From: Chrysomallon squamiferum
Taxonomy: Eukaryota; Animalia; Mollusca
Assembly (NCBI GenBank): GCA_012295275.1
Contig: CM022671.1
Span: 30,690,001-30,754,000, forward strand
Length of the DNA: 64,000 bases
Reading direction: 5' to 3'
Part shown: positions 1 through 64,000 of the stretch, in pieces
Numbering within the stretch: the stretch's first letter is position 1
Layout: every line of letters starts with the position of its first letter
The notes under the pieces: model-generated
Told to the model about the DNA's origin: nothing
Database searches by the model: none
Seen by the model: only the letters and a program-made list of their open reading frames with translations
Program-made: the position numbers and the translations under genes

Positions 1-550
1 GTTGCCAGTGTTACTGCATTAACACTGTATAAATATCTACACAAGTGGAACTATATATTTTTATTATGTACTAATATTATGTATGAATGATTGTTTTCCT
101 ATGAATGTGTGTGTGCATATGTATTTTTGTGCATTATGTAAAGTTTACAATACATATTACTTATTTCATCATGTATGTCTATAAAAATTACACATCACAT
201 AAAATAAGATTAAAAACTATTTCGCAGTTAAAAAGATTTTAAGCTTTTCTCTGTAAAAGCCTTATTTTGGGATGAATTTACTAAAAGCCATTAGAAAAAG
301 CACAAAGCCCATAAATATACAACTTTTTAGAAAGTGCAGAAAGATGCATGATTTTGCATGAACCTGCATATTTTAATGAGCTGAACATTCCACCAGGCAC
401 AACCTTTAAAATGAGTTAGCCATAAATAAACAAAAAAATTTAAAAGAAAAAGTTCAAATGCAGGTCACAAAGATTTCCTTCAACAATAATCAAAATTGAA
501 ATTATTACGTACTATTAAAGTTTAATTTCAGAGGCAGGGTTCTCTTGTGC

Positions 551-589
<39 letters not shown>

Positions 590-1109
590 AACGAAACAAA
601 GACACCACTCTACAGTAAGAACATGTTGTCCCTCAACACCCCTAAAACATTTAAACCTAAATATTCATCTGAAAGATTTCTCAGCCATTTTGCCAATGAG
701 TCATCTAGTTATGAAGATGATCCAATCCAGTTATTTATCAAATTGATACTAATCAATGATTTAGTATGAAATTCAGCCATTATCAGGACCCATTTTTTTA
801 CATATATATATATATCTGTTATAATAATGAAATCATTTATCTAGAAAGGATACAGTTATTTAACAGCTATCAGTGTCATTATCATAGCATTCATTGAGAT
901 CTTGAAAGTTGTTTATAAACACTGAGTCCAAATCTTTATGATTTAATTAAAATCTCAACATTTATCAAGCTCAAAAAATCTATTTACAATTGTAAACGTA
1001 TTCATGAAGTCAAGTTATTTTAATAAATATAAATTAAAGTTCAAGAGATCTAGTCACTATAAACATTTTTTTTTTTTTACTCAGTGATGTAAAAACAAGA
1101 TCCAGTTAT

Positions 1110-1124
<15 letters not shown>

Positions 1125-1143
<19 letters not shown>

Positions 1144-1289
1144 TCAAACAAACCAACAACAATTATCAATCAAACAAATAATTTAAATAATTTTTCATGT
1201 GGATTTCAACAACAATAACAACAACATCAAACAAACTAACAACAATTATCAATCAAACAAATAAATTAAATAATTTTTCATGTGGATTT
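1125..1289. repeat. two-copy tandem duplication (~82 bp unit)
   Basis: acatcaaacaaac.aacaacaattatcaatcaaacaaataa.ttaaataatttttcatgtggattt occurs twice. Confidence 0.85.
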
Positions 1290-4200
1290 AAGTCATTTCA
1301 ATTATGAACTTGAAGTGAAAACAAAATAATTATCAACAAGTCTTCATTGAAATAATGATAAATTTTTATTGAGTAAGTATTAAGCAAAAAATATATTGCA
1401 TTTAAATAGTATTCCATAGTTGTCTAAAAAAAAATTAAAATGATTTTATAGATTGGCATTTTCAAAATATGTTTTTGAAATATACAAATATCTGATTTTC
1501 TCTCTTTTTTTTTTAAATACAAGATATCTGAGAGTAGGAAAAAGAATGTAAGAGAGAAAGAAAGAAAGAAAGGAGAAAGAAAAAGAAGAAAAGAAAGTAA
1601 AAGGAAAGGAACGAGTAAAAACAAAATAAGAAAGAAAGAAAGAAGAAAGAAAAGAGAGAGAAAGATAAACAGTCAGGGTGTGTCTGGGTGTGTAAATAAA
1701 AGTAACAGGTGGCAATGTAGGTTTTTGGTTTTGAGGAATTAATGTTAATCTTATCAGCTATTTATGAAGTCACAGTTCATAAATTTATTTATGTTTACGC
1801 AGAGAAAAGCTTTAAAACCACAAAGTGTTGTTTTGAATATACTGGCAGTATGTACCAGTGTGTAGTAAAAGGAAATGCAACAGTAAACTTTAGCAACATA
1901 TGTCACATTTGATTCAGATCGTAACATACTGGTTGCAGAGCACAAACAAAAACAATTACATATATACATACATATATATATATATATATATAGATATGAA
2001 CTGATGGAAAAAAAAGAAAACACCATAAAACATTTTTTCTTTTTAAAATGTCGAAAACAACTAGCTAAATTTTTTTTTTAAATGTTTAAAAATTTTAAAC
2101 TCAAGGAATATTGGAGATTTTATATAGAAAAATAAATTAAAAAATAAAACCACTAAAGAGACCCCATTTTTATATTTACATTGAAACTTCTTATTGATAT
2201 AACATTTTTTTTTTAAATACAGAATAAAGACCTTCATAAAAAAAAGAGCTATTTTTATACACTAAAGTGACATATGAATGCTAGTTCAATGCTGTTACGT
2301 TTTTACTTATTTTTATTTTCAAACATGTGCTGCATACACTTGTTATAAACATGTTATAATGAACATTTAATCAATATAGTTAATAGTAATGGCTGTAGGT
2401 TAGTTTTCCCTATATTTTTGCAGACTTGTTTATATTATGCATGTACACAGGTATATGTGGGATTTTGGTGTTTGTTTGTTTTTTAAATATTGTTTATGTA
2501 TGTAGACAAAAACACTAAAAAAGAAAATTAAAATTATGTTGTCAACAAAATTATTGGAAAAAAGAAAAAAGAGAAAAAGAGAAATATATATATATTATTT
2601 TGTTGACAGAAAACACATGTCAGTGATGACAGTCTGTGAAGATAACTAAATATTACATCATTACAAATAAAGCTGATAGCGTTCACTGTATCTACTCTAT
2701 AATTTTACCTTGGTGTAGATTATTATTTCAAATTACATATGTGTGTATGTGTGTGTGTGAGTGTAAAACTGAAAATAATTATAATTATTTTTTATTTAAT
2801 TACAATCTGACATATCAATTGACTTTAGACTGACCGTATTACAAAGATTGCTTCTGATATCTGTTTATAATAAAACAGTTTGATTTATCATCACTTTTGA
2901 AAGTGCTGTTCTCATTAGCTGTTTGAAGGATCATAATAAAACAGTCCTAATTTTCAAACTGCATTTGGCAGATTTACAACCAGAACAGTTTATGTCAGGA
3001 ATAAAATTAAATGAAATTAAATAAAGTTTATCTCTTAACTGATAAATGTTAATCAAAGAAATTAAAATAAATGTTTTATTTTAAAATTTTTGAAACAGAA
3101 CAAAAACAATAAACACCTTCAGTTTTTATGAGAAGGGATTGTAATTTATAAAAAAAAAAAAAAATTATAAAAAAAATTAACCTATAGATTATTTTAAAAC
3201 TCTTATAATTAATGAAATTAAATAAAAATAAAAAGGTAAACATAAAAAATAAATAAATTAATAAAAAAAAAACCCAAAAACCCAAACAGAACTGAACAAT
3301 AATGAATAAATTAAACAAAGAATAAACAATAATATTAATCAAAAATAAAAATCATACAATAAATAGAAAAAAAAAAAAAAAATTGTCTTCCTTTCATGCC
3401 AAAAATATATAATAAAAACAAAAACAAATACAAAAACAAAATCTGACAGGAATCTGAACTGATGTATACAATAAAGACCAACACTGTTTTGATTTATATT
3501 CCATTAAACAGCTGCATTTTCTATAGACATTTGTTCACCATTCAGTGGTGTTCAACAGTGTAAGCAAAGGACTTAAGTAAGATTATAAATCGATAAATGA
3601 ATCAATTCTGTTGCAAACAAAATCGTAGATGTTATGTTTAAATCATTTGTTTTATATTGTTGGAGACTCAAAGAAAATGTGTTTTATTATATGCATTGGG
3701 AATATTAAAGAGTATAATTGTATTGATTGTAAGCTCTTTGCAGATGTTTTCTATAATTTGGATTTTATTTTTTGATATAGTAAGTAAGAAAACAATGGGT
3801 ATTAAAAATTATAAACTTCACATAAAAAAAAAAATTTAAATTTAAAAAATCTAAAAATAATAAGAAGAGAAGAAGAAGAAAATCAAGAAGTTTTTGGAAT
3901 TAAGAAATTTTTTGGAAATAAGAAAATTTAAATAAGAAAATAAAGAGAGAAAAAGAAATGAGGAAATCAAAATTACTTAAAATAATATATATATATCAGT
4001 AAAACAAAAAAGTAATAATAATAACAACAGATAATTTCATGCATTTTGTTAAATACATAAAATATAAAAACAGTTTAGAATTCTGCAATCACATTCAAAA
4101 AAACCTTTTAAAAAAACATTTAAAATTTAAAAAATTTATTAAATAATAAAATTTTAGTCCTAATTATTTATTAAACTGTAATTATATTTTATATAAATGA

Positions 4201-4377
4201 AATAAATAAAAATAAAAATAAAAAAATCTAAGAAAAAAAAAAAGTATCTAAAATAAAAGAAAATTAAATTAAAATTAAAATTGCAATTCATCTTTCTAAA
4301 ATATAATATTGTTAGAATCTAAAAAAAAAAAAAAATGAAAAAACAAATGCAACTGTTCCAATGATGCTTTATTCTGG

Positions 4378-4508
4378 TTATAAAGTTGAATCAAACCTTT
4401 TATTTGTTGGTTTTCCAGTTTGCACACTTCGCTTGGTCAGATTGAAATCCAGTCGGACACCTGGACCCGAAGGGTACGTATATGTCTGTGTGGGTGAATG
4501 ATTCATAT
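4378..4508 (-). CDS. CPD: carboxypeptidase D-like exon 4 (end of regulatory domain; apparent 1-nt frameshift at ~4472-4474)
   Basis: Acceptor TTTCAG| continues G-YESFTHTDIYVP. The expected domain end GPGVRLDFNLTKRS...STL* is in a frame shifted by one base. Candidate donor AG|GTTTGA at 4397/4396, or stop TAA 4380-4378 followed by AATAAA at 4373-4368. Confidence 0.7.
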
Positions 4509-4670
4509 CTGAAATTAAATCCAAAATTCAGAAATTATATTTCAGGCCATATTTGAATCTTTTTAAATAATGTTTCAGTGTGTGTGTGTATGTTTTTGTG
4601 TACGTTCTTTCATTTTCTTTGTTTCTATCATAATTACAGATAAACAAATATGTCAGTATCAACAAACTAT

Positions 4671-4770
4671 AGGCACTGGCAATAGAAAATAACCCAATAG
4701 GCACATGGGTGGGCTAGATCCCATGATCTGTCATACCTCATTCAAACATTCAACCACTGTACTCTAACCC
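4671..4770 (-). mobile_element. decayed tRNA-derived SINE head fragment
   Basis: The minus strand has A-box-like tacagtggttgaa, B-box-like gggatctagccc, then cctattgggttattttctattgccagtgc. This resembles gastropod tRNA-SINE heads as recalled; not verified by search. Confidence 0.4.
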
Positions 4771-6042
4771 ATTAACTTGTATTTAAAAAAAAATTAAAAT
4801 TAAAAAATGACTTCATAGATAAACAAATGTTTGTTTTCACAGCAAATTCATGCAATATAACTAGTACCTCTGTCTTTCAAGATTAATAAAAAGTTTTGGT
4901 TAGCATTACTGTTTTGTTTTACATTTATACACCAAATTATCTAAAATGCAAACTAACTCTTTTTTTTCTTAATCGTTCCAGACCATGACTCAAATTACTG
5001 AATTATTTTCTGTAGGAAATTGATAAGAGCTGTTTGTTGTTTTTTAAAAAAACAAAACTTTTTTAGCACTTCCCTTTAAGTTCTTGAAGGAAAAACAATG
5101 TAATCAGAACTCACATCTGGAAACAGTTTGAAAGAATTTTTTGGAATTCATTTGGTCAGTAAAGTCACGTACAAGATTTAGCAAAGTCACGTCACATTTA
5201 TTTGTTGTGTATTTTGAAACTATAACTTGTACAAAGCAGATTAAAAAATAAAAAATAATAATAATAATAATAAAATAATAAAAACATAAAAAATAGAAAA
5301 TAAAAATTAATAATTTCAAAAAGAAGAAAAGATTAAAACAGGATAAGAACTTTAATAACATTCAAAATTACATCACATTCATTGTTGTAAAATCTGAAAT
5401 TATAAACTTATGCAAAAATGAAACAAAATAAAGCAAAAAATCAATAAAAAAATAATAAAATAAAGGAAAAACACTCCAGTAAAATTAGCTAAACAGAAAG
5501 TGTATGGAAGGATAAGAATATGAAGTAAGTATTTCAAAAATATATAAAAATCTGAGATTCAATAGTATCACAAATGAAAAAAAAAAATCTATTGTAAATA
5601 TCTAATGTAAAAATATTTATATTAAAATAAAAATGTGAGTTAAAAGTATCAAAGAATTAATTGTTTTTAAAAAGACTCAGTAATAATGGAAATGTTAGAC
5701 AAAAGAAATATCTATGGAAAAAAAAATGGAAAAAATGTAAACTAAGAATAAAAAAATAATAAAAAACTAACATAAAAAATAAATAAGTAAATAAAATAAA
5801 AGATAAAATAATAATAATAGTAATTAAAAAATAAAAAAGAGTAAAAACTTTTACATTTCCATTTTTAAAAATCTGAGAACACTTAGCTTTAAATAAATTG
5901 CTCAAATTACTACATAATTCAAACCAAATACTGACTAGCATAAATAAAAAAATATATTGATATTCTTTTGGTTTTAAGATAATAATTTAGTAAAACTGAT
6001 TTAAGAAAATAAATAAAACTTTAAATTTATTTTAATACATAC

Positions 6043-6212
6043 CCAGGATAATGAGCTGTTATATTGTAAGATCCTGGACTCAGTAGTCTCCAGTAATCTC
6101 CAAACTGCGCTGCAGTGACATTGTGATTAATATCATCAACCGTGATGACAGCATCTGCTAAACCTTCATTAGTAGCAGCATCACGAACAAACCCATTTAC
6201 TCCAATATGAAC
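6043..6212 (-). CDS. CPD: carboxypeptidase D-like exon 3 (transthyretin-like regulatory domain)
   Basis: Hand translation VHIGVNGFVRDAATNEGLADAVITVDDINHNVTAAQFGDYWRLLSPGSYNITAHYPG, with the GDYWRLL hallmark. Acceptor CTTTAG|, donor |GTATG, phases compatible. Confidence 0.92.
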
Positions 6213-7138
6213 CTAAAGTGTAAGGGTTTCAATGTATTTCAACCTGCTCTATTTATAAATTGCTCACCACAATTCTGCTCTGCTCTGCTTTTAAACTAAT
6301 TGTATAAAATGTTGTTGTTTTTTTGTCTTCTTAATCTATTAAAGATCACATTTATTAAGTATTAACTTTTCCTCTTCTATGAATTTTTTTTTATATATAT
6401 ATATATTTTTTTTTTTATTTTTTTTAACTCATAAAATGCAATGGAAAAATATTTTTTTTTATGTTTAGAAATAAAATTATTTTACATATACAAAATAATT
6501 GCTATATTTCACACACTGTATTTTTTTAAATATAAATTTACTGAATAAAACACATAGAAAATACAAAATAGAAATATAATATAAAGAGACCAATATATTT
6601 TATTTTTATGTCTTGTTTTGTTATTTGCTTTGGTTGCCTTCATGAAATGAGTCACTAACAAATGGAGGCAAGAAATATGTTAACAGCAGCCTATATTTAC
6701 TCATGCATAAAAGCTGCACTAACATCATGGGTGACTGCTTCCAACTGTAAACCAAGTTGTATTAAAAATATATATATATATATTGACTGAATCTGCACCC
6801 CTTTGAGAGAGACCATCTTTCAGTGTTAAGTTTGGGATAAGCTTGTGGTAAATTTTACAACAGCAAGTGGGAAACTGGTTTATGGATGACATAATAAAAA
6901 ATAATAATTTTAAATTTTACACTTACAGCCCCCAGGCAGGGTTTGGTGACTTTGATATTATTCATAAAAAGAGATAACAGTTTCCTTATTTCAACAAAGT
7001 GGAAACCTAGCTAAAGCTTGGAGACAATGGTTTAAACAGAGGCTGCCATATTATATTAGATTTAGTTAAACATTATGGACTTTTAATAAATACAAAAAAT
7101 AGTCAACTCAAGCAAGCCAACAACAACAAAAATATATA

Positions 7139-7181
<43 letters not shown>

Positions 7182-7910
7182 ATCAATAAATAAATATATA
7201 TATTACAGATATTAAGTTTCTAACTTATGACTGGTTAAAGATAATATGAAAGAGGAAGTCTATTTTTACTTGGGATTTTTTTATCAAAGAATTATCTATA
7301 GAGAGAGCCATGGACATACATACATGCATTATACTTGTAGATAAAGACGTCAAGGGTCAATGGCTACAGTATAAAACAGACCAGAAATAACACATCAGTA
7401 AGAACTGATCTTTCAAACTATTGTTACTGAGGTGAAGGTTCTTTCTATAAGCTATCATCAGCTTTTCACAAACAAAAAAATAAAAATAAATCTAAGATAT
7501 TTTCTTAAGCAGACTAAAAGTGTATAAAATATCCTAAGGGTAAATATGAGAATGTTTCATTATAATAATTATTTAGCCACCTTTTTGCATTTTTGTTATT
7601 GTCATTATCAAATTACTCCTAAAAAATAATAATAATAAAAATAATAATAACAATAATAATAATAAATACATAAAAAAAAAAAAAATAAAAAAAAAAAAAA
7701 TAAAATAAAATAAAATAAAATAAAATAAAACTGAATATGAATAAAAGTAAACATAATAATAATAATAATGATAATATGTGGTTTTGATGAGATTCAGATA
7801 AACTTTTTTCAGCACCAAATCATTGTCTGTTAGCTTCATATTCCTTTATTTTGTTATTTATTTATTTTTAAAACATTTAACTTATTTTTTCTTAAAAATA
7901 AATATATTAC

Positions 7911-8053
7911 CATTTCAATGTAAGACAAAAGGGCCTCTTTGTTATTTTTCCATTCCTGTGCCAACTGTGATGGTTGAGGGTATTTGCAACACGACAACTC
8001 AAGAGTAATTTCAAAACAGTTGCTATGGAGATAGTTAAAATCTTCCATTCCAC
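7911..8053 (-). CDS. CPD: carboxypeptidase D-like exon 2 (contains catalytic Glu)
   Basis: TTTAG acceptor, phase-compatible with exon 1. Encodes [48 protein letters not shown]. Donor ATG|GTAAT. Confidence 0.92.
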
Positions 8054-8723
8054 CTAAATTATAAGCAATAGAAAGCAATGCAACTGTACAAAACAATTTT
8101 GTTCTTTAAAACAGCTTTAAAGTGGTAATAATAATAATAATAAGTATTTTATGTAACATTTGCATGCGTGCGTATGCTGTGAAATTTCCTATGAACGTAT
8201 CAAAAGAGTGGTGTTTTAATATTTTTAGATGTTTTATATATACAAAAAAATTCTAATACATTCACACACACGCAGATAAATATAAAAATAAAAAATAAAT
8301 AAAAATAAATAAATAAATAAATACAATAAATGACAAAATATCAATATTGTATGAATAAAAGCAAAATTAACTCATTCTCCTTTTAACTTATTCTCATGCA
8401 TTAAATCATATTTTTTAAATATTATTACAAAATCTGAAAATTTAAATAAAAATAGCTGAAATTAGTGCAGCTGTTCAAAGGCATTTGGTAACATCTGCTT
8501 TCAGTGAAATTAATCTTTGTATAAATATTTTAATTACATAATTACTACTATTTTGATGACATGCTCAATTTAATAACAACAACAACAAAAATTTATAAAG
8601 TTTAAAAAGTCCAAAAAAAACCAAACAAACGAAATAAAAAATAAATAAATAAATAAATAAATAAAAAAATAATAATAATAATAATTGTGGTGATGATTTG
8701 GTTGTAAAATGATGTCTTCTTAC

Positions 8724-9558
8724 CTGGAACATCATACCAGTGAGCTCCATTAGTGATGCCGTCTAAAAAGTAATCGTTGCAGAGATTTCCTTTATGCATT
8801 GTCAGGTGTTTGTCAGAGTATGTACGAGCAAGAAGTTTAAACACGTTGTCATCGGGCGTTTTGCTGTAAATGTGAGATCCGTGTTTCTGGGAATCGTCAA
8901 ACGGATAGCTGGCGACAACACTGCCTCCGTGAAGATTAGCTGACAGAACAAACTTATTTTCTTGTATCCATTTCATCATTGCCATTGTTTCCGGCTCAAG
9001 TTTAGTTGGGGTGCCAACTGGAAACTGGTCAGGAAAATTTCTGTTCAGATCCACACCATTTTTATTAGACCTTCCTTTAACCCCATCGCAGTCTCCGACC
9101 TCGGATATTTCAAATCCGTCTGGATCCATAGAAGGCATAATAAAAATATTAGTAGAGTTTATAATGCGTGTAATTCTGTCGTCGTTTCCGTATTGCTCCA
9201 GTAAATATTGTATAAGGTATATTAAAACCTCTCTGCTGACAGGTTCGTTTCCATGCATGTTTCCAACATATTTAAACATTGGCTCCCCTGGTTCAGTTAT
9301 ATCTACGTTATCTGTTATCTGTATCGCCCATAAAGACCGACCAGCCACGCTTTTTCCGATATCGTGTAGTTTAGACAACTTCGGATATTTACCAGTCATG
9401 TTTCGTAAAAAAGATGTTAACTCATCGTAATGGTGGTATGAGCTCGTGTCCACTTTGCGGGCCGTCCGGTCATTTGGTCTTCCTAAAATGTGAATATACG
9501 ATGTAGTTATTAAGATAAACACTAGGAAAAGTTTATTTACATCCGACGTTTTCGCCAT
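8724..9558 (-). CDS. CPD: M14B (N/E-subfamily) metallocarboxypeptidase, carboxypeptidase D-like, coding exon 1 (signal peptide + most of catalytic domain)
   Basis: ATG at 9558 gives MAKTSDVNKLFLVFILITTSYIHILG (hydrophobic signal-like). Motifs present: YHHYDEL, GEPMFKYVGNMHGNE (zinc HxxE), NGVDLNRNFP, SANLHGGSVVASYPFD, GITNGAHWYDVPG. Donor G|GTAAG at 8724/8723. CPD rather than CPE/CPM/CPN is inferred from motif style. Confidence 0.9.
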
Positions 9559-9709
9559 ATTGTTAAAAAATGAAAACAACCTTCCCCTTGCACGTTTTTT
9601 AGCAAAGGGTGAAGGTTATTTGTTTTAAGGCGCTATTCGTGCGATTCCCATTGGTAATCAATAGTCGAACGGGAACAAAAAACAATATGAATGAATGAAT
9701 ATTTGTTTA

Positions 9710-9714
<5 letters not shown>
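9559..9714 (-). promoter_or_regulatory. 5'UTR/proximal promoter of the carboxypeptidase gene with CCAAT box
   Basis: CpG-containing region directly upstream of the ATG. Contains TTACCAATGGGA on the minus strand and is bounded by a (CT)n tract. Confidence 0.5.

Positions 9715-9783
<69 letters not shown>
9715..9783. repeat. (CT)n/(GA)n microsatellite
   Basis: Perfect CT dinucleotide run. Confidence 0.95.
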
Positions 9784-9786
<3 letters not shown>

Positions 9787-10649
9787 CCATAGCAAAAATA
9801 CATATTAATATTATATTATAATAGTAAATGGTATTAAATTAATTTTTCCTTAACAAAAAAAAAAAAAAATAATAATAATAAAAAAAAAAAAAAAAAAAAA
9901 GAAGAAGTAAAGAAACAAAATTATTATTATAGAAATTACTACCGTGTCTAAGCATTTCATAACTTTTTAAAAGTTAATTTAATAATTTCTAATTAAATAT
10001 TTCTAACAGAGATAATCAATAGAACTAAATAAATGAATTAATGAAAAATAAAACAAAAATTATGTTCGCAAAACATCAAGCGAATTTCTTAACAATTTGT
10101 AATTATGAAAAATGTACTAGATTATTATCATTATATCATTTACAAATTCATTATTACTTTATAAAATTATTTATTCGTTCATTGTGTCATTAGTTAATCA
10201 AACATTGATACATTCACACATCCACTGATGACCAATTCATTAATTTATTTTGGAACAGTAATTTACTGCAAAATATCGAAACTTTTGTTCATATATAACA
10301 TCGCTGATCGCGTCATTGAAACGTGTCTTTGTTGTCGTACTTCCTTCCAGACAAATGTTTTCTATATTTTTCTCCTGTCTTGTTAAAACGTAACATATGG
10401 CTTTCGACAGATTCCGTTCCGCAGAGATAAGGATGCTGTTCGAGCGCTTTACGTACAAATAACGTGTCAGTCAAAATTCTGTCTTGTTCATGTAAAACAT
10501 AGAAATAAAATTATAAGTTTTGTTATTTGTTAAACGTCCAAAAATTGTGATGAATGTATCTAATGCAGTTTTCTAATGAAATACGAGTTATTTCCCAGAA
10601 TGAAGGTAAAAATAAAAACATTTTCTATTAACCTCTCATTTTAATACAT

Positions 10650-10750
10650 CTGGTTATGGGCTGGAAAACACGATTGAAGAGTAATTTCAAAACAATTGCT
10701 CTGGAGATGGTTAAAATCCTCCGTTCCATCTAACTTATTATCAGCAAAAA
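10650..10750 (-). pseudogene. decayed duplicate of carboxypeptidase exon 2 (pseudo-exon upstream of the gene)
   Basis: aagagtaatttcaaaacaattgctctggagatggttaaaatcctccgttccatctaa matches 8001-8057. Translates to [21 protein letters not shown] versus [22 protein letters not shown]. Acceptor AG kept at 10731/10730. Confidence 0.8.
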
Positions 10751-11768
10751 GCAGTATATATAGTCAGTTATCTTGAAGTATATGAAACAGTTTATTTATT
10801 TATCTTCTTTCCTTCAATCTTCCTTTTTATAAAAAAAAAAAAATTAAAAATAAAATCTATACTTGCTGATTCAGAAAATGTTCATTTACCAGCTTAGGTC
10901 AGAAGATTTCTCTTCCATGTATGTATGTATGTATGTATGTATGTATGTATGTATGTATGCATGCATGCATGCATGTATGTATGTATGTATGTATTTTCAA
11001 AATGGTATCAGAATTATTGGTTATGTACCAGTGTTATGTACTTACTTTTCTGTCTGCGTCACTTTTATTTTATTTATTGCTTAAGAAACTTAATGTTGTT
11101 GACAGTGACAGCAGGGAATTCGTGTGGATTTTCCTCATAACTACATCTTATAACATCAAATACTGATACAAATGAGGAATCAAAAAGTTCAACCTAACGA
11201 AGTACACAGACCTGCTATTCAATGGTTCGTTGGCGAAATAAGAAGGGAGATAACTCCCGAAACACTGAACTAAATCTTTTTCTTGATTATTATTATTATT
11301 ATTATTTTGTTTTTGTTGCTGATAATATTAATAGAAAAGTCATTTTAATAAATACATAAAAGATAACCCCCAAAATATAAATGTACATATTTTTGTATTA
11401 ATAGAAAAAATACAACATCGTGAAAAAAAAAAAAAAAAAACAACAACAATCAAATGGTATCTTAATACAGCATGATATAGCACTGACATTTAGAAAATGA
11501 AATTTCCATTATTAATGTTCAAATGAGCTTAACAATATTGGTTAACTGATGAATAAAAATTAAAAATCTACAAAACTGTGGAATAATATTATGAGTTCTT
11601 TAGACTGCTTGTATTTTGAGTTTTGAGATTTGTTTTAAAACCGCTGACAATTTGCAGTTCTCTAAGTAACACAGCATTATTAATACAAAATATCTAGATA
11701 CAGTTTGCTCAGTTTTGAAATAATTATTAAGTGGTTGGTTTATATAAGATAGACATTTATAACTAGAC

Positions 11769-11829
<61 letters not shown>

Positions 11830-12253
11830 ATATACTGTTTGAGTTCTTTTTGATATTTAAAATGCGTTGCAGTAACTCATATACCCACATATATACCCGT
11901 CCTCACACAAAATGTTCTTCTAATATCAATCATCCATCTGTTATCTATCCATCTATCCATCTATCTATCTTAATATATCTATCTATCCATCCACCTATCC
12001 ACCTATTCAACTATCTATCTATCAGTATCGATAATCGTATTATTTTATAAATATCAAATCAGAGAACAATATATATATATTTTTTTATATAAATATTTAT
12101 TAGTCCTTCGAATTTTGTATGAGACTTTGATAAATATTTTTTCTAAAAAGGAATCAAACAACAACTCGCAATATTTCTTACTTTGTTTGCATCACAGCGA
12201 CACCCATACGGCGAATCATGACGTTGTCAAATAAAATGTTTAATATCTAGTTA

Positions 12254-12338
<85 letters not shown>

Positions 12339-14089
12339 AATAATGTTATTTACGATCGTATTTAGTTACCGCGGATCTGGTACGTCAAAATGATATTAAA
12401 AGCTACGTAATGAATTTCCACATGATAGGAAAAAAAAAAAAAAAAAAAAGTACATATAGTGACAAACAAGAACAAAGAGCATTCTAACGACAGAAATTTA
12501 GAACAGAAAGTAATATACGAGTATTTAATTTGATACGTCTCTTAAATACGTACTGGTTCTACGGATCAAAGGCACAACTAATGGATAAATTTAAACGAAT
12601 TTTTCATGAATAGCTTCAGTGCCGTACGAACAAATGAAGTCTCGATTAAATTATCTTGTCTGTAGCGTTTAGTGACTCGGTGATGAAGGAAAGTCGTTAG
12701 TAACTCTAATATATTAGAAAACAAAATTAAATGAGTACACAGAAATAATGATTAGTGACTATAGGTTCTAGCCTGTCATTTCCAATGTGACATGTTTGAT
12801 TTGACTGTACGCAACAAACAGGACAAAGCAGAACTTTACCACGGCCTGCGTATAGTTTATTGCATGTATATAACGTTGCTTATAAACCAAATAAATAGAT
12901 GCATATGGATATATATTTATATATTTGTTTGTATCGTTCTGTGTATCGTTTTGTTTGTTCGTTTATTTATTTTTTTTTTTTTTTTTTTTACGCTGTTGTA
13001 TTTTTTTCTATCAATACAAAAATATGTATACTTATATATACTTTTTTGTGTGTGTGTGGGTTTGTCTTTTATGTATTTTATTGAAACTAACTTTTCTATA
13101 AATATTATCAGCCAAAAACATGCAGGTTCATTTGTTATTTATACAAAATTTTATTTTAAAAATATAAAATATAAGTCTCTATTCCGATAGAAACGATACC
13201 CACTTTCAAGTCGTAGCTACTGGGGTCGTACAATTTAAAACGTATTTAGTACAGCATTGTATGTGCCTCGTACAAAAAAATGTTAATTCTCAGTGTTATT
13301 TATTCAGTGCAGTTGAAAAGTGAATCCTTTATGTCTGAAACAAAAATCTATTACGTTCGGGCTTCTTTATCATGCGTTTAATGTAAAATGTAATGAATGA
13401 ATGCTAAACAATAACTCATTACAATAATACACTGAATGATATACCTACTACACCTTTTTTATTTTATTATTATTATTATTTTTTTTAATAAACAATAAAC
13501 AAATATTAATAACAAATCAGTTTATTCATCATATCAAAATACATTTATATATTTTTGATTTTGTTACGTATGATTCCATGAATACTACTATAACTCACTC
13601 TAACTTCAATATATTTTCTAATCAAACAACTTCAAGACAACTAGAAAGACAAACAAACACACTGAGTCATTTTCAATACATTCTTATGGATTTTTAACAA
13701 TTTGTCCATACGTGCTAAATACTATTAATAATAATCATATAGCTGGTGTTTTTTTCAGTGGATACTAAAGATTTATTGATAATTATATTGCTATTTTTTC
13801 ACTCAATGGATGCAGAAAAAGCTGAAAGGAATATGATTATCTTCTTTTCTTTTTCTTTTATTCTTGTCCAGTTTCTAAAAGCAGTTTCAAGCAACAGGTT
13901 GTTTTCTTGATGACTACGATTTTGTTTAATTTCTTTTTAAAAAAACCTAAAAAAACCTCACCTAAGTAAATAAATAATAATAAAAAATAACCTTCCCCAA
14001 AAACCTAAATATATGTTAATATTTTATGATAATAAAAAAGCTCTTCAATTAACATATATTCATTCACACGTTTGTTTTGATGAAATATG

Positions 14090-14129
<40 letters not shown>

Positions 14130-14196
14130 TAATAATAATAAATAAATAAGTAGAAAAAAGAGTCTGGACATTAGGGTGACATGAATTATGAGCGCA

Positions 14197-15589
14197 TCAT
14201 TTCACTTGAAATTCCAATAACGGAGAGAATCTTGCTTTTTCCTTATCGAGTTTTGCGTACAGTTTGGCCAAGCATGGCTTCGTTCCAGTTTGAACCAGTC
14301 CTTCCCATATGCTGTCGGCAATGACCTTGAAATGAAACCAGGCGTCGCCAATCAGAAGCGCTACGTCGGACGCCATTGGTGCTCGAACTCTGAAGGTCAC
14401 ACATGTGTTAAAGTCAAGGTCACCGGACATAGGCTCTAACAACGTACCATTAAACCAACGATGACAAGCACGTGGTAACGGTCTTCTATTTTTGGCTGGT
14501 TGTTTGCAGTCGATAAGGTACCTAAACAAACACTCGAAAGGGGCGCTGCCGTCTGTTTCCGGTGAGGTAATTTTAGCGCCGAATATCGCAAATACGTATT
14601 TCCCGACAAATGGACAGCGGACTAAGTAAGAAATGGAATTTTCATCTCGTTGTTTTACGAAAACGTATCTCTGAAAGTCTTCGTCTGTAGCACCAGATTC
14701 GTTGCCGTGGTAATGAAGTGAATGTGATAGTCTGATGTCTTGATGAAGCTGGAAGTTGAACACGAGGTCATCATGGCTGTAGGTGACCGCAGGGTCGATG
14801 TGCGTTTGGGGGAGCAAACCATAATTGCTCATGCTTGGTGTGGGGCCAAAGAATGAAACCTTCGGAAAGGGACTTTTCAGGTTTTCTTTCTTTTCTCTGC
14901 ATTTTATTTGAAAAGCACACGCGCTCTGTAACGAATCCGAACACCAACTGTCTTTAGCAAAAATAGAAAAGTAGTAGCGTCCTTTCTTCGGCGGCGCTAC
15001 AGTGAAAATAGCTTTGTGACCGATGATCCTCAGCATCACGCGACCTTCCAAACAAGGCGAGTTCGAATCCTTGTCTTTAGGCTCTAAGGTATAGCCGAAC
15101 CCGACAGGACTGGGTATTGTGACCTGGATCAGAATGACACCGTTTTCTGTCTGCTGTATGCAGTCGTAGTGCATCACAAATTTCAGTCCGTAATTGAAAA
15201 ACGGCGATTTGACGACAGGCAGATTAATAAATTCTGACAGCGTAACCGGACACTCTAGAAGCTGCCATGCCGGATCGTCAGGGAAGTGCTGATAGATGTG
15301 CTCCTCTGGATCCGTGATGAAATAAAATTCGTCGCATTCGTACGAAAAATGTCCGAAGTCGTCGCTGTCTCTCTTGGTTCGTTTGCTTCCGGCGAGGTCT
15401 GTTTTGTTTCGCGCGGATCCCGCCTTCACGTGTCGCGCACCCCAGTTGCAGTTGACAAAGCACCAAGAACCGTCAATGCTAACCGCAGTCCACGTGTTAC
15501 GAAAGCGTTCGTCTTCGAACTTCATTCCTGGTTTGTAGCCAGCGCCTTTCGAATAACCCTGGATAACCTCACAGTACAGTCCCGCGTAA
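14197..15589 (-). CDS. hillarin / ltd-1 / KY-like protein A, terminal exon 7 (transglutaminase-like domain + KY-type C-terminal beta domains)
   Basis: Acceptor CTTCAG|T. Encodes YAGLYCEVIQGYSKGAGYKPG...RNTWTAVSIDGSWCFVNCNWGARH...DEFYFITDPEEHIYQHFPDDPAWQLL...LPVVKSPFFNYGL. Stop TGA at 14199-14197. Confidence 0.93.
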
Positions 15590-17239
15590 CTGAAGAAAGG
15601 AAAGTAATTTTTTCATTAAATAAAATTGTTTATTTATGTATGTATGGATGTATGTATATATATATGTATGTATGTTTGTATGAATGCATGTATGTATATA
15701 TCAGTGTGTGTATAAGTGTGCATATGCATGTATAAGTTTATATATTAACGTATATGTACATATATATTTAATAAAGTAAAAATAAAGTAATAAATCATAA
15801 AACAATCACACAAACAAAGGCAATCTCTGTGAACTATAAATGTGCGGTACAAAGCTTAAAACTCGCTCGAATGTGTCAGTTTGAAATTAACTAGAACTGA
15901 ATAAAGAACAAATCAATTTCGTTTAATCTGGACTTTTCGACCATTTCTCGTTCTCCTCAAACTGGACACGATATAACGAGTCTCCAGAGAGGCATTTAGC
16001 GGTTTCCTGCCTGTTATTTGTTTTGCGGAAACGACACACACTAATTACAACAGAACATCGATAGAAGCGACAAGACCAACGCCAATTCGATGCAGAAACA
16101 AATCTTTAAACTGCATTCAGCGGAGACATATTCAACAGTTGTTAGCGGCCTTTATCGGTGACTCACACATCCGGACAACCGTTTCATCTTGCTGAACCAT
16201 CTTCGACCCGAAACTATTGATTACTTTTTTTAATTTTTTTTTATTTGTTTGTTGGAAAGCCTTTTAAGATTTATCATTGTTTGATATGCGTGTCGCTAGA
16301 CAAATTACTGAGAACAAAATAAAACTGCTGTGTTGTCTTACATTAATCAGTTTCGAACATAAGAGTTATGACAAGCCAATATAAACCTGACCCCGAGTCA
16401 AATAAATATTCATCTTTCTACAGTTTAGAATCAACGACTGGTAAAGAAATTCTATTAATGATGTTGGTATTCGGCTTGGTGATCTATAACTGGAAAAATT
16501 TATGTACTTCCTTTGATTTCTAATTTTGAAAACAGTTGTTCGTTTATTTTAGTTTTTACTGAAGATCAAACAAAAAATTAAAAATAAAACATTTTTAATT
16601 CATTACAGAATTTTTATCGAATTGCACTGTATTAGTAAAATTAAATAAAAAAAACAAAAACAGGAAAGCATCATTTTCACAAATGAATAGTTAATGAGCA
16701 CGACATTGTAACTGATAATTTAATTGATTTTCTGTTTTATAACAATATATGTGACACTGATAGGAAGGACTGATAATGTTGTATGAAGATGATTTTTTTG
16801 TATGTAAAATAGTTCGAGTTATCACGGTGCTCGAATATTCAAATGTCAAATATTTAGTGCAGTTCCAGTGTGCGGGTAATATACGTTTTATACTGCATGA
16901 AACACACTCTTGCGTATTTGGTAAACTTAGTATACAGAACGGAAGAGTGAAGAGCAGTTTTGTGTGTATCAGATAGAGATACTGTATGGATCTATGTATG
17001 AATGTACTAATGGGGGAGGGGACAGCGAGAGAGAGAGAGAGAGAGTATATACCCGAGTAACTTGTATACATGACTTACTGATGAAAGTAAAGACACGCAA
17101 AAGAGATTTAATTAGAAACTTTAATATTAACAGTGAAGGAGAGAGAAAGGTTACAAATTTAGAGAAAAAAGAAAATTAAAAAAAGTCAGTGTAAAGACAT
17201 AGAGAAAAAATGTAGGAAGAAAACAAAAGTGAAAAAGAC

Positions 17240-17328
<89 letters not shown>

Positions 17329-17535
17329 AAAAGCGGATATGAAAAAATATAGTAAAACAGTGAAAGATAGAAAGAAGAAAAAGACACTGATGCTGATAGA
17401 AAGAGAAGAATGCAGACAGAAAAACAGATGAGAGAAAGAAAGAAGTTATTTGTTTGTAATTTGTATAGACTACCATGTCAATCTCACAAAATGTTTTTTT
17501 TTAAAAACTAATCAATATTTAAAATGTCGTGTTAC

Positions 17536-17679
17536 CTGCAGAGTCTCTTGAAGAGATCGTGGTACGTTTCAGTGCCGTACTTGATGCCTCTCAGGAGACC
17601 CAGAGGAGACTCAGGATTCACCGACTCCTCCACGTCCAGCTTGTTCAAATCTGTCCATGTGACCCAACGAAAAATGCTC
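17536..17679 (-). CDS. hillarin/ltd-1-like protein A, exon 6
   Basis: Encodes RSIFRWVTWTDLNKLDVEESVNPESPLGLLRGIKYGTETYHDLFKRLCS. AG/GT boundaries, phase 2-2, 144 nt. Confidence 0.92.
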
Positions 17680-17921
17680 CTGCAATACAGTACAGTCAGA
17701 TTAGAAAACGATGTCACAGTTTAAGCGCAGTGTAAAGCAAGACTGACTGTTTAACCGGTGTAACAGAAGAAAAGCTCAAACTGACAAAAATCACGAAAGA
17801 CTCCTTGTAAAATAAAAGCCATGTTTCTGAATCAGCGATTAAAATTTCTAAGGAGGCCAGCTTTTAAAATAAATATACAAAATGTAATAAAAATGTAACT
17901 AGATGTATAAAAGTGAAATTT

Positions 17922-17965
<44 letters not shown>

Positions 17966-18084
17966 GTTACCCCGTCTACCAAATTCTGTTTTCAACTGAT
18001 TAAAGTAAAACAAATACAAAACAATATAAAAAATGATTAAAAAAGTAACATGATAGATGCCCATAAAATGAGACAAATTATTAC

Positions 18085-18167
18085 CTAGCCTTTTCCAAGT
18101 CAGTTTCACAGTCCATTATCAAATCTTTCACTAGTTCAGTAAACGTTGTGTAGCCTTTTAAAATTAC
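18085..18167 (-). CDS. hillarin/ltd-1-like protein A, exon 5
   Basis: Encodes VILKGYTTFTELVKDLIMDCETDLEKAR. 83 nt, the same length and phase as the paralog exon at 63618-63700. Confidence 0.88.
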
Positions 18168-18189
18168 CTGAAATACATAAATAAATATA

Positions 18190-18232
<43 letters not shown>

Positions 18233-18756
18233 AACGACAGAGATAGAAAGAAAAATAATAATTAAATAAGTAAGTAGTCTATAATTAAAGACAGATAGAA
18301 AGATAAGTACACAAATAAATAAATAAACACCTATAAAAATATGGTGTAATTACATTAACAACAAATTTGACCACCATAACTGAGTAACAACACATCGTGA
18401 CATACAACATATAATTATGACATGTGACCATTTTACAGATGGATTCGTGACTGATTTTATTATTGTAATTACTACTTTGTAATGACATTAGAAAAAACGT
18501 TAGGGAAAATAGTTCCGTTTCTCCACCCGATGACGTCATCACTGCCATAGGCAAATGGCGGCTTTCAGATTTGTTTTTATCATTTTCTGTTATATATACT
18601 TTGCAGTTAAATAAGACTGTACAACAAGACAAACAAAATGTAAAAAGCAACCTAGAAAATAAAACAGACAATAATGATTTCTTCGTATCACGTAAAGATT
18701 GACTGTAACACACAGAGAATCCTGACGTGTAAAATGTACCGCGGTAACATACTCAC

Positions 18757-18897
18757 ACAGAACACGTGATTGTCAATCCGCTCAAACACAGAGGGGCTTT
18801 TGAACAGCTGATACTTCTTGAATTCGGGCGGGGTCACTGGTGGCGGTCGGGACAGATCGACTGAGGACGATCTGTCTGATTCTGGAGTGCTTTGACC
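18757..18897 (-). CDS. hillarin/ltd-1-like protein A, exon 4
   Basis: Encodes GQSTPESDRSSSVDLSRPPPVTPPEFKKYQLFKSPSVFERIDNHVFC. TTTTCAG acceptor, GTGAGT donor, 141 nt, phase 0-0. Confidence 0.88.
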
Positions 18898-19440
18898 CTG
18901 AAAAGAAAAGGGGAAAAAAAAAAAAAAAATAAATCATTTGTGTGTACAGTTTGGTTTCATTTGGAATCTAGTACATACATTTTTACATTGTCCTCAGAGA
19001 GCTCGATTTTCTTAAAATTAAGTTGAAATTAAATCGAAAAATTACTGTCAAATTTCATTGTTGTTCTTATTCTTGTGTGTGTTTTATACTTTCTTATTTT
19101 GTCAAATGTATAAGAAATATAGCTTTTACATTTTTATTGTAATTACCTGGGACTCCTTTTTGTCTAATACCCAACTTAGTTTAGAATAATGAATTATAGA
19201 GCTTCGTAATGGGGATTGTACCTTTGAAATGGACTCTTTAATTCTCAAAATCATATGACCTTCTGAGAAAAAGCCTATCTTTTTAAACTAAATGTTTAAA
19301 TAGTTTTGCTACTTCAATAACACGAAAATAAATTAAATAAAAATACAAAACATATTTAACAAGGATTCCTGATAAAAACAGCTTTCTGTTACGTGCAATT
19401 ACATTACAGGCAGATCGATCGACTGGTATTCGGAACTTAC

Positions 19441-19824
19441 GTCATTCGTGGAAAGACGTTCAGCTATCATGAGCAGCATTTCCTGGCTGTGCTTCTCGAT
19501 CATCCGGGCAACTTGCTGCTTTTCTTCCGTGGTAAGTCTCTCCATCAGCTTTCGCACCTTCTCTTCCCTCTTTCTTTTATAGTGTTCTTCCAACTTCTCT
19601 GTTTCTCTGGCGACTCCATTCTTGCCCTTTTGAGGGGAGAATCTTTCCAGCGTGGACACGAGTTCTTTCACCGATTTTTCTTTTTCTTTTTGTAGTTCCT
19701 CGTCCAGCTTCTTAAGTTTTCGTTCCCTTTCTTCCATGATGTGCTGATACAGCTGATCCTCTTCAACCTTTTGTATTTTTTCCAGTTCCGACTGAGCATC
19801 AAAGACACCCAATTTCTCGTAATC
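19441..19824 (-). CDS. hillarin/ltd-1-like protein A, exon 3 (E/K-rich coiled coil)
   Basis: Encodes DYEKLGVFDAQSELEKIQKVEED...KHSQEMLLMIAERLSTND. CCAG acceptor, GTAAGT donor, 384 nt, phase 0-0. Confidence 0.88.
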
Positions 19825-19833
19825 CTGGACAAG

Positions 19834-19875
<42 letters not shown>

Positions 19876-20054
19876 CTAGTATGTATATGTTAGAACACTG
19901 TGCCCTGGACAAAAAATCACAATGACATAAATATACAGGCTGCAGTCAAACGTAAACACCCCGATATAAATCTTTTACTTTTTTCATCTAACGTATGTAT
20001 GTATGTACATATATACTTATCTGCTTTACATAAATAGCTATCTACATACGTACG

Positions 20055-20094
<40 letters not shown>

Positions 20095-20837
20095 CTTATA
20101 TACACACATATCCCTATATTCGCACATACATACATACCTACGTACGTAGGTACATACATAAATACATATTAAATATACTGATTAAGCAGATGTTAAAATT
20201 ATTTTTCTCTTTTCACGAAATGGAATTTTAAATATTTCAGCTTCTTTTAACTCTAACGAAGACCGGAAAGCTTAAACAGGTTTTTAAACCACGACAAGAT
20301 ATCTTAAACGGTTCCGCCTACTTTAACATTACACGCTCTAATATATATATAAAAAAAAAAAACAAAAAAAAAAAACAAACAACTAATGTATGAGAACCAG
20401 TCACTAAAATTTAACCCGTTTTACAAGAAAATACCTTTAACAACTCACAGAAAATTCACATAATTTCTCTTTCTTCTGAAAGACCGTTATGTGGAAGTTA
20501 TATTTAACGAACAAACAGAGGACTGAACAATCGACAAGCCAAGTCGTGCTTACCTACTCAAACATGCGCGACAGATTATTATTTACAGCTTTTTAAACTG
20601 TGGATCCGGTGAAAGGCGAGGACGAAGGAAAAGTGGAAAATAATATTTCGCGATTAGGCTCACGGTGTTCGTCTGAACACACCTCGATAGAGAAAAACAT
20701 TAACGCGATTGTGTCACTACCGGTTTCCACTGGTCTTGATGTCTTCGTAACACGCGACAGAAAACATTCTCACACATCCACTGCTTCGAATGTAAACACA
20801 GGCAGGGAATTCAGGGCAAAAACAGTTTTAAGTAACA

Positions 20838-20869
<32 letters not shown>

Positions 20870-21080
20870 AGCAATAATAAAGATAATGATAATGATAATA
20901 AGGATGATATAAATAATGATAATGATAATAAAGAAACATATTAATATAGATTACAATACTGTTGATGATAGTGATAATGATAATAATCATGATGATGTTG
21001 ATGATGATGATCATATTCATACTATTTTCGTCAGTCGTTGACGAACATTAACTGAAGTATTAATTAAGTATTGTAGCTAA

Positions 21081-21123
<43 letters not shown>

Positions 21124-22066
21124 CGAGACCTAACAGAACAATTCTCCAATCCTCGAACATATCTCTAAACTGCACGTGAACAATACCCCCCCAAACCCCC
21201 ACAAAACAATAACAATCCTGCACTTTCCCACAACGATTAAAAACTAACGAAATGAAATCAGTCGAGGACAAAACGTTTCAAAAAAACGAAAACGTAAAAC
21301 TAAGCCACAAACAATGACCTACCTTGCCCAGACAACAGACACGTTTTAAAAACACAAGCAGATTTCCTCAGCAAACCTTGCAGGCAGTAAAACGCAAATT
21401 ATTATATTTTTAAAACAGAATGTAAACACAAACGTCGGAGACAATCTACTTTAAACTGTTAGGTGTTGACTCACCCTAGACTGGCTACCTGTCCTTTTCA
21501 TGTATATATATATATATATTTTTTTTTTTCAGTGAAATAAAAGTGAAAGGATATTTCTGTTTAAGCGAAGGAATAGATTTTTTTTTTTTTTTGTACACTA
21601 CATTAGTATAAATGTTTACATTTGTGCATGCATATATTCGTGTGTTATACATTAAAACACATATGATTAGAGTATGCAATACGTAAGTATGTGTGTATAT
21701 CTGTGTTTATATATATTTATATACTCTAAACATGCACACAAACATATTCTCACACATACGTACATACTGATATATGCAGACGTTATGTATATACACAAGC
21801 CGCAGCTTTATAACTTGCATCATGCCAGAATAATTTCAAGATATTTTAACAAACGTACATCTACATATATACATAATTGTATGTCAGTATGTCCTCACAG
21901 TATATATACATGCATGCATACACGTCGACATATTGACAGAGCTATCCAAGTACACTTTACCAACGCTTCTGTGAATTCCGTTGTCAAGTCGTGTTCGATA
22001 TTAAAAGAAACGGACAACAGTTAAGTCAAGATTATAAATTATTAAAAAAGAAAATGTCGGTGTCAC

Positions 22067-22183
22067 CTCATATGTTCCTGTTGATGTTTTCTGCTTTCCT
22101 CGCATGAAGATTTCTCTGTAGTGCGCGAACTCGAGTGCATTGGCGTCATACTGCCAGCCTGGGTTGTACACACTTCCACGAGT
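22067..22183 (-). CDS. hillarin/ltd-1-like protein A, exon 2
   Basis: Encodes TRGSVYNPGWQYDANALEFAHYREIFMRGKQKTSTGTYE. TCTTTCAG acceptor, GAG|GTGAC donor, 117 nt, phase 0-0. Confidence 0.82.
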
Positions 22184-22186
22184 CTG

Positions 22187-22575
22187 AAAGACAAAATAAT
22201 TCCACATGTTAACTCAAAGATAAAATAATTCCACATATTAACTCAGAGATAAAATAAATCCACATACTATTAACTCAGAGACATAATAAATCCACATATT
22301 AACTCAAAGGCATAACAAATCCACATATTGACTCAAAGATAAAATAATTCCACATATTAAAACAAAGATAAAATAATCGACATATTGACTCAAAGATAAA
22401 ATAATTCGACATATTAACTCAGAGATAAAATAAATCCATTAATTAACTCAAAGACAAAATAAATCTACATCTTAATTCAAAGTTAAAATAAATTCACATA
22501 TTAACTCAAACTTGAAACAAATCCACATATTAACTCAAAGATAAAATAAATCCACATAATTGACTCAAAGATAAT
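22187..22575. repeat. 29-bp minisatellite (~13 copies) abutting the exon 2 acceptor
   Basis: Unit aaagataaaataattccacatattaactc repeated with few variants. Confidence 0.92.
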
Positions 22576-23323
22576 AATTTTTATTTTTATTTTTATTTTT
22601 TTTTTTTTTTTTTTTTTTTTATGTGACGTTTCCTAGATACAAACGTAAAACAATCCCTAATAGACTGAGTATAATGCAGCTTGTTTTCCCCATACGTAAT
22701 AATTTGCTCTATAATGAGTTTTGTAATGATCCATAAAAGAGAAAACTCGACACCACTGCATTGTCAGTTACTGTTTCAGTGTATTATTATCATTTCTACA
22801 CCACCAACACCATTCGTGTTACTGTTATTATTATTACCATTCTATTTATTTATTTATTGGTTTTATTTAAAATGTTTTAAGATGCGCTTTCCCGTAAACA
22901 CCAAAATTCACACCACGGAGAACGGATCTCACAACCATCCGCTCCGCATCCCTATACGAGACCTCGGAGTTACAGCGAGTGTATGAACACGAAATATAAC
23001 GTTAGACAGTCAGTTTTCACTGTTCATAAAGCACAGGAGTGAACGAGTGGGCTTCTTTGACCTTAATTCTGATTCAGATTTTACAAAATCCTTTGGTCCA
23101 GTCTAAGCCTCGAACACGTTGCAATACAAACACTTGCATGATAATGTACAGCGAGCGTGTATAAATTAATCACAATATAATCACTTGTGAGAAAACAGGA
23201 TTATATTGTTAGATATCACGCCGACCTGGATATAAGTGTATTGTAAAGAAGAAGTTATTTTATTATATACAAACAAGCACATATGTGTGTGTGTATGTGT
23301 GTGTATATGTGAGTCTCTCTCTG

Positions 23324-23358
<35 letters not shown>

Positions 23359-24000
23359 GTGTCTATGTTTGCATAGAAATTACGTGTGGGTACGTACGCA
23401 TAATAGCCTACATGCTTGCATTAATCGATTAATACAAACACCAAATCAGTATTTATTTAACATCATTTTAACACATTTGCAGTTGAAGTGAAGAATCGAT
23501 ATGATAATTAAAACAAAAACAAAATTTAAACTTTGCTAAAATTGAAATATTGCAACACTAAACATACGAAACGAAGCAAAGCCTATGTATAGCCGAGTTC
23601 CATCAAATATTTATACTTGTTTAACTTAGGTACTATCTCTCTTTTCTCACGTAAAATCTCGTTCAGTGTGAATAAGCAACGATTAAACAATAAACAGGAG
23701 ACGATTATCAAAGAAAATAATAAAAAAAATAAAACACTTTGAGTAAATATTAAATTATTCATCCAAAACGATGTCGATATTTACGTGGTAAAGGTTCTTT
23801 GGTACTCTGTGTTTAGAAATCAACAAACACATAATATTAACACACTCAGATTGAAACCGTGGGATCGATACTCGCATTCTTTTTTCTTCAGTGAAAATAA
23901 TCTGACAAGTACGATGACAGGTATTAATGGAAAGGCTTCAGTTTTGTCGTAGATGCAAAAACTTTCGTCATCAAGTTTGACGATTTGAGTCTGCACGTTT

Positions 24001-24270
24001 GATAAATTTGAGCGATGCCAAATAGAAGAAGATAATGATGAAAAAAAATATGAAGAAAGAATACACATAAAAAAAATTAAAAAATAATAATAATAATTTT
24101 TAAAATGATGATAAAAATGATGATAATAGTATTATTATGGTTATTAGTTGTAGAGATGGTATTGATGTTAGCAGCAATAATGGTAGTAGTATAATAATAA
24201 TAATAGGAGAGGTAGTTATTTTATACAGGCAATATCAGCAGGAAAACATTTCAGTGTAAGTAAGTTAGTG

Positions 24271-24308
<38 letters not shown>

Positions 24309-24741
24309 TAAATAAATAAATAACTGAATACTTTATTAAATACATTTTGAAAATGAGACAAAATAAATTAATTAAAAATTAAATTAAAAGAAAAGTAAAA
24401 GTAAAAGGTTTTAAAAAAACAAAGGAAAGAAAAAAATGGAAACTAAGAAAAAGTTCATACATTAATCATCAAATGCATTAACAATTTTTTTTATCCGCGT
24501 AAGTTCTTCCGCGTGATTCACGCGTTGTGAGGAATTAGCCGGAACTGGTTCGCACTGTAGTAATCCCAGCGGAAGACGAACGGAATTCGACTGCTCGTTT
24601 TGTAAAATATTGTGATAGGTATCGTCTCACGATCCTGCAATTCTGAGATTGTTAGAGAACTGTCATTTGAAACGAAACGCTTGCATGTCATTTGTCATAG
24701 ATACTTTAGAACGATGGATTGGTAAAGGTCAAAGGGTCGCG

Positions 24742-24782
<41 letters not shown>
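24001..24782 (+). repeat. long inverted repeat, left arm
   Basis: Reverse complement of ~32860-33704. The core ggaattagccggaactggttcgcactgtagtaatcccagcggaagacgaacggaattcgactgctcgttttgtaaaatattgtg is identical in both arms. Confidence 0.92.
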
Positions 24783-24784
<2 letters not shown>

Positions 24785-25055
24785 ATGATTAAACAAATAT
24801 TAATTCATTCATATTGTTTTTGTTCCCGTTCGTCTATTGATTACCAATGGGAATCGCACGAATAGCGCCCTAAAACAAATAACCTTCACCCTATGCTAAA
24901 AAACGTGCAAGGGGAAGGTTGTTTTCATTTTTTAACAATATGGCGAAAACGTCGGATGTAAATAAACTTTTCCTAGTGTTTATCATAATAACTACATCGT
25001 ATATTCACATTTTAGGAAGACCAAATGACCGGACGGCCCGCTAAGTTGACACGAG
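24785..25055 (+). pseudogene. inverted copy of the carboxypeptidase promoter + 5'UTR + first ~38 codons
   Basis: Reverse complement of 9443-9714 with 7 substitutions and 1 indel by manual alignment. ATG 24940 gives MAKTSDVNKLFLVFIIITTSYIHILGRPNDRTAR* (AAA>TAA at 25042-25044). Confidence 0.95.
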
Positions 25056-26282
25056 AGAATCTCAGAGACAGAGACAAAAATAGACATGAATAGAAACAAG
25101 AACAGGAGTATAACAACGACAGAGACCGAAAGAGAGACACTCAATTAAACATTCAGCGAAAAAAACAGAAAAGAAAGAGACAGAGACAGCAAGAGAAATA
25201 TATAGAGAAGCAAAAATTATTTTAAAATAAAACTAGCTATAATAAAAAAGTGCCGATTGTAATTTTATATTAAGCTGTGTAAGTTCAACACGTGTTGAAT
25301 ACTTCTGTCTAATTTAACAGACGCTGAGGTTAAATCACCGGTTCCAAGATTGGCAATAATAATTATTATTATCTAAGACTGGCAAGTGTAGCAATCGTAT
25401 CTCAGTGTAAACTCCCTCTTTTCTGTAACTAATCATCAAATACATTGACAGTAATTTGATCAGAAATCCCTTGATTGTGAATCCATAACATTCTTGCCTT
25501 AACTAAAGATGAACGTTCCATTAAATACATTACTAACTTCAAGTATAATGCCCGAACATGTCGACTGAAGGTTTTTTAGTTTTGTTCTTGTTGGATAAAA
25601 AATTTCATGTCATTTGTTACAACTACTAAGAGCTATAAGATTCAGAATGGTAAAGGTCAAAAAGGCAAGAAAAAGAATAAAAATTGTAATCGATAGTTGT
25701 GTTTTTATCGTTTCCTCTCTATCAACAATTAAAATTTAATAAATTGGGTTTTGTGAATATTTCGTAGTTTAAATCAAGGATGAATGAATGAAGGTTAACA
25801 ATACCTCAACGTTCTAATATTTAAAATTGTAAATTAATATAAGTGCACTCCACAGAAGGACAAAAATATTTACGTTAGTAAATATCTTTATTTGTGGGGA
25901 ATCAGTATCAGAATAGCTGATCCAAATGCGCATCTTAAATTGAGGCAAATTAGTAAATTATTGAACGCTACTGGATCAATGTATAATTACACACAGATAC
26001 ATACATGAATACGCTTCAAAGGTCGGATTTCATTATTAATCAGATGTGGTTAATAAGGCAAGCGATCACCCGTGGCAACCGAAACAGACATAGAAAAGAG
26101 TTAAAGCTAAATTAAGCGAAGGATGAAAAATCCAGCGATCCATGACTTTGTAGATATTCAAACGAATTCAGTAACATTTCATTGCTTTTAGCACTCAGTC
26201 ATTTGATAATCTACGGCTTTTTGTTTCAGTTATTTAATCTCTTTAAACAGGCAGGATTAATATTAAATATATCTGTCCTTCG

Positions 26283-26317
<35 letters not shown>

Positions 26318-26330
26318 CATCCATCCATCC

Positions 26331-26398
<68 letters not shown>

Positions 26399-26485
26399 GT
26401 CTGTCTATCTATCTATCTATCTATCTTCTATCTATATATTTATTTATCTATCTGTCTATTCATCCATCCATCCATCCATCCATCC

Positions 26486-26558
<73 letters not shown>

Positions 26559-26690
26559 CCTATTTATCTATCCCTTTATATATCTATATCTCTGTCTCTC
26601 TGTCTGTCTTTCTGTATATCTATCTTTCCATCTGTCCGTCTATCTATCTATTTATCTATCTGTCCGTCTATCTATTTATCTATCTGTCTG
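26283..26690. repeat. (TATC)n/(CATC)n compound microsatellite
   Basis: Long tetranucleotide arrays. Confidence 0.9.
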
Positions 26691-27024
26691 ATATCTGTCT
26701 CTGTCCGTCCGTCCGCGATTCCTTCCGTGCGTCCGTCCCTTAATCCATCCATGCATTATTTTAAATATGATTCATATTACGTGTTAACGTAATCATGTTT
26801 ATAAATATGTATGTATGTACGTATTTATGGCGATAGATCGACAGATACACAAATCAAGTGACGCATAATAAAAAATCAAATATTCACCGTGTACAGCCGA
26901 GCACTCTCACAGCACAACAACTGACAAGTCAACACAACACACGTTTGTTATCTCTAAATCTGCGACGTTTTGCTCCCGGCGGCCATTAAATTAATTATAC
27001 GTAATTGTTTGTCATCCTTCGACA

Positions 27025-27060
27025 CGCCACGCCCCCACGGGCGGGCTATAAAAGGAGCGC
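27025..27060 (+). promoter_or_regulatory. Pol II core promoter: Sp/KLF GC boxes + TATA box
   Basis: GCCACGCCCCC and GGGCGGG immediately followed by TATAAAAG (27047-27054) in a CpG-rich island. Confidence 0.6.
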
Positions 27061-27079
27061 GGGTCTCCCGGTGTAAACT

Positions 27080-29866
27080 GGCATGAAAACAAAGTCTATT
27101 TTTTTTTTTATAAACTCCACACAACGCGTTGTAAAGCAGCGTGCAATCCCACGACTGAAACTATCGATGAAAAACCGGAGACAAGTATCTGCAGATGGAT
27201 GACAATGAATGACAGACTCGCGACTTGCACTTGAAACCAACGACACGAAACAGCAGATGAGTAATAGCGGATGTTATACGTGGTAGGTAAAGTCGATATC
27301 GACCAGGCCTGAGTTGTTTGTGTAAACCTTTTGTATATTTAGATATACCAGGGATATCAATGAAAGATGTCGATATCTGGTATCGATCTTGTAAGTAAGA
27401 TTCATTCGATTTGTCATTTGAAAAACGAAATGACGTCGATATTGGACAATTCTGAATAAAACAGAGCTGATGCGTTAAATTAATTTGGTAAATTAGTTCG
27501 AAGCTATTCCATATATATATAAATATGTTTAGTATAATCATTGTATAGTTATGTACAGAAAGACAAACAGACACGCACACTTATATACATACACTTTCTC
27601 TCTCGTTCCTTCTCATACACCACTCTCGTTCCTTCTCATACACCACTCTCGTTCTCTCACTCAAATAAAAACAAACAAAACATATAAAAATAAATAATAA
27701 CTAAAGCCCCACAAAAAACAAAACAAATAACGACGTCAACAATAAAATAACAATAATAAAAAAATAAAAGACATTAAATTTATGAATGAAAATTCTACAA
27801 GTGAATTAACGTTGGTTTAATCAAATACGAATTACCGTTATTAAAACACATTTATTTATTTACATGCTGGGAACATCACATTAAATTTTCAACATCACAT
27901 TCAGTTATTTCATTATTCATTCAAACCTTCGGTCTGCAATTCAACAAGCAGTCAGACCACAAAAACACAACCAGCGACATTACCAGAATAACATTAGTCA
28001 CTGCACTGGCTTAATTTCCAGACATAATCCCGTGGTTTGCAAACCACGACATGACACTGGATGAAAAGACTTGAATGTTTTAAGATCAATGGATTAGCGA
28101 AACAGCTGCCTTGGTTTGATAACGCAGATATTACACATGTATGTCATGCCCGCAGCAAACCAATACAACGTTTTCTTCATCTCCGAGACGCTACAGATCG
28201 CAGATCGTTCACATTTGACTCAGCTAATACTGAAACCTTCAGCGACATCACGATTCCATCACTAACTGATGCTGTCTTGGGAGAAATCGAGATTGGAGAC
28301 ACAAAACGTATGATACACTATTATTATAATGTTTTACGCCATTTTACCACAGAGAGCATGTAGCATGTCAATATCTCTGACCTTACCATACTTTAAGCAA
28401 TGTATCATTTTTACAAGATACTTTACCATACAGTATGAAAAAATGTTTTAATATTATAATCAAAACCCATCATGAAGTATTTTCCTTATTATTAGCTACT
28501 GATTATATTCCATGATACACTAATTATCATGAGACATTTACCATTATCATATGCAACGTTTCAGTATTATACTCAAAACAGCCATGCAGTATGTCATTAT
28601 AATTAGCTACTGAACATTACTCCATGAAATATTTCATTATGAAAACCCCCACAAAAAACCTCTTTACAATACTGGATGCAGTATTTCATTATTTTAATCG
28701 ACCTTCTAGGCTCCATGCAATGTGTCATAATTATTGCTTCTAACACTTCGCATTGTTTCATAATTATAGGCCATCATATCAGACGTCGTATTATAAATTT
28801 TATAAAATATTATGTGTAAAATCTGCACATGGTTTTTAAAAGCACATTATCATTTATATCTGTAAAACAATGCACTTCAGTACTGCAATAAAGCTAGTTT
28901 AAATGCAGTCGATATCTACATGATAATTTAGGTAAAAGAGAAATTAAAGAAAAAAACGGTGGATCTAAACTAGCTGAAATTAGTACTCATGACTGATATT
29001 TTAACCTTAGAATTGTCTAGATTGATTCTGAACATTAGCTTGGAATACATTTTAAATTTTAAAATATATCTGAAGCCATGGCTGTAGAAATTTCAAGCTC
29101 AATTGTATAGAACAAGTTTTATGTATATTATTGTACAGTATCGATTTAAAAATACAAGATAGAAATATTTGTTGTTTGTTTAAAGTGATTTGCTCAGAAA
29201 ATCAGTTGCGTGAACGATATAAGTCATTCATTCTTGATTATATTCTGTAAGTAGATAATGTCCATTACTGATAAATAAGAGGAGAGATTAAAAAAACGGA
29301 AAGAAAGAAACCAAAATACGGGATGCAAAAAAAAAAAAAAAAAAAAACGTTTTAAACGAAGAAAAAAAGACTGGGAAATTAAAAAAAAAAAAAAAAAAAA
29401 ACCTTCATCATATTGTGTCATGCTGTTGTTGCCTCATTTTTCTTCATTTCTGGCGGGTTTTTTCTACTCATTTTTTTTAAAAGCGAAATTTAAAACTACA
29501 AACAGATGTTCATAAAGCGAAGTCTTCTTCGTTCAGCATCGAGTTCGTCTGCCATCCGACGTCTCATTAACGGGAACGTGGCAGAATTTCAAAATGAACG
29601 ACCTCCCCATTAACATAAATAACAGACATGGATACCCCGAACATGTAATCGACAGAAGCTTCTCTCCGAAGGAGTGAAATTAAATGAACCTGAGGGTAAA
29701 ATTTGGGGAAGAAAAGATCAAAGAAAACTAAATAGAGTAATCCGCAAGGATTTCAATTATTTGTATCAATTGGATAGCCAGTCTCGCAGAGCCGTTGTTG
29801 TGGTTGCTGTTTACGGGGATGCTAATGGTATTCTTTTCAGTTCTGATGATGTCATCTGCCGTCTGA
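27080..29866 (+). pseudogene. candidate nested antisense gene/pseudogene of unknown family (3 exon-like blocks)
   Basis: ATG 27271 with donor AG|GTAAAG (27286) joins TTTCCAG| (28022) in frame: MLYVV-DIIPWFANHDMT. A second PWFDNADIT motif lies 79 nt later in a shifted frame. Donor C|GTATGA at 28307, acceptor TTCGTTCAG| at 29537, hydrophobic tail frame ending at 29866. Confidence 0.33.
28310..28765. repeat. degenerate ~40-bp tandem repeat
   Basis: Recurrent catgcagtatgtcattataattagctactga-like units. Confidence 0.55.
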
Positions 29867-29929
29867 GAGAGAAATTTGTCAAGACATTACGGCTGTCGCA
29901 GATGACGTGTAGTTAACTGCAGTGATAAC

Positions 29930-30785
29930 GATAATGCTCAGTGATGCCATGTGTTTCTTGAGTCATGAATATCCGAGTTGTTTGATTCGGTAATAACCGT
30001 AATTCTCCGTGATGCCCCTGTTCTTCAACATGCACGTATAAGGTCTTGTTTCTGAGTTGTTTGATTCAGTAATAACCATAATTCTTTGTGATGTTTTGAT
30101 TCAGTAATAACCATAATTCTTTGTGATATTTTAATAAGTAATAACCATAATGTTTTTTGGTGATCTTTTGATCGAGTAATAACTAAAGTTCTTTGTGATG
30201 CCCTGTCCTTCAACATACATGTATACCATCCTATTTATCTTGTATGTGATTCAGTAATAAGATCAAGCCTAATGATGTCCTGTATCTCCAGAGAGACTTT
30301 TAACGTTATTTTTCTGAGATGTTTCATTCAGTAAGAGTCAAAACTCTCAATATTGTCCTTTTCTTCCACACACATGCATAACGTATATTAATGATTCAAT
30401 AATAAGCCATGTACCTCATGGTGTTCTATAATTCAAAGACATGTATAACGTTCTATGATTCATTAATAATCTAAAGCCAAATGATGTCCGGTACTTCCAG
30501 AGACAGGTATAACGACATTTTCGTGAAGTATATGATTCAGTAATAACATAAAACTTTATGATGACCGGTCTTTCCAGAAATACGTATTTAACGTCTTATC
30601 TTTGAGGTGTTTGTTTCAGTAATAATTGTAATACTTTACGATGTCCTTTTCGTCCAGAGATACGTATACCGGCCCGTTTCTGAGCTATTTACTTCAATAA
30701 TAACATAACACTTTATGATGACAGGCCCTTCCAGAGACATGCAAAAATCCTATATCTCAGCTATCTGATTCCAAATAACAGTAAT
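29930..30785. repeat. degenerate ~78-bp minisatellite with ~35-bp sub-units
   Basis: Core TGATTCAGTAATAAC recurs about 14 times, followed by gatgtcc...ttccagagac...tataacg. Confidence 0.85.
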
Positions 30786-32696
30786 CTCAATGCCAATTTT
30801 TCCTTGACAGGGTTTAAGAGATACCCCGTCGTCCATAGACTATCATATTTGACTTAGGAATTAAACAGTACTATTTTCTGAATTAAGCGACCATATCATC
30901 AACATGATAATAATCATCATGATCTAACTATCATAACAGTAACAGAAACTACTTCTACAACTACAGCTACAACAGTGGTACAACTTCTAGTCTTTCAATC
31001 ATAATTACTATCATGCTTACAATAGCAACAACGACAAATACTACTACTACTACTGCAGCTGCTATTATAATGTATAATAATATTATTGATAATGATGATC
31101 TCATTGATGACTGAGATGATGCTGATGACAACAATAATAATAATAATAATCATAATAATAATAATGATGATGATGATGATGATGATGATAATAATAATAC
31201 GATTATTTTTTATTAATGCGTTCGGATACTTTTTCAAACGCAGATTCTTGTTCTAGGCATCCTATGAAGCGTGTAATTATATGATAACATCTGAATATGA
31301 TTCTAGCACACAAATATGACATTAATGTATCTTTTACACCCTTTTATCTAGCTTTGAGTTTCAGTGCATTAGTAATCTTGCAGCTTATTGCGATATGCCT
31401 GCTGGAACTCAGGCGTTCACAAAATACATAAAATACAATAGTATACGAAAAAAAAAAAATTACAAGTTATTTGTTACATACCGCTTTTATTACAAACAGC
31501 ACGAAGCCATGCAGTATAATGTAGTTTACGTATGGAATCAAAAACCTTGCTTCAAGCTATTTTATCAGTTAAAAATATCTCATTACGTATAATGGATTAT
31601 ACAGAGTTTATCACTAGTAGCAAGACCGAATGCTAAGTATTTTTGTTTGATTTAGTTTAAATGACCTTTTTTTTTTTTTTTTTTTTTCAGAATTGGATAG
31701 TTAAATATAACATTAAAAAAGTATTAGACTTTAGTGTAGGTAAGGATATTTCAGACAGATTTTAAGTCTTCATATATTTTTCGTGGTATTAAGGCTATGT
31801 GAAGACAGAGATTTATACAGATCCGCTGGTGATTCCACACCTCAAAATGCGTACTATGACAATTTTCTGTTCTTTACCAAATAACAAGTTCTTTAAAAAC
31901 ACCATCACCACCACCAACAAAACAACTTCAACAGAAACAAAAACAAAAGCAACAAATAATCCAACAAAAACAATAACAACAAAAACAAAAACAACAAATA
32001 ATCCAACAAATAATCCAACAAAAACAACAACAAAAGCAAACAAACAGAACAGACAATAACAACAGTAAAATGCAATGATTAATCAATATTAATTTCAGTT
32101 TTAAATTTAATTCGGTGATTCTAACTAATCAGTCTGAATAAGCTGGCTGTTGACTATGGATTTTGCTGTAACAAGATGGCGTGTTGGCTCATGCTGCTAA
32201 TAACATGAACTAAATAAATCATTGCATGAATCCCCAGTTCCCAAATATAGATGATTAAATTTCGATAAACCATTAGGATCATGGTAATCCCAGTGGCTTT
32301 GGATTTTCAATGAGTCGAAACCAATTATGAACTAATCTAAATCTCTGTGGCTGTCTTCACCTCAGAACTTTATGTTTTTCACTTTCTTTATCAGAACCAT
32401 TATCGTTTTTTCCCTCTCTTCTTTCATCTCTGTCTTCTGGTTGTCTGTTATCATACTCTTTCTGTCAATATCCAAGTCTGTACTCTCACTACAAGTTTAT
32501 ATATATGTCTATCCATTCCTCGTGTCTTTGTTTTCTTTCTGAAACTCTCTTTTACCATAGTTCTTTCATACTTTCTAAATTTTTCTTTTTTACTCTTTTT
32601 ATCTGTTCATGTGATGCTTTATCTTTCGTTTTTTCTGGTCATCTACATGTCCATCTTTCTGCCTATCTTTGTCCTTGCTGTAGTTTCCATTCTTCT

Positions 32697-32776
<80 letters not shown>

Positions 32777-32845
32777 CTCCTTTTCCTTCTTTTTATTCTT
32801 TCATTCTGTCTGTCTTCTCTCTTTATGACTTTATCTACCTATCTA

Positions 32846-32859
<14 letters not shown>

Positions 32860-32879
<20 letters not shown>

Positions 32880-32882
32880 GTC

Positions 32883-32928
<46 letters not shown>

Positions 32929-33704
32929 AAATAATGCGACCCATCGTTCCAAGTATCTGTGACGAATGTCATGCAAGCGTTTTGTTTCAAATGACAGTTC
33001 TCTAACAATCTCAGAATTCCAGGATCTTGAGACGATACCTTCCACAATATTTTACAAAACGAGCAGTCGAATTCCGTTCGTCTTCCGCTGGGATTACTAC
33101 AGTGCGAACCAGTTCCGGCTAATTCCTCACAACGCGTGAATCATGCGGAAGAACTTACGCGATGAAAAAAACAAACAATAGTTAATGCATTTGATGATTA
33201 ATGTATGAACTTTTTACCTTTTTTTTTCTTTTTTTTTTAACGTTTTAATTTTCCTTTTCCATTTTTTCTTCTGATTTTTCTTTCACTTTTGAATATGTAT
33301 TTAATAAAGTATTTATTTATTTACTTACTTACCTATTGATTTCTTTATTTATTTATATTGTAATTTTTTCCTGCTGATACTACCGTTATAAAATAACTAT
33401 TTTTATTATTATTATTATTAATAATACTACTACCACAACTACTACCTCTCCTACTATTATGAATTATACTACCAGTATTGCTCCTAACACCACTACTACC
33501 TCTACAACTAATAACCATAATAATACTAACATCATCATCATTATCGTCATTTTTATAATCATTATTTTCATCTTCATAATCATCAGAATATTCATTTTCT
33601 TTTCATCAATATTTTTTCTTCTTTCTTTTTTCACATTTTTCTTTCTTTCATTCTTTCTTTCTTTCATTCATCATCATCTTCTATTGGCGTCGCTCTATTT
33701 TATC
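32860..33704 (-). repeat. long inverted repeat, right arm
   Basis: Reverse-complement match to 24001-24782, from the (CT)n/gcgaccc end to ctattggcgtcgctc...tatc. Confidence 0.92.
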
Positions 33705-34744
33705 GTCACTGTGTATGTTCCAGTAGCATAAGCTTTCGATCGTGATAATTTGATCCCATTCAAACGTCCCTCAACTAATAACTGAGTGGTTTGCATGCTG
33801 TGATTTTACAAGCATCAGGCAAGTAAGTAATTGAAGATTCTTTTCTGAGAATCTCGGGAAGTCATCAGACTCTTCTTGTTACCGCTGGTAATGCACTTCC
33901 TAAAACCTATCCGAGCAGTAATGACGCATATTGCTGTTTCTGTGTAAATATCGAAATATTACATTAAAAACGTCGACGCCGAATTGACTTCTGCAGGTCC
34001 CCAGTGAATACAAGCAAGATTTATGTAGAACAACCATCATCAACGTCGGATCCATCATCTCAATTTATTTATTAAGAAAGCTCATCTTTGAAAGCTCTTG
34101 CAGATTGTGTCCTCGTAAGCCAAGTTGATGCGACATTACACTAACGTTGAAACGGACCGTGTTTCGGCTGCATCTACTTTTTCATTCGTAACATATCATG
34201 GTCACAAGTGGAGTGATTTGTAACTTGTTAAGAAGAAGAAGAAAAAGAAGAAGAAGAAAGAACGAAAGAAAGAAAGAAATGAGACTCAGCACATATTAAC
34301 GATATTTTTTTGTAGCCTTTTTTTTTTTTTTTTTTTTATTTCATTTATTACGGTGTTTGTTAGATTTTTGGTCTTTAACGAGCAAGTGTTTGTGTGGCAT
34401 TATTTATTTATAATCCGTAAAACAAAGTGGCAGACATATATTAAGCTTAGCAGACACTTAGGTACTTACACATTTGCCTATCCCTCTGTATGTCTATCCA
34501 CGTAGTATGTAATCAATGTCTGAATTTAAAAAAATAATAATAATAATAAAAAGAGAAAAAAAATTGAATAATGAGATAGAAAAAAGGATGAAAAGAAAAT
34601 ATTTCCTGCAATTTATCGTAGTCCTGGAAACAGCCGTTAAAAAAAATTATATATTAATAAAAAAAAAAAAAAAATTGTTTGGGTTAAGAATATTGGACCA
34701 TTTGTCTAATAGCCAGAAATTAATAAATTAATTTCAATAACCTG

Positions 34745-34983
34745 TTTTTTTTCGTTTCTCTTTTCACTTAGACTAAAACCGATGCCGAATTCTTGCCTGA
34801 CTCCGCCTGTAATAAACTTAACGTAAGCACCGTCTTAATGTTTATTGGCGTCTTTTCATAACCAAAGCCATGACTCAACTTTCATTTCGTGGTGGTCTAA
34901 AAACCTCACTTAGTGTCGAGTACGCAGATGGGTTCTGCCCGGTGAAGCGGAATCAGAATCGTTTTAGTTTCCAGAATTCGACT
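34745..34983 (+). repeat. diverged direct repeat copy 1 (AP-1 site TGACTCA 34871-34877)
   Basis: Collinear similarity to 35695-35944: gactaaaac, tcttgc.tgactc, tggcgtctttt.ataacca, ccatgactca, cgtggtggtc, gaagcgga. Confidence 0.8.
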
Positions 34984-35083
34984 CTGTTAAGTAATAGCTG
35001 CTGATGCTAACAGACACAGAAAGAGAGAGAGTGAACGGTGTTCTGTTCAAGCACCGAGTGAGTTACTGGGTGGTAGCATGTAT

Positions 35084-35171
<88 letters not shown>

Positions 35172-35694
35172 GAGGAGAAAGAAAGAAAGTCAGAGAGAGA
35201 GGAATGTGCTGGAGGAAAGACAGAGGAACACACAGAAAAAAGAAATAAAACAACAGATAGTGGAAGCATGCGAGAAAGAGTGCGGGACAGACACAGACTG
35301 ATAAACAGACACAAAGACAGCTGGACAGACAGACAGACAGACATACAGATAGACAAAAAGAAAAAGAGAGATGGGGCAGTCCCATAAATCAAACTGCACA
35401 CCACTTTAATAACTAATATCAGATACATACTTAATATGTAGGTAAATATTTTAAAATTAAAAGGAAACATCAATAAATAGAATCATTAAATTATCCATAA
35501 AAGTGTCGTTTTATTCGTCTAATAACAATTTTCTTTTACTAATCGAATCACTTTCGTCATAAAGAAGATCACATTTAGATAGAAAAATTGAATTAATTAT
35601 TATCAATTATCAGCTGCATTACAAAATTCCTTTCAATTATTTTGCTATAAAAACAAAATTGTTGTTGGTTTTTTTTTTTTTTTTATTATTATTT

Positions 35695-35944
35695 TTTTTT
35701 TTCGATTCTCTTTTTCACGCGGACTAAAACAAATGCCAACCTCTTGCGTGACTCTGCCAGCATTAATCTGAACATAAACTTGATCGTCGTGGTTACTGGC
35801 GTCTTTTGATAACCAGATCCATGACTCAGCTTTCCATTCCGTGGTGGTCCGCAGTCCCTCTCGGTGAGCGAGCTGCGGCGAGGGTCTGGTTTGACGAAGC
35901 GGAGAATGCGAGATCGCGTTCGTTTCGGTTTCACAGAATCACTT
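35695..35944 (+). repeat. diverged direct repeat copy 2 (AP-1 site TGACTCA 35822-35828)
   Basis: Collinear with copy 1 at 34745-34983. Confidence 0.8.
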
Positions 35945-38900
35945 CATCTCATCACGTCATATTATTCAGAGGATGAAGCATTGGGTAATAAAGTAGTGAT
36001 GAAGGGATTTTTTTTTTTTTTTTTTATCTGATAAGAATGTGAAAGACTAGAAATTATTTGAGGGTATAAAACAGATAAAAAAGATTAAAAAAAAAAAAAA
36101 TAAAAAATAAAATATAGGAAGAAATGAAAACTGCTCTGAAATTAAAAACAGATGGATGTAAATTGTTTCACTTTATGATCTGCCGGGGTGCGTACAACGA
36201 AACGAATAAAATAAGCGTCGTTATATTTTGTGTATCTCTTCCTTTTAGAATAATTTCTTATCTTTTCAAGTGTTTTTGAAACGCCAGTGATAAGCCTTTT
36301 GGAAAGGCCATGCCAGACGTGAATATTAGCTAATATAAAAGAGATGTAAGGAGTTAAGTAACACAACTGAAAACTGATACATTTATCTCTTTATCTGTGC
36401 GTCTACCTATCTATACTAGCTTTCCATATATCTATCTAATTCACACATTAATATGTTCATTCATTATTTCATTCATTAAAACATTTTTTTTTTACATCTA
36501 TCCAGTAAGCTTTTGTACCAGTTTTCAGACAAACGTTTCCAAGCATCTTCAGCAGTTTTAAAAGACATATACAATTTTTTTAAAAACACATCTGATACTT
36601 TAAATATCATTATGATCGTTAAAGTGAAAGTAAAACGTTTGCCAGTTCGACTTGCCTCTTACTTATAAAGCAATTTCACGCGTTTTAAAATTTTACACAC
36701 AAATAAATCAGCAAAATCTGTTTTAATTTCCTCCGTCTTACCGGAGGCCACCGCAGTAACGTGACCAAAGGTATAACTAATAACGTCTCAAGAACTCTTT
36801 CGTAAAAACGATTTCCTCTTTTGAAGAGCTTTCAGAAGCAGACGGTAATCAAACTGAAGTGTCAGGGGTGGGTCGGGAATTTCAGAAAAAAAAAGAAGGA
36901 AGCAACCGTTATTACGATGGATATAACTTTCAAGATGAAACGAGTTTAATTAAAGAGAAGAAGAAGAAGAAGAAAAAATGAGCGGGTTAAAAAAAAGAAG
37001 AATAATTAAAATGGGGGAGGGGATGCACTAAGTTCACACCCCTCTGTGTCCTTCCTTGAATGTTTTTTTTTGTTTGTTCTTAATTTAACTGAATGATTTC
37101 AAGGGGCTGTTTCTGTTTAGATATTAAATTTTCCTACGTTTCAGCAGGATTGGAAGAAGCTTCTCAAGATGAGAAAAACACTTTTCTGGAAAGTCAAAGT
37201 AAATAATGAACTACTACACTGCAGAGTAATTGAAGTTTACGCCTAAGGCTGCGAGTCTTCCATAATGACCAATTTTAAGAGATTAAGAGACTTACTGAGC
37301 ATGAAAAGTAAGTTAGTTTAGATATCGTAAGAAAAACTGATTGTCTGTTAGTTTAGTTATAGAAAGGAAATATTAAGATTAAGATTACTGATGGGTATAA
37401 TTAAGTTTGTTTAGAGTAGTGGAATTTTCTTTTAATAATTCTGTGTTATAGTATAGGCTAGTTTTCTCGGTAACAGCTAACTTTTAAACGAATTAACTAA
37501 CTGATCGTTGATTAAAATAGCTTTGTGTCTTTATGTCTTAATAGACATTTTTTCAACGAAATCTTCTATAAAAATGATTGTACTACGTTAAAAAGTTACT
37601 TTAGACTGCAAAAAGAACTGGAATAGCTATATACTTAAGTGTTGTTGTTTTTTGTTGTTTTTTATAACTGCAGTATTCTGATTAACTAACTAAACAAATA
37701 AGCAAATGGTAATGTAATATCATTGGTACATCAGCGGGAAACGGTTCTGGAATTTCTTCTTGATAGTTCTTATATTTAACTGATTGCACGGCATGTTGAA
37801 GTTATTTTAGAGATTGGAAACATGCGAGTCGTAATAAGAAAACCAGATTTCTTTATAAAAAACTGACTGGATAACTAACTAACTGTCTTTTCGAATCGGT
37901 TGAAAAATGTTAACGTAATGTTCTCTAAAGTATCACTAGAAAACACTGATTAAATTTCTATTGTAAAATATCAGTACAAGTCAGTGTGATATTTCTATCA
38001 GAGACTCGTCCGAAAAAATATGGTACATTTTTCCCATTATTATAAAATATATCTTATATGCACGCATCTTCCTAATGATGAAAATATTGTTACATGTTCT
38101 ATAATAAGGCGCGGGCATCGGTTAGATTGGGAAATAGAGCAATCGGGCATAATGATACGATCTGAACTTGCGACGTCTTTGTTTCAACCACTGTTTAAAA
38201 CAATACGTATACCACCGTCAGCTGAACTTGTTGTTTGTTTAGTTGTATTAATCTGTTATTATTTACAAACAAAACACAGTGCAGTGTGTGTTAACATTAG
38301 TCTCAACGTGTTTTTACCGAGTCCTTCACTTGAGGTTGTACAGAGTTTTACACGTTTTTCACGCTCAAGCGTCAATTATATTCATCCATTACTGAGCGCT
38401 GGTTGCTGATAACATTAACATCCATCACACTGCTGTGTGTATTAAATTATCAACGTTTTATCTTTCAACAGTTTCACCCTTAACAATGTATTCTACAGAT
38501 TGTACCATGCTTCTGAAATTCATAGCAAAAACAAAACTTTCAACCCCCCAAAAAAACAACAAAAACACAAAACAAAAAAGGCAACAACAAAAACAAGTTT
38601 AGCGATCTCAAATACAAATTGGTGATAAAACTTGAAAACGTTGATTAAATTTTTATCGTTGGTGATATTAGGTGTTTATTATATAACTTTATAATCTTCA
38701 CAGAAAGAAAAAAATGTTACATATTTTAACTAGAATCAGGAAACGTTTAATGTGCACATCGTCACAGTAATTAAGGCATGAATCCTGATGGTTTGATGAA
38801 CCCATGAGCACTTTCTTGAATTGGAAAAAGTCCCTGGTGACCTAATAGCACTCAGATGCAGTCGATGCACTGAACTGAAACCACGTTACGCCTTATTATG

Positions 38901-40329
38901 CAGAGATTATAATTATTATATTTTCAATAGCGTCAACAGATGCTTTACGCTTCGAAATGGGAACGCGAATATTTTCCTCTTCATCAACTGTTTAACAGAT
39001 TATAATGCCAGCTGACGAACGCGATACATCGATAAGTAAATATATACGTTTTACGACTGTACCGGAGACTTACGTTTGACGTAAACTAAACAAGCATCAG
39101 CCTAACTACTTTACAGTCTTAAGGGGGCCGAATTCTCGTGTCGCAAAAAGTCATTCTCTGTAACCTCGTGTTGGGTCGACTGAAATTTCCCGAGGTTTAA
39201 AGTCTTGCCAGTATGGCGGCAGTTAATACTTAGAAAGAAAGGGCTTGCTATAAAACTTACATTGTTCAGAAACACAAAGTCTTAATTATTATCTGTGATA
39301 ATGTAAACGCCATTATACTTCTGTATGTTGCATGTGAAAACAGACATCGTACCTCAATGATTTCGAGAAGGAAGACGATATCAAAGAGTGTAAATGAACT
39401 GTGATCCAGAGTATACTATTTCAGTTATAGTCTTTAATGTGTAAGAGAGATGGTAGCCCTAATCACAACAATAACAGTGGAAATAAAAGGAGTCTGTCTC
39501 TTACTGTCAGAATCATTTAGGTTTCAGTCAGTCATAGTTTTTGCATGTACAAGTGTTGGTAGCCATGATTACAACAATAATATTGTAAATGAGTTTAACT
39601 CTTACTGTTGGCGTAATTCGGTTCTTGTTTCAAAACTATATATTACAAAAACTATTACTATAAGATGCGATATATTAAAACACACATTATAATATTATAT
39701 ATATCATTACACACTACTGTATTTTATAACAGATCAAATAATTACAAATACTCGAGTTAAATGCTGCAGCCATTAAGCAACGTTTTAACGTTGATCTATG
39801 TATATTTGAACAGTATTAAAAGCCCAGAAGCGCGGCCAGACACAGTAAGTCGATAGAAGGTATTAAACCTTCGCGATTCTCAAAAGGCGATAACTCGTTA
39901 CTTTTACGTATTACAAGTGTCAACAAGAGAAGTTTATCACATTTAAAGATTAGCTCATGTTGACAGAAGGTCACTGGGGAAACGATACGCTTATCTTCGT
40001 TAGATAATTTTCTGCGGATATTTAATCCAGTCGATAGTGCAATGTGCATTAAATCAGCTACTTTTCGTTATCTATAGGTAAAAGCATTTATTGCTGTTTC
40101 AATCCGATGTATTAACTCGGTAAGTAAATGCTTTTATTATTCCAAATATTTTTATTAAATATGTGTTAACTATGTATAATAATACACACAGATTTGCTTA
40201 CTTTTAATTAACGGTTTGTGGATGTATTTACTGTCTTTTGTCCAATTCGTATTACGGTTGCATTGTCAAGCATACTTTCGTTTAACTGTCAGCAGAGAAA
40301 TATTTGTTCTCTTCTTCCTGTTAATATGA

Positions 40330-40430
40330 AATGTCTCTTGCGGTGAACACAAACTGAAGTGGATTTCATCTGAAGAACTGGCAGAATTACCAAATGTTTG
40401 ACATCCAGTATCTGATGACTACAGATTAAC
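40330..40430 (+). mobile_element. decayed SINE 3' fragment
   Basis: ggatttcatctgaagaactggcagaattaccaaatgtttgacatccagtatctgatga resembles a gastropod SINE tail as recalled. A weaker related piece lies at ~42900-42965. Not search-verified. Confidence 0.4.
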
Positions 40431-41622
40431 GTTTTAGTAATACGACATCGATTTTGTGTTGATAATTATGAACTGGAGCAGAGACAGTTAGATTAATATT
40501 TTCAACTTGGAGAATTATTTAATTTTTTTTATTTTATAAGTAAAAATTAAGATTTGTGTTATACATAGGTCTAATAGAAATACATTTGTAGGGATAACAC
40601 GAGAGACACGGATTGTTAAATTGGAATGAACGAAAAAGCGGGTCAAAATTTTTCTTATTGATAAAATAATTAGTAGCGATAATAGTTATAGTTGTAGTTG
40701 TAGTCGTAGTAGTAGTAGACGTAGCCGTCGTAGTGTAGTTACAACAGCAGCATAATCATCAAAAACAGAACTAGTAGTATAGTTTTATTATTATTTTTCG
40801 GTTATTTTATTCTGAAAAAAAGACCACCTATCATTTTCAAATAGTAAAGATAAAAATCCCGACAACAATAACAACAACACCACCAAAATAACAATACTAT
40901 CCAGGAGAAAAACAACAATAAAAACACCAAGAAAAAAAATCCCCACAGGAAATAACGTCAGCACTACATTAGGCCACGTCAGTTGTTAAGCTGCTTATTT
41001 AAATATTTAAACTTAACAGTGAATGATGATTCACTTAAAAAGAAAAATAGCTTCGTACATTGTCAGTCGTTGACAAATTTACTCACAGTTAAACACACCA
41101 GGAGCCGTTCCCAAGGGCGGGTCTAGACGTGTTTGGGGGGGGAGAGGGTGTCTCAACAGGCAGATATATCGAAGAGATATCTATATTTACACTACTGAAA
41201 TTCGGCTGATACTGTCCGTATTGTAAACTGGTATTGGAGAGAATGTTTTCAGTGCACGTTTTGGTAGGATTAGTTAGAGGTTTCGCAGGAAGTGGTACTG
41301 AAGCCCCACGGGCGACCACTCTGCGCCAGCGCGTCACGTGTAGGTTTTATCTGAATCATCTTTACGTCGTTCCTTTGTTGGCGTCTGTTTGAGCAGACGG
41401 CGTCGTGTCTGTTGTTGACAAATCGATAAGTCATCCATCACACGCAAACTGGCGCTTTGCTCACCTGCAGGCATCCACCTGGCTCTTAGCGCTTGATTAA
41501 ACGTCTCTGTCTGTTCTGTTGTGTTGTGTGAGAGAGAGTGTTTTTGTGTGTGTGACTGTTCGTGTTTGAGAGAGAACAGAGAGAATGAGCTGGGAGAGAT
41601 AGGATTTCCTTAAACGACTGTA

Positions 41623-41983
41623 ATTTGTGTTGAGAATAAAATAAAAAAAAATGTCTGATATCCGATATGCTAGGACAAAAAAAAAAAAATATATATATTT
41701 ACATTGAAACAAAACATTAAATAATAATAAAAACAACAACAGAAACAACAACAACAACAACGACAATATAAATATTAATATTAATATTGATACTAATATT
41801 ATTTGTGTTGAGAACAAAAAAAAATGTCTGATATCCGATATGCTATGACAAAAATATATATATATATATTTACATTGAAACAAAACATTAAAGAATAATA
41901 ATAACAACAACAACAGCAGCAACAACAACAACAACGACAATATAAATATTAATATTAATATTAATATTGATACTAATATTATT
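41623..41983. repeat. two-copy tandem duplication (~180 bp unit)
   Basis: atttgtgttgagaa...atgtctgatatccgatatgcta...tttacattgaaacaaaacattaa...cgacaatataaatattaatattaatattgatactaatatt occurs twice. Confidence 0.9.
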
Positions 41984-44006
41984 CTTGTTCTTGTTCTTCT
42001 TCTTATTATTATTACATCATAAGATCATATTATCAGACACATAATAAAAATATTATCTTTTCCGCATCGTCACTTTCTCTTAATAACGAAACATCTCACT
42101 CCAGAGGGTCAACGACTATCACGCCCTTGATGAATTGAAAATCTATTTCCATTAGGAAAAACGGAGTAATTTAATAACCCGTGCTTAATGATAAAGCAAA
42201 GAACCAGATGGAAGACTGGCGTTTTGGTCCCCATCTATCATTGCCATCGCGGCCTCGTTCTGATACCATATCCTGACAAGAAAGATCAGTCTAGCCAAAG
42301 CAAACGCTGATAAAGTATCGGTTTTGTTTGGTTTTACAGTAATTAAAGTGTAAAGATAACCAGCAAACAACGACATTTTCAACCATTCTTTTTTTTTTTT
42401 TTTTTTTTAATATATCTTATGTTCCTCTTCATTATTAATATTTGTTGTTTTCAAAAGTGTTGATATATAAATACTATTTTGTTAATAGATAAATATACAG
42501 CAAAATTTACCAATTTGAAACCAGTTTAAATTATCGAATTTATTGCTAATCACCTCCCATTACCTAATAGACAACAGTTTAGCTACGCTGACTAGAATAT
42601 GACTGACTACCGGGACCAAGTTCTGTTATTATTGTTTGTTGGGTCCGCTGAAGTTTTTCCCAAAGCATAAAGTTTCACAGTCTGATAGAGGTTAATACTT
42701 AGCAAACAGAGGTGCTGCAAGGCATTATTTTTAAAGAGCGGGAAATCGAAGGATCAAATCTCGTCAGTGTCTCCACTAGTACACATTTAGTTAGTTATTA
42801 TTTTATCCAAGGCCGTTCATATCAGTATTTAAAGTAGATACAAAATACTTCTTGTTACTATTGCTACTACTACTACTACTACTACTACGACTACTACTCT
42901 GTGGAGTTATCGGGTTTCCTCCTTACATCGTATCATTACAGAATTACATGACGAATACCAAACGTAATAATTCTTAATTTAAAATACGCTAACCTGTCTT
43001 CAAAGAAGTTTAAAAATCGGTTACTGTAACAATATGTGTAACAGTAGATTTCAAAATAATATAAATATAAAGGGAAACAATATAAAATTTAAGAAAAAGA
43101 AAATTAAAAGGTAATTTGAAAATCAATATCCAGTGAGAATGGTGATCCATGTTTTGATAATTACAAGATTAAATTATAAATGTAAAATTTATGCTTTTAA
43201 AATCTCTGGTACCAATACTCCACTCACAGAGCCGTGAAATATTTCATTTTAATCCTTTTCAACGGGTGCAATATCAAATTTTACCCTGCGATATAATTAT
43301 ATTAATTTTTCAGGATTTTTATGATTAATGGCTGATAAGGTTAAAAAACACAGCTTTTAATCGGCACATGCGAAATGCTTTTCTTTGTTTCTTTAATGCC
43401 ACCGATATCACTGAAAATCTAGCCTCCTAAACGAAACAAGTAAAAACAAAGCTAATAAATAAAAGAAAAGGGGATAGATTCTATGACCAGCGTGAAGGCC
43501 AGCTGTTGTTCTCGTTTTTGAAATGGTAATTAGGTCGAGTTGTGGATAGGACAAACAAAAGGATAAACTAGTTGAAAATGTTTTTATGTATCCATGCATT
43601 TTGATCAGTCGTTGTTTTAAGTTAATGGAATGGTCGCTTGTTGAAATTACCGATATTAATTTGTCACTGAAATTAACTAATTGTTTAGAAATGGTAAATG
43701 AGGACCTTAATGGATAATAATAATAATAATAATGATGATGAAGATGATGATGATGATAAACTGCAATAATATGAATCTTGAACTAGTTTATATTATTCAA
43801 CAGAAATGTAAAATTAAACATGTTTTCAGTTGTCCAGTTCCCTATACTTACATATAATTATAAAAATTACTTCTACTACTACTGCTACTACTACTACTAC
43901 TACTAATATTTGTGCTTCTACTACTGTAATTAGTACTATTATATTATTACAATTGTCATTATTGCTGCTGTTAATATTACTAGTACAATTATTATTGTTA
44001 TACTAT

Positions 44007-44038
<32 letters not shown>

Positions 44039-44829
44039 ATAATAATAATAATAACAATAATAACAATAATAGTAATAATTATAGAAGAAACTGAAAACCC
44101 ATTACAAGCCTGTGTTCCCGATGTAAAAGTATAAACATATCAGAGTTCTCAATGAGTCATATCGCCAATCAATCAGAATTTCTTTTTCTACTCACAAAAA
44201 TTCCCAATCAGCATGCACCACGTTACTTAGCCAATAGTGAAATCTGGGCAAACACTTGAATCATGTTCTTTAAGAACCTTGAAACCATTAAAAAACACAC
44301 ACTAATATTTTCGAAATTAAAAGAAGAAAATGAAATGGGCTAAAAATGTTTTCTTCTGAATAAAACTCACGGAATAATTATTTAAAAAAAAAAAAAAAAA
44401 AAAAAAAATTCCTTTTTCGTTTTTTTTTTTTTGCCTCACTGAACCTGTTGATTAGAAATGGCTTTTAAGGCAGTTTCCATTCTTAAATGGCGACAGTAAA
44501 CCTCCGGCTTCGACATCTTGTCGAGAAATGTCCGCATTCTTTCTTTCAGAACGTCTGTTTTGTATTATTACGTGTTATGGATCCCTGGAGAATGGTTAGT
44601 TTGAATCGGCTCATAAAAAGTAACGTACGCCAGGAAATGTTGCCGGCTCGTCAAGGCTGTTCAGCGTTTCGAGTGTAGCCAGTCAGAAGCAGCTTAAGAA
44701 CGAAGTGTTAGACTGAAACATTGAATCGATGAATGTTTAACGACGACTGAAATCTTTTTGAAGTAGGTTATTCGACAACTGAAATCGTTTTGAAGTAGGT
44801 TATTCTTCGAATGATGAAACTCGGTGTTA

Positions 44830-45565
44830 TATTTAACTATTATCTGTTAAATTTGGATGTCAGTTATGTGTTTACTCCTGTTTGACATATTTATTTCATA
44901 TTTATTGTTATTTTTGTGACAGTATTACGTTTTCTTCTGATGATAAAAATGAGAGGATTCCCGCTGTCGCGGTTTATTGAATATTAACTTGTTGTTTGGT
45001 GCCAGATTATGTGTTTATTTCTATACGATATATTTATTTATCGTTTTTCGGTGATAGTAATAATAATTATTATATTTTCTCATGACTGAATTAGAGGAAG
45101 CACGTTGTATTTAATATTAACTGTTGTTTGGTGACAATTACAAGTTTATTTTTATAACTACGAAACGAAGGGAAAAAGCTGCTACGATATATTTAATATT
45201 ACCAGTTATTTGATGTCAGTTTTATTTTATGTGAGTAATTTTAAAGGGAAACCTGTTGTCGTGATTTGCTTGATATCACTGGTTATACGAAAACAGTCAA
45301 ATATTTTCTTGTATAATAAGAAACGAGAAAAAATCCTTGCCGTGACTCATAATACAAGACCAGTGTCTCTTATATTTTGCTCTGAATAATTATGAAAGAA
45401 GACTTATTATAAGCCTGATTTATTTAATGTTACCAGTTATGTGGTGATAATAACGATGTTTGGTTTCTATAATTATGAAACGAGAAGAAACCCGTTGCTA
45501 CCACAGATTTAATGATTAATCATTATTTGGTGTCAGTTACATTTTTATGTGTATAATTATGAAGG
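44830..45565. repeat. degenerate ~80-bp minisatellite
   Basis: Recurrent atatttaatattaccagttatttg(g/a)tgtcagttatgtgtttatttctataattatgaaacgag...gttg units. Confidence 0.75.
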
Positions 45566-46353
45566 GCTATCTGCTGTCGCCTCTCATCGACAACTCTTAC
45601 TGGTTAGTTGTCTGTGATGTCTTATGTGTACCATCCCATAGACAGAAAGAAAGAAAGAAAAAAAAAAAACCGACAGCAGCAACAAACCAACCAAAAAACG
45701 GGATATAATCTAATGAATCCACTGAATTTAAAGAGATTCAACGACCTATCAAACTCCAGCTCCGCATGTTTTTGTCTCTTAACATTCAAAGTTAAAAGAA
45801 CAACATGGCTGCAGTATTCATTCAAGCTTTTCATCAAAAATACGCCAGACAGCGTTTTGCTTTAAAACCAGCCGATAGAACTATGCCCTACAGAAAAAGA
45901 GAACAAATTTAATTAAATCAGACAGCAGCAGACTGTGGCAAAATTCTCCATTTCCTGCTGTTCATGCAAAAATAATTTTCTCCGAGGATCAAAGAAAAGG
46001 TTTTATCTCTTCCACGTGCGCGTATGAATGCAGAAAGTATTTTGAAAGATTTCTGAATAGCGGATTAACCGATGATGTCTCGAGAGCCGCACGTGATTCA
46101 GATTCCTAACAAAAGAGGTGAACATAATGAGAAGCTGAGGTTGATATCGAAAAGGTATTAATAAAGGTACTGATAAAGAAAAGCAAAGTAATAGAACAAG
46201 AGTATTGATTTGAAAGGTCGGATGGTGAACTTTCGAGACATAAATGTAAAATTAAAGCCAACATAAAATACATATTTAATAACAAACATAATACATACAC
46301 ACATACACACCCACACAGACACCTGTTTTATTATTATTATGATTGTGATTGTG

Positions 46354-46407
<54 letters not shown>

Positions 46408-47823
46408 TACACGATAATTATATCAGTGTATCAGATTAGAATTTCGGCTTGAAAGCGGCGGGCATCAATCAGTGCCAAGAACGTTAAAGTTATTATTCCC
46501 AGTGGCAGGTGATTTGCGCAAGTAGGTCTGTACTTTGGATTAAGTTAACCATACATTTGTTATTAATTAAACTAGTAAATTCATAATCAGATTAACTTAT
46601 AAAATGTTTATCATATTAACTAGCAAATTCTTTATCAGTTTAACTCATAAATTCATTAGTTTCATCACACGAGAAAGTAAATGTTCACAACCCAGTCTGA
46701 TATTCAACAGATGGTTCTAGGTTAAAAAAAAAAAAAAGAAATATACCAACACAAAACAACGTCTGCTAAAACTATCACAGGTGTAAATGTTAAAACTCTA
46801 TAATTTCGGAAACGAAGCAGATTCATCAAACTCAACGTCTTCTCGTATGTACGGATACCAGAAACCAATTTACCAACCAAGAGGTCTTGCCACAGTGGTG
46901 ATGAAGGAAAGCAGATGCCGCATTTACGTCAAGGGGTTAAAAGGCCGGCTCTTGTTTTTAAGCCGAGGATGTTGAGACGATGCTGGCGACTGATGAATCC
47001 AGGGATTCGTCTTCCAGCCTCGCACACAGAAATACCCTCCGTGTTGTCAGCTTCGCCAGTTAAGAAGCAATCACACGACGGAAGCGGTCACATCAGTTCA
47101 TCTTGCAATCAATCATCTTGGTATAATTTGGTAATTTAAGATCTTTACGATGATCAATAACTTCATAACCCCATACACCACTGCTGGACGCGCACACAGC
47201 GCTATAATAGCCGTGCATTATAAGTTTGTATAGGAATTCCGGATCGCCGAGCCGTTTCCAAGACGAAATAACTTTTCGTCATCACGAATCCAATTTCGTC
47301 TTCGTGTGTTTTTGATACTTTTTCAGTTTTTGAAAAATGTTTTAGTTTCTTGATTTGTTTCCTTCGATTCGCAATCGAAATCGATAAAAGTGGAAATTAA
47401 GAGTAGCTGTCATTTCTCTTCTTTAGCGTCGGCTAGATGGAACAGAAACATTGCGTGTATTTGTCAAGTAGAATGAAAACTCAAATGATAGGCTGATTAT
47501 GATGATTTGGTAGAAAATCGTTTTCCATTTGATGATTCTACTGATCGATGCAATAATTTCCTGACAACTTAGAAACATTAAAAATCACACGTGAAAGTTC
47601 ACATTTGTATTAAAGAAGATTCGTCTCCATTAGAATTTCTAAGAGCAGATTTGCTGTACTTGTGTATTTTTCATTGTTTACGTATATTCACAGTTATTAC
47701 AGACATACGTAACTATACTTAAACATTTGAATTTGTAATTAATAAATAATTATCTTGATTAAAATTCATTTGAATATTTTCATTAATAGAGATATGGATA
47801 GGAAAATATATATATATATATAC

Positions 47824-47918
<95 letters not shown>

Positions 47919-48669
47919 GGGATCTTTATGAAGTACAAATAAAAAAAATAAAAAAATAGAGAAACGGGAAAAAAAAGAAATGTCCTCAATCCGGATTTAA
48001 AATAATTGTTAGAATCAGAATTAAAATATCGATTGAATTTTAACTCCTAAACCAGTCAGAGAAACACAAATAACCCAACCCAAGTGAAAAACTGAGTCGC
48101 GAAATCAACCATTCCTAATTATCTCCCTTAAGGGATTCACCGGAAAAACATTAAACACGAACAATGCGCGAGAAAAACTCGGCCGCCGCTAACAAGAGAT
48201 GAACAGTAAATGATTTCATGCTTTTAGATCGATACAAATTCAATGTTTCAAATCAGAGTGTTCCAGCCCGTGTTTGTCGGCGCGGTGGATTGTCGAAGTC
48301 GTCGAGGTGATGTGACATTTTTCAACATATTGATCCCTGTCGTTGACAATTGCAATGTAATTAATCTGGCCTTAATGACACCGTTTTTCCCCTCATTACC
48401 AGCCGAGCCATGTTGTGTTTCAGACAGTTATCTCTCTGTCGACAAGAAAATAGACGCGATGGTTTTCCCTATCAGTTTAACGTACAGCATGCTGTGGTAT
48501 TTATTCTCTCTTAGTATTGATCATAATTTTACGTATCCTTGTTCCTGTCTATTCCCGTAATACATTTGTTATTGAATAAAGGTATAGAGGTATGTCTGTC
48601 TGTCTGTCTGTCTGTCTGACTGTCTCTCTCTCTCTTGACTGAGAGAGAGAGAGAGAGGAAAGAGATATA

Positions 48670-48877
<208 letters not shown>

Positions 48878-49589
48878 AGTGAATATATATACCAAAATGT
48901 CTGGGTTTGGATCGTCATATTTAAAGAAGAAAGTCATGGAAGATTTCCCAGAGCTCGGGACCCACATATTAATGGCCGCGTGAAAAAACTATTTAAAATC
49001 GGAAATGGCTATATAAAACGGATTGGGAATGGCGTGATCGAACAAGGATTATAAACATGCCATAAAGACCCACAGCGCCATCCTCGTTTCCTACGTGAGA
49101 AAATGAACTTCATCCAACTTTAAAATTTAATGGCACATTTTCACGGCGAAAGCAGCACACGTAGTACTTTATTCCATTAATGTGCAATATCTGCACTTAC
49201 TAGCCTGGGAACAGAAAGCATGCTTTAAATCAGATCTGTGGGCAAAAGTCGTTAAAAAGAAAAATTCGCTGAAGCAGGTAGTTTTCACTGCCATTGATAT
49301 ACGATATCTGCAGCAAGAGGAGAGACAGGGTCGTTTTAGAATGTCTTGTGTTATAGGGCAGGTGGGAAAATGATAATTTAGGAGGGGGAAAAAAAAAATG
49401 AAAATAACATAATACATTTTAAAATCTGAGCTTATTTATACGGTTAGCTCTAAAGTGGTGACTCGGTGCAAGGCGTCTAGGTAATATTACTAAACCAGAA
49501 CAAAAAAAAATTAATTAGAAAACAGAATAAAATATGAGAAGAAGAAAGAAAAAGCAAACAGGAAGGAAAAGAAATATAGATATTGTGTA

Positions 49590-49687
<98 letters not shown>

Positions 49688-50317
49688 AGGCATAAGAAAG
49701 AATAAACCTAATCAATAATATGAAAAGGAAAAAAGCTTGACATACAACTGAAGTGAAAATGAAAATCATTAAGTCAAAGAACATTCAACGAAATGGCAGT
49801 TATTTTAACTTTAGCAGTTATACCTGTTTCCACAATTACTGTTTGCCGTTCAGTCATTTATCATAGGGAAAAAAAATAAACGAGTTTTCTTCTTAAAATG
49901 ATAGATCTTAGTCTCACCCCCAACCAGCGTAAAAAAAAAAAAAAAAACAGAACACAAAAGACAAAGATACACTGTTGCTGTTATTTTTAAGAAGACCTCA
50001 AAACGTGTTTGTGAAAATGTTTGTGTGAACGTACAGAGAATACTCAGCTGTAGATCAATAAGTTCACACGCCTGCTGGTCGAGTCAGCTGGTTAATTTTT
50101 AATAGGGTTAATAGTGAAGTTACAGTCACTGCACCTACACGTAAATACACGTAAATATTGATTTCTTGGGCCCACGCATTTGTTGAATAATTATAGAACA
50201 AGAACCGATCCCGTAAATATACTGTCTGTTGTAACGACATCGTTCATAACACAATGAAGATTAGCTTTAATTCATGCACTGTATTTAAAAAATAAAATAA
50301 AATAAAATAAAAAATAA

Positions 50318-50352
<35 letters not shown>

Positions 50353-51306
50353 AATACTTGTAAAAAAAAAAAGGAAATAAGTAAAAAACATTTTTACTAA
50401 TAATAATAAAAAAAAAACAAAAACAAAATAACATAACAACAGAAAAAACACGAACAACAACAATTAAAAAGACACACACACACACATGTAAACAAAAAAC
50501 CAGAAACAACCAACCAACCAAAAAAAATCAACAACTATAACAAAACGAAATGTAGCATAATTAATATGTCTGTGTTGATTCATAAGAAAAGTCAAAGCAT
50601 AATACAAAAAACAGATATATGGCCATTTTAATATTTTTAAAAATGTAGAAATAAATTTTAATCAATATGTAATTAACAGAGGAAGAGAGAAAGAAAAACC
50701 AAATCCTCGAACCACTAAACAAGTAGATAATTAACGTATAAAAGAACAATAGCAAAAAACCAGCATGAATGTGTTTTTGTGTTTCTCTGTTCGTGTGTGC
50801 ATGTGTATGCCTGTGTGGTTGTGTATGTGTGTTCGTATGTATGAGAAAGAGAGAATGAAAATAAACGTAAGAATTATCCTAAATAACAAATCACCGAAAA
50901 AAAAAAAACAACAAAGAAACCAAAAAAATAAAAAACATAAACAAAACCACAACAACAAACTACGAAGCTTCAACACTGATCAGAATTCTGAAATGAATGT
51001 TTATAAATTACACGTTAACTGAAAAGAAGAGGAAGAAGAAATGAAGACAAAGTCACGTGTGACACATCTTGAGCGCAGCTTACGAGTTTACGCAAGAGAT
51101 GACGTAATCAATACGCATACATCGACAACGAAGTCTCTTTATGCCGACAATGTCGCGATGACATTAAACGCCTCCGCCGACGTTTCCGGTCATGCCTGGT
51201 CGATTTCCAAAGTGAAAACAGAACAATGCTGTTTTTTCCCCTCAGTATCTAAGAAAAACTTCAGTCCAGGTAGTTATTAGAAGTCTTTCAGAAATCAGAC
51301 AGCAAC

Positions 51307-51482
51307 CCAAGGAGGTATCTATCACATTACCGACTCCCTTTTCTTTTCTTTTTTTGTTGTCAGGGTTTTTTTTTTCTCTTTCTTTAGGCCTGTAATTAAA
51401 CTCATTACATCTTGAATGTTCCACCCAACCCAACGTCGACGCCACCTCCCACAGTTTTCTGTGTTACTGGATCCGCCCTTGG
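51307..51482. mobile_element. possible decayed MITE
   Basis: Left end ccaaggaggtatcta versus reverse complement of right end ccaagggcggatcca (11/15). A similar terminus ccaagggcgggtctag occurs at ~41111. Confidence 0.3.
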
Positions 51483-51576
51483 AGACTATTTGGAGAATTT
51501 GTCAGCAGGTATGTTGACTCATACGCTAATAAAGAATTAAACTCTGATAGCCGATAAAAGCAGAAGAGCGACTTAC

Positions 51577-51669
51577 CATTGTTTCTTACGAAGACGAACG
51601 TGAATAATTAAGCTCGAACTGCTTCTGCAGTGAAAATTAATATATAAATGAATAATTTGTTTCAACTGA
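51577..51669 (-). other. candidate alternative first exon (or poison cassette) of hillarin-like gene A ending ATG|GTAAGT
   Basis: AAACAATG|GTAAGT (ATG 51579-51577) with an in-frame TAA 6 nt upstream. TCAGTT initiator-like motif at 51669-51664. Phase 0 matches exon 22183. Confidence 0.45.
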
Positions 51670-52126
51670 AGATTCCAGAGATCTCTGTCTCGAGGAACAC
51701 CTTTCATATATGTCAACAAAAGTGTCCGCGATGGCAGTTTTGTAATTAATTAGATTTTCAATATTTAAATAGTTTAAAATATTTGATTTCGTTTAATACG
51801 TCAGAACTGAAACATGGAGGGAGTGTTATAACAATTGGGACGTTTTACTATACGTAACCACTTTCATCATTATTATCTGTTAATATGTCTGCGTCAGTGA
51901 CCACGGCGACAACATCACAGTTCAGACTAAATTAAATGTTTCAGTTGTTGTAGTATTGCGATGACCTCACCACACTGCCGCTGCTGCTGCTGTTATTATG
52001 TATTCCACTTTGTCACACTCTTAATACTGTTACTAATTACAATAAACAATTACTACAGTTAATATTGACCTTGATGAGATGAAAATGATGACTATGATGA
52101 TAATAATAATAATACAAATACTGTTT

Positions 52127-52127
<1 letters not shown>

Positions 52128-52188
<61 letters not shown>

Positions 52189-52237
52189 TAACAATAATAA
52201 CAATAACAATAACAATAATAATAATAACAATAACAAC

Positions 52238-52269
<32 letters not shown>

Positions 52270-52334
52270 TAATAATAACAATAACAATAACAATAACAAT
52301 AACAATAATAATAATAATAACAATAATAATAATA
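52128..52334. repeat. (AAT)n/(AACAAT)n microsatellite
   Basis: Direct observation. Confidence 0.95.
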
Positions 52335-53647
52335 AGTTGAGAGAGAGGAAGAAAGTCGGGAAGTAAGGACAAATATACATATAATACAAAGACTTGTTCT
52401 GGAGAATTTTACACTAGTTACTGCATGACAGAAAGACTATATAATTATAATTTCAGATTAAATGAATATAAATAACAATCAGATAGGAATACAACTGACA
52501 GCAGCTTCCTTCCAGATATCTTACTTTGCGTGGTCTCTGACTGGTTGATATTTTGACATTAACATTTTCCTCATTTGGGGACATGACATGTATCTATCTG
52601 TCTGTCTGTCTTTCTACTATATCTATCTCTCTATCTATCTACCCATGCATTACATAAACTATGTTAATTCGTTTTATACAATAATTACACGAGTATATAC
52701 AAATCACCCGTACCCCATCCCTAACAGATCCACGCAAAGCTGTGAGTCACTGTGTATTAGACAAGCAGGTAACGTCTTTACTGAAAGGTCGCGTTTCAGC
52801 GAACAGACGTGTGTAGACAGTGCACTGTTTCATTATCTGTAAACGTCGCTCGAAGTACTCCAAGTGCAGTTAGCATGAGTCATCGATGTGTTTTCGTTAT
52901 TAACCTTATATTGTGAATCATTCTGTACATCTTTTGTAAGCGAAAATCAATTCCTATCAATTGATAATTAATCATAGACAACGAAGAAGTTTATCGGTGT
53001 ACGTGCAAATAGTGCAGTGCGTTATAACTGTTCCACACGTGACTCGAGACAATAAAAGGGCCGGAGATTGTATGGAGAAAGGTCGATAGTCGACACGAAC
53101 GGCAGAAATAAATAAATAAAAGAAAGAAAAAGAAAAAAAAAAAAAGAAACGATACCTTTGAGCATTACACGTGTTACCAGTTGACTGAGTAATATGTGAG
53201 TGTTTGGAAAAGATTTGTTTGTAAATTTTTTAAGATGACAGAACGTGCAGTTTGTGGTTGTGTAAAAATAAATGATAAATACAAAAGTATAAAGATATTT
53301 TATAGTACAGTTCATGGAGCTCTTAGATTTATATCCTTTTCTGCTACTACTACTACTCTACTACTACTACTACAACAACAAAAACAACAACAACTGCTTC
53401 AACAACTCCTACAATTGCTATTCTAACACAGCAACTACTACCACAATTAAGGACAACAAAAATAATAACAACAATATTAAAAGCCACAACAGTAACAAGT
53501 GATAACAAACAAAAGTAATGATGACGACGATGATGACGACAACGATGATGATGATGAAGACCATGTTGTCTGACAACCAACATTTTAATAGTTATTAATA
53601 TAATTATTAAATATACTTGATTCCTTTGACAGAAGATAAAAACTAAC

Positions 53648-53980
53648 CTGATCACATTGTTCAGTTCCTCTTCTTGGTGCGGACAGTGCTGTTTTAATCC
53701 CCAAAGCTTCCTGATCCAGCATTCCTGGTCCCAGTTTGGGGACGTGCACGTTGCAGTACACATCGGGCTCGTTCTCCTGGTCCCAGTGAAACGTCCTCAA
53801 CGTCAGCTGCAGCCCGCAGACACGACATCGAAAACATCGTCTGTGAAACAAAACCCCTACGTCTATTTTTTCCACTGGGTACACTCTTTTCTGACACCGG
53901 TGACAAGGGTCACGTGTCTGCGAAGTACTCCACTGATGGTCTGCGTCCGAGTCGGCATCGCTCGAATGAGTGTCATCCAT
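53648..53980 (-). CDS. hillarin/ltd-1-like protein A, first coding exon (LIM zinc finger)
   Basis: ATG at 53980. LIM consensus CHRC...HRRCFRCRVC...CNVH followed by PKLGPGMLDQEALGIKTALSAP. Donor CAG|GTTAGT is phase 0 and joins exon 22183 in frame across a 31.5-kb intron. A likely UTR acceptor lies at 54130/54129. Total CDS 2595 nt = 864 aa. Confidence 0.88.
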
Positions 53981-54660
53981 GACGAATTTCTCTTACAAAA
54001 CTAAAGCAATCGGTGACTGATTACACTGCAACACTTGTCCATCCATCCGTTTGCCGTCTCTAACTCTGTCCGTTCATCAAAATGATCCACCGCTACATTT
54101 TCTCTAGATTAGCGTCCCGAATCAGTGTCCTGGAATTACGACAGAGAACGCAAGAGATCATACACACAAAATGTCCATAATTTATATCTAAAACAATTCG
54201 TGTTAAAAGATAACTGTCCATTTTAGCCTTATTATGTATATATAGTTACTTCCACGGTCATAAATCATTCATTTATTTATAACGTCAACATTCCCAGTGG
54301 GCACTTTGTTTTTCACAGATGAAGAAAAATTATTGTCTGTAACAATTTTAATTATGCACTCGTTAAAAAGTCTCAGTTTTCAAAAGAGCAATTTAAACGA
54401 AAGCCTGAACTACACAATTCATTTCACATCATTGTCCGTACCGTAAAAATAAATCCTTTTTCATCGCCGTGGCAAAAGAAAAAACGAATCTGTTTCGTGT
54501 ACGACAATAGAACACCAGCGATAACATGTTACAGGATTTACTGTCGCGCTGTACACATGTTCACTCGAGTAGAAAGAGGCAGTGTACTCAACACAACGTA
54601 CTACGGTTGTACGCTTTTCTCCCGAATGGGGATGCTATGTCAATAAATCGTTATTCCATC

Positions 54661-54668
54661 TGACGTCA
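54661..54668. promoter_or_regulatory. perfect CRE palindrome upstream of the LIM exon
   Basis: TGACGTCA in a CpG-rich region ~0.5 kb upstream of the first coding exon. Function not shown. Confidence 0.3.
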
Positions 54669-56413
54669 CTCCCTACTGTTTAATGCTTTCGTTTCATTGG
54701 TGGATGCTTGGATGGCTGACAACAGTCTTTGTGACACGAAAATGGCTCCTAATCAAAACATAACTGCTTGCTTTTACGTCACGCTTCCATTTCGTATAGG
54801 ATAACAAGCCAATTATACTTGCAAGAAGAGGAAAAAGAAAGGAAAAAAAGAGAAGAAAAAAAAAAGGTGGGGTGGGTATATTTGTGAAATGGAAGAATAC
54901 AGATCCAGTGAAGTGGAAGAGAAGAAAAAAAAAAAAAAAAAAAAAAATCAATAACTGAATCTCGCTAAAATGCAGTACTATTTTTACATGACTGTTCGAG
55001 ACAGGTGTTCTGTTTCAAACTTACTCTTTGCAGCTGTCAGACAATAATCTGGCTAATTCTCGGAGACAGCTAAGGACATTTATTTCCCCCTAAGCGACAA
55101 AGATGCATGGTTCGTGTTAGTACAAGAACCAAAAAGAAAAAGAAAAAAAAAAAAAAAAAAAAAAACCGGTCATTTTGTTACTGGTAACGAAGGGTTTGAT
55201 AACGTATGTTCTCGCATGCAGCAGAAAAAGACTGTTTACGAGAAACGAGAAGAAATAAAATTAAAAAACCAAAAAGCTATTTACGAGACAAAGAATGGCC
55301 GTGCTAACTGCGTAATGCATGTTTGTGCTTTTCACTTCATGTCATGTCAAAATAACGACGTTCGCGTGTGTTATGAGGTTCTGTGGAAATGATTTACGAC
55401 ATTTAGGTTCAGACGATTTGGTTCTCTGTAACAAATCTTCAGTTTCTGCCTCACATGCAGTTTTCATTCTCTTGAAATTTTCATGATAAAACTTTCCAGA
55501 AACTGTTGGATCGTGAATTTATAAAAGAAACAACAACAACAACAACTAACCAAAATGAATAAAAATAATTGAAAAAAAACAAAAAAACATTAATACAAAT
55601 GAAAACAAAAATAAAAAATTAGTAAACAACAATAAAAAAGAGAGAAAAATTCACACACACACACACACACACTTATAAATATAATTTAAAAAACAAAAAA
55701 ATACAACATTAACAGCAACACTAGTAACCAGAATAAAATGAATGAATGAATGAATAAATAAATAAATAAATAACATCCAAATCGAGTTAAACCCGAATGC
55801 ATACAAACTACACAGTCACAAATCCTTAAAATGACGAAACACTAACTTGAACCTAATAGAATAAAAACACATTCTTGGGTACATTTTATGTCTTAACTGC
55901 GTCGAAGTAAAACCACGAAGGCACCGGTAACGAAATTATAAAAAACAATCTGTTACGTTACAATGTCACCAGCGTTTTAATTCGCATCAAACAAGAACGC
56001 TTTCTTTACGTTACTAGTAACATTATTCCAAATTTATATTCAACGGGCAACATCGAACATTATTATTATTGCAGTGTTACAGAAAGGCGTTTTCGTGACT
56101 ATTTGCACGAAATGCTGTAAAAGTTTCACATTAACATAAATCAATAAAAATATTTTACATAGCTTTTGTCACGTTACAGCAGTTTGATGGAAAACCAGCG
56201 CATTTAAACAGGTGATAGTAAACAACATCTGTTACACACTGAACAGGATACCATGTACCACGTGTTTTTATTATATACCATGGTCACTGGTCTTCAACAG
56301 TCAGCCTCAGGGCTGGTAGGTGGCAGGTTCGGACTCGGATACCGGACACTAACCTAGATCTGTTACTGTTAGGCGATATTTAAAAAAAGTGTAATATTAT
56401 ATCTTTATCTCGA

Positions 56414-56545
56414 TATAATATAATATAATATAATATAATATAATATAATATAATATAATATAATATAGTTTAGTGTAATGTAATGTAATATAATATAATA
56501 TAGTGTAATGTAATGTAATGTAATATAATGTAATATATAATACAA
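56414..56545. repeat. (TAATA)n/(TAATG)n pentanucleotide repeat
   Basis: Direct observation. Confidence 0.9.
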
Positions 56546-56628
56546 TGTAATTTAATGTAATATGTGTGTTTATCTTTCTCTATGTCTATATCAGTCTATC
56601 TGTCTATCTCTATCTATCTGTCTGTCTT

Positions 56629-56672
<44 letters not shown>

Positions 56673-56744
56673 TTTGTCTATCTACATTTTCTCATGGTAC
56701 TAACAAATCTTTCTGAAGTGCTAACTCATACACTGTTTTAGTCA

Positions 56745-56855
56745 TGAGTAAACTTTCTTGTCTAAGGCATCGCTGGTCGCAGGTTCAGTTTTTCTGTGGT
56801 GCTATCAATGAGCTGTTTCCATTTCCAACAAGGGCAACACAAATGATTTAACAAC
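56745..56855 (+). mobile_element. decayed tRNA-derived SINE head fragment
   Basis: B-box-like ggtcgcaggttcag followed by caatgagctgtttccatttccaac. Similar in layout to the fragment at 4671-4770. Confidence 0.35.
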
Positions 56856-58112
56856 AACAACAACAACAACAACAACAAAAAAAAAAAAAAAAAACGTAGA
56901 AAATACTTTCCTGATTATCAGAAGTTGAAGTTAATTGGGAAAGTGCAACCTAATTATTTTTTTATTTTTTATGATTTTTTCCATTGCGGAACTCATAAAA
57001 TATTTTTTTTTGTTTTTTGTTTTTTTGATGAATCTTATTTCTGAATATGTAGTGCAGATTATGTATTAGATATCCATGGAACTCCTGTGGGGAATCAGTG
57101 ACTTCTTTCTTTTTTTTTTAACAAAAGAAAACAACAAAAAACAAAACAAACAAACCAAAACAAAAAAATAGTTTTTTTCGTATCATTTTACAGTGCGTTT
57201 CTGTATTTGACAGCAGCAATATTCTGTTTTTTTTTCTTCTCATTTTTATAGAGAAACGCGCGCGCACAGACGCAAATTTAATAACGATTATTCATTCAAA
57301 TATAAAAAAAGTCAACAGTAAATCTTCGACGGCCGAAATTTGCTAACCCCTCATTAACAAATTTTGATCCGTCCCTTGATACCACAGCAGACGGCATGTG
57401 CAGAAGCGTCAACGGTTACACAACTCTATCACGCATCACGTGCTGTGCAAACAATTCTAACGCAGGACAGGTGTAAATATCTTATTTTATATTTATACAG
57501 ATATGATGTAATGTTACTGATGGCAGCACTAAATGTTTCAGCAGGAGTAAAAACAAAAACAAACAAAAAAAAAAGTAAAAGAAAGACCATATGTTCATCA
57601 GATCCAGTTTTGTCGTTGCAAAACCACGCGGATGTAAATGATCTGAATATTCGTTTCCCTCGCAGATGTTACTGACACACAGACAGACAGACACACGTTC
57701 TCCGGAACCGTGACTAAGTGAAGAACCGAAGGGGAAAAAAAATAATATTTACAGCAAAAATGCTGCGTGTTTTGAAGACCAACAGTCAACGGGTTCACGC
57801 TGTTCAAATTGACAGGATGGAAACTGGAATCGAACCAGTGACTTCATGTTATATAATTATTAATTTAACATTAATGTTAATATTAATATAATAATTATGT
57901 AGTGTTTTTGGATGAGCAAGTGTAAAAAGAGAAAAAAAAAAAAAAAATCAATAAAGTTTTAATATATCGGTATATTTTTATATTAATGGTTATGTGATAT
58001 ATGGTATTTGTAACCTGAGAGAAATGAAATCCTGTGCTGCTATTCCTAAGGGTTACTCTTTTAATTACATTATCAACAACGGCTCTTCTGTACATCAGCA
58101 CAGCACACAGTA

Positions 58113-58170
<58 letters not shown>

Positions 58171-59222
58171 GTAACGTTAATTAGAACACGGCCGCTGTAC
58201 CCAGCCTTTGTAGAATTTTGACACCTGCAGATTTCTTTAGAATAATTATGGTAGACAAATGTACTCTCCCACAGACATATATAGAGAAAAACGATTAACC
58301 CAACAACAACAAAGTAGTAGTAGTAGCAGTAGTAGTAGTAGTAGTAATAATAATGATAATAATAATGATGATGATGATGATGATGATGATGGTGTTGATG
58401 TTGAAGATAATAATAACGTACGAGTAACATAAATTTATTTAACAGAACCAACTGCGCAATACTACTCCATAATATTTATTGGTATTAGAAAGGACATGAC
58501 ATGAACAGTAACTCCATTTTTTTAAATTAATTAATTATTTAAAAATATATTTAAACCTATTTTTGTTTCCTAGCGTGCATCAGTACACAGTAAGGCTGTT
58601 ACAATAATAATAATAATAATAATAATAATAGTACAACTGCGACTACTAATACTACTACTAGTAACAGTAACAATAATAATAATAGAAATAATTTATAATA
58701 GTAGTACTAGTAGAAGTAGTAATAGTAGTAGTAGTAGTAGTAGTAATTTCGTTCTACTTTTATGCATTTGATGCTAGTTTGCTAACGAAAACACATATTT
58801 CTTAAGCACTTAATTAAAGAGAATCTTCTAATTAATTGAAATATCTTATTCTAAAATTTGTCTATGTAAGAATTAAGTACCTATATCTTCGACTGTAATC
58901 CCTTACATATTATTTTACATTATTAAATGAATATATATCATAGAATATGCAAAAAAGCAACAAAATATTTCCTTGTGAAGATACATTAATAATTTAAATT
59001 ATCTGTTCAAAAAATAATAACACGAACTATTTACATTTTAATATTATGATGCAACAAAGTCAAAAACCTCCAACGTAAATAAATAACATTTACGTATTGT
59101 CACCAGTTTAGTAAATATAAGCACTTGCTGTAACGAGAACTATAGAAATATAAAGTAACTATATAAATAAATATAATTATTTTACAAATCACAAGAAATG
59201 ATCAGATTTAAATAGTTATAAA

Positions 59223-59268
<46 letters not shown>

Positions 59269-60386
59269 AACACACTCTCGCTCTCTTTCTCTCTCTCTCT
59301 CTCTCACACACACACTCTCTCTCTCTCACACACACACACAAACACTCTCTCTTTCTCTGACACATACACACACACACAGACATAGCCACAAACGTCCACA
59401 TTTTTACATATACCCTTAGTTTCATTTTATGTATTATATATTAAATTTTATCAAACAATTCATGGATTTCCTAGCATCACTGCTCACTTATATCATTTCG
59501 TTTCATTTCATGATCAGTTAAGATATGCCTATCATATTCAACATTAAACATGGAATGTTCATTCTAAAACGTCTTTAAATCACACTGAAGAAGACTGAAC
59601 TTCACTCTCTGCGGTTTCCAACTGCAACATCTTGGAAAAGTTAAATTTCTTTTTAGCTTTCGTGTACGTTCTTGTCATATAAGACCTGAATATAGCATAC
59701 ACATTGAAGGCTTCTCAATCCATGGACCTTTATATCATATAAAAGTTTTATAACGATTTGGAATTTTTAACTTTGAGACGCGAATGGATCCAAATTCGTT
59801 AGATAAATTCTAAAGGATTCTTATAATATATGAAATCTGGAATCTTGGTTTGGTCTCATGAAACTCTATAATATTAATTTCAGATTCGGAAATTCCATTG
59901 TCTTGTATTTCAACATTCCCCCAAAATTCGAAATCTTAACACTTCGAGCATATAGGTGTGCATCATCTTATTTTATTTCTCAGTAAAGTCTTGAATGCAG
60001 CTTGGAATGTATCATTGGAATGCAACCTGTAGACGTCTGGGATTTCTGAATCGTGTATTTCAGTTTCAAAATGCTTGGAGATAACAGGTGGCAATATGCA
60101 GATGTGTCTGCTCGTGGTCAACATTAATATATAATTCTAAATTAAACAAAATATCATACTAAATATAGTTTGGGATTTGGAATGGAATATAACATGAGAA
60201 ATGTTTAGATTTATGAATCAAATCGTTACTATTTTAGTTTCAACGATATTGTTTATTTTCAAAAAAAAAAAAAGGTTTTTATTTTCTCATCTCTTTCTGC
60301 CATTCGTATTTGTATGTGGTCTGGAATGTATAAATGGAATATAGCACCTTATCAAAGTCTGTGAAAATGAACGAGTGTCCAGTGTT

Positions 60387-61746
60387 CTATATTTCGGTTT
60401 CAATGTCCTCGGCGATCTCGAACTCTAACAACTGAGGGAAAGTGGACGCGTCCCTCCCCGCCTGAAACCTTGCCACGACTTTGGCAGGACCTGGCTGACT
60501 TCCCACGTTGATGTTCGCCTCCCAGGAGAAGCCGAGCTTTCGCTTCAGGTGGTGCCACATCGACCCCACCACGAGGAACACCTCCACCGCTTGCGGCACG
60601 TCCATGCGAAACGTGTACCGCTTGTCTGTGAGGAGGTCGCCCGCGATGGGCTCGTACAGCGTGCACCTGTTCCACCTGTGAAAGGTTTTAGGGAAAGCGT
60701 TGGAGCTGGGGCTGGGTTCCTGGCAAATGACGAGGTACCTGTACGCGCAGTCCAGACTGTGAGCGTCCACGGAGGTGTCGGCGCAGTACAGGGAGAAGAT
60801 GTAGAATCCTTCTTTGGGACAGCGCACCAGATAGTTGGCCGTCGTGTCGTTCCTCGAACGGAGGAAGACGTATCGGTCGATGTCCGAAACCGATTCGTCG
60901 TTGACGTCGAAGTACTGAAACGTGTGAGTGATTTTTATTTCCTTCGGCATTTTGAAGTTCAGTTCGATGTAGTCGCTGTTGCAGACGATAAGCGGGTCGT
61001 CGCCGTTTTTGTCTGTTGCGATGTGAAGCTGTTCCATAACCGGGGTGGGTCCGAAGAAAGGAACGGGCGGGTAAGGGGGTGACGGAGGCCCGGACAGTCT
61101 GACACAGTTGATGAGGAAGGAACAGGCACTTTCTAAACATTCCGAATGACTGAAGTCGCCGGTGTAGATGGAAAAATAGTAGAAACCCGGCTTGGGAAGA
61201 GCCACGGTGAAAATGGCTTCGTTCTTAACAAACCTCAGAAGAGTCCGCCCGTCGATCTGCTTGGCATCAGAAACACTTTTGTTGTACGGCTCCAAAAGCG
61301 ACCCGTAGCCGAGAATCTTGGGCATCACCAGACGAATTTCCACCATTCCCGTCTCGGTGGTCAACGTGGCGCCGTAGTTGGAGTAGAACCTCAGCCCGTA
61401 GTTAAAGAACGGAGACTTGACCACCGGCAGGTTGAGGAATTCGGAAAAGGGGAGAGGAATCTCAATGAGCTGCCAGGCAGGGTCGTCAGGGTAGTGCTGG
61501 TAGATGTAATCCTCTGGGTCGGTGAGGAAGTAGAACTCGTCGTACTTGTAGAAAATCTCAGGCAGGTCGTCCTTGTGTCCAGACACGTGCCTGGACGCCC
61601 ACGTGCAGTTTATCAGTCGCCAGCTTCCGTCAATGCACGCGGCTGTCCACGAGTTTCTGAAAGTCGTACCATCCATTCTCATTCCAGGTTTGTATCCGGC
61701 TCCTTTAGAGTATCCCAGAATGACCTCGCAGTGGATACCAGCGTAA
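60387..61746 (-). CDS. hillarin / ltd-1 / KY-like protein B (tandem paralog), terminal exon
   Basis: CACAG|T acceptor. Encodes YAGIHCEVILGYSKGAGYKPG...RNSWTAACIDGSWRLINCTWASRH...YDEFYFLTDPEDYIYQHYPDDPAWQL...LPVVKSPFFNYGL. Stop TAG at 60389-60387. Collinear with 14197-15589. Confidence 0.93.
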
Positions 61747-61917
61747 CTGTGGATAACACACAAACAAAGCTTGCTAATAAATGTAAAGTTTATTATTACA
61801 ATACTTAATTTCGTTTAGAAATATTTGAGAAACGTAACTTGGATAATAAAACACATAAAACAGGGTAATAAAAGTAAAGTTTGTTATTACGATATTTAAT
61901 TCAGTTTAGAAAAAATT
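61742..61917. repeat. ~91-bp diverged tandem duplication including the terminal-exon acceptor of gene B
   Basis: cgtaact.tggataa...taataaa.gtaaagttt.ttattac.ata.ttaatt...tttagaaa occurs twice. Confidence 0.7.
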
Positions 61918-62440
61918 AATTAAGGGAGGTAATTCTTCGTTTTCTAAAGTAGACTAGTCTTGTATGAGAAAGCTGTGATCTTGTCGATAAATTAATGGCG
62001 GATTATAATGGGAGGCAAATGGGCGTGAGATTATAAACTTGTTGTATAAAACACCTAATTATTTTAAAACTGGCCAGAAATGTTATAATTTTTATAGTTA
62101 AGACTAATTTGGAAAAGGAGGTGTAAGAATATAAATAATGAAATTAATAAATCGTAGCTGATAAAAGGTTTGAGTGGAAGTTCTGATGCAAATACTGTCA
62201 GATCACTAATCCAACATTTACTCTGTATTCAACACTGACAGTTCGTGTTTCTGCGAATGATTCGTTAGATAATAAGTATTCAGTAACCAGTTATTTCTCT
62301 GTCACGACGTTAACCAATAATCTCAAGAAAATCTGTTTCATTGAATATTGTCTAGGTGTGGTTCTGTGAATATCAGCTGAAGTAACGTACATTCGAATAA
62401 CACTTACCAGACATAAACTCTAAGAAATCTGTTTGATTGA

Positions 62441-62560
62441 CTATATTTTAAATAATGTTATTTTCCACTTATCAAGTTTCTATACTACATTTTAAATAAT
62501 GTTATTTTCCACTTATTAAGTTTCTATACTACATTCTAAATGGTTATTTTTCCTTACCAG
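62441..62560. repeat. 44-bp tandem repeat (~2.5 copies) abutting a donor site of gene B
   Basis: ttttaaataatgttattttccacttat.aagtttctatactaca repeated; the last partial copy runs into ttatttttccttaccag. Confidence 0.8.
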
Positions 62561-62704
62561 CAAAGCTTCTTAAAGAGCTGATGGTAAGTTTCCTTTCCGC
62601 TCTTGACTCCTTTGAACAACGAGCTCACAGCTGAGTTAGGACGAAGTATTTCATGAGCCGAATTCTTCTTTAGATCCTTGGCTATAATCCATCGGAAAAT
62701 GACT
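62558..62704 (-). CDS. hillarin-like protein B, penultimate exon
   Basis: Encodes RVIFRWIIAKDLKKNSAHEILRPNSAVSSLFKGVKSGKETYHQLFKKLCC. TGTAG acceptor, GTAAG donor, phase 2-2. Confidence 0.9.
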
Positions 62705-62843
62705 CTACAATGTTTAAATACGTTAATTAACAACCCGGTCTAGAAAACTCTAGTTTTCTTATAGCTGTTATTGTTGTTATAATTATAATTGCTATTATTA
62801 CTATTATTACTATTACTATTACTATTACTATTACTATTACTAT

Positions 62844-62899
<56 letters not shown>

Positions 62900-62948
62900 A
62901 TGCTATTATTACTGTTATTGTTATAGTTATTTTTATCATAGTTATTTC

Positions 62949-62981
<33 letters not shown>

Positions 62982-63281
62982 AAATATATTTAACTGACTT
63001 AAAGGACTCATCAGAAATATTTATGAAAATGTTTAGTATTTTTTAATCTTTCTAGTTATTATTAAGGCAATTTCTGTTTTTAGTTAATTAATTTGTTTAT
63101 TTTCGTTTCTAACATCAATGGGATTTTGTTATTTTTTGGTCTGTTTTTTTTTTAACAATAATTCAGTGGTCGTAAAAAATTCAGTAAAAATTTCAGTGGT
63201 CGTTTATTGTTGCATGTCTGTGATTTTACAACTAATTATGTTTGTCATAATGAAGCAATCAAATAAAATAATAATAATAAT

Positions 63282-63425
<144 letters not shown>

Positions 63426-63617
63426 AATAATAATACTTAAAAAAATAAAAAATAAAGAAGAAAAAAAACCCTCCACTTTTAACAATATTAAATTAAGATT
63501 ATTTCTCAAATAAAGCAATTATTTCAACGTCACATAATTTCAGTATCACAAAACATAAAACAAAATGATTTTTTTTTTTTTTTTTTTTTTAAATAAAATA
63601 ATTAAAAAACGAATTAC

Positions 63618-63700
63618 CTGACTTTTTCTAACTCGGATTTGCAGCCGCGGGTAAGCTCTCGAACGAGTTCGGTGTAACTGTTGAAGTCCTGGTTGACAAG
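63618..63700 (-). CDS. hillarin-like protein B, exon (5' part of gene lies beyond the window)
   Basis: Encodes LVNQDFNSYTELVRELTRGCKSELEKVR. 83 nt, TTGTAG acceptor, AG|GTAAT donor. Confidence 0.9.
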
Positions 63701-64000
63701 CTACAAAATACAAATTTTATTAGCATATATTAGTTGTCAGTCCTTCACTGAACGTAGAACTGAAATTTGACAGCAGAGACAAATTTATTCTCATAAAATA
63801 TTTAATTAGCAAACGTTTCATCGTCAAAACCGATTTTCCATTTAGGTTATATTGATCGAGTTTTAATTTTTTTTTTTTATTATCATTATTAGTTTTTTAT
63901 ATTCATAAATTTGAAAAAATATATACGTAATAAAATATTTAAAAAATTAAGTTCAAACTAACAACAGCAAAATAATAATGTGTTGTTTTTTTATTGCAAT

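What the first reader, a model, noticed from the sequence alone, without database searches (positions are those of the whole stretch)
24746..25055. Young inverted copy of the neighbouring carboxypeptidase promoter, 5'UTR and signal peptide captured inside the hillarin intron
Seen: 24785-25055 is the reverse complement of 9443-9714, with 7 substitutions and 1 indel in ~271 nt by hand. It keeps the CCAAT box, the ATG and 34 codons that now end in a new TAA. Homology starts exactly at a (GA)n tract present in both loci and ends at gacacgag, running back into GA-rich DNA. It contains upstream DNA and no poly(A), so it is a DNA-level templated insertion rather than a retrocopy. Inference, three possible consequences: (a) the copy could be an antisense promoter inside the hillarin gene, making a 34-aa signal-peptide-only micropeptide; (b) the hillarin pre-mRNA/excised intron carries ~270 nt antisense to the carboxypeptidase 5' end and start codon, a possible built-in trans regulator; (c) the two copies are inverted repeats 15 kb apart that flank hillarin exons 2-7 and could mediate an inversion.
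Basis: partly seen in the sequence, partly recalled or inferred. Interest (0 to 1): 0.8.

Follow-up and report, generated by a model that had tools for sequence, protein, structure and literature searches.

The report
Microsatellite-primed promoter copy segregating in snails
In a mollusc, likely a snail, 270 bases from the start of a carboxypeptidase D gene lie copied backwards into a GA repeat inside the neighbouring gene's intron on some chromosomes but not on others, likely a DNA-repair scar and likely harmless, with no sign yet that the copy is active.

Summary
24785-25055 is the reverse complement of 9443-9714, with 7 substitutions and 1 indel. It carries the CCAAT box, 5'UTR and first 34 codons of carboxypeptidase D (CPD) and lies in the 31.5-kb first coding intron of a hillarin-like gene. 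It is not a misassembly: contigs from 3 of 5 DNA runs laid (two studies) bridge the right junction with no differences. Two of them also hold the empty allele, with (GA)n joined straight to 25053. So it is a segregating 270-bp insertion in a GA tract, with GA-tract homology at one end and 3-bp microhomology (GAG) at the other. That anatomy fits repeat-primed ectopic repair synthesis (DDSA/SDSA-like; inferred), a known kind of event. Six of the nine differences also occur in other runs' contigs, so the copy is probably younger than 2.6% suggests. None of the three proposed functions has support: the one RNA run laid shows only the source transcript. Side lead: 3 of 6 dispersed repeat pairs in the window end at GA tracts, hinting at a general process. 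The left junction was not bridged.

The parts
24746..24782 (+). Acceptor (GA)18 tract; in the empty allele it runs straight into 25053
   Evidence: TRF; GA loose end joined to 25053-25090 in X3 and X5
24783..25052 (+). Inserted 270-bp copy of CPD upstream DNA, 5'UTR and start of coding sequence
   Evidence: junction contigs and empty-allele contigs
25053..25055 (+). 3-bp microhomology GAG shared by the source (9445-9443) and the empty site
   Evidence: ends of both copies; empty-allele record aligns from 25053
24844..24848 (+). CCAAT motif (source 9654), about 65 nt upstream of where the CPD RNA contig begins
   Evidence: the RNA contig starts at copy-equivalent 24909 = source 9589
24940..25044 (+). 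34-codon ORF: hydrophobic signal-peptide-like N-terminus of CPD with L16I, ended by a new TAA
   Evidence: max Kyte-Doolittle 11-residue mean 2.6; no Pfam hit
25056..25250 (+). GA-rich right flank, present in both alleles
9443..9714 (-). Source: CPD promoter region, 5'UTR and first 38 codons
9714..9783 (-). Donor (GA)35 tract upstream of CPD (TC on the + strand)
8724..9558 (-). CPD coding exon 1 (M14 carboxypeptidase domain); exons 2 and 3 near 8054-7908 and 6242-6039
22184..53647 (-). First coding intron (31.5 kb, GT-AG) of the hillarin-like gene that hosts the insertion
   Evidence: tblastn with Haliotis hillarin; splice sites
14197..22183 (-). Hillarin-like coding exons 2-7, between the two inverted copies
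   Evidence: Pfam Ig-like_KY
24001..24745 (+). Older inverted repeat of 33704-32925 forming the left flank; also ends at a GA tract; core 92-99% identical

Best explanation
This is a segregating 270-bp insertion of the CPD gene's 5' end into a (GA)n tract of the hillarin intron, likely made in one germline repair event primed by the shared GA repeat, and likely neutral. Shown: the insertion allele and the empty allele both exist, the source is intact, one end is a GA tract common to both loci, the other end has 3 bp of microhomology, and there is no poly(A). Inferred steps: (1) a break or stalled fork in the GA tract at 24746-24782; (2) the GA-ending 3' strand paired with the opposite-facing (GA)35 tract 15 kb away and primed synthesis into the CPD promoter, which sets the inverted orientation; (3) after about 270 nt the strand came off and rejoined its own other end through GAG; (4) the two copy-specific changes within 14 nt of the junction, one of which makes the TAA, probably arose during that error-prone step; (5) the allele then drifted to appreciable frequency. 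This is the DDSA variant of synthesis-dependent strand annealing with a microhomology finish.
For: Right junction bridged by 31 or more letters on each side with 0 differences in X2 (record 25012-25145+), X3 and X5 (25012-25090): 3 of 4 runs, two studies. Empty allele in X3 (depth 20.3 vs 24.3 for the insertion) and X5 (53.5 vs 88.3), the pattern expected of heterozygotes. X6's contig stops one unaligned letter beyond 25053; X6 and X1 share right-flank letters (25577, 25579, 25582, +T at 25571) with X3's non-window allele. Copy-source divergence, 7/271 = 2.6%, does not differ from window-vs-X6 flank divergence, 22/1198 (Fisher p 0.47), or window-vs-X1, 11/857 (p 0.16). The copy's letters at 24783-4, 24802, 24893 and 24985 are on X1's contig that continues into the CPD coding sequence, and those at 24816 and 24833 are on X3's collapsed contig; only 24870, 25042 and 25047 were never seen on those collapsed or source paths. 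Two of 7 substitutions in the last 14 nt has p 0.047 (post hoc). DDSA is defined as repair of a break in a repeat using an ectopic copy of that repeat (PMC3276153, passages); template switches use 2-5 bp microhomology (PMC7407515, passages).
Against: The left junction was not bridged: the GA tract is longer than the contigs' word length and I did not lay it. X1 and X6 show neither a bridging record nor a clear empty-allele record, and X6 has no cover of the source either, so their genotypes are inferred from flank letters only. Collapsed contigs can be mosaics of source and copy, so 'segregating at the source' is likely, not proven; ectopic gene conversion could give the same pattern. X5's source depth (237) is 1.7 times the sum of its two alleles, so depths are rough. 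X3 and X5 may be one animal or the source of the assembly. The copy crosses no intron, so an RNA template cannot be excluded. Neutrality is a default, not a test.
Confidence: 0.72

Rival explanations
1. Same origin, but the copy is active: it rebuilds GA tract + CCAAT + start site and fires a + strand transcript antisense to hillarin (with a 34-aa peptide), or the hillarin intron RNA pairs with the CPD mRNA 5' end.
For: The CPD RNA contig begins at a place inside the copied part (source 9589), so the copy plausibly holds the start site. AATAAA lies at 25226 and 25241. The 147-nt antisense part would pair with CPD mRNA at about -252 kcal/mol, as any near-perfect complement would.
Against: The one RNA run laid (X9) has source letters only and no record across the junction. 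AATAAA occurs once per 238 nt in this window. The allele is absent from some chromosomes. Only about 155 nt upstream of the ATG were copied. Excised introns are short-lived (general knowledge).
Confidence: 0.1
2. The patch was copied from RNA (an upstream-started CPD transcript or hillarin read-through) by reverse transcription at a break, as proposed for class 2 templated sequence insertion polymorphisms.
For: No intron is crossed. Hillarin ends 4.5 kb upstream of the source on the same strand, so read-through RNA could cover it. PMC5110952 (passages) proposes RNA patches for class 2 insertions with microhomology and no poly(A).
Against: About 125 nt of the copy lie upstream of the RNA contig's start. 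The insert begins exactly where the donor's GA tract ends, inside another GA tract only 15 kb away, which points to homology-primed copying from nearby DNA.
Confidence: 0.08
3. The fragment was captured or carried by a mobile element (Helitron-like capture, or 3' transduction by a retroelement with a simple-repeat tail) of which the left-flank repeat is a member.
For: The left flank is a second repeat in the window that ends in (GA)n. RTE elements with SSR tails make one-sided microsatellite families (PMC2887409, passages).
Against: The empty allele has a GA run joined to the same right flank without the fragment. The source locus does not carry the left-flank repeat next to its GA tract. Only two exits from the shared sequence in X2, X3 and X5. 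No tRNA, no Rfam hit in the flank, no Pfam hit for its frames, no terminal inverted repeats among the pairs listed.
Confidence: 0.05
4. The pair matters as a substrate for a 15-kb inversion of hillarin exons 2-7.
For: Inverted repeats of about 310 bp including the GA tract, 97% alike, do flank those exons.
Against: The window is not inverted (exon order intact). The longest perfect run in the unique part is 91 nt. An inversion would sever hillarin. These contigs cannot show one, because a crossover inside the repeat leaves both right-hand junctions unchanged.
Confidence: 0.03
5. Assembly chimera through the GA tracts.
For: The left junction lies in a microsatellite and was not bridged.
Against: The unique right junction, with both copy-specific letters, is in short-read contigs of three runs from two studies; X2 also has a bubble with the copy's letters at 24870 and 24893.
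Confidence: 0.02

Closest known systems
Duplication-dependent strand annealing (DDSA), an ectopic variant of SDSA (Drosophila; Fiston-Lavier 2007 as described in PMC3276153 and PMC3420103)
   Same: Break in a repeat repaired from an ectopic copy of that repeat; repeat at one end of the duplicate; donor intact; intrachromosomal and close by.
   Different: The repeat here is a pure (GA)n microsatellite, not a transposon or longer module. The copy is 0.27 kb against a mean of 2-3 kb. No internal re-invasion marks were found.
Class 2 templated sequence insertion polymorphisms (TSIPs) in humans (PMC5110952)
   Same: Polymorphic insertion, donor intact, no poly(A), microhomology at a junction.
   Different: TSIP donors are described as distant and RNA-derived; here the donor is 15 kb away, includes upstream DNA and shares a long repeat with the target.
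MMBIR/FoSTeS template switching and polymerase-theta templated insertions (PMC7407515)
   Same: Short microhomology at the exit; inverted local copy; possible extra mutations near the junction (PMC4937565, abstract).
   Different: Theta insertions are usually tens of bases from the immediate flanks (recalled). One end here has long repeat homology, and only one switch out and back is seen.
Unilateral microsatellite repeat families (Lepidoptera, PMC2887409; similar reports in gastropods are recalled, not found)
   Same: Two microsatellite loci share one flank only.
   Different: There the shared flank is an RTE retroelement 3' end in many copies; here it is a host gene's promoter in two copies, with the empty allele still present.

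Membership tests
DDSA-type ectopic duplication | Repeat shared by donor and target at one end | tested here: met
   (GA)35 at 9714-9783 and (GA)18 at 24746-24782
DDSA-type ectopic duplication | Donor left intact, copy placed into a pre-existing site | tested here: met
   CPD exons intact; empty allele seen in X3 and X5
DDSA-type ectopic duplication | Re-invasion marks (short tandem repeats or microhomology-bounded gaps) inside the copy | tested here: inconclusive
   Only a 1-base indel in a T run; such marks are not expected in every event
DDSA-type ectopic duplication | Formed by break repair with strand invasion | not testable with these tools
   Inferred from junction anatomy
Class 2 TSIP | Polymorphic presence/absence | tested here: met
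Class 2 TSIP | No target-site duplication and no poly(A); microhomology at a junction | tested here: met
   No poly(A); GAG microhomology. A duplication made only of GA units cannot be excluded.
Class 2 TSIP | Donor in a distant genomic region | tested here: not met
   Donor 15 kb away in the same window
Class 2 TSIP | RNA-derived patch | tested here: inconclusive
   No intron crossed; about 125 nt lie upstream of the RNA contig start
Processed retrocopy / class 1 TSIP | Poly(A) tail and target-site duplication of 5 bp or more | tested here: not met
Transposon-captured gene fragment | Fragment inside a multi-copy element with element ends | tested here: not met
   Two exits only in three runs, single-locus depth in X3, empty allele present; no genome was held for a full search
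cis-natural antisense regulator / antisense promoter | Transcript from the copy, or a stable antisense RNA | tested here: inconclusive
   One unphased RNA contig set, source letters only

The most novel reading that the evidence does not exclude
In this microsatellite-rich mollusc genome, (GA)n tracts act as portable primers that copy their neighbours' unique flanks over 8-16 kb as a routine mutational process (three such inverted pairs in one 40-kb stretch). Here the process moved a working GA+CCAAT minimal promoter into a neighbouring gene, giving a natural presence/absence allele of an antisense promoter that changes hillarin or CPD output between animals.
Probability: 0.1. Interest if true: 0.65.

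Novelty: new member of a known kind. Interest (0 to 1): 0.3.

Why it matters
As it stands, a clean natural example with both alleles in hand: it shows a microsatellite-anchored templated insertion before and after, which is rarely possible for one-sided microsatellite flank families. If such copying proves common genome-wide, it would give a transposon-free explanation for shared microsatellite flanks and a route for promoters to move between neighbouring genes. Carriers and non-carriers also give a ready test of whether a 270-bp promoter copy is active. Without that evidence it is an ordinary small structural variant.

Tried and rejected
No whole genome is held, so copy number could be judged only from contig branching and depth. 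Rfam on 23500-34200 gave one sub-threshold mir-30 match at 24870-24935 (25.6 bits vs gathering 50.2, E 0.044), treated as chance. ARAGORN found no tRNA, so no tRNA-derived SINE head was detected for the left-flank repeat. An exact 42-nt pattern from that repeat's core found 0 stretches in metagenome contigs. Pfam found nothing in 4 frames of that repeat or in the 34-aa ORF. No 9-12-mer from the copy's last 26 nt occurs elsewhere in the window, so there is no sign of a second template for the two junction changes. Cryptic splice sites that the insert adds on the hillarin strand (acceptor-like AG at 24897; donor-like at 25008, 24889, 24844) were not scored against a model and are left as unsupported. 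Absence of cover in X1 (25056-25146), in X6 (copy and source) and in X9 (beyond 25055) proves nothing. Two look-ups of earlier findings returned nothing. Paper searches listed no paper on GA-primed promoter copying in molluscs, judged from listings only; the library lacks most subscription journals. PMC8082928 (passages) added nothing. No supplements were read.

Full report
Observation. Self-BLAST finds 9443-9753 against 25055-24746 at 96.8% over 311 nt, E 1e-145; with microsatellites masked the match is 271 nt at 97.0%, E 1e-126. Pairwise alignment gives exactly 7 substitutions and one missing base, plus an extra TT at 24783-24784. The copy keeps CCAAT (24844), the ATG (24940) and 34 codons, and the 25042 change makes the stop. 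The source is exon 1 of a carboxypeptidase D-like gene on the minus strand. The host is a hillarin-like LIM/KY-domain gene on the minus strand; its best hit is Haliotis at 74%, so the animal is a mollusc, likely a gastropod. The copy sits in the 31.5-kb intron between coding exons 1 and 2, and exons 2-7 lie between the two repeats.

Is it real? No genome was held, so I used public runs: 11 listed, 9 holding part of the stretch, from 3 studies. I laid 5 DNA or unclassified runs and 1 RNA run; all are contigs, not raw reads. In one search, 3 of 4 runs have a record that bridges the unique right junction with 0 differences: X2 (25012-25145 and beyond, depth 8.3; its CPD path 9), X3 (25012-25090, depth 24.3) and X5 (88.3). 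X2 is from a different study than X3 and X5, so at least one study is independent of the assembly's sample. X3 and X5 also have a record in which 18 letters of pure GA join directly to 25053-25090 (depths 20.3 and 53.5): the empty allele. X3's two alleles are at 54:46, as for a heterozygote. X2 shows no empty record among its 5 laid. X6's contig ends one unaligned letter beyond 25053. X1 has a hole at 25056-25146. Both share right-flank letters with X3's non-window allele, which suggests but does not show that they lack the insertion. In X2, X3 and X5 the shared sequence has only two exits (CPD and this junction), so it is not a dispersed family as far as contigs can tell. The left junction was not bridged.

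Anatomy and age. Comparing the alleles, the insert is 24783-25052 (270 bp), with the GA tract on the left and GAG (25053-25055) fitting both the source and the empty site on the right. There is no poly(A) and no unique target-site duplication. Copy-source divergence (2.6%) is not distinguishable from divergence between haplotypes in the flank (1.8% for X6, 1.3% for X1; Fisher p 0.47 and 0.16). X1's single contig that continues into the CPD coding sequence carries the copy's letters at 24783-4, 24802, 24893 and 24985. X3's collapsed contig carries them at 24783-4, 24802, 24816 and 24833. Only 24870, 25042 and 25047 were never seen on those paths. Collapsed contigs may be mosaics, so this is likely rather than proven, but it suggests copying from a CPD allele other than the window's and a true divergence near 1%. 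Two of the three remaining changes are within 14 nt of the junction (p 0.047, post hoc), in line with reports of raised variant density at breakpoints (PMC4937565, abstract and outline).

Mechanism (inferred). A break in the GA tract left a GA-ending strand that paired with the opposite-facing (GA)35 tract upstream of CPD, 15 kb away. It copied about 270 nt and returned through GAG. This matches DDSA, described as SDSA after a break in a repeat that uses an ectopic copy of that repeat (PMC3276153, passages; PMC3420103, one passage; the original 2007 paper was not read). The short-microhomology exit matches template switching (PMC7407515, passages). It resembles class 2 TSIPs (PMC5110952, passages) except that the donor is local. 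An RNA template cannot be excluded because no intron is crossed, but about 125 nt lie upstream of the RNA contig's start. Transposon capture is unlikely given the empty allele and the two-copy state.

Function. The single RNA run (X9) has a 5141-nt contig that starts at copy-equivalent 24909 (source 9589, 31 nt before the ATG), carries source letters and continues into CPD; no record crosses the copy's junction. A contig start is not a transcription start, but it fits a start about 65 nt downstream of CCAAT, so the copy may well hold the core promoter next to a GA tract. Nothing shows that it fires. The animal's genotype is unknown and contigs drop rare forms, so the test is weak in both directions. 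The downstream AATAAA sites are uninformative at one per 238 nt. The antisense and inversion ideas are geometrically possible and untested; an inversion would cut hillarin and is invisible to these contigs. Neutrality is the default.

Wider pattern. After masking microsatellites and dropping direct hits closer than 400 nt, six repeat pairs score above 75 bits (7 rows, two from one element). Four are inverted. Three end at a GA tract of 20 nt or more: this one; 24001-24782 with 33704-32880, which uses the same tract on its other side; and a 43-nt perfect match at 32780-32822 with 48754-48712. Two others end at A or T runs, and one is a decayed piece of CPD exon 2 at 10677-10753 with no tract. 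Only 0.8% of positions lie within 25 nt of such a GA tract. A naive binomial gives 7e-5, or 2e-3 after dropping one dependent pair. This is post hoc, masking tends to end hits at tracts, and the other pairs could be mobile-element remnants with simple-repeat tails (PMC2887409, passages). It is a lead for a genome-wide count, not a result.

Verdict. Real, young and polymorphic; a new member of a known kind of repair-derived templated insertion; function unshown. Interest 0.3. Searches listed no paper on GA-primed promoter copying in molluscs, within a library that lacks most subscription journals.

Noticed in passing
window 24001-24782 and 33704-32880: Older inverted repeat of about 780 bp, 8-9 kb apart in the same intron, both copies ending in (GA)n, with a 290-bp core 92-99% identical and degenerate low-complexity flanks; no Rfam, tRNA or Pfam match. 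Local duplicate, transposon remnant or converted pair; could form dsRNA within the hillarin pre-mRNA.
   Followed up: partly
window 32780-32822 and 48754-48712: 43-nt perfect inverted match 16 kb apart, each next to a long GA tract, with looser similarity further out: a candidate second young GA-anchored copy.
   Followed up: partly
window 10677-10753: 84% direct copy of part of CPD exon 2 (8001-8077), lying upstream of the CPD promoter: a second, older CPD fragment.
   Followed up: partly
window 11308-11440 and 13120-12971; 34745-34897 and 35695-35849: Two more local repeat pairs (inverted, about 80%; direct, 78%), ending at an A run and a T run.
   Followed up: partly
window 60387-63709 (minus strand): Last three coding exons of a second, tandem hillarin-like paralogue (77% to another Haliotis hillarin-like protein) directly upstream of the host gene.
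   Followed up: partly
window 8724-9558 and 14197-15591: Unusually long coding exons: CPD exon 1 encodes about 278 residues and the last hillarin exon about 464.
   Followed up: no
window 25056-26250: High haplotype diversity in the intron flank: 22 differences in 1198 nt to X6 and 11 in 857 to X1; at 25060 the empty allele of X3 and X5 appears to differ from both the window and X6.
   Followed up: partly
window 22184-22579: 29-bp minisatellite (13 copies) abutting the splice acceptor of hillarin coding exon 2.
   Followed up: no
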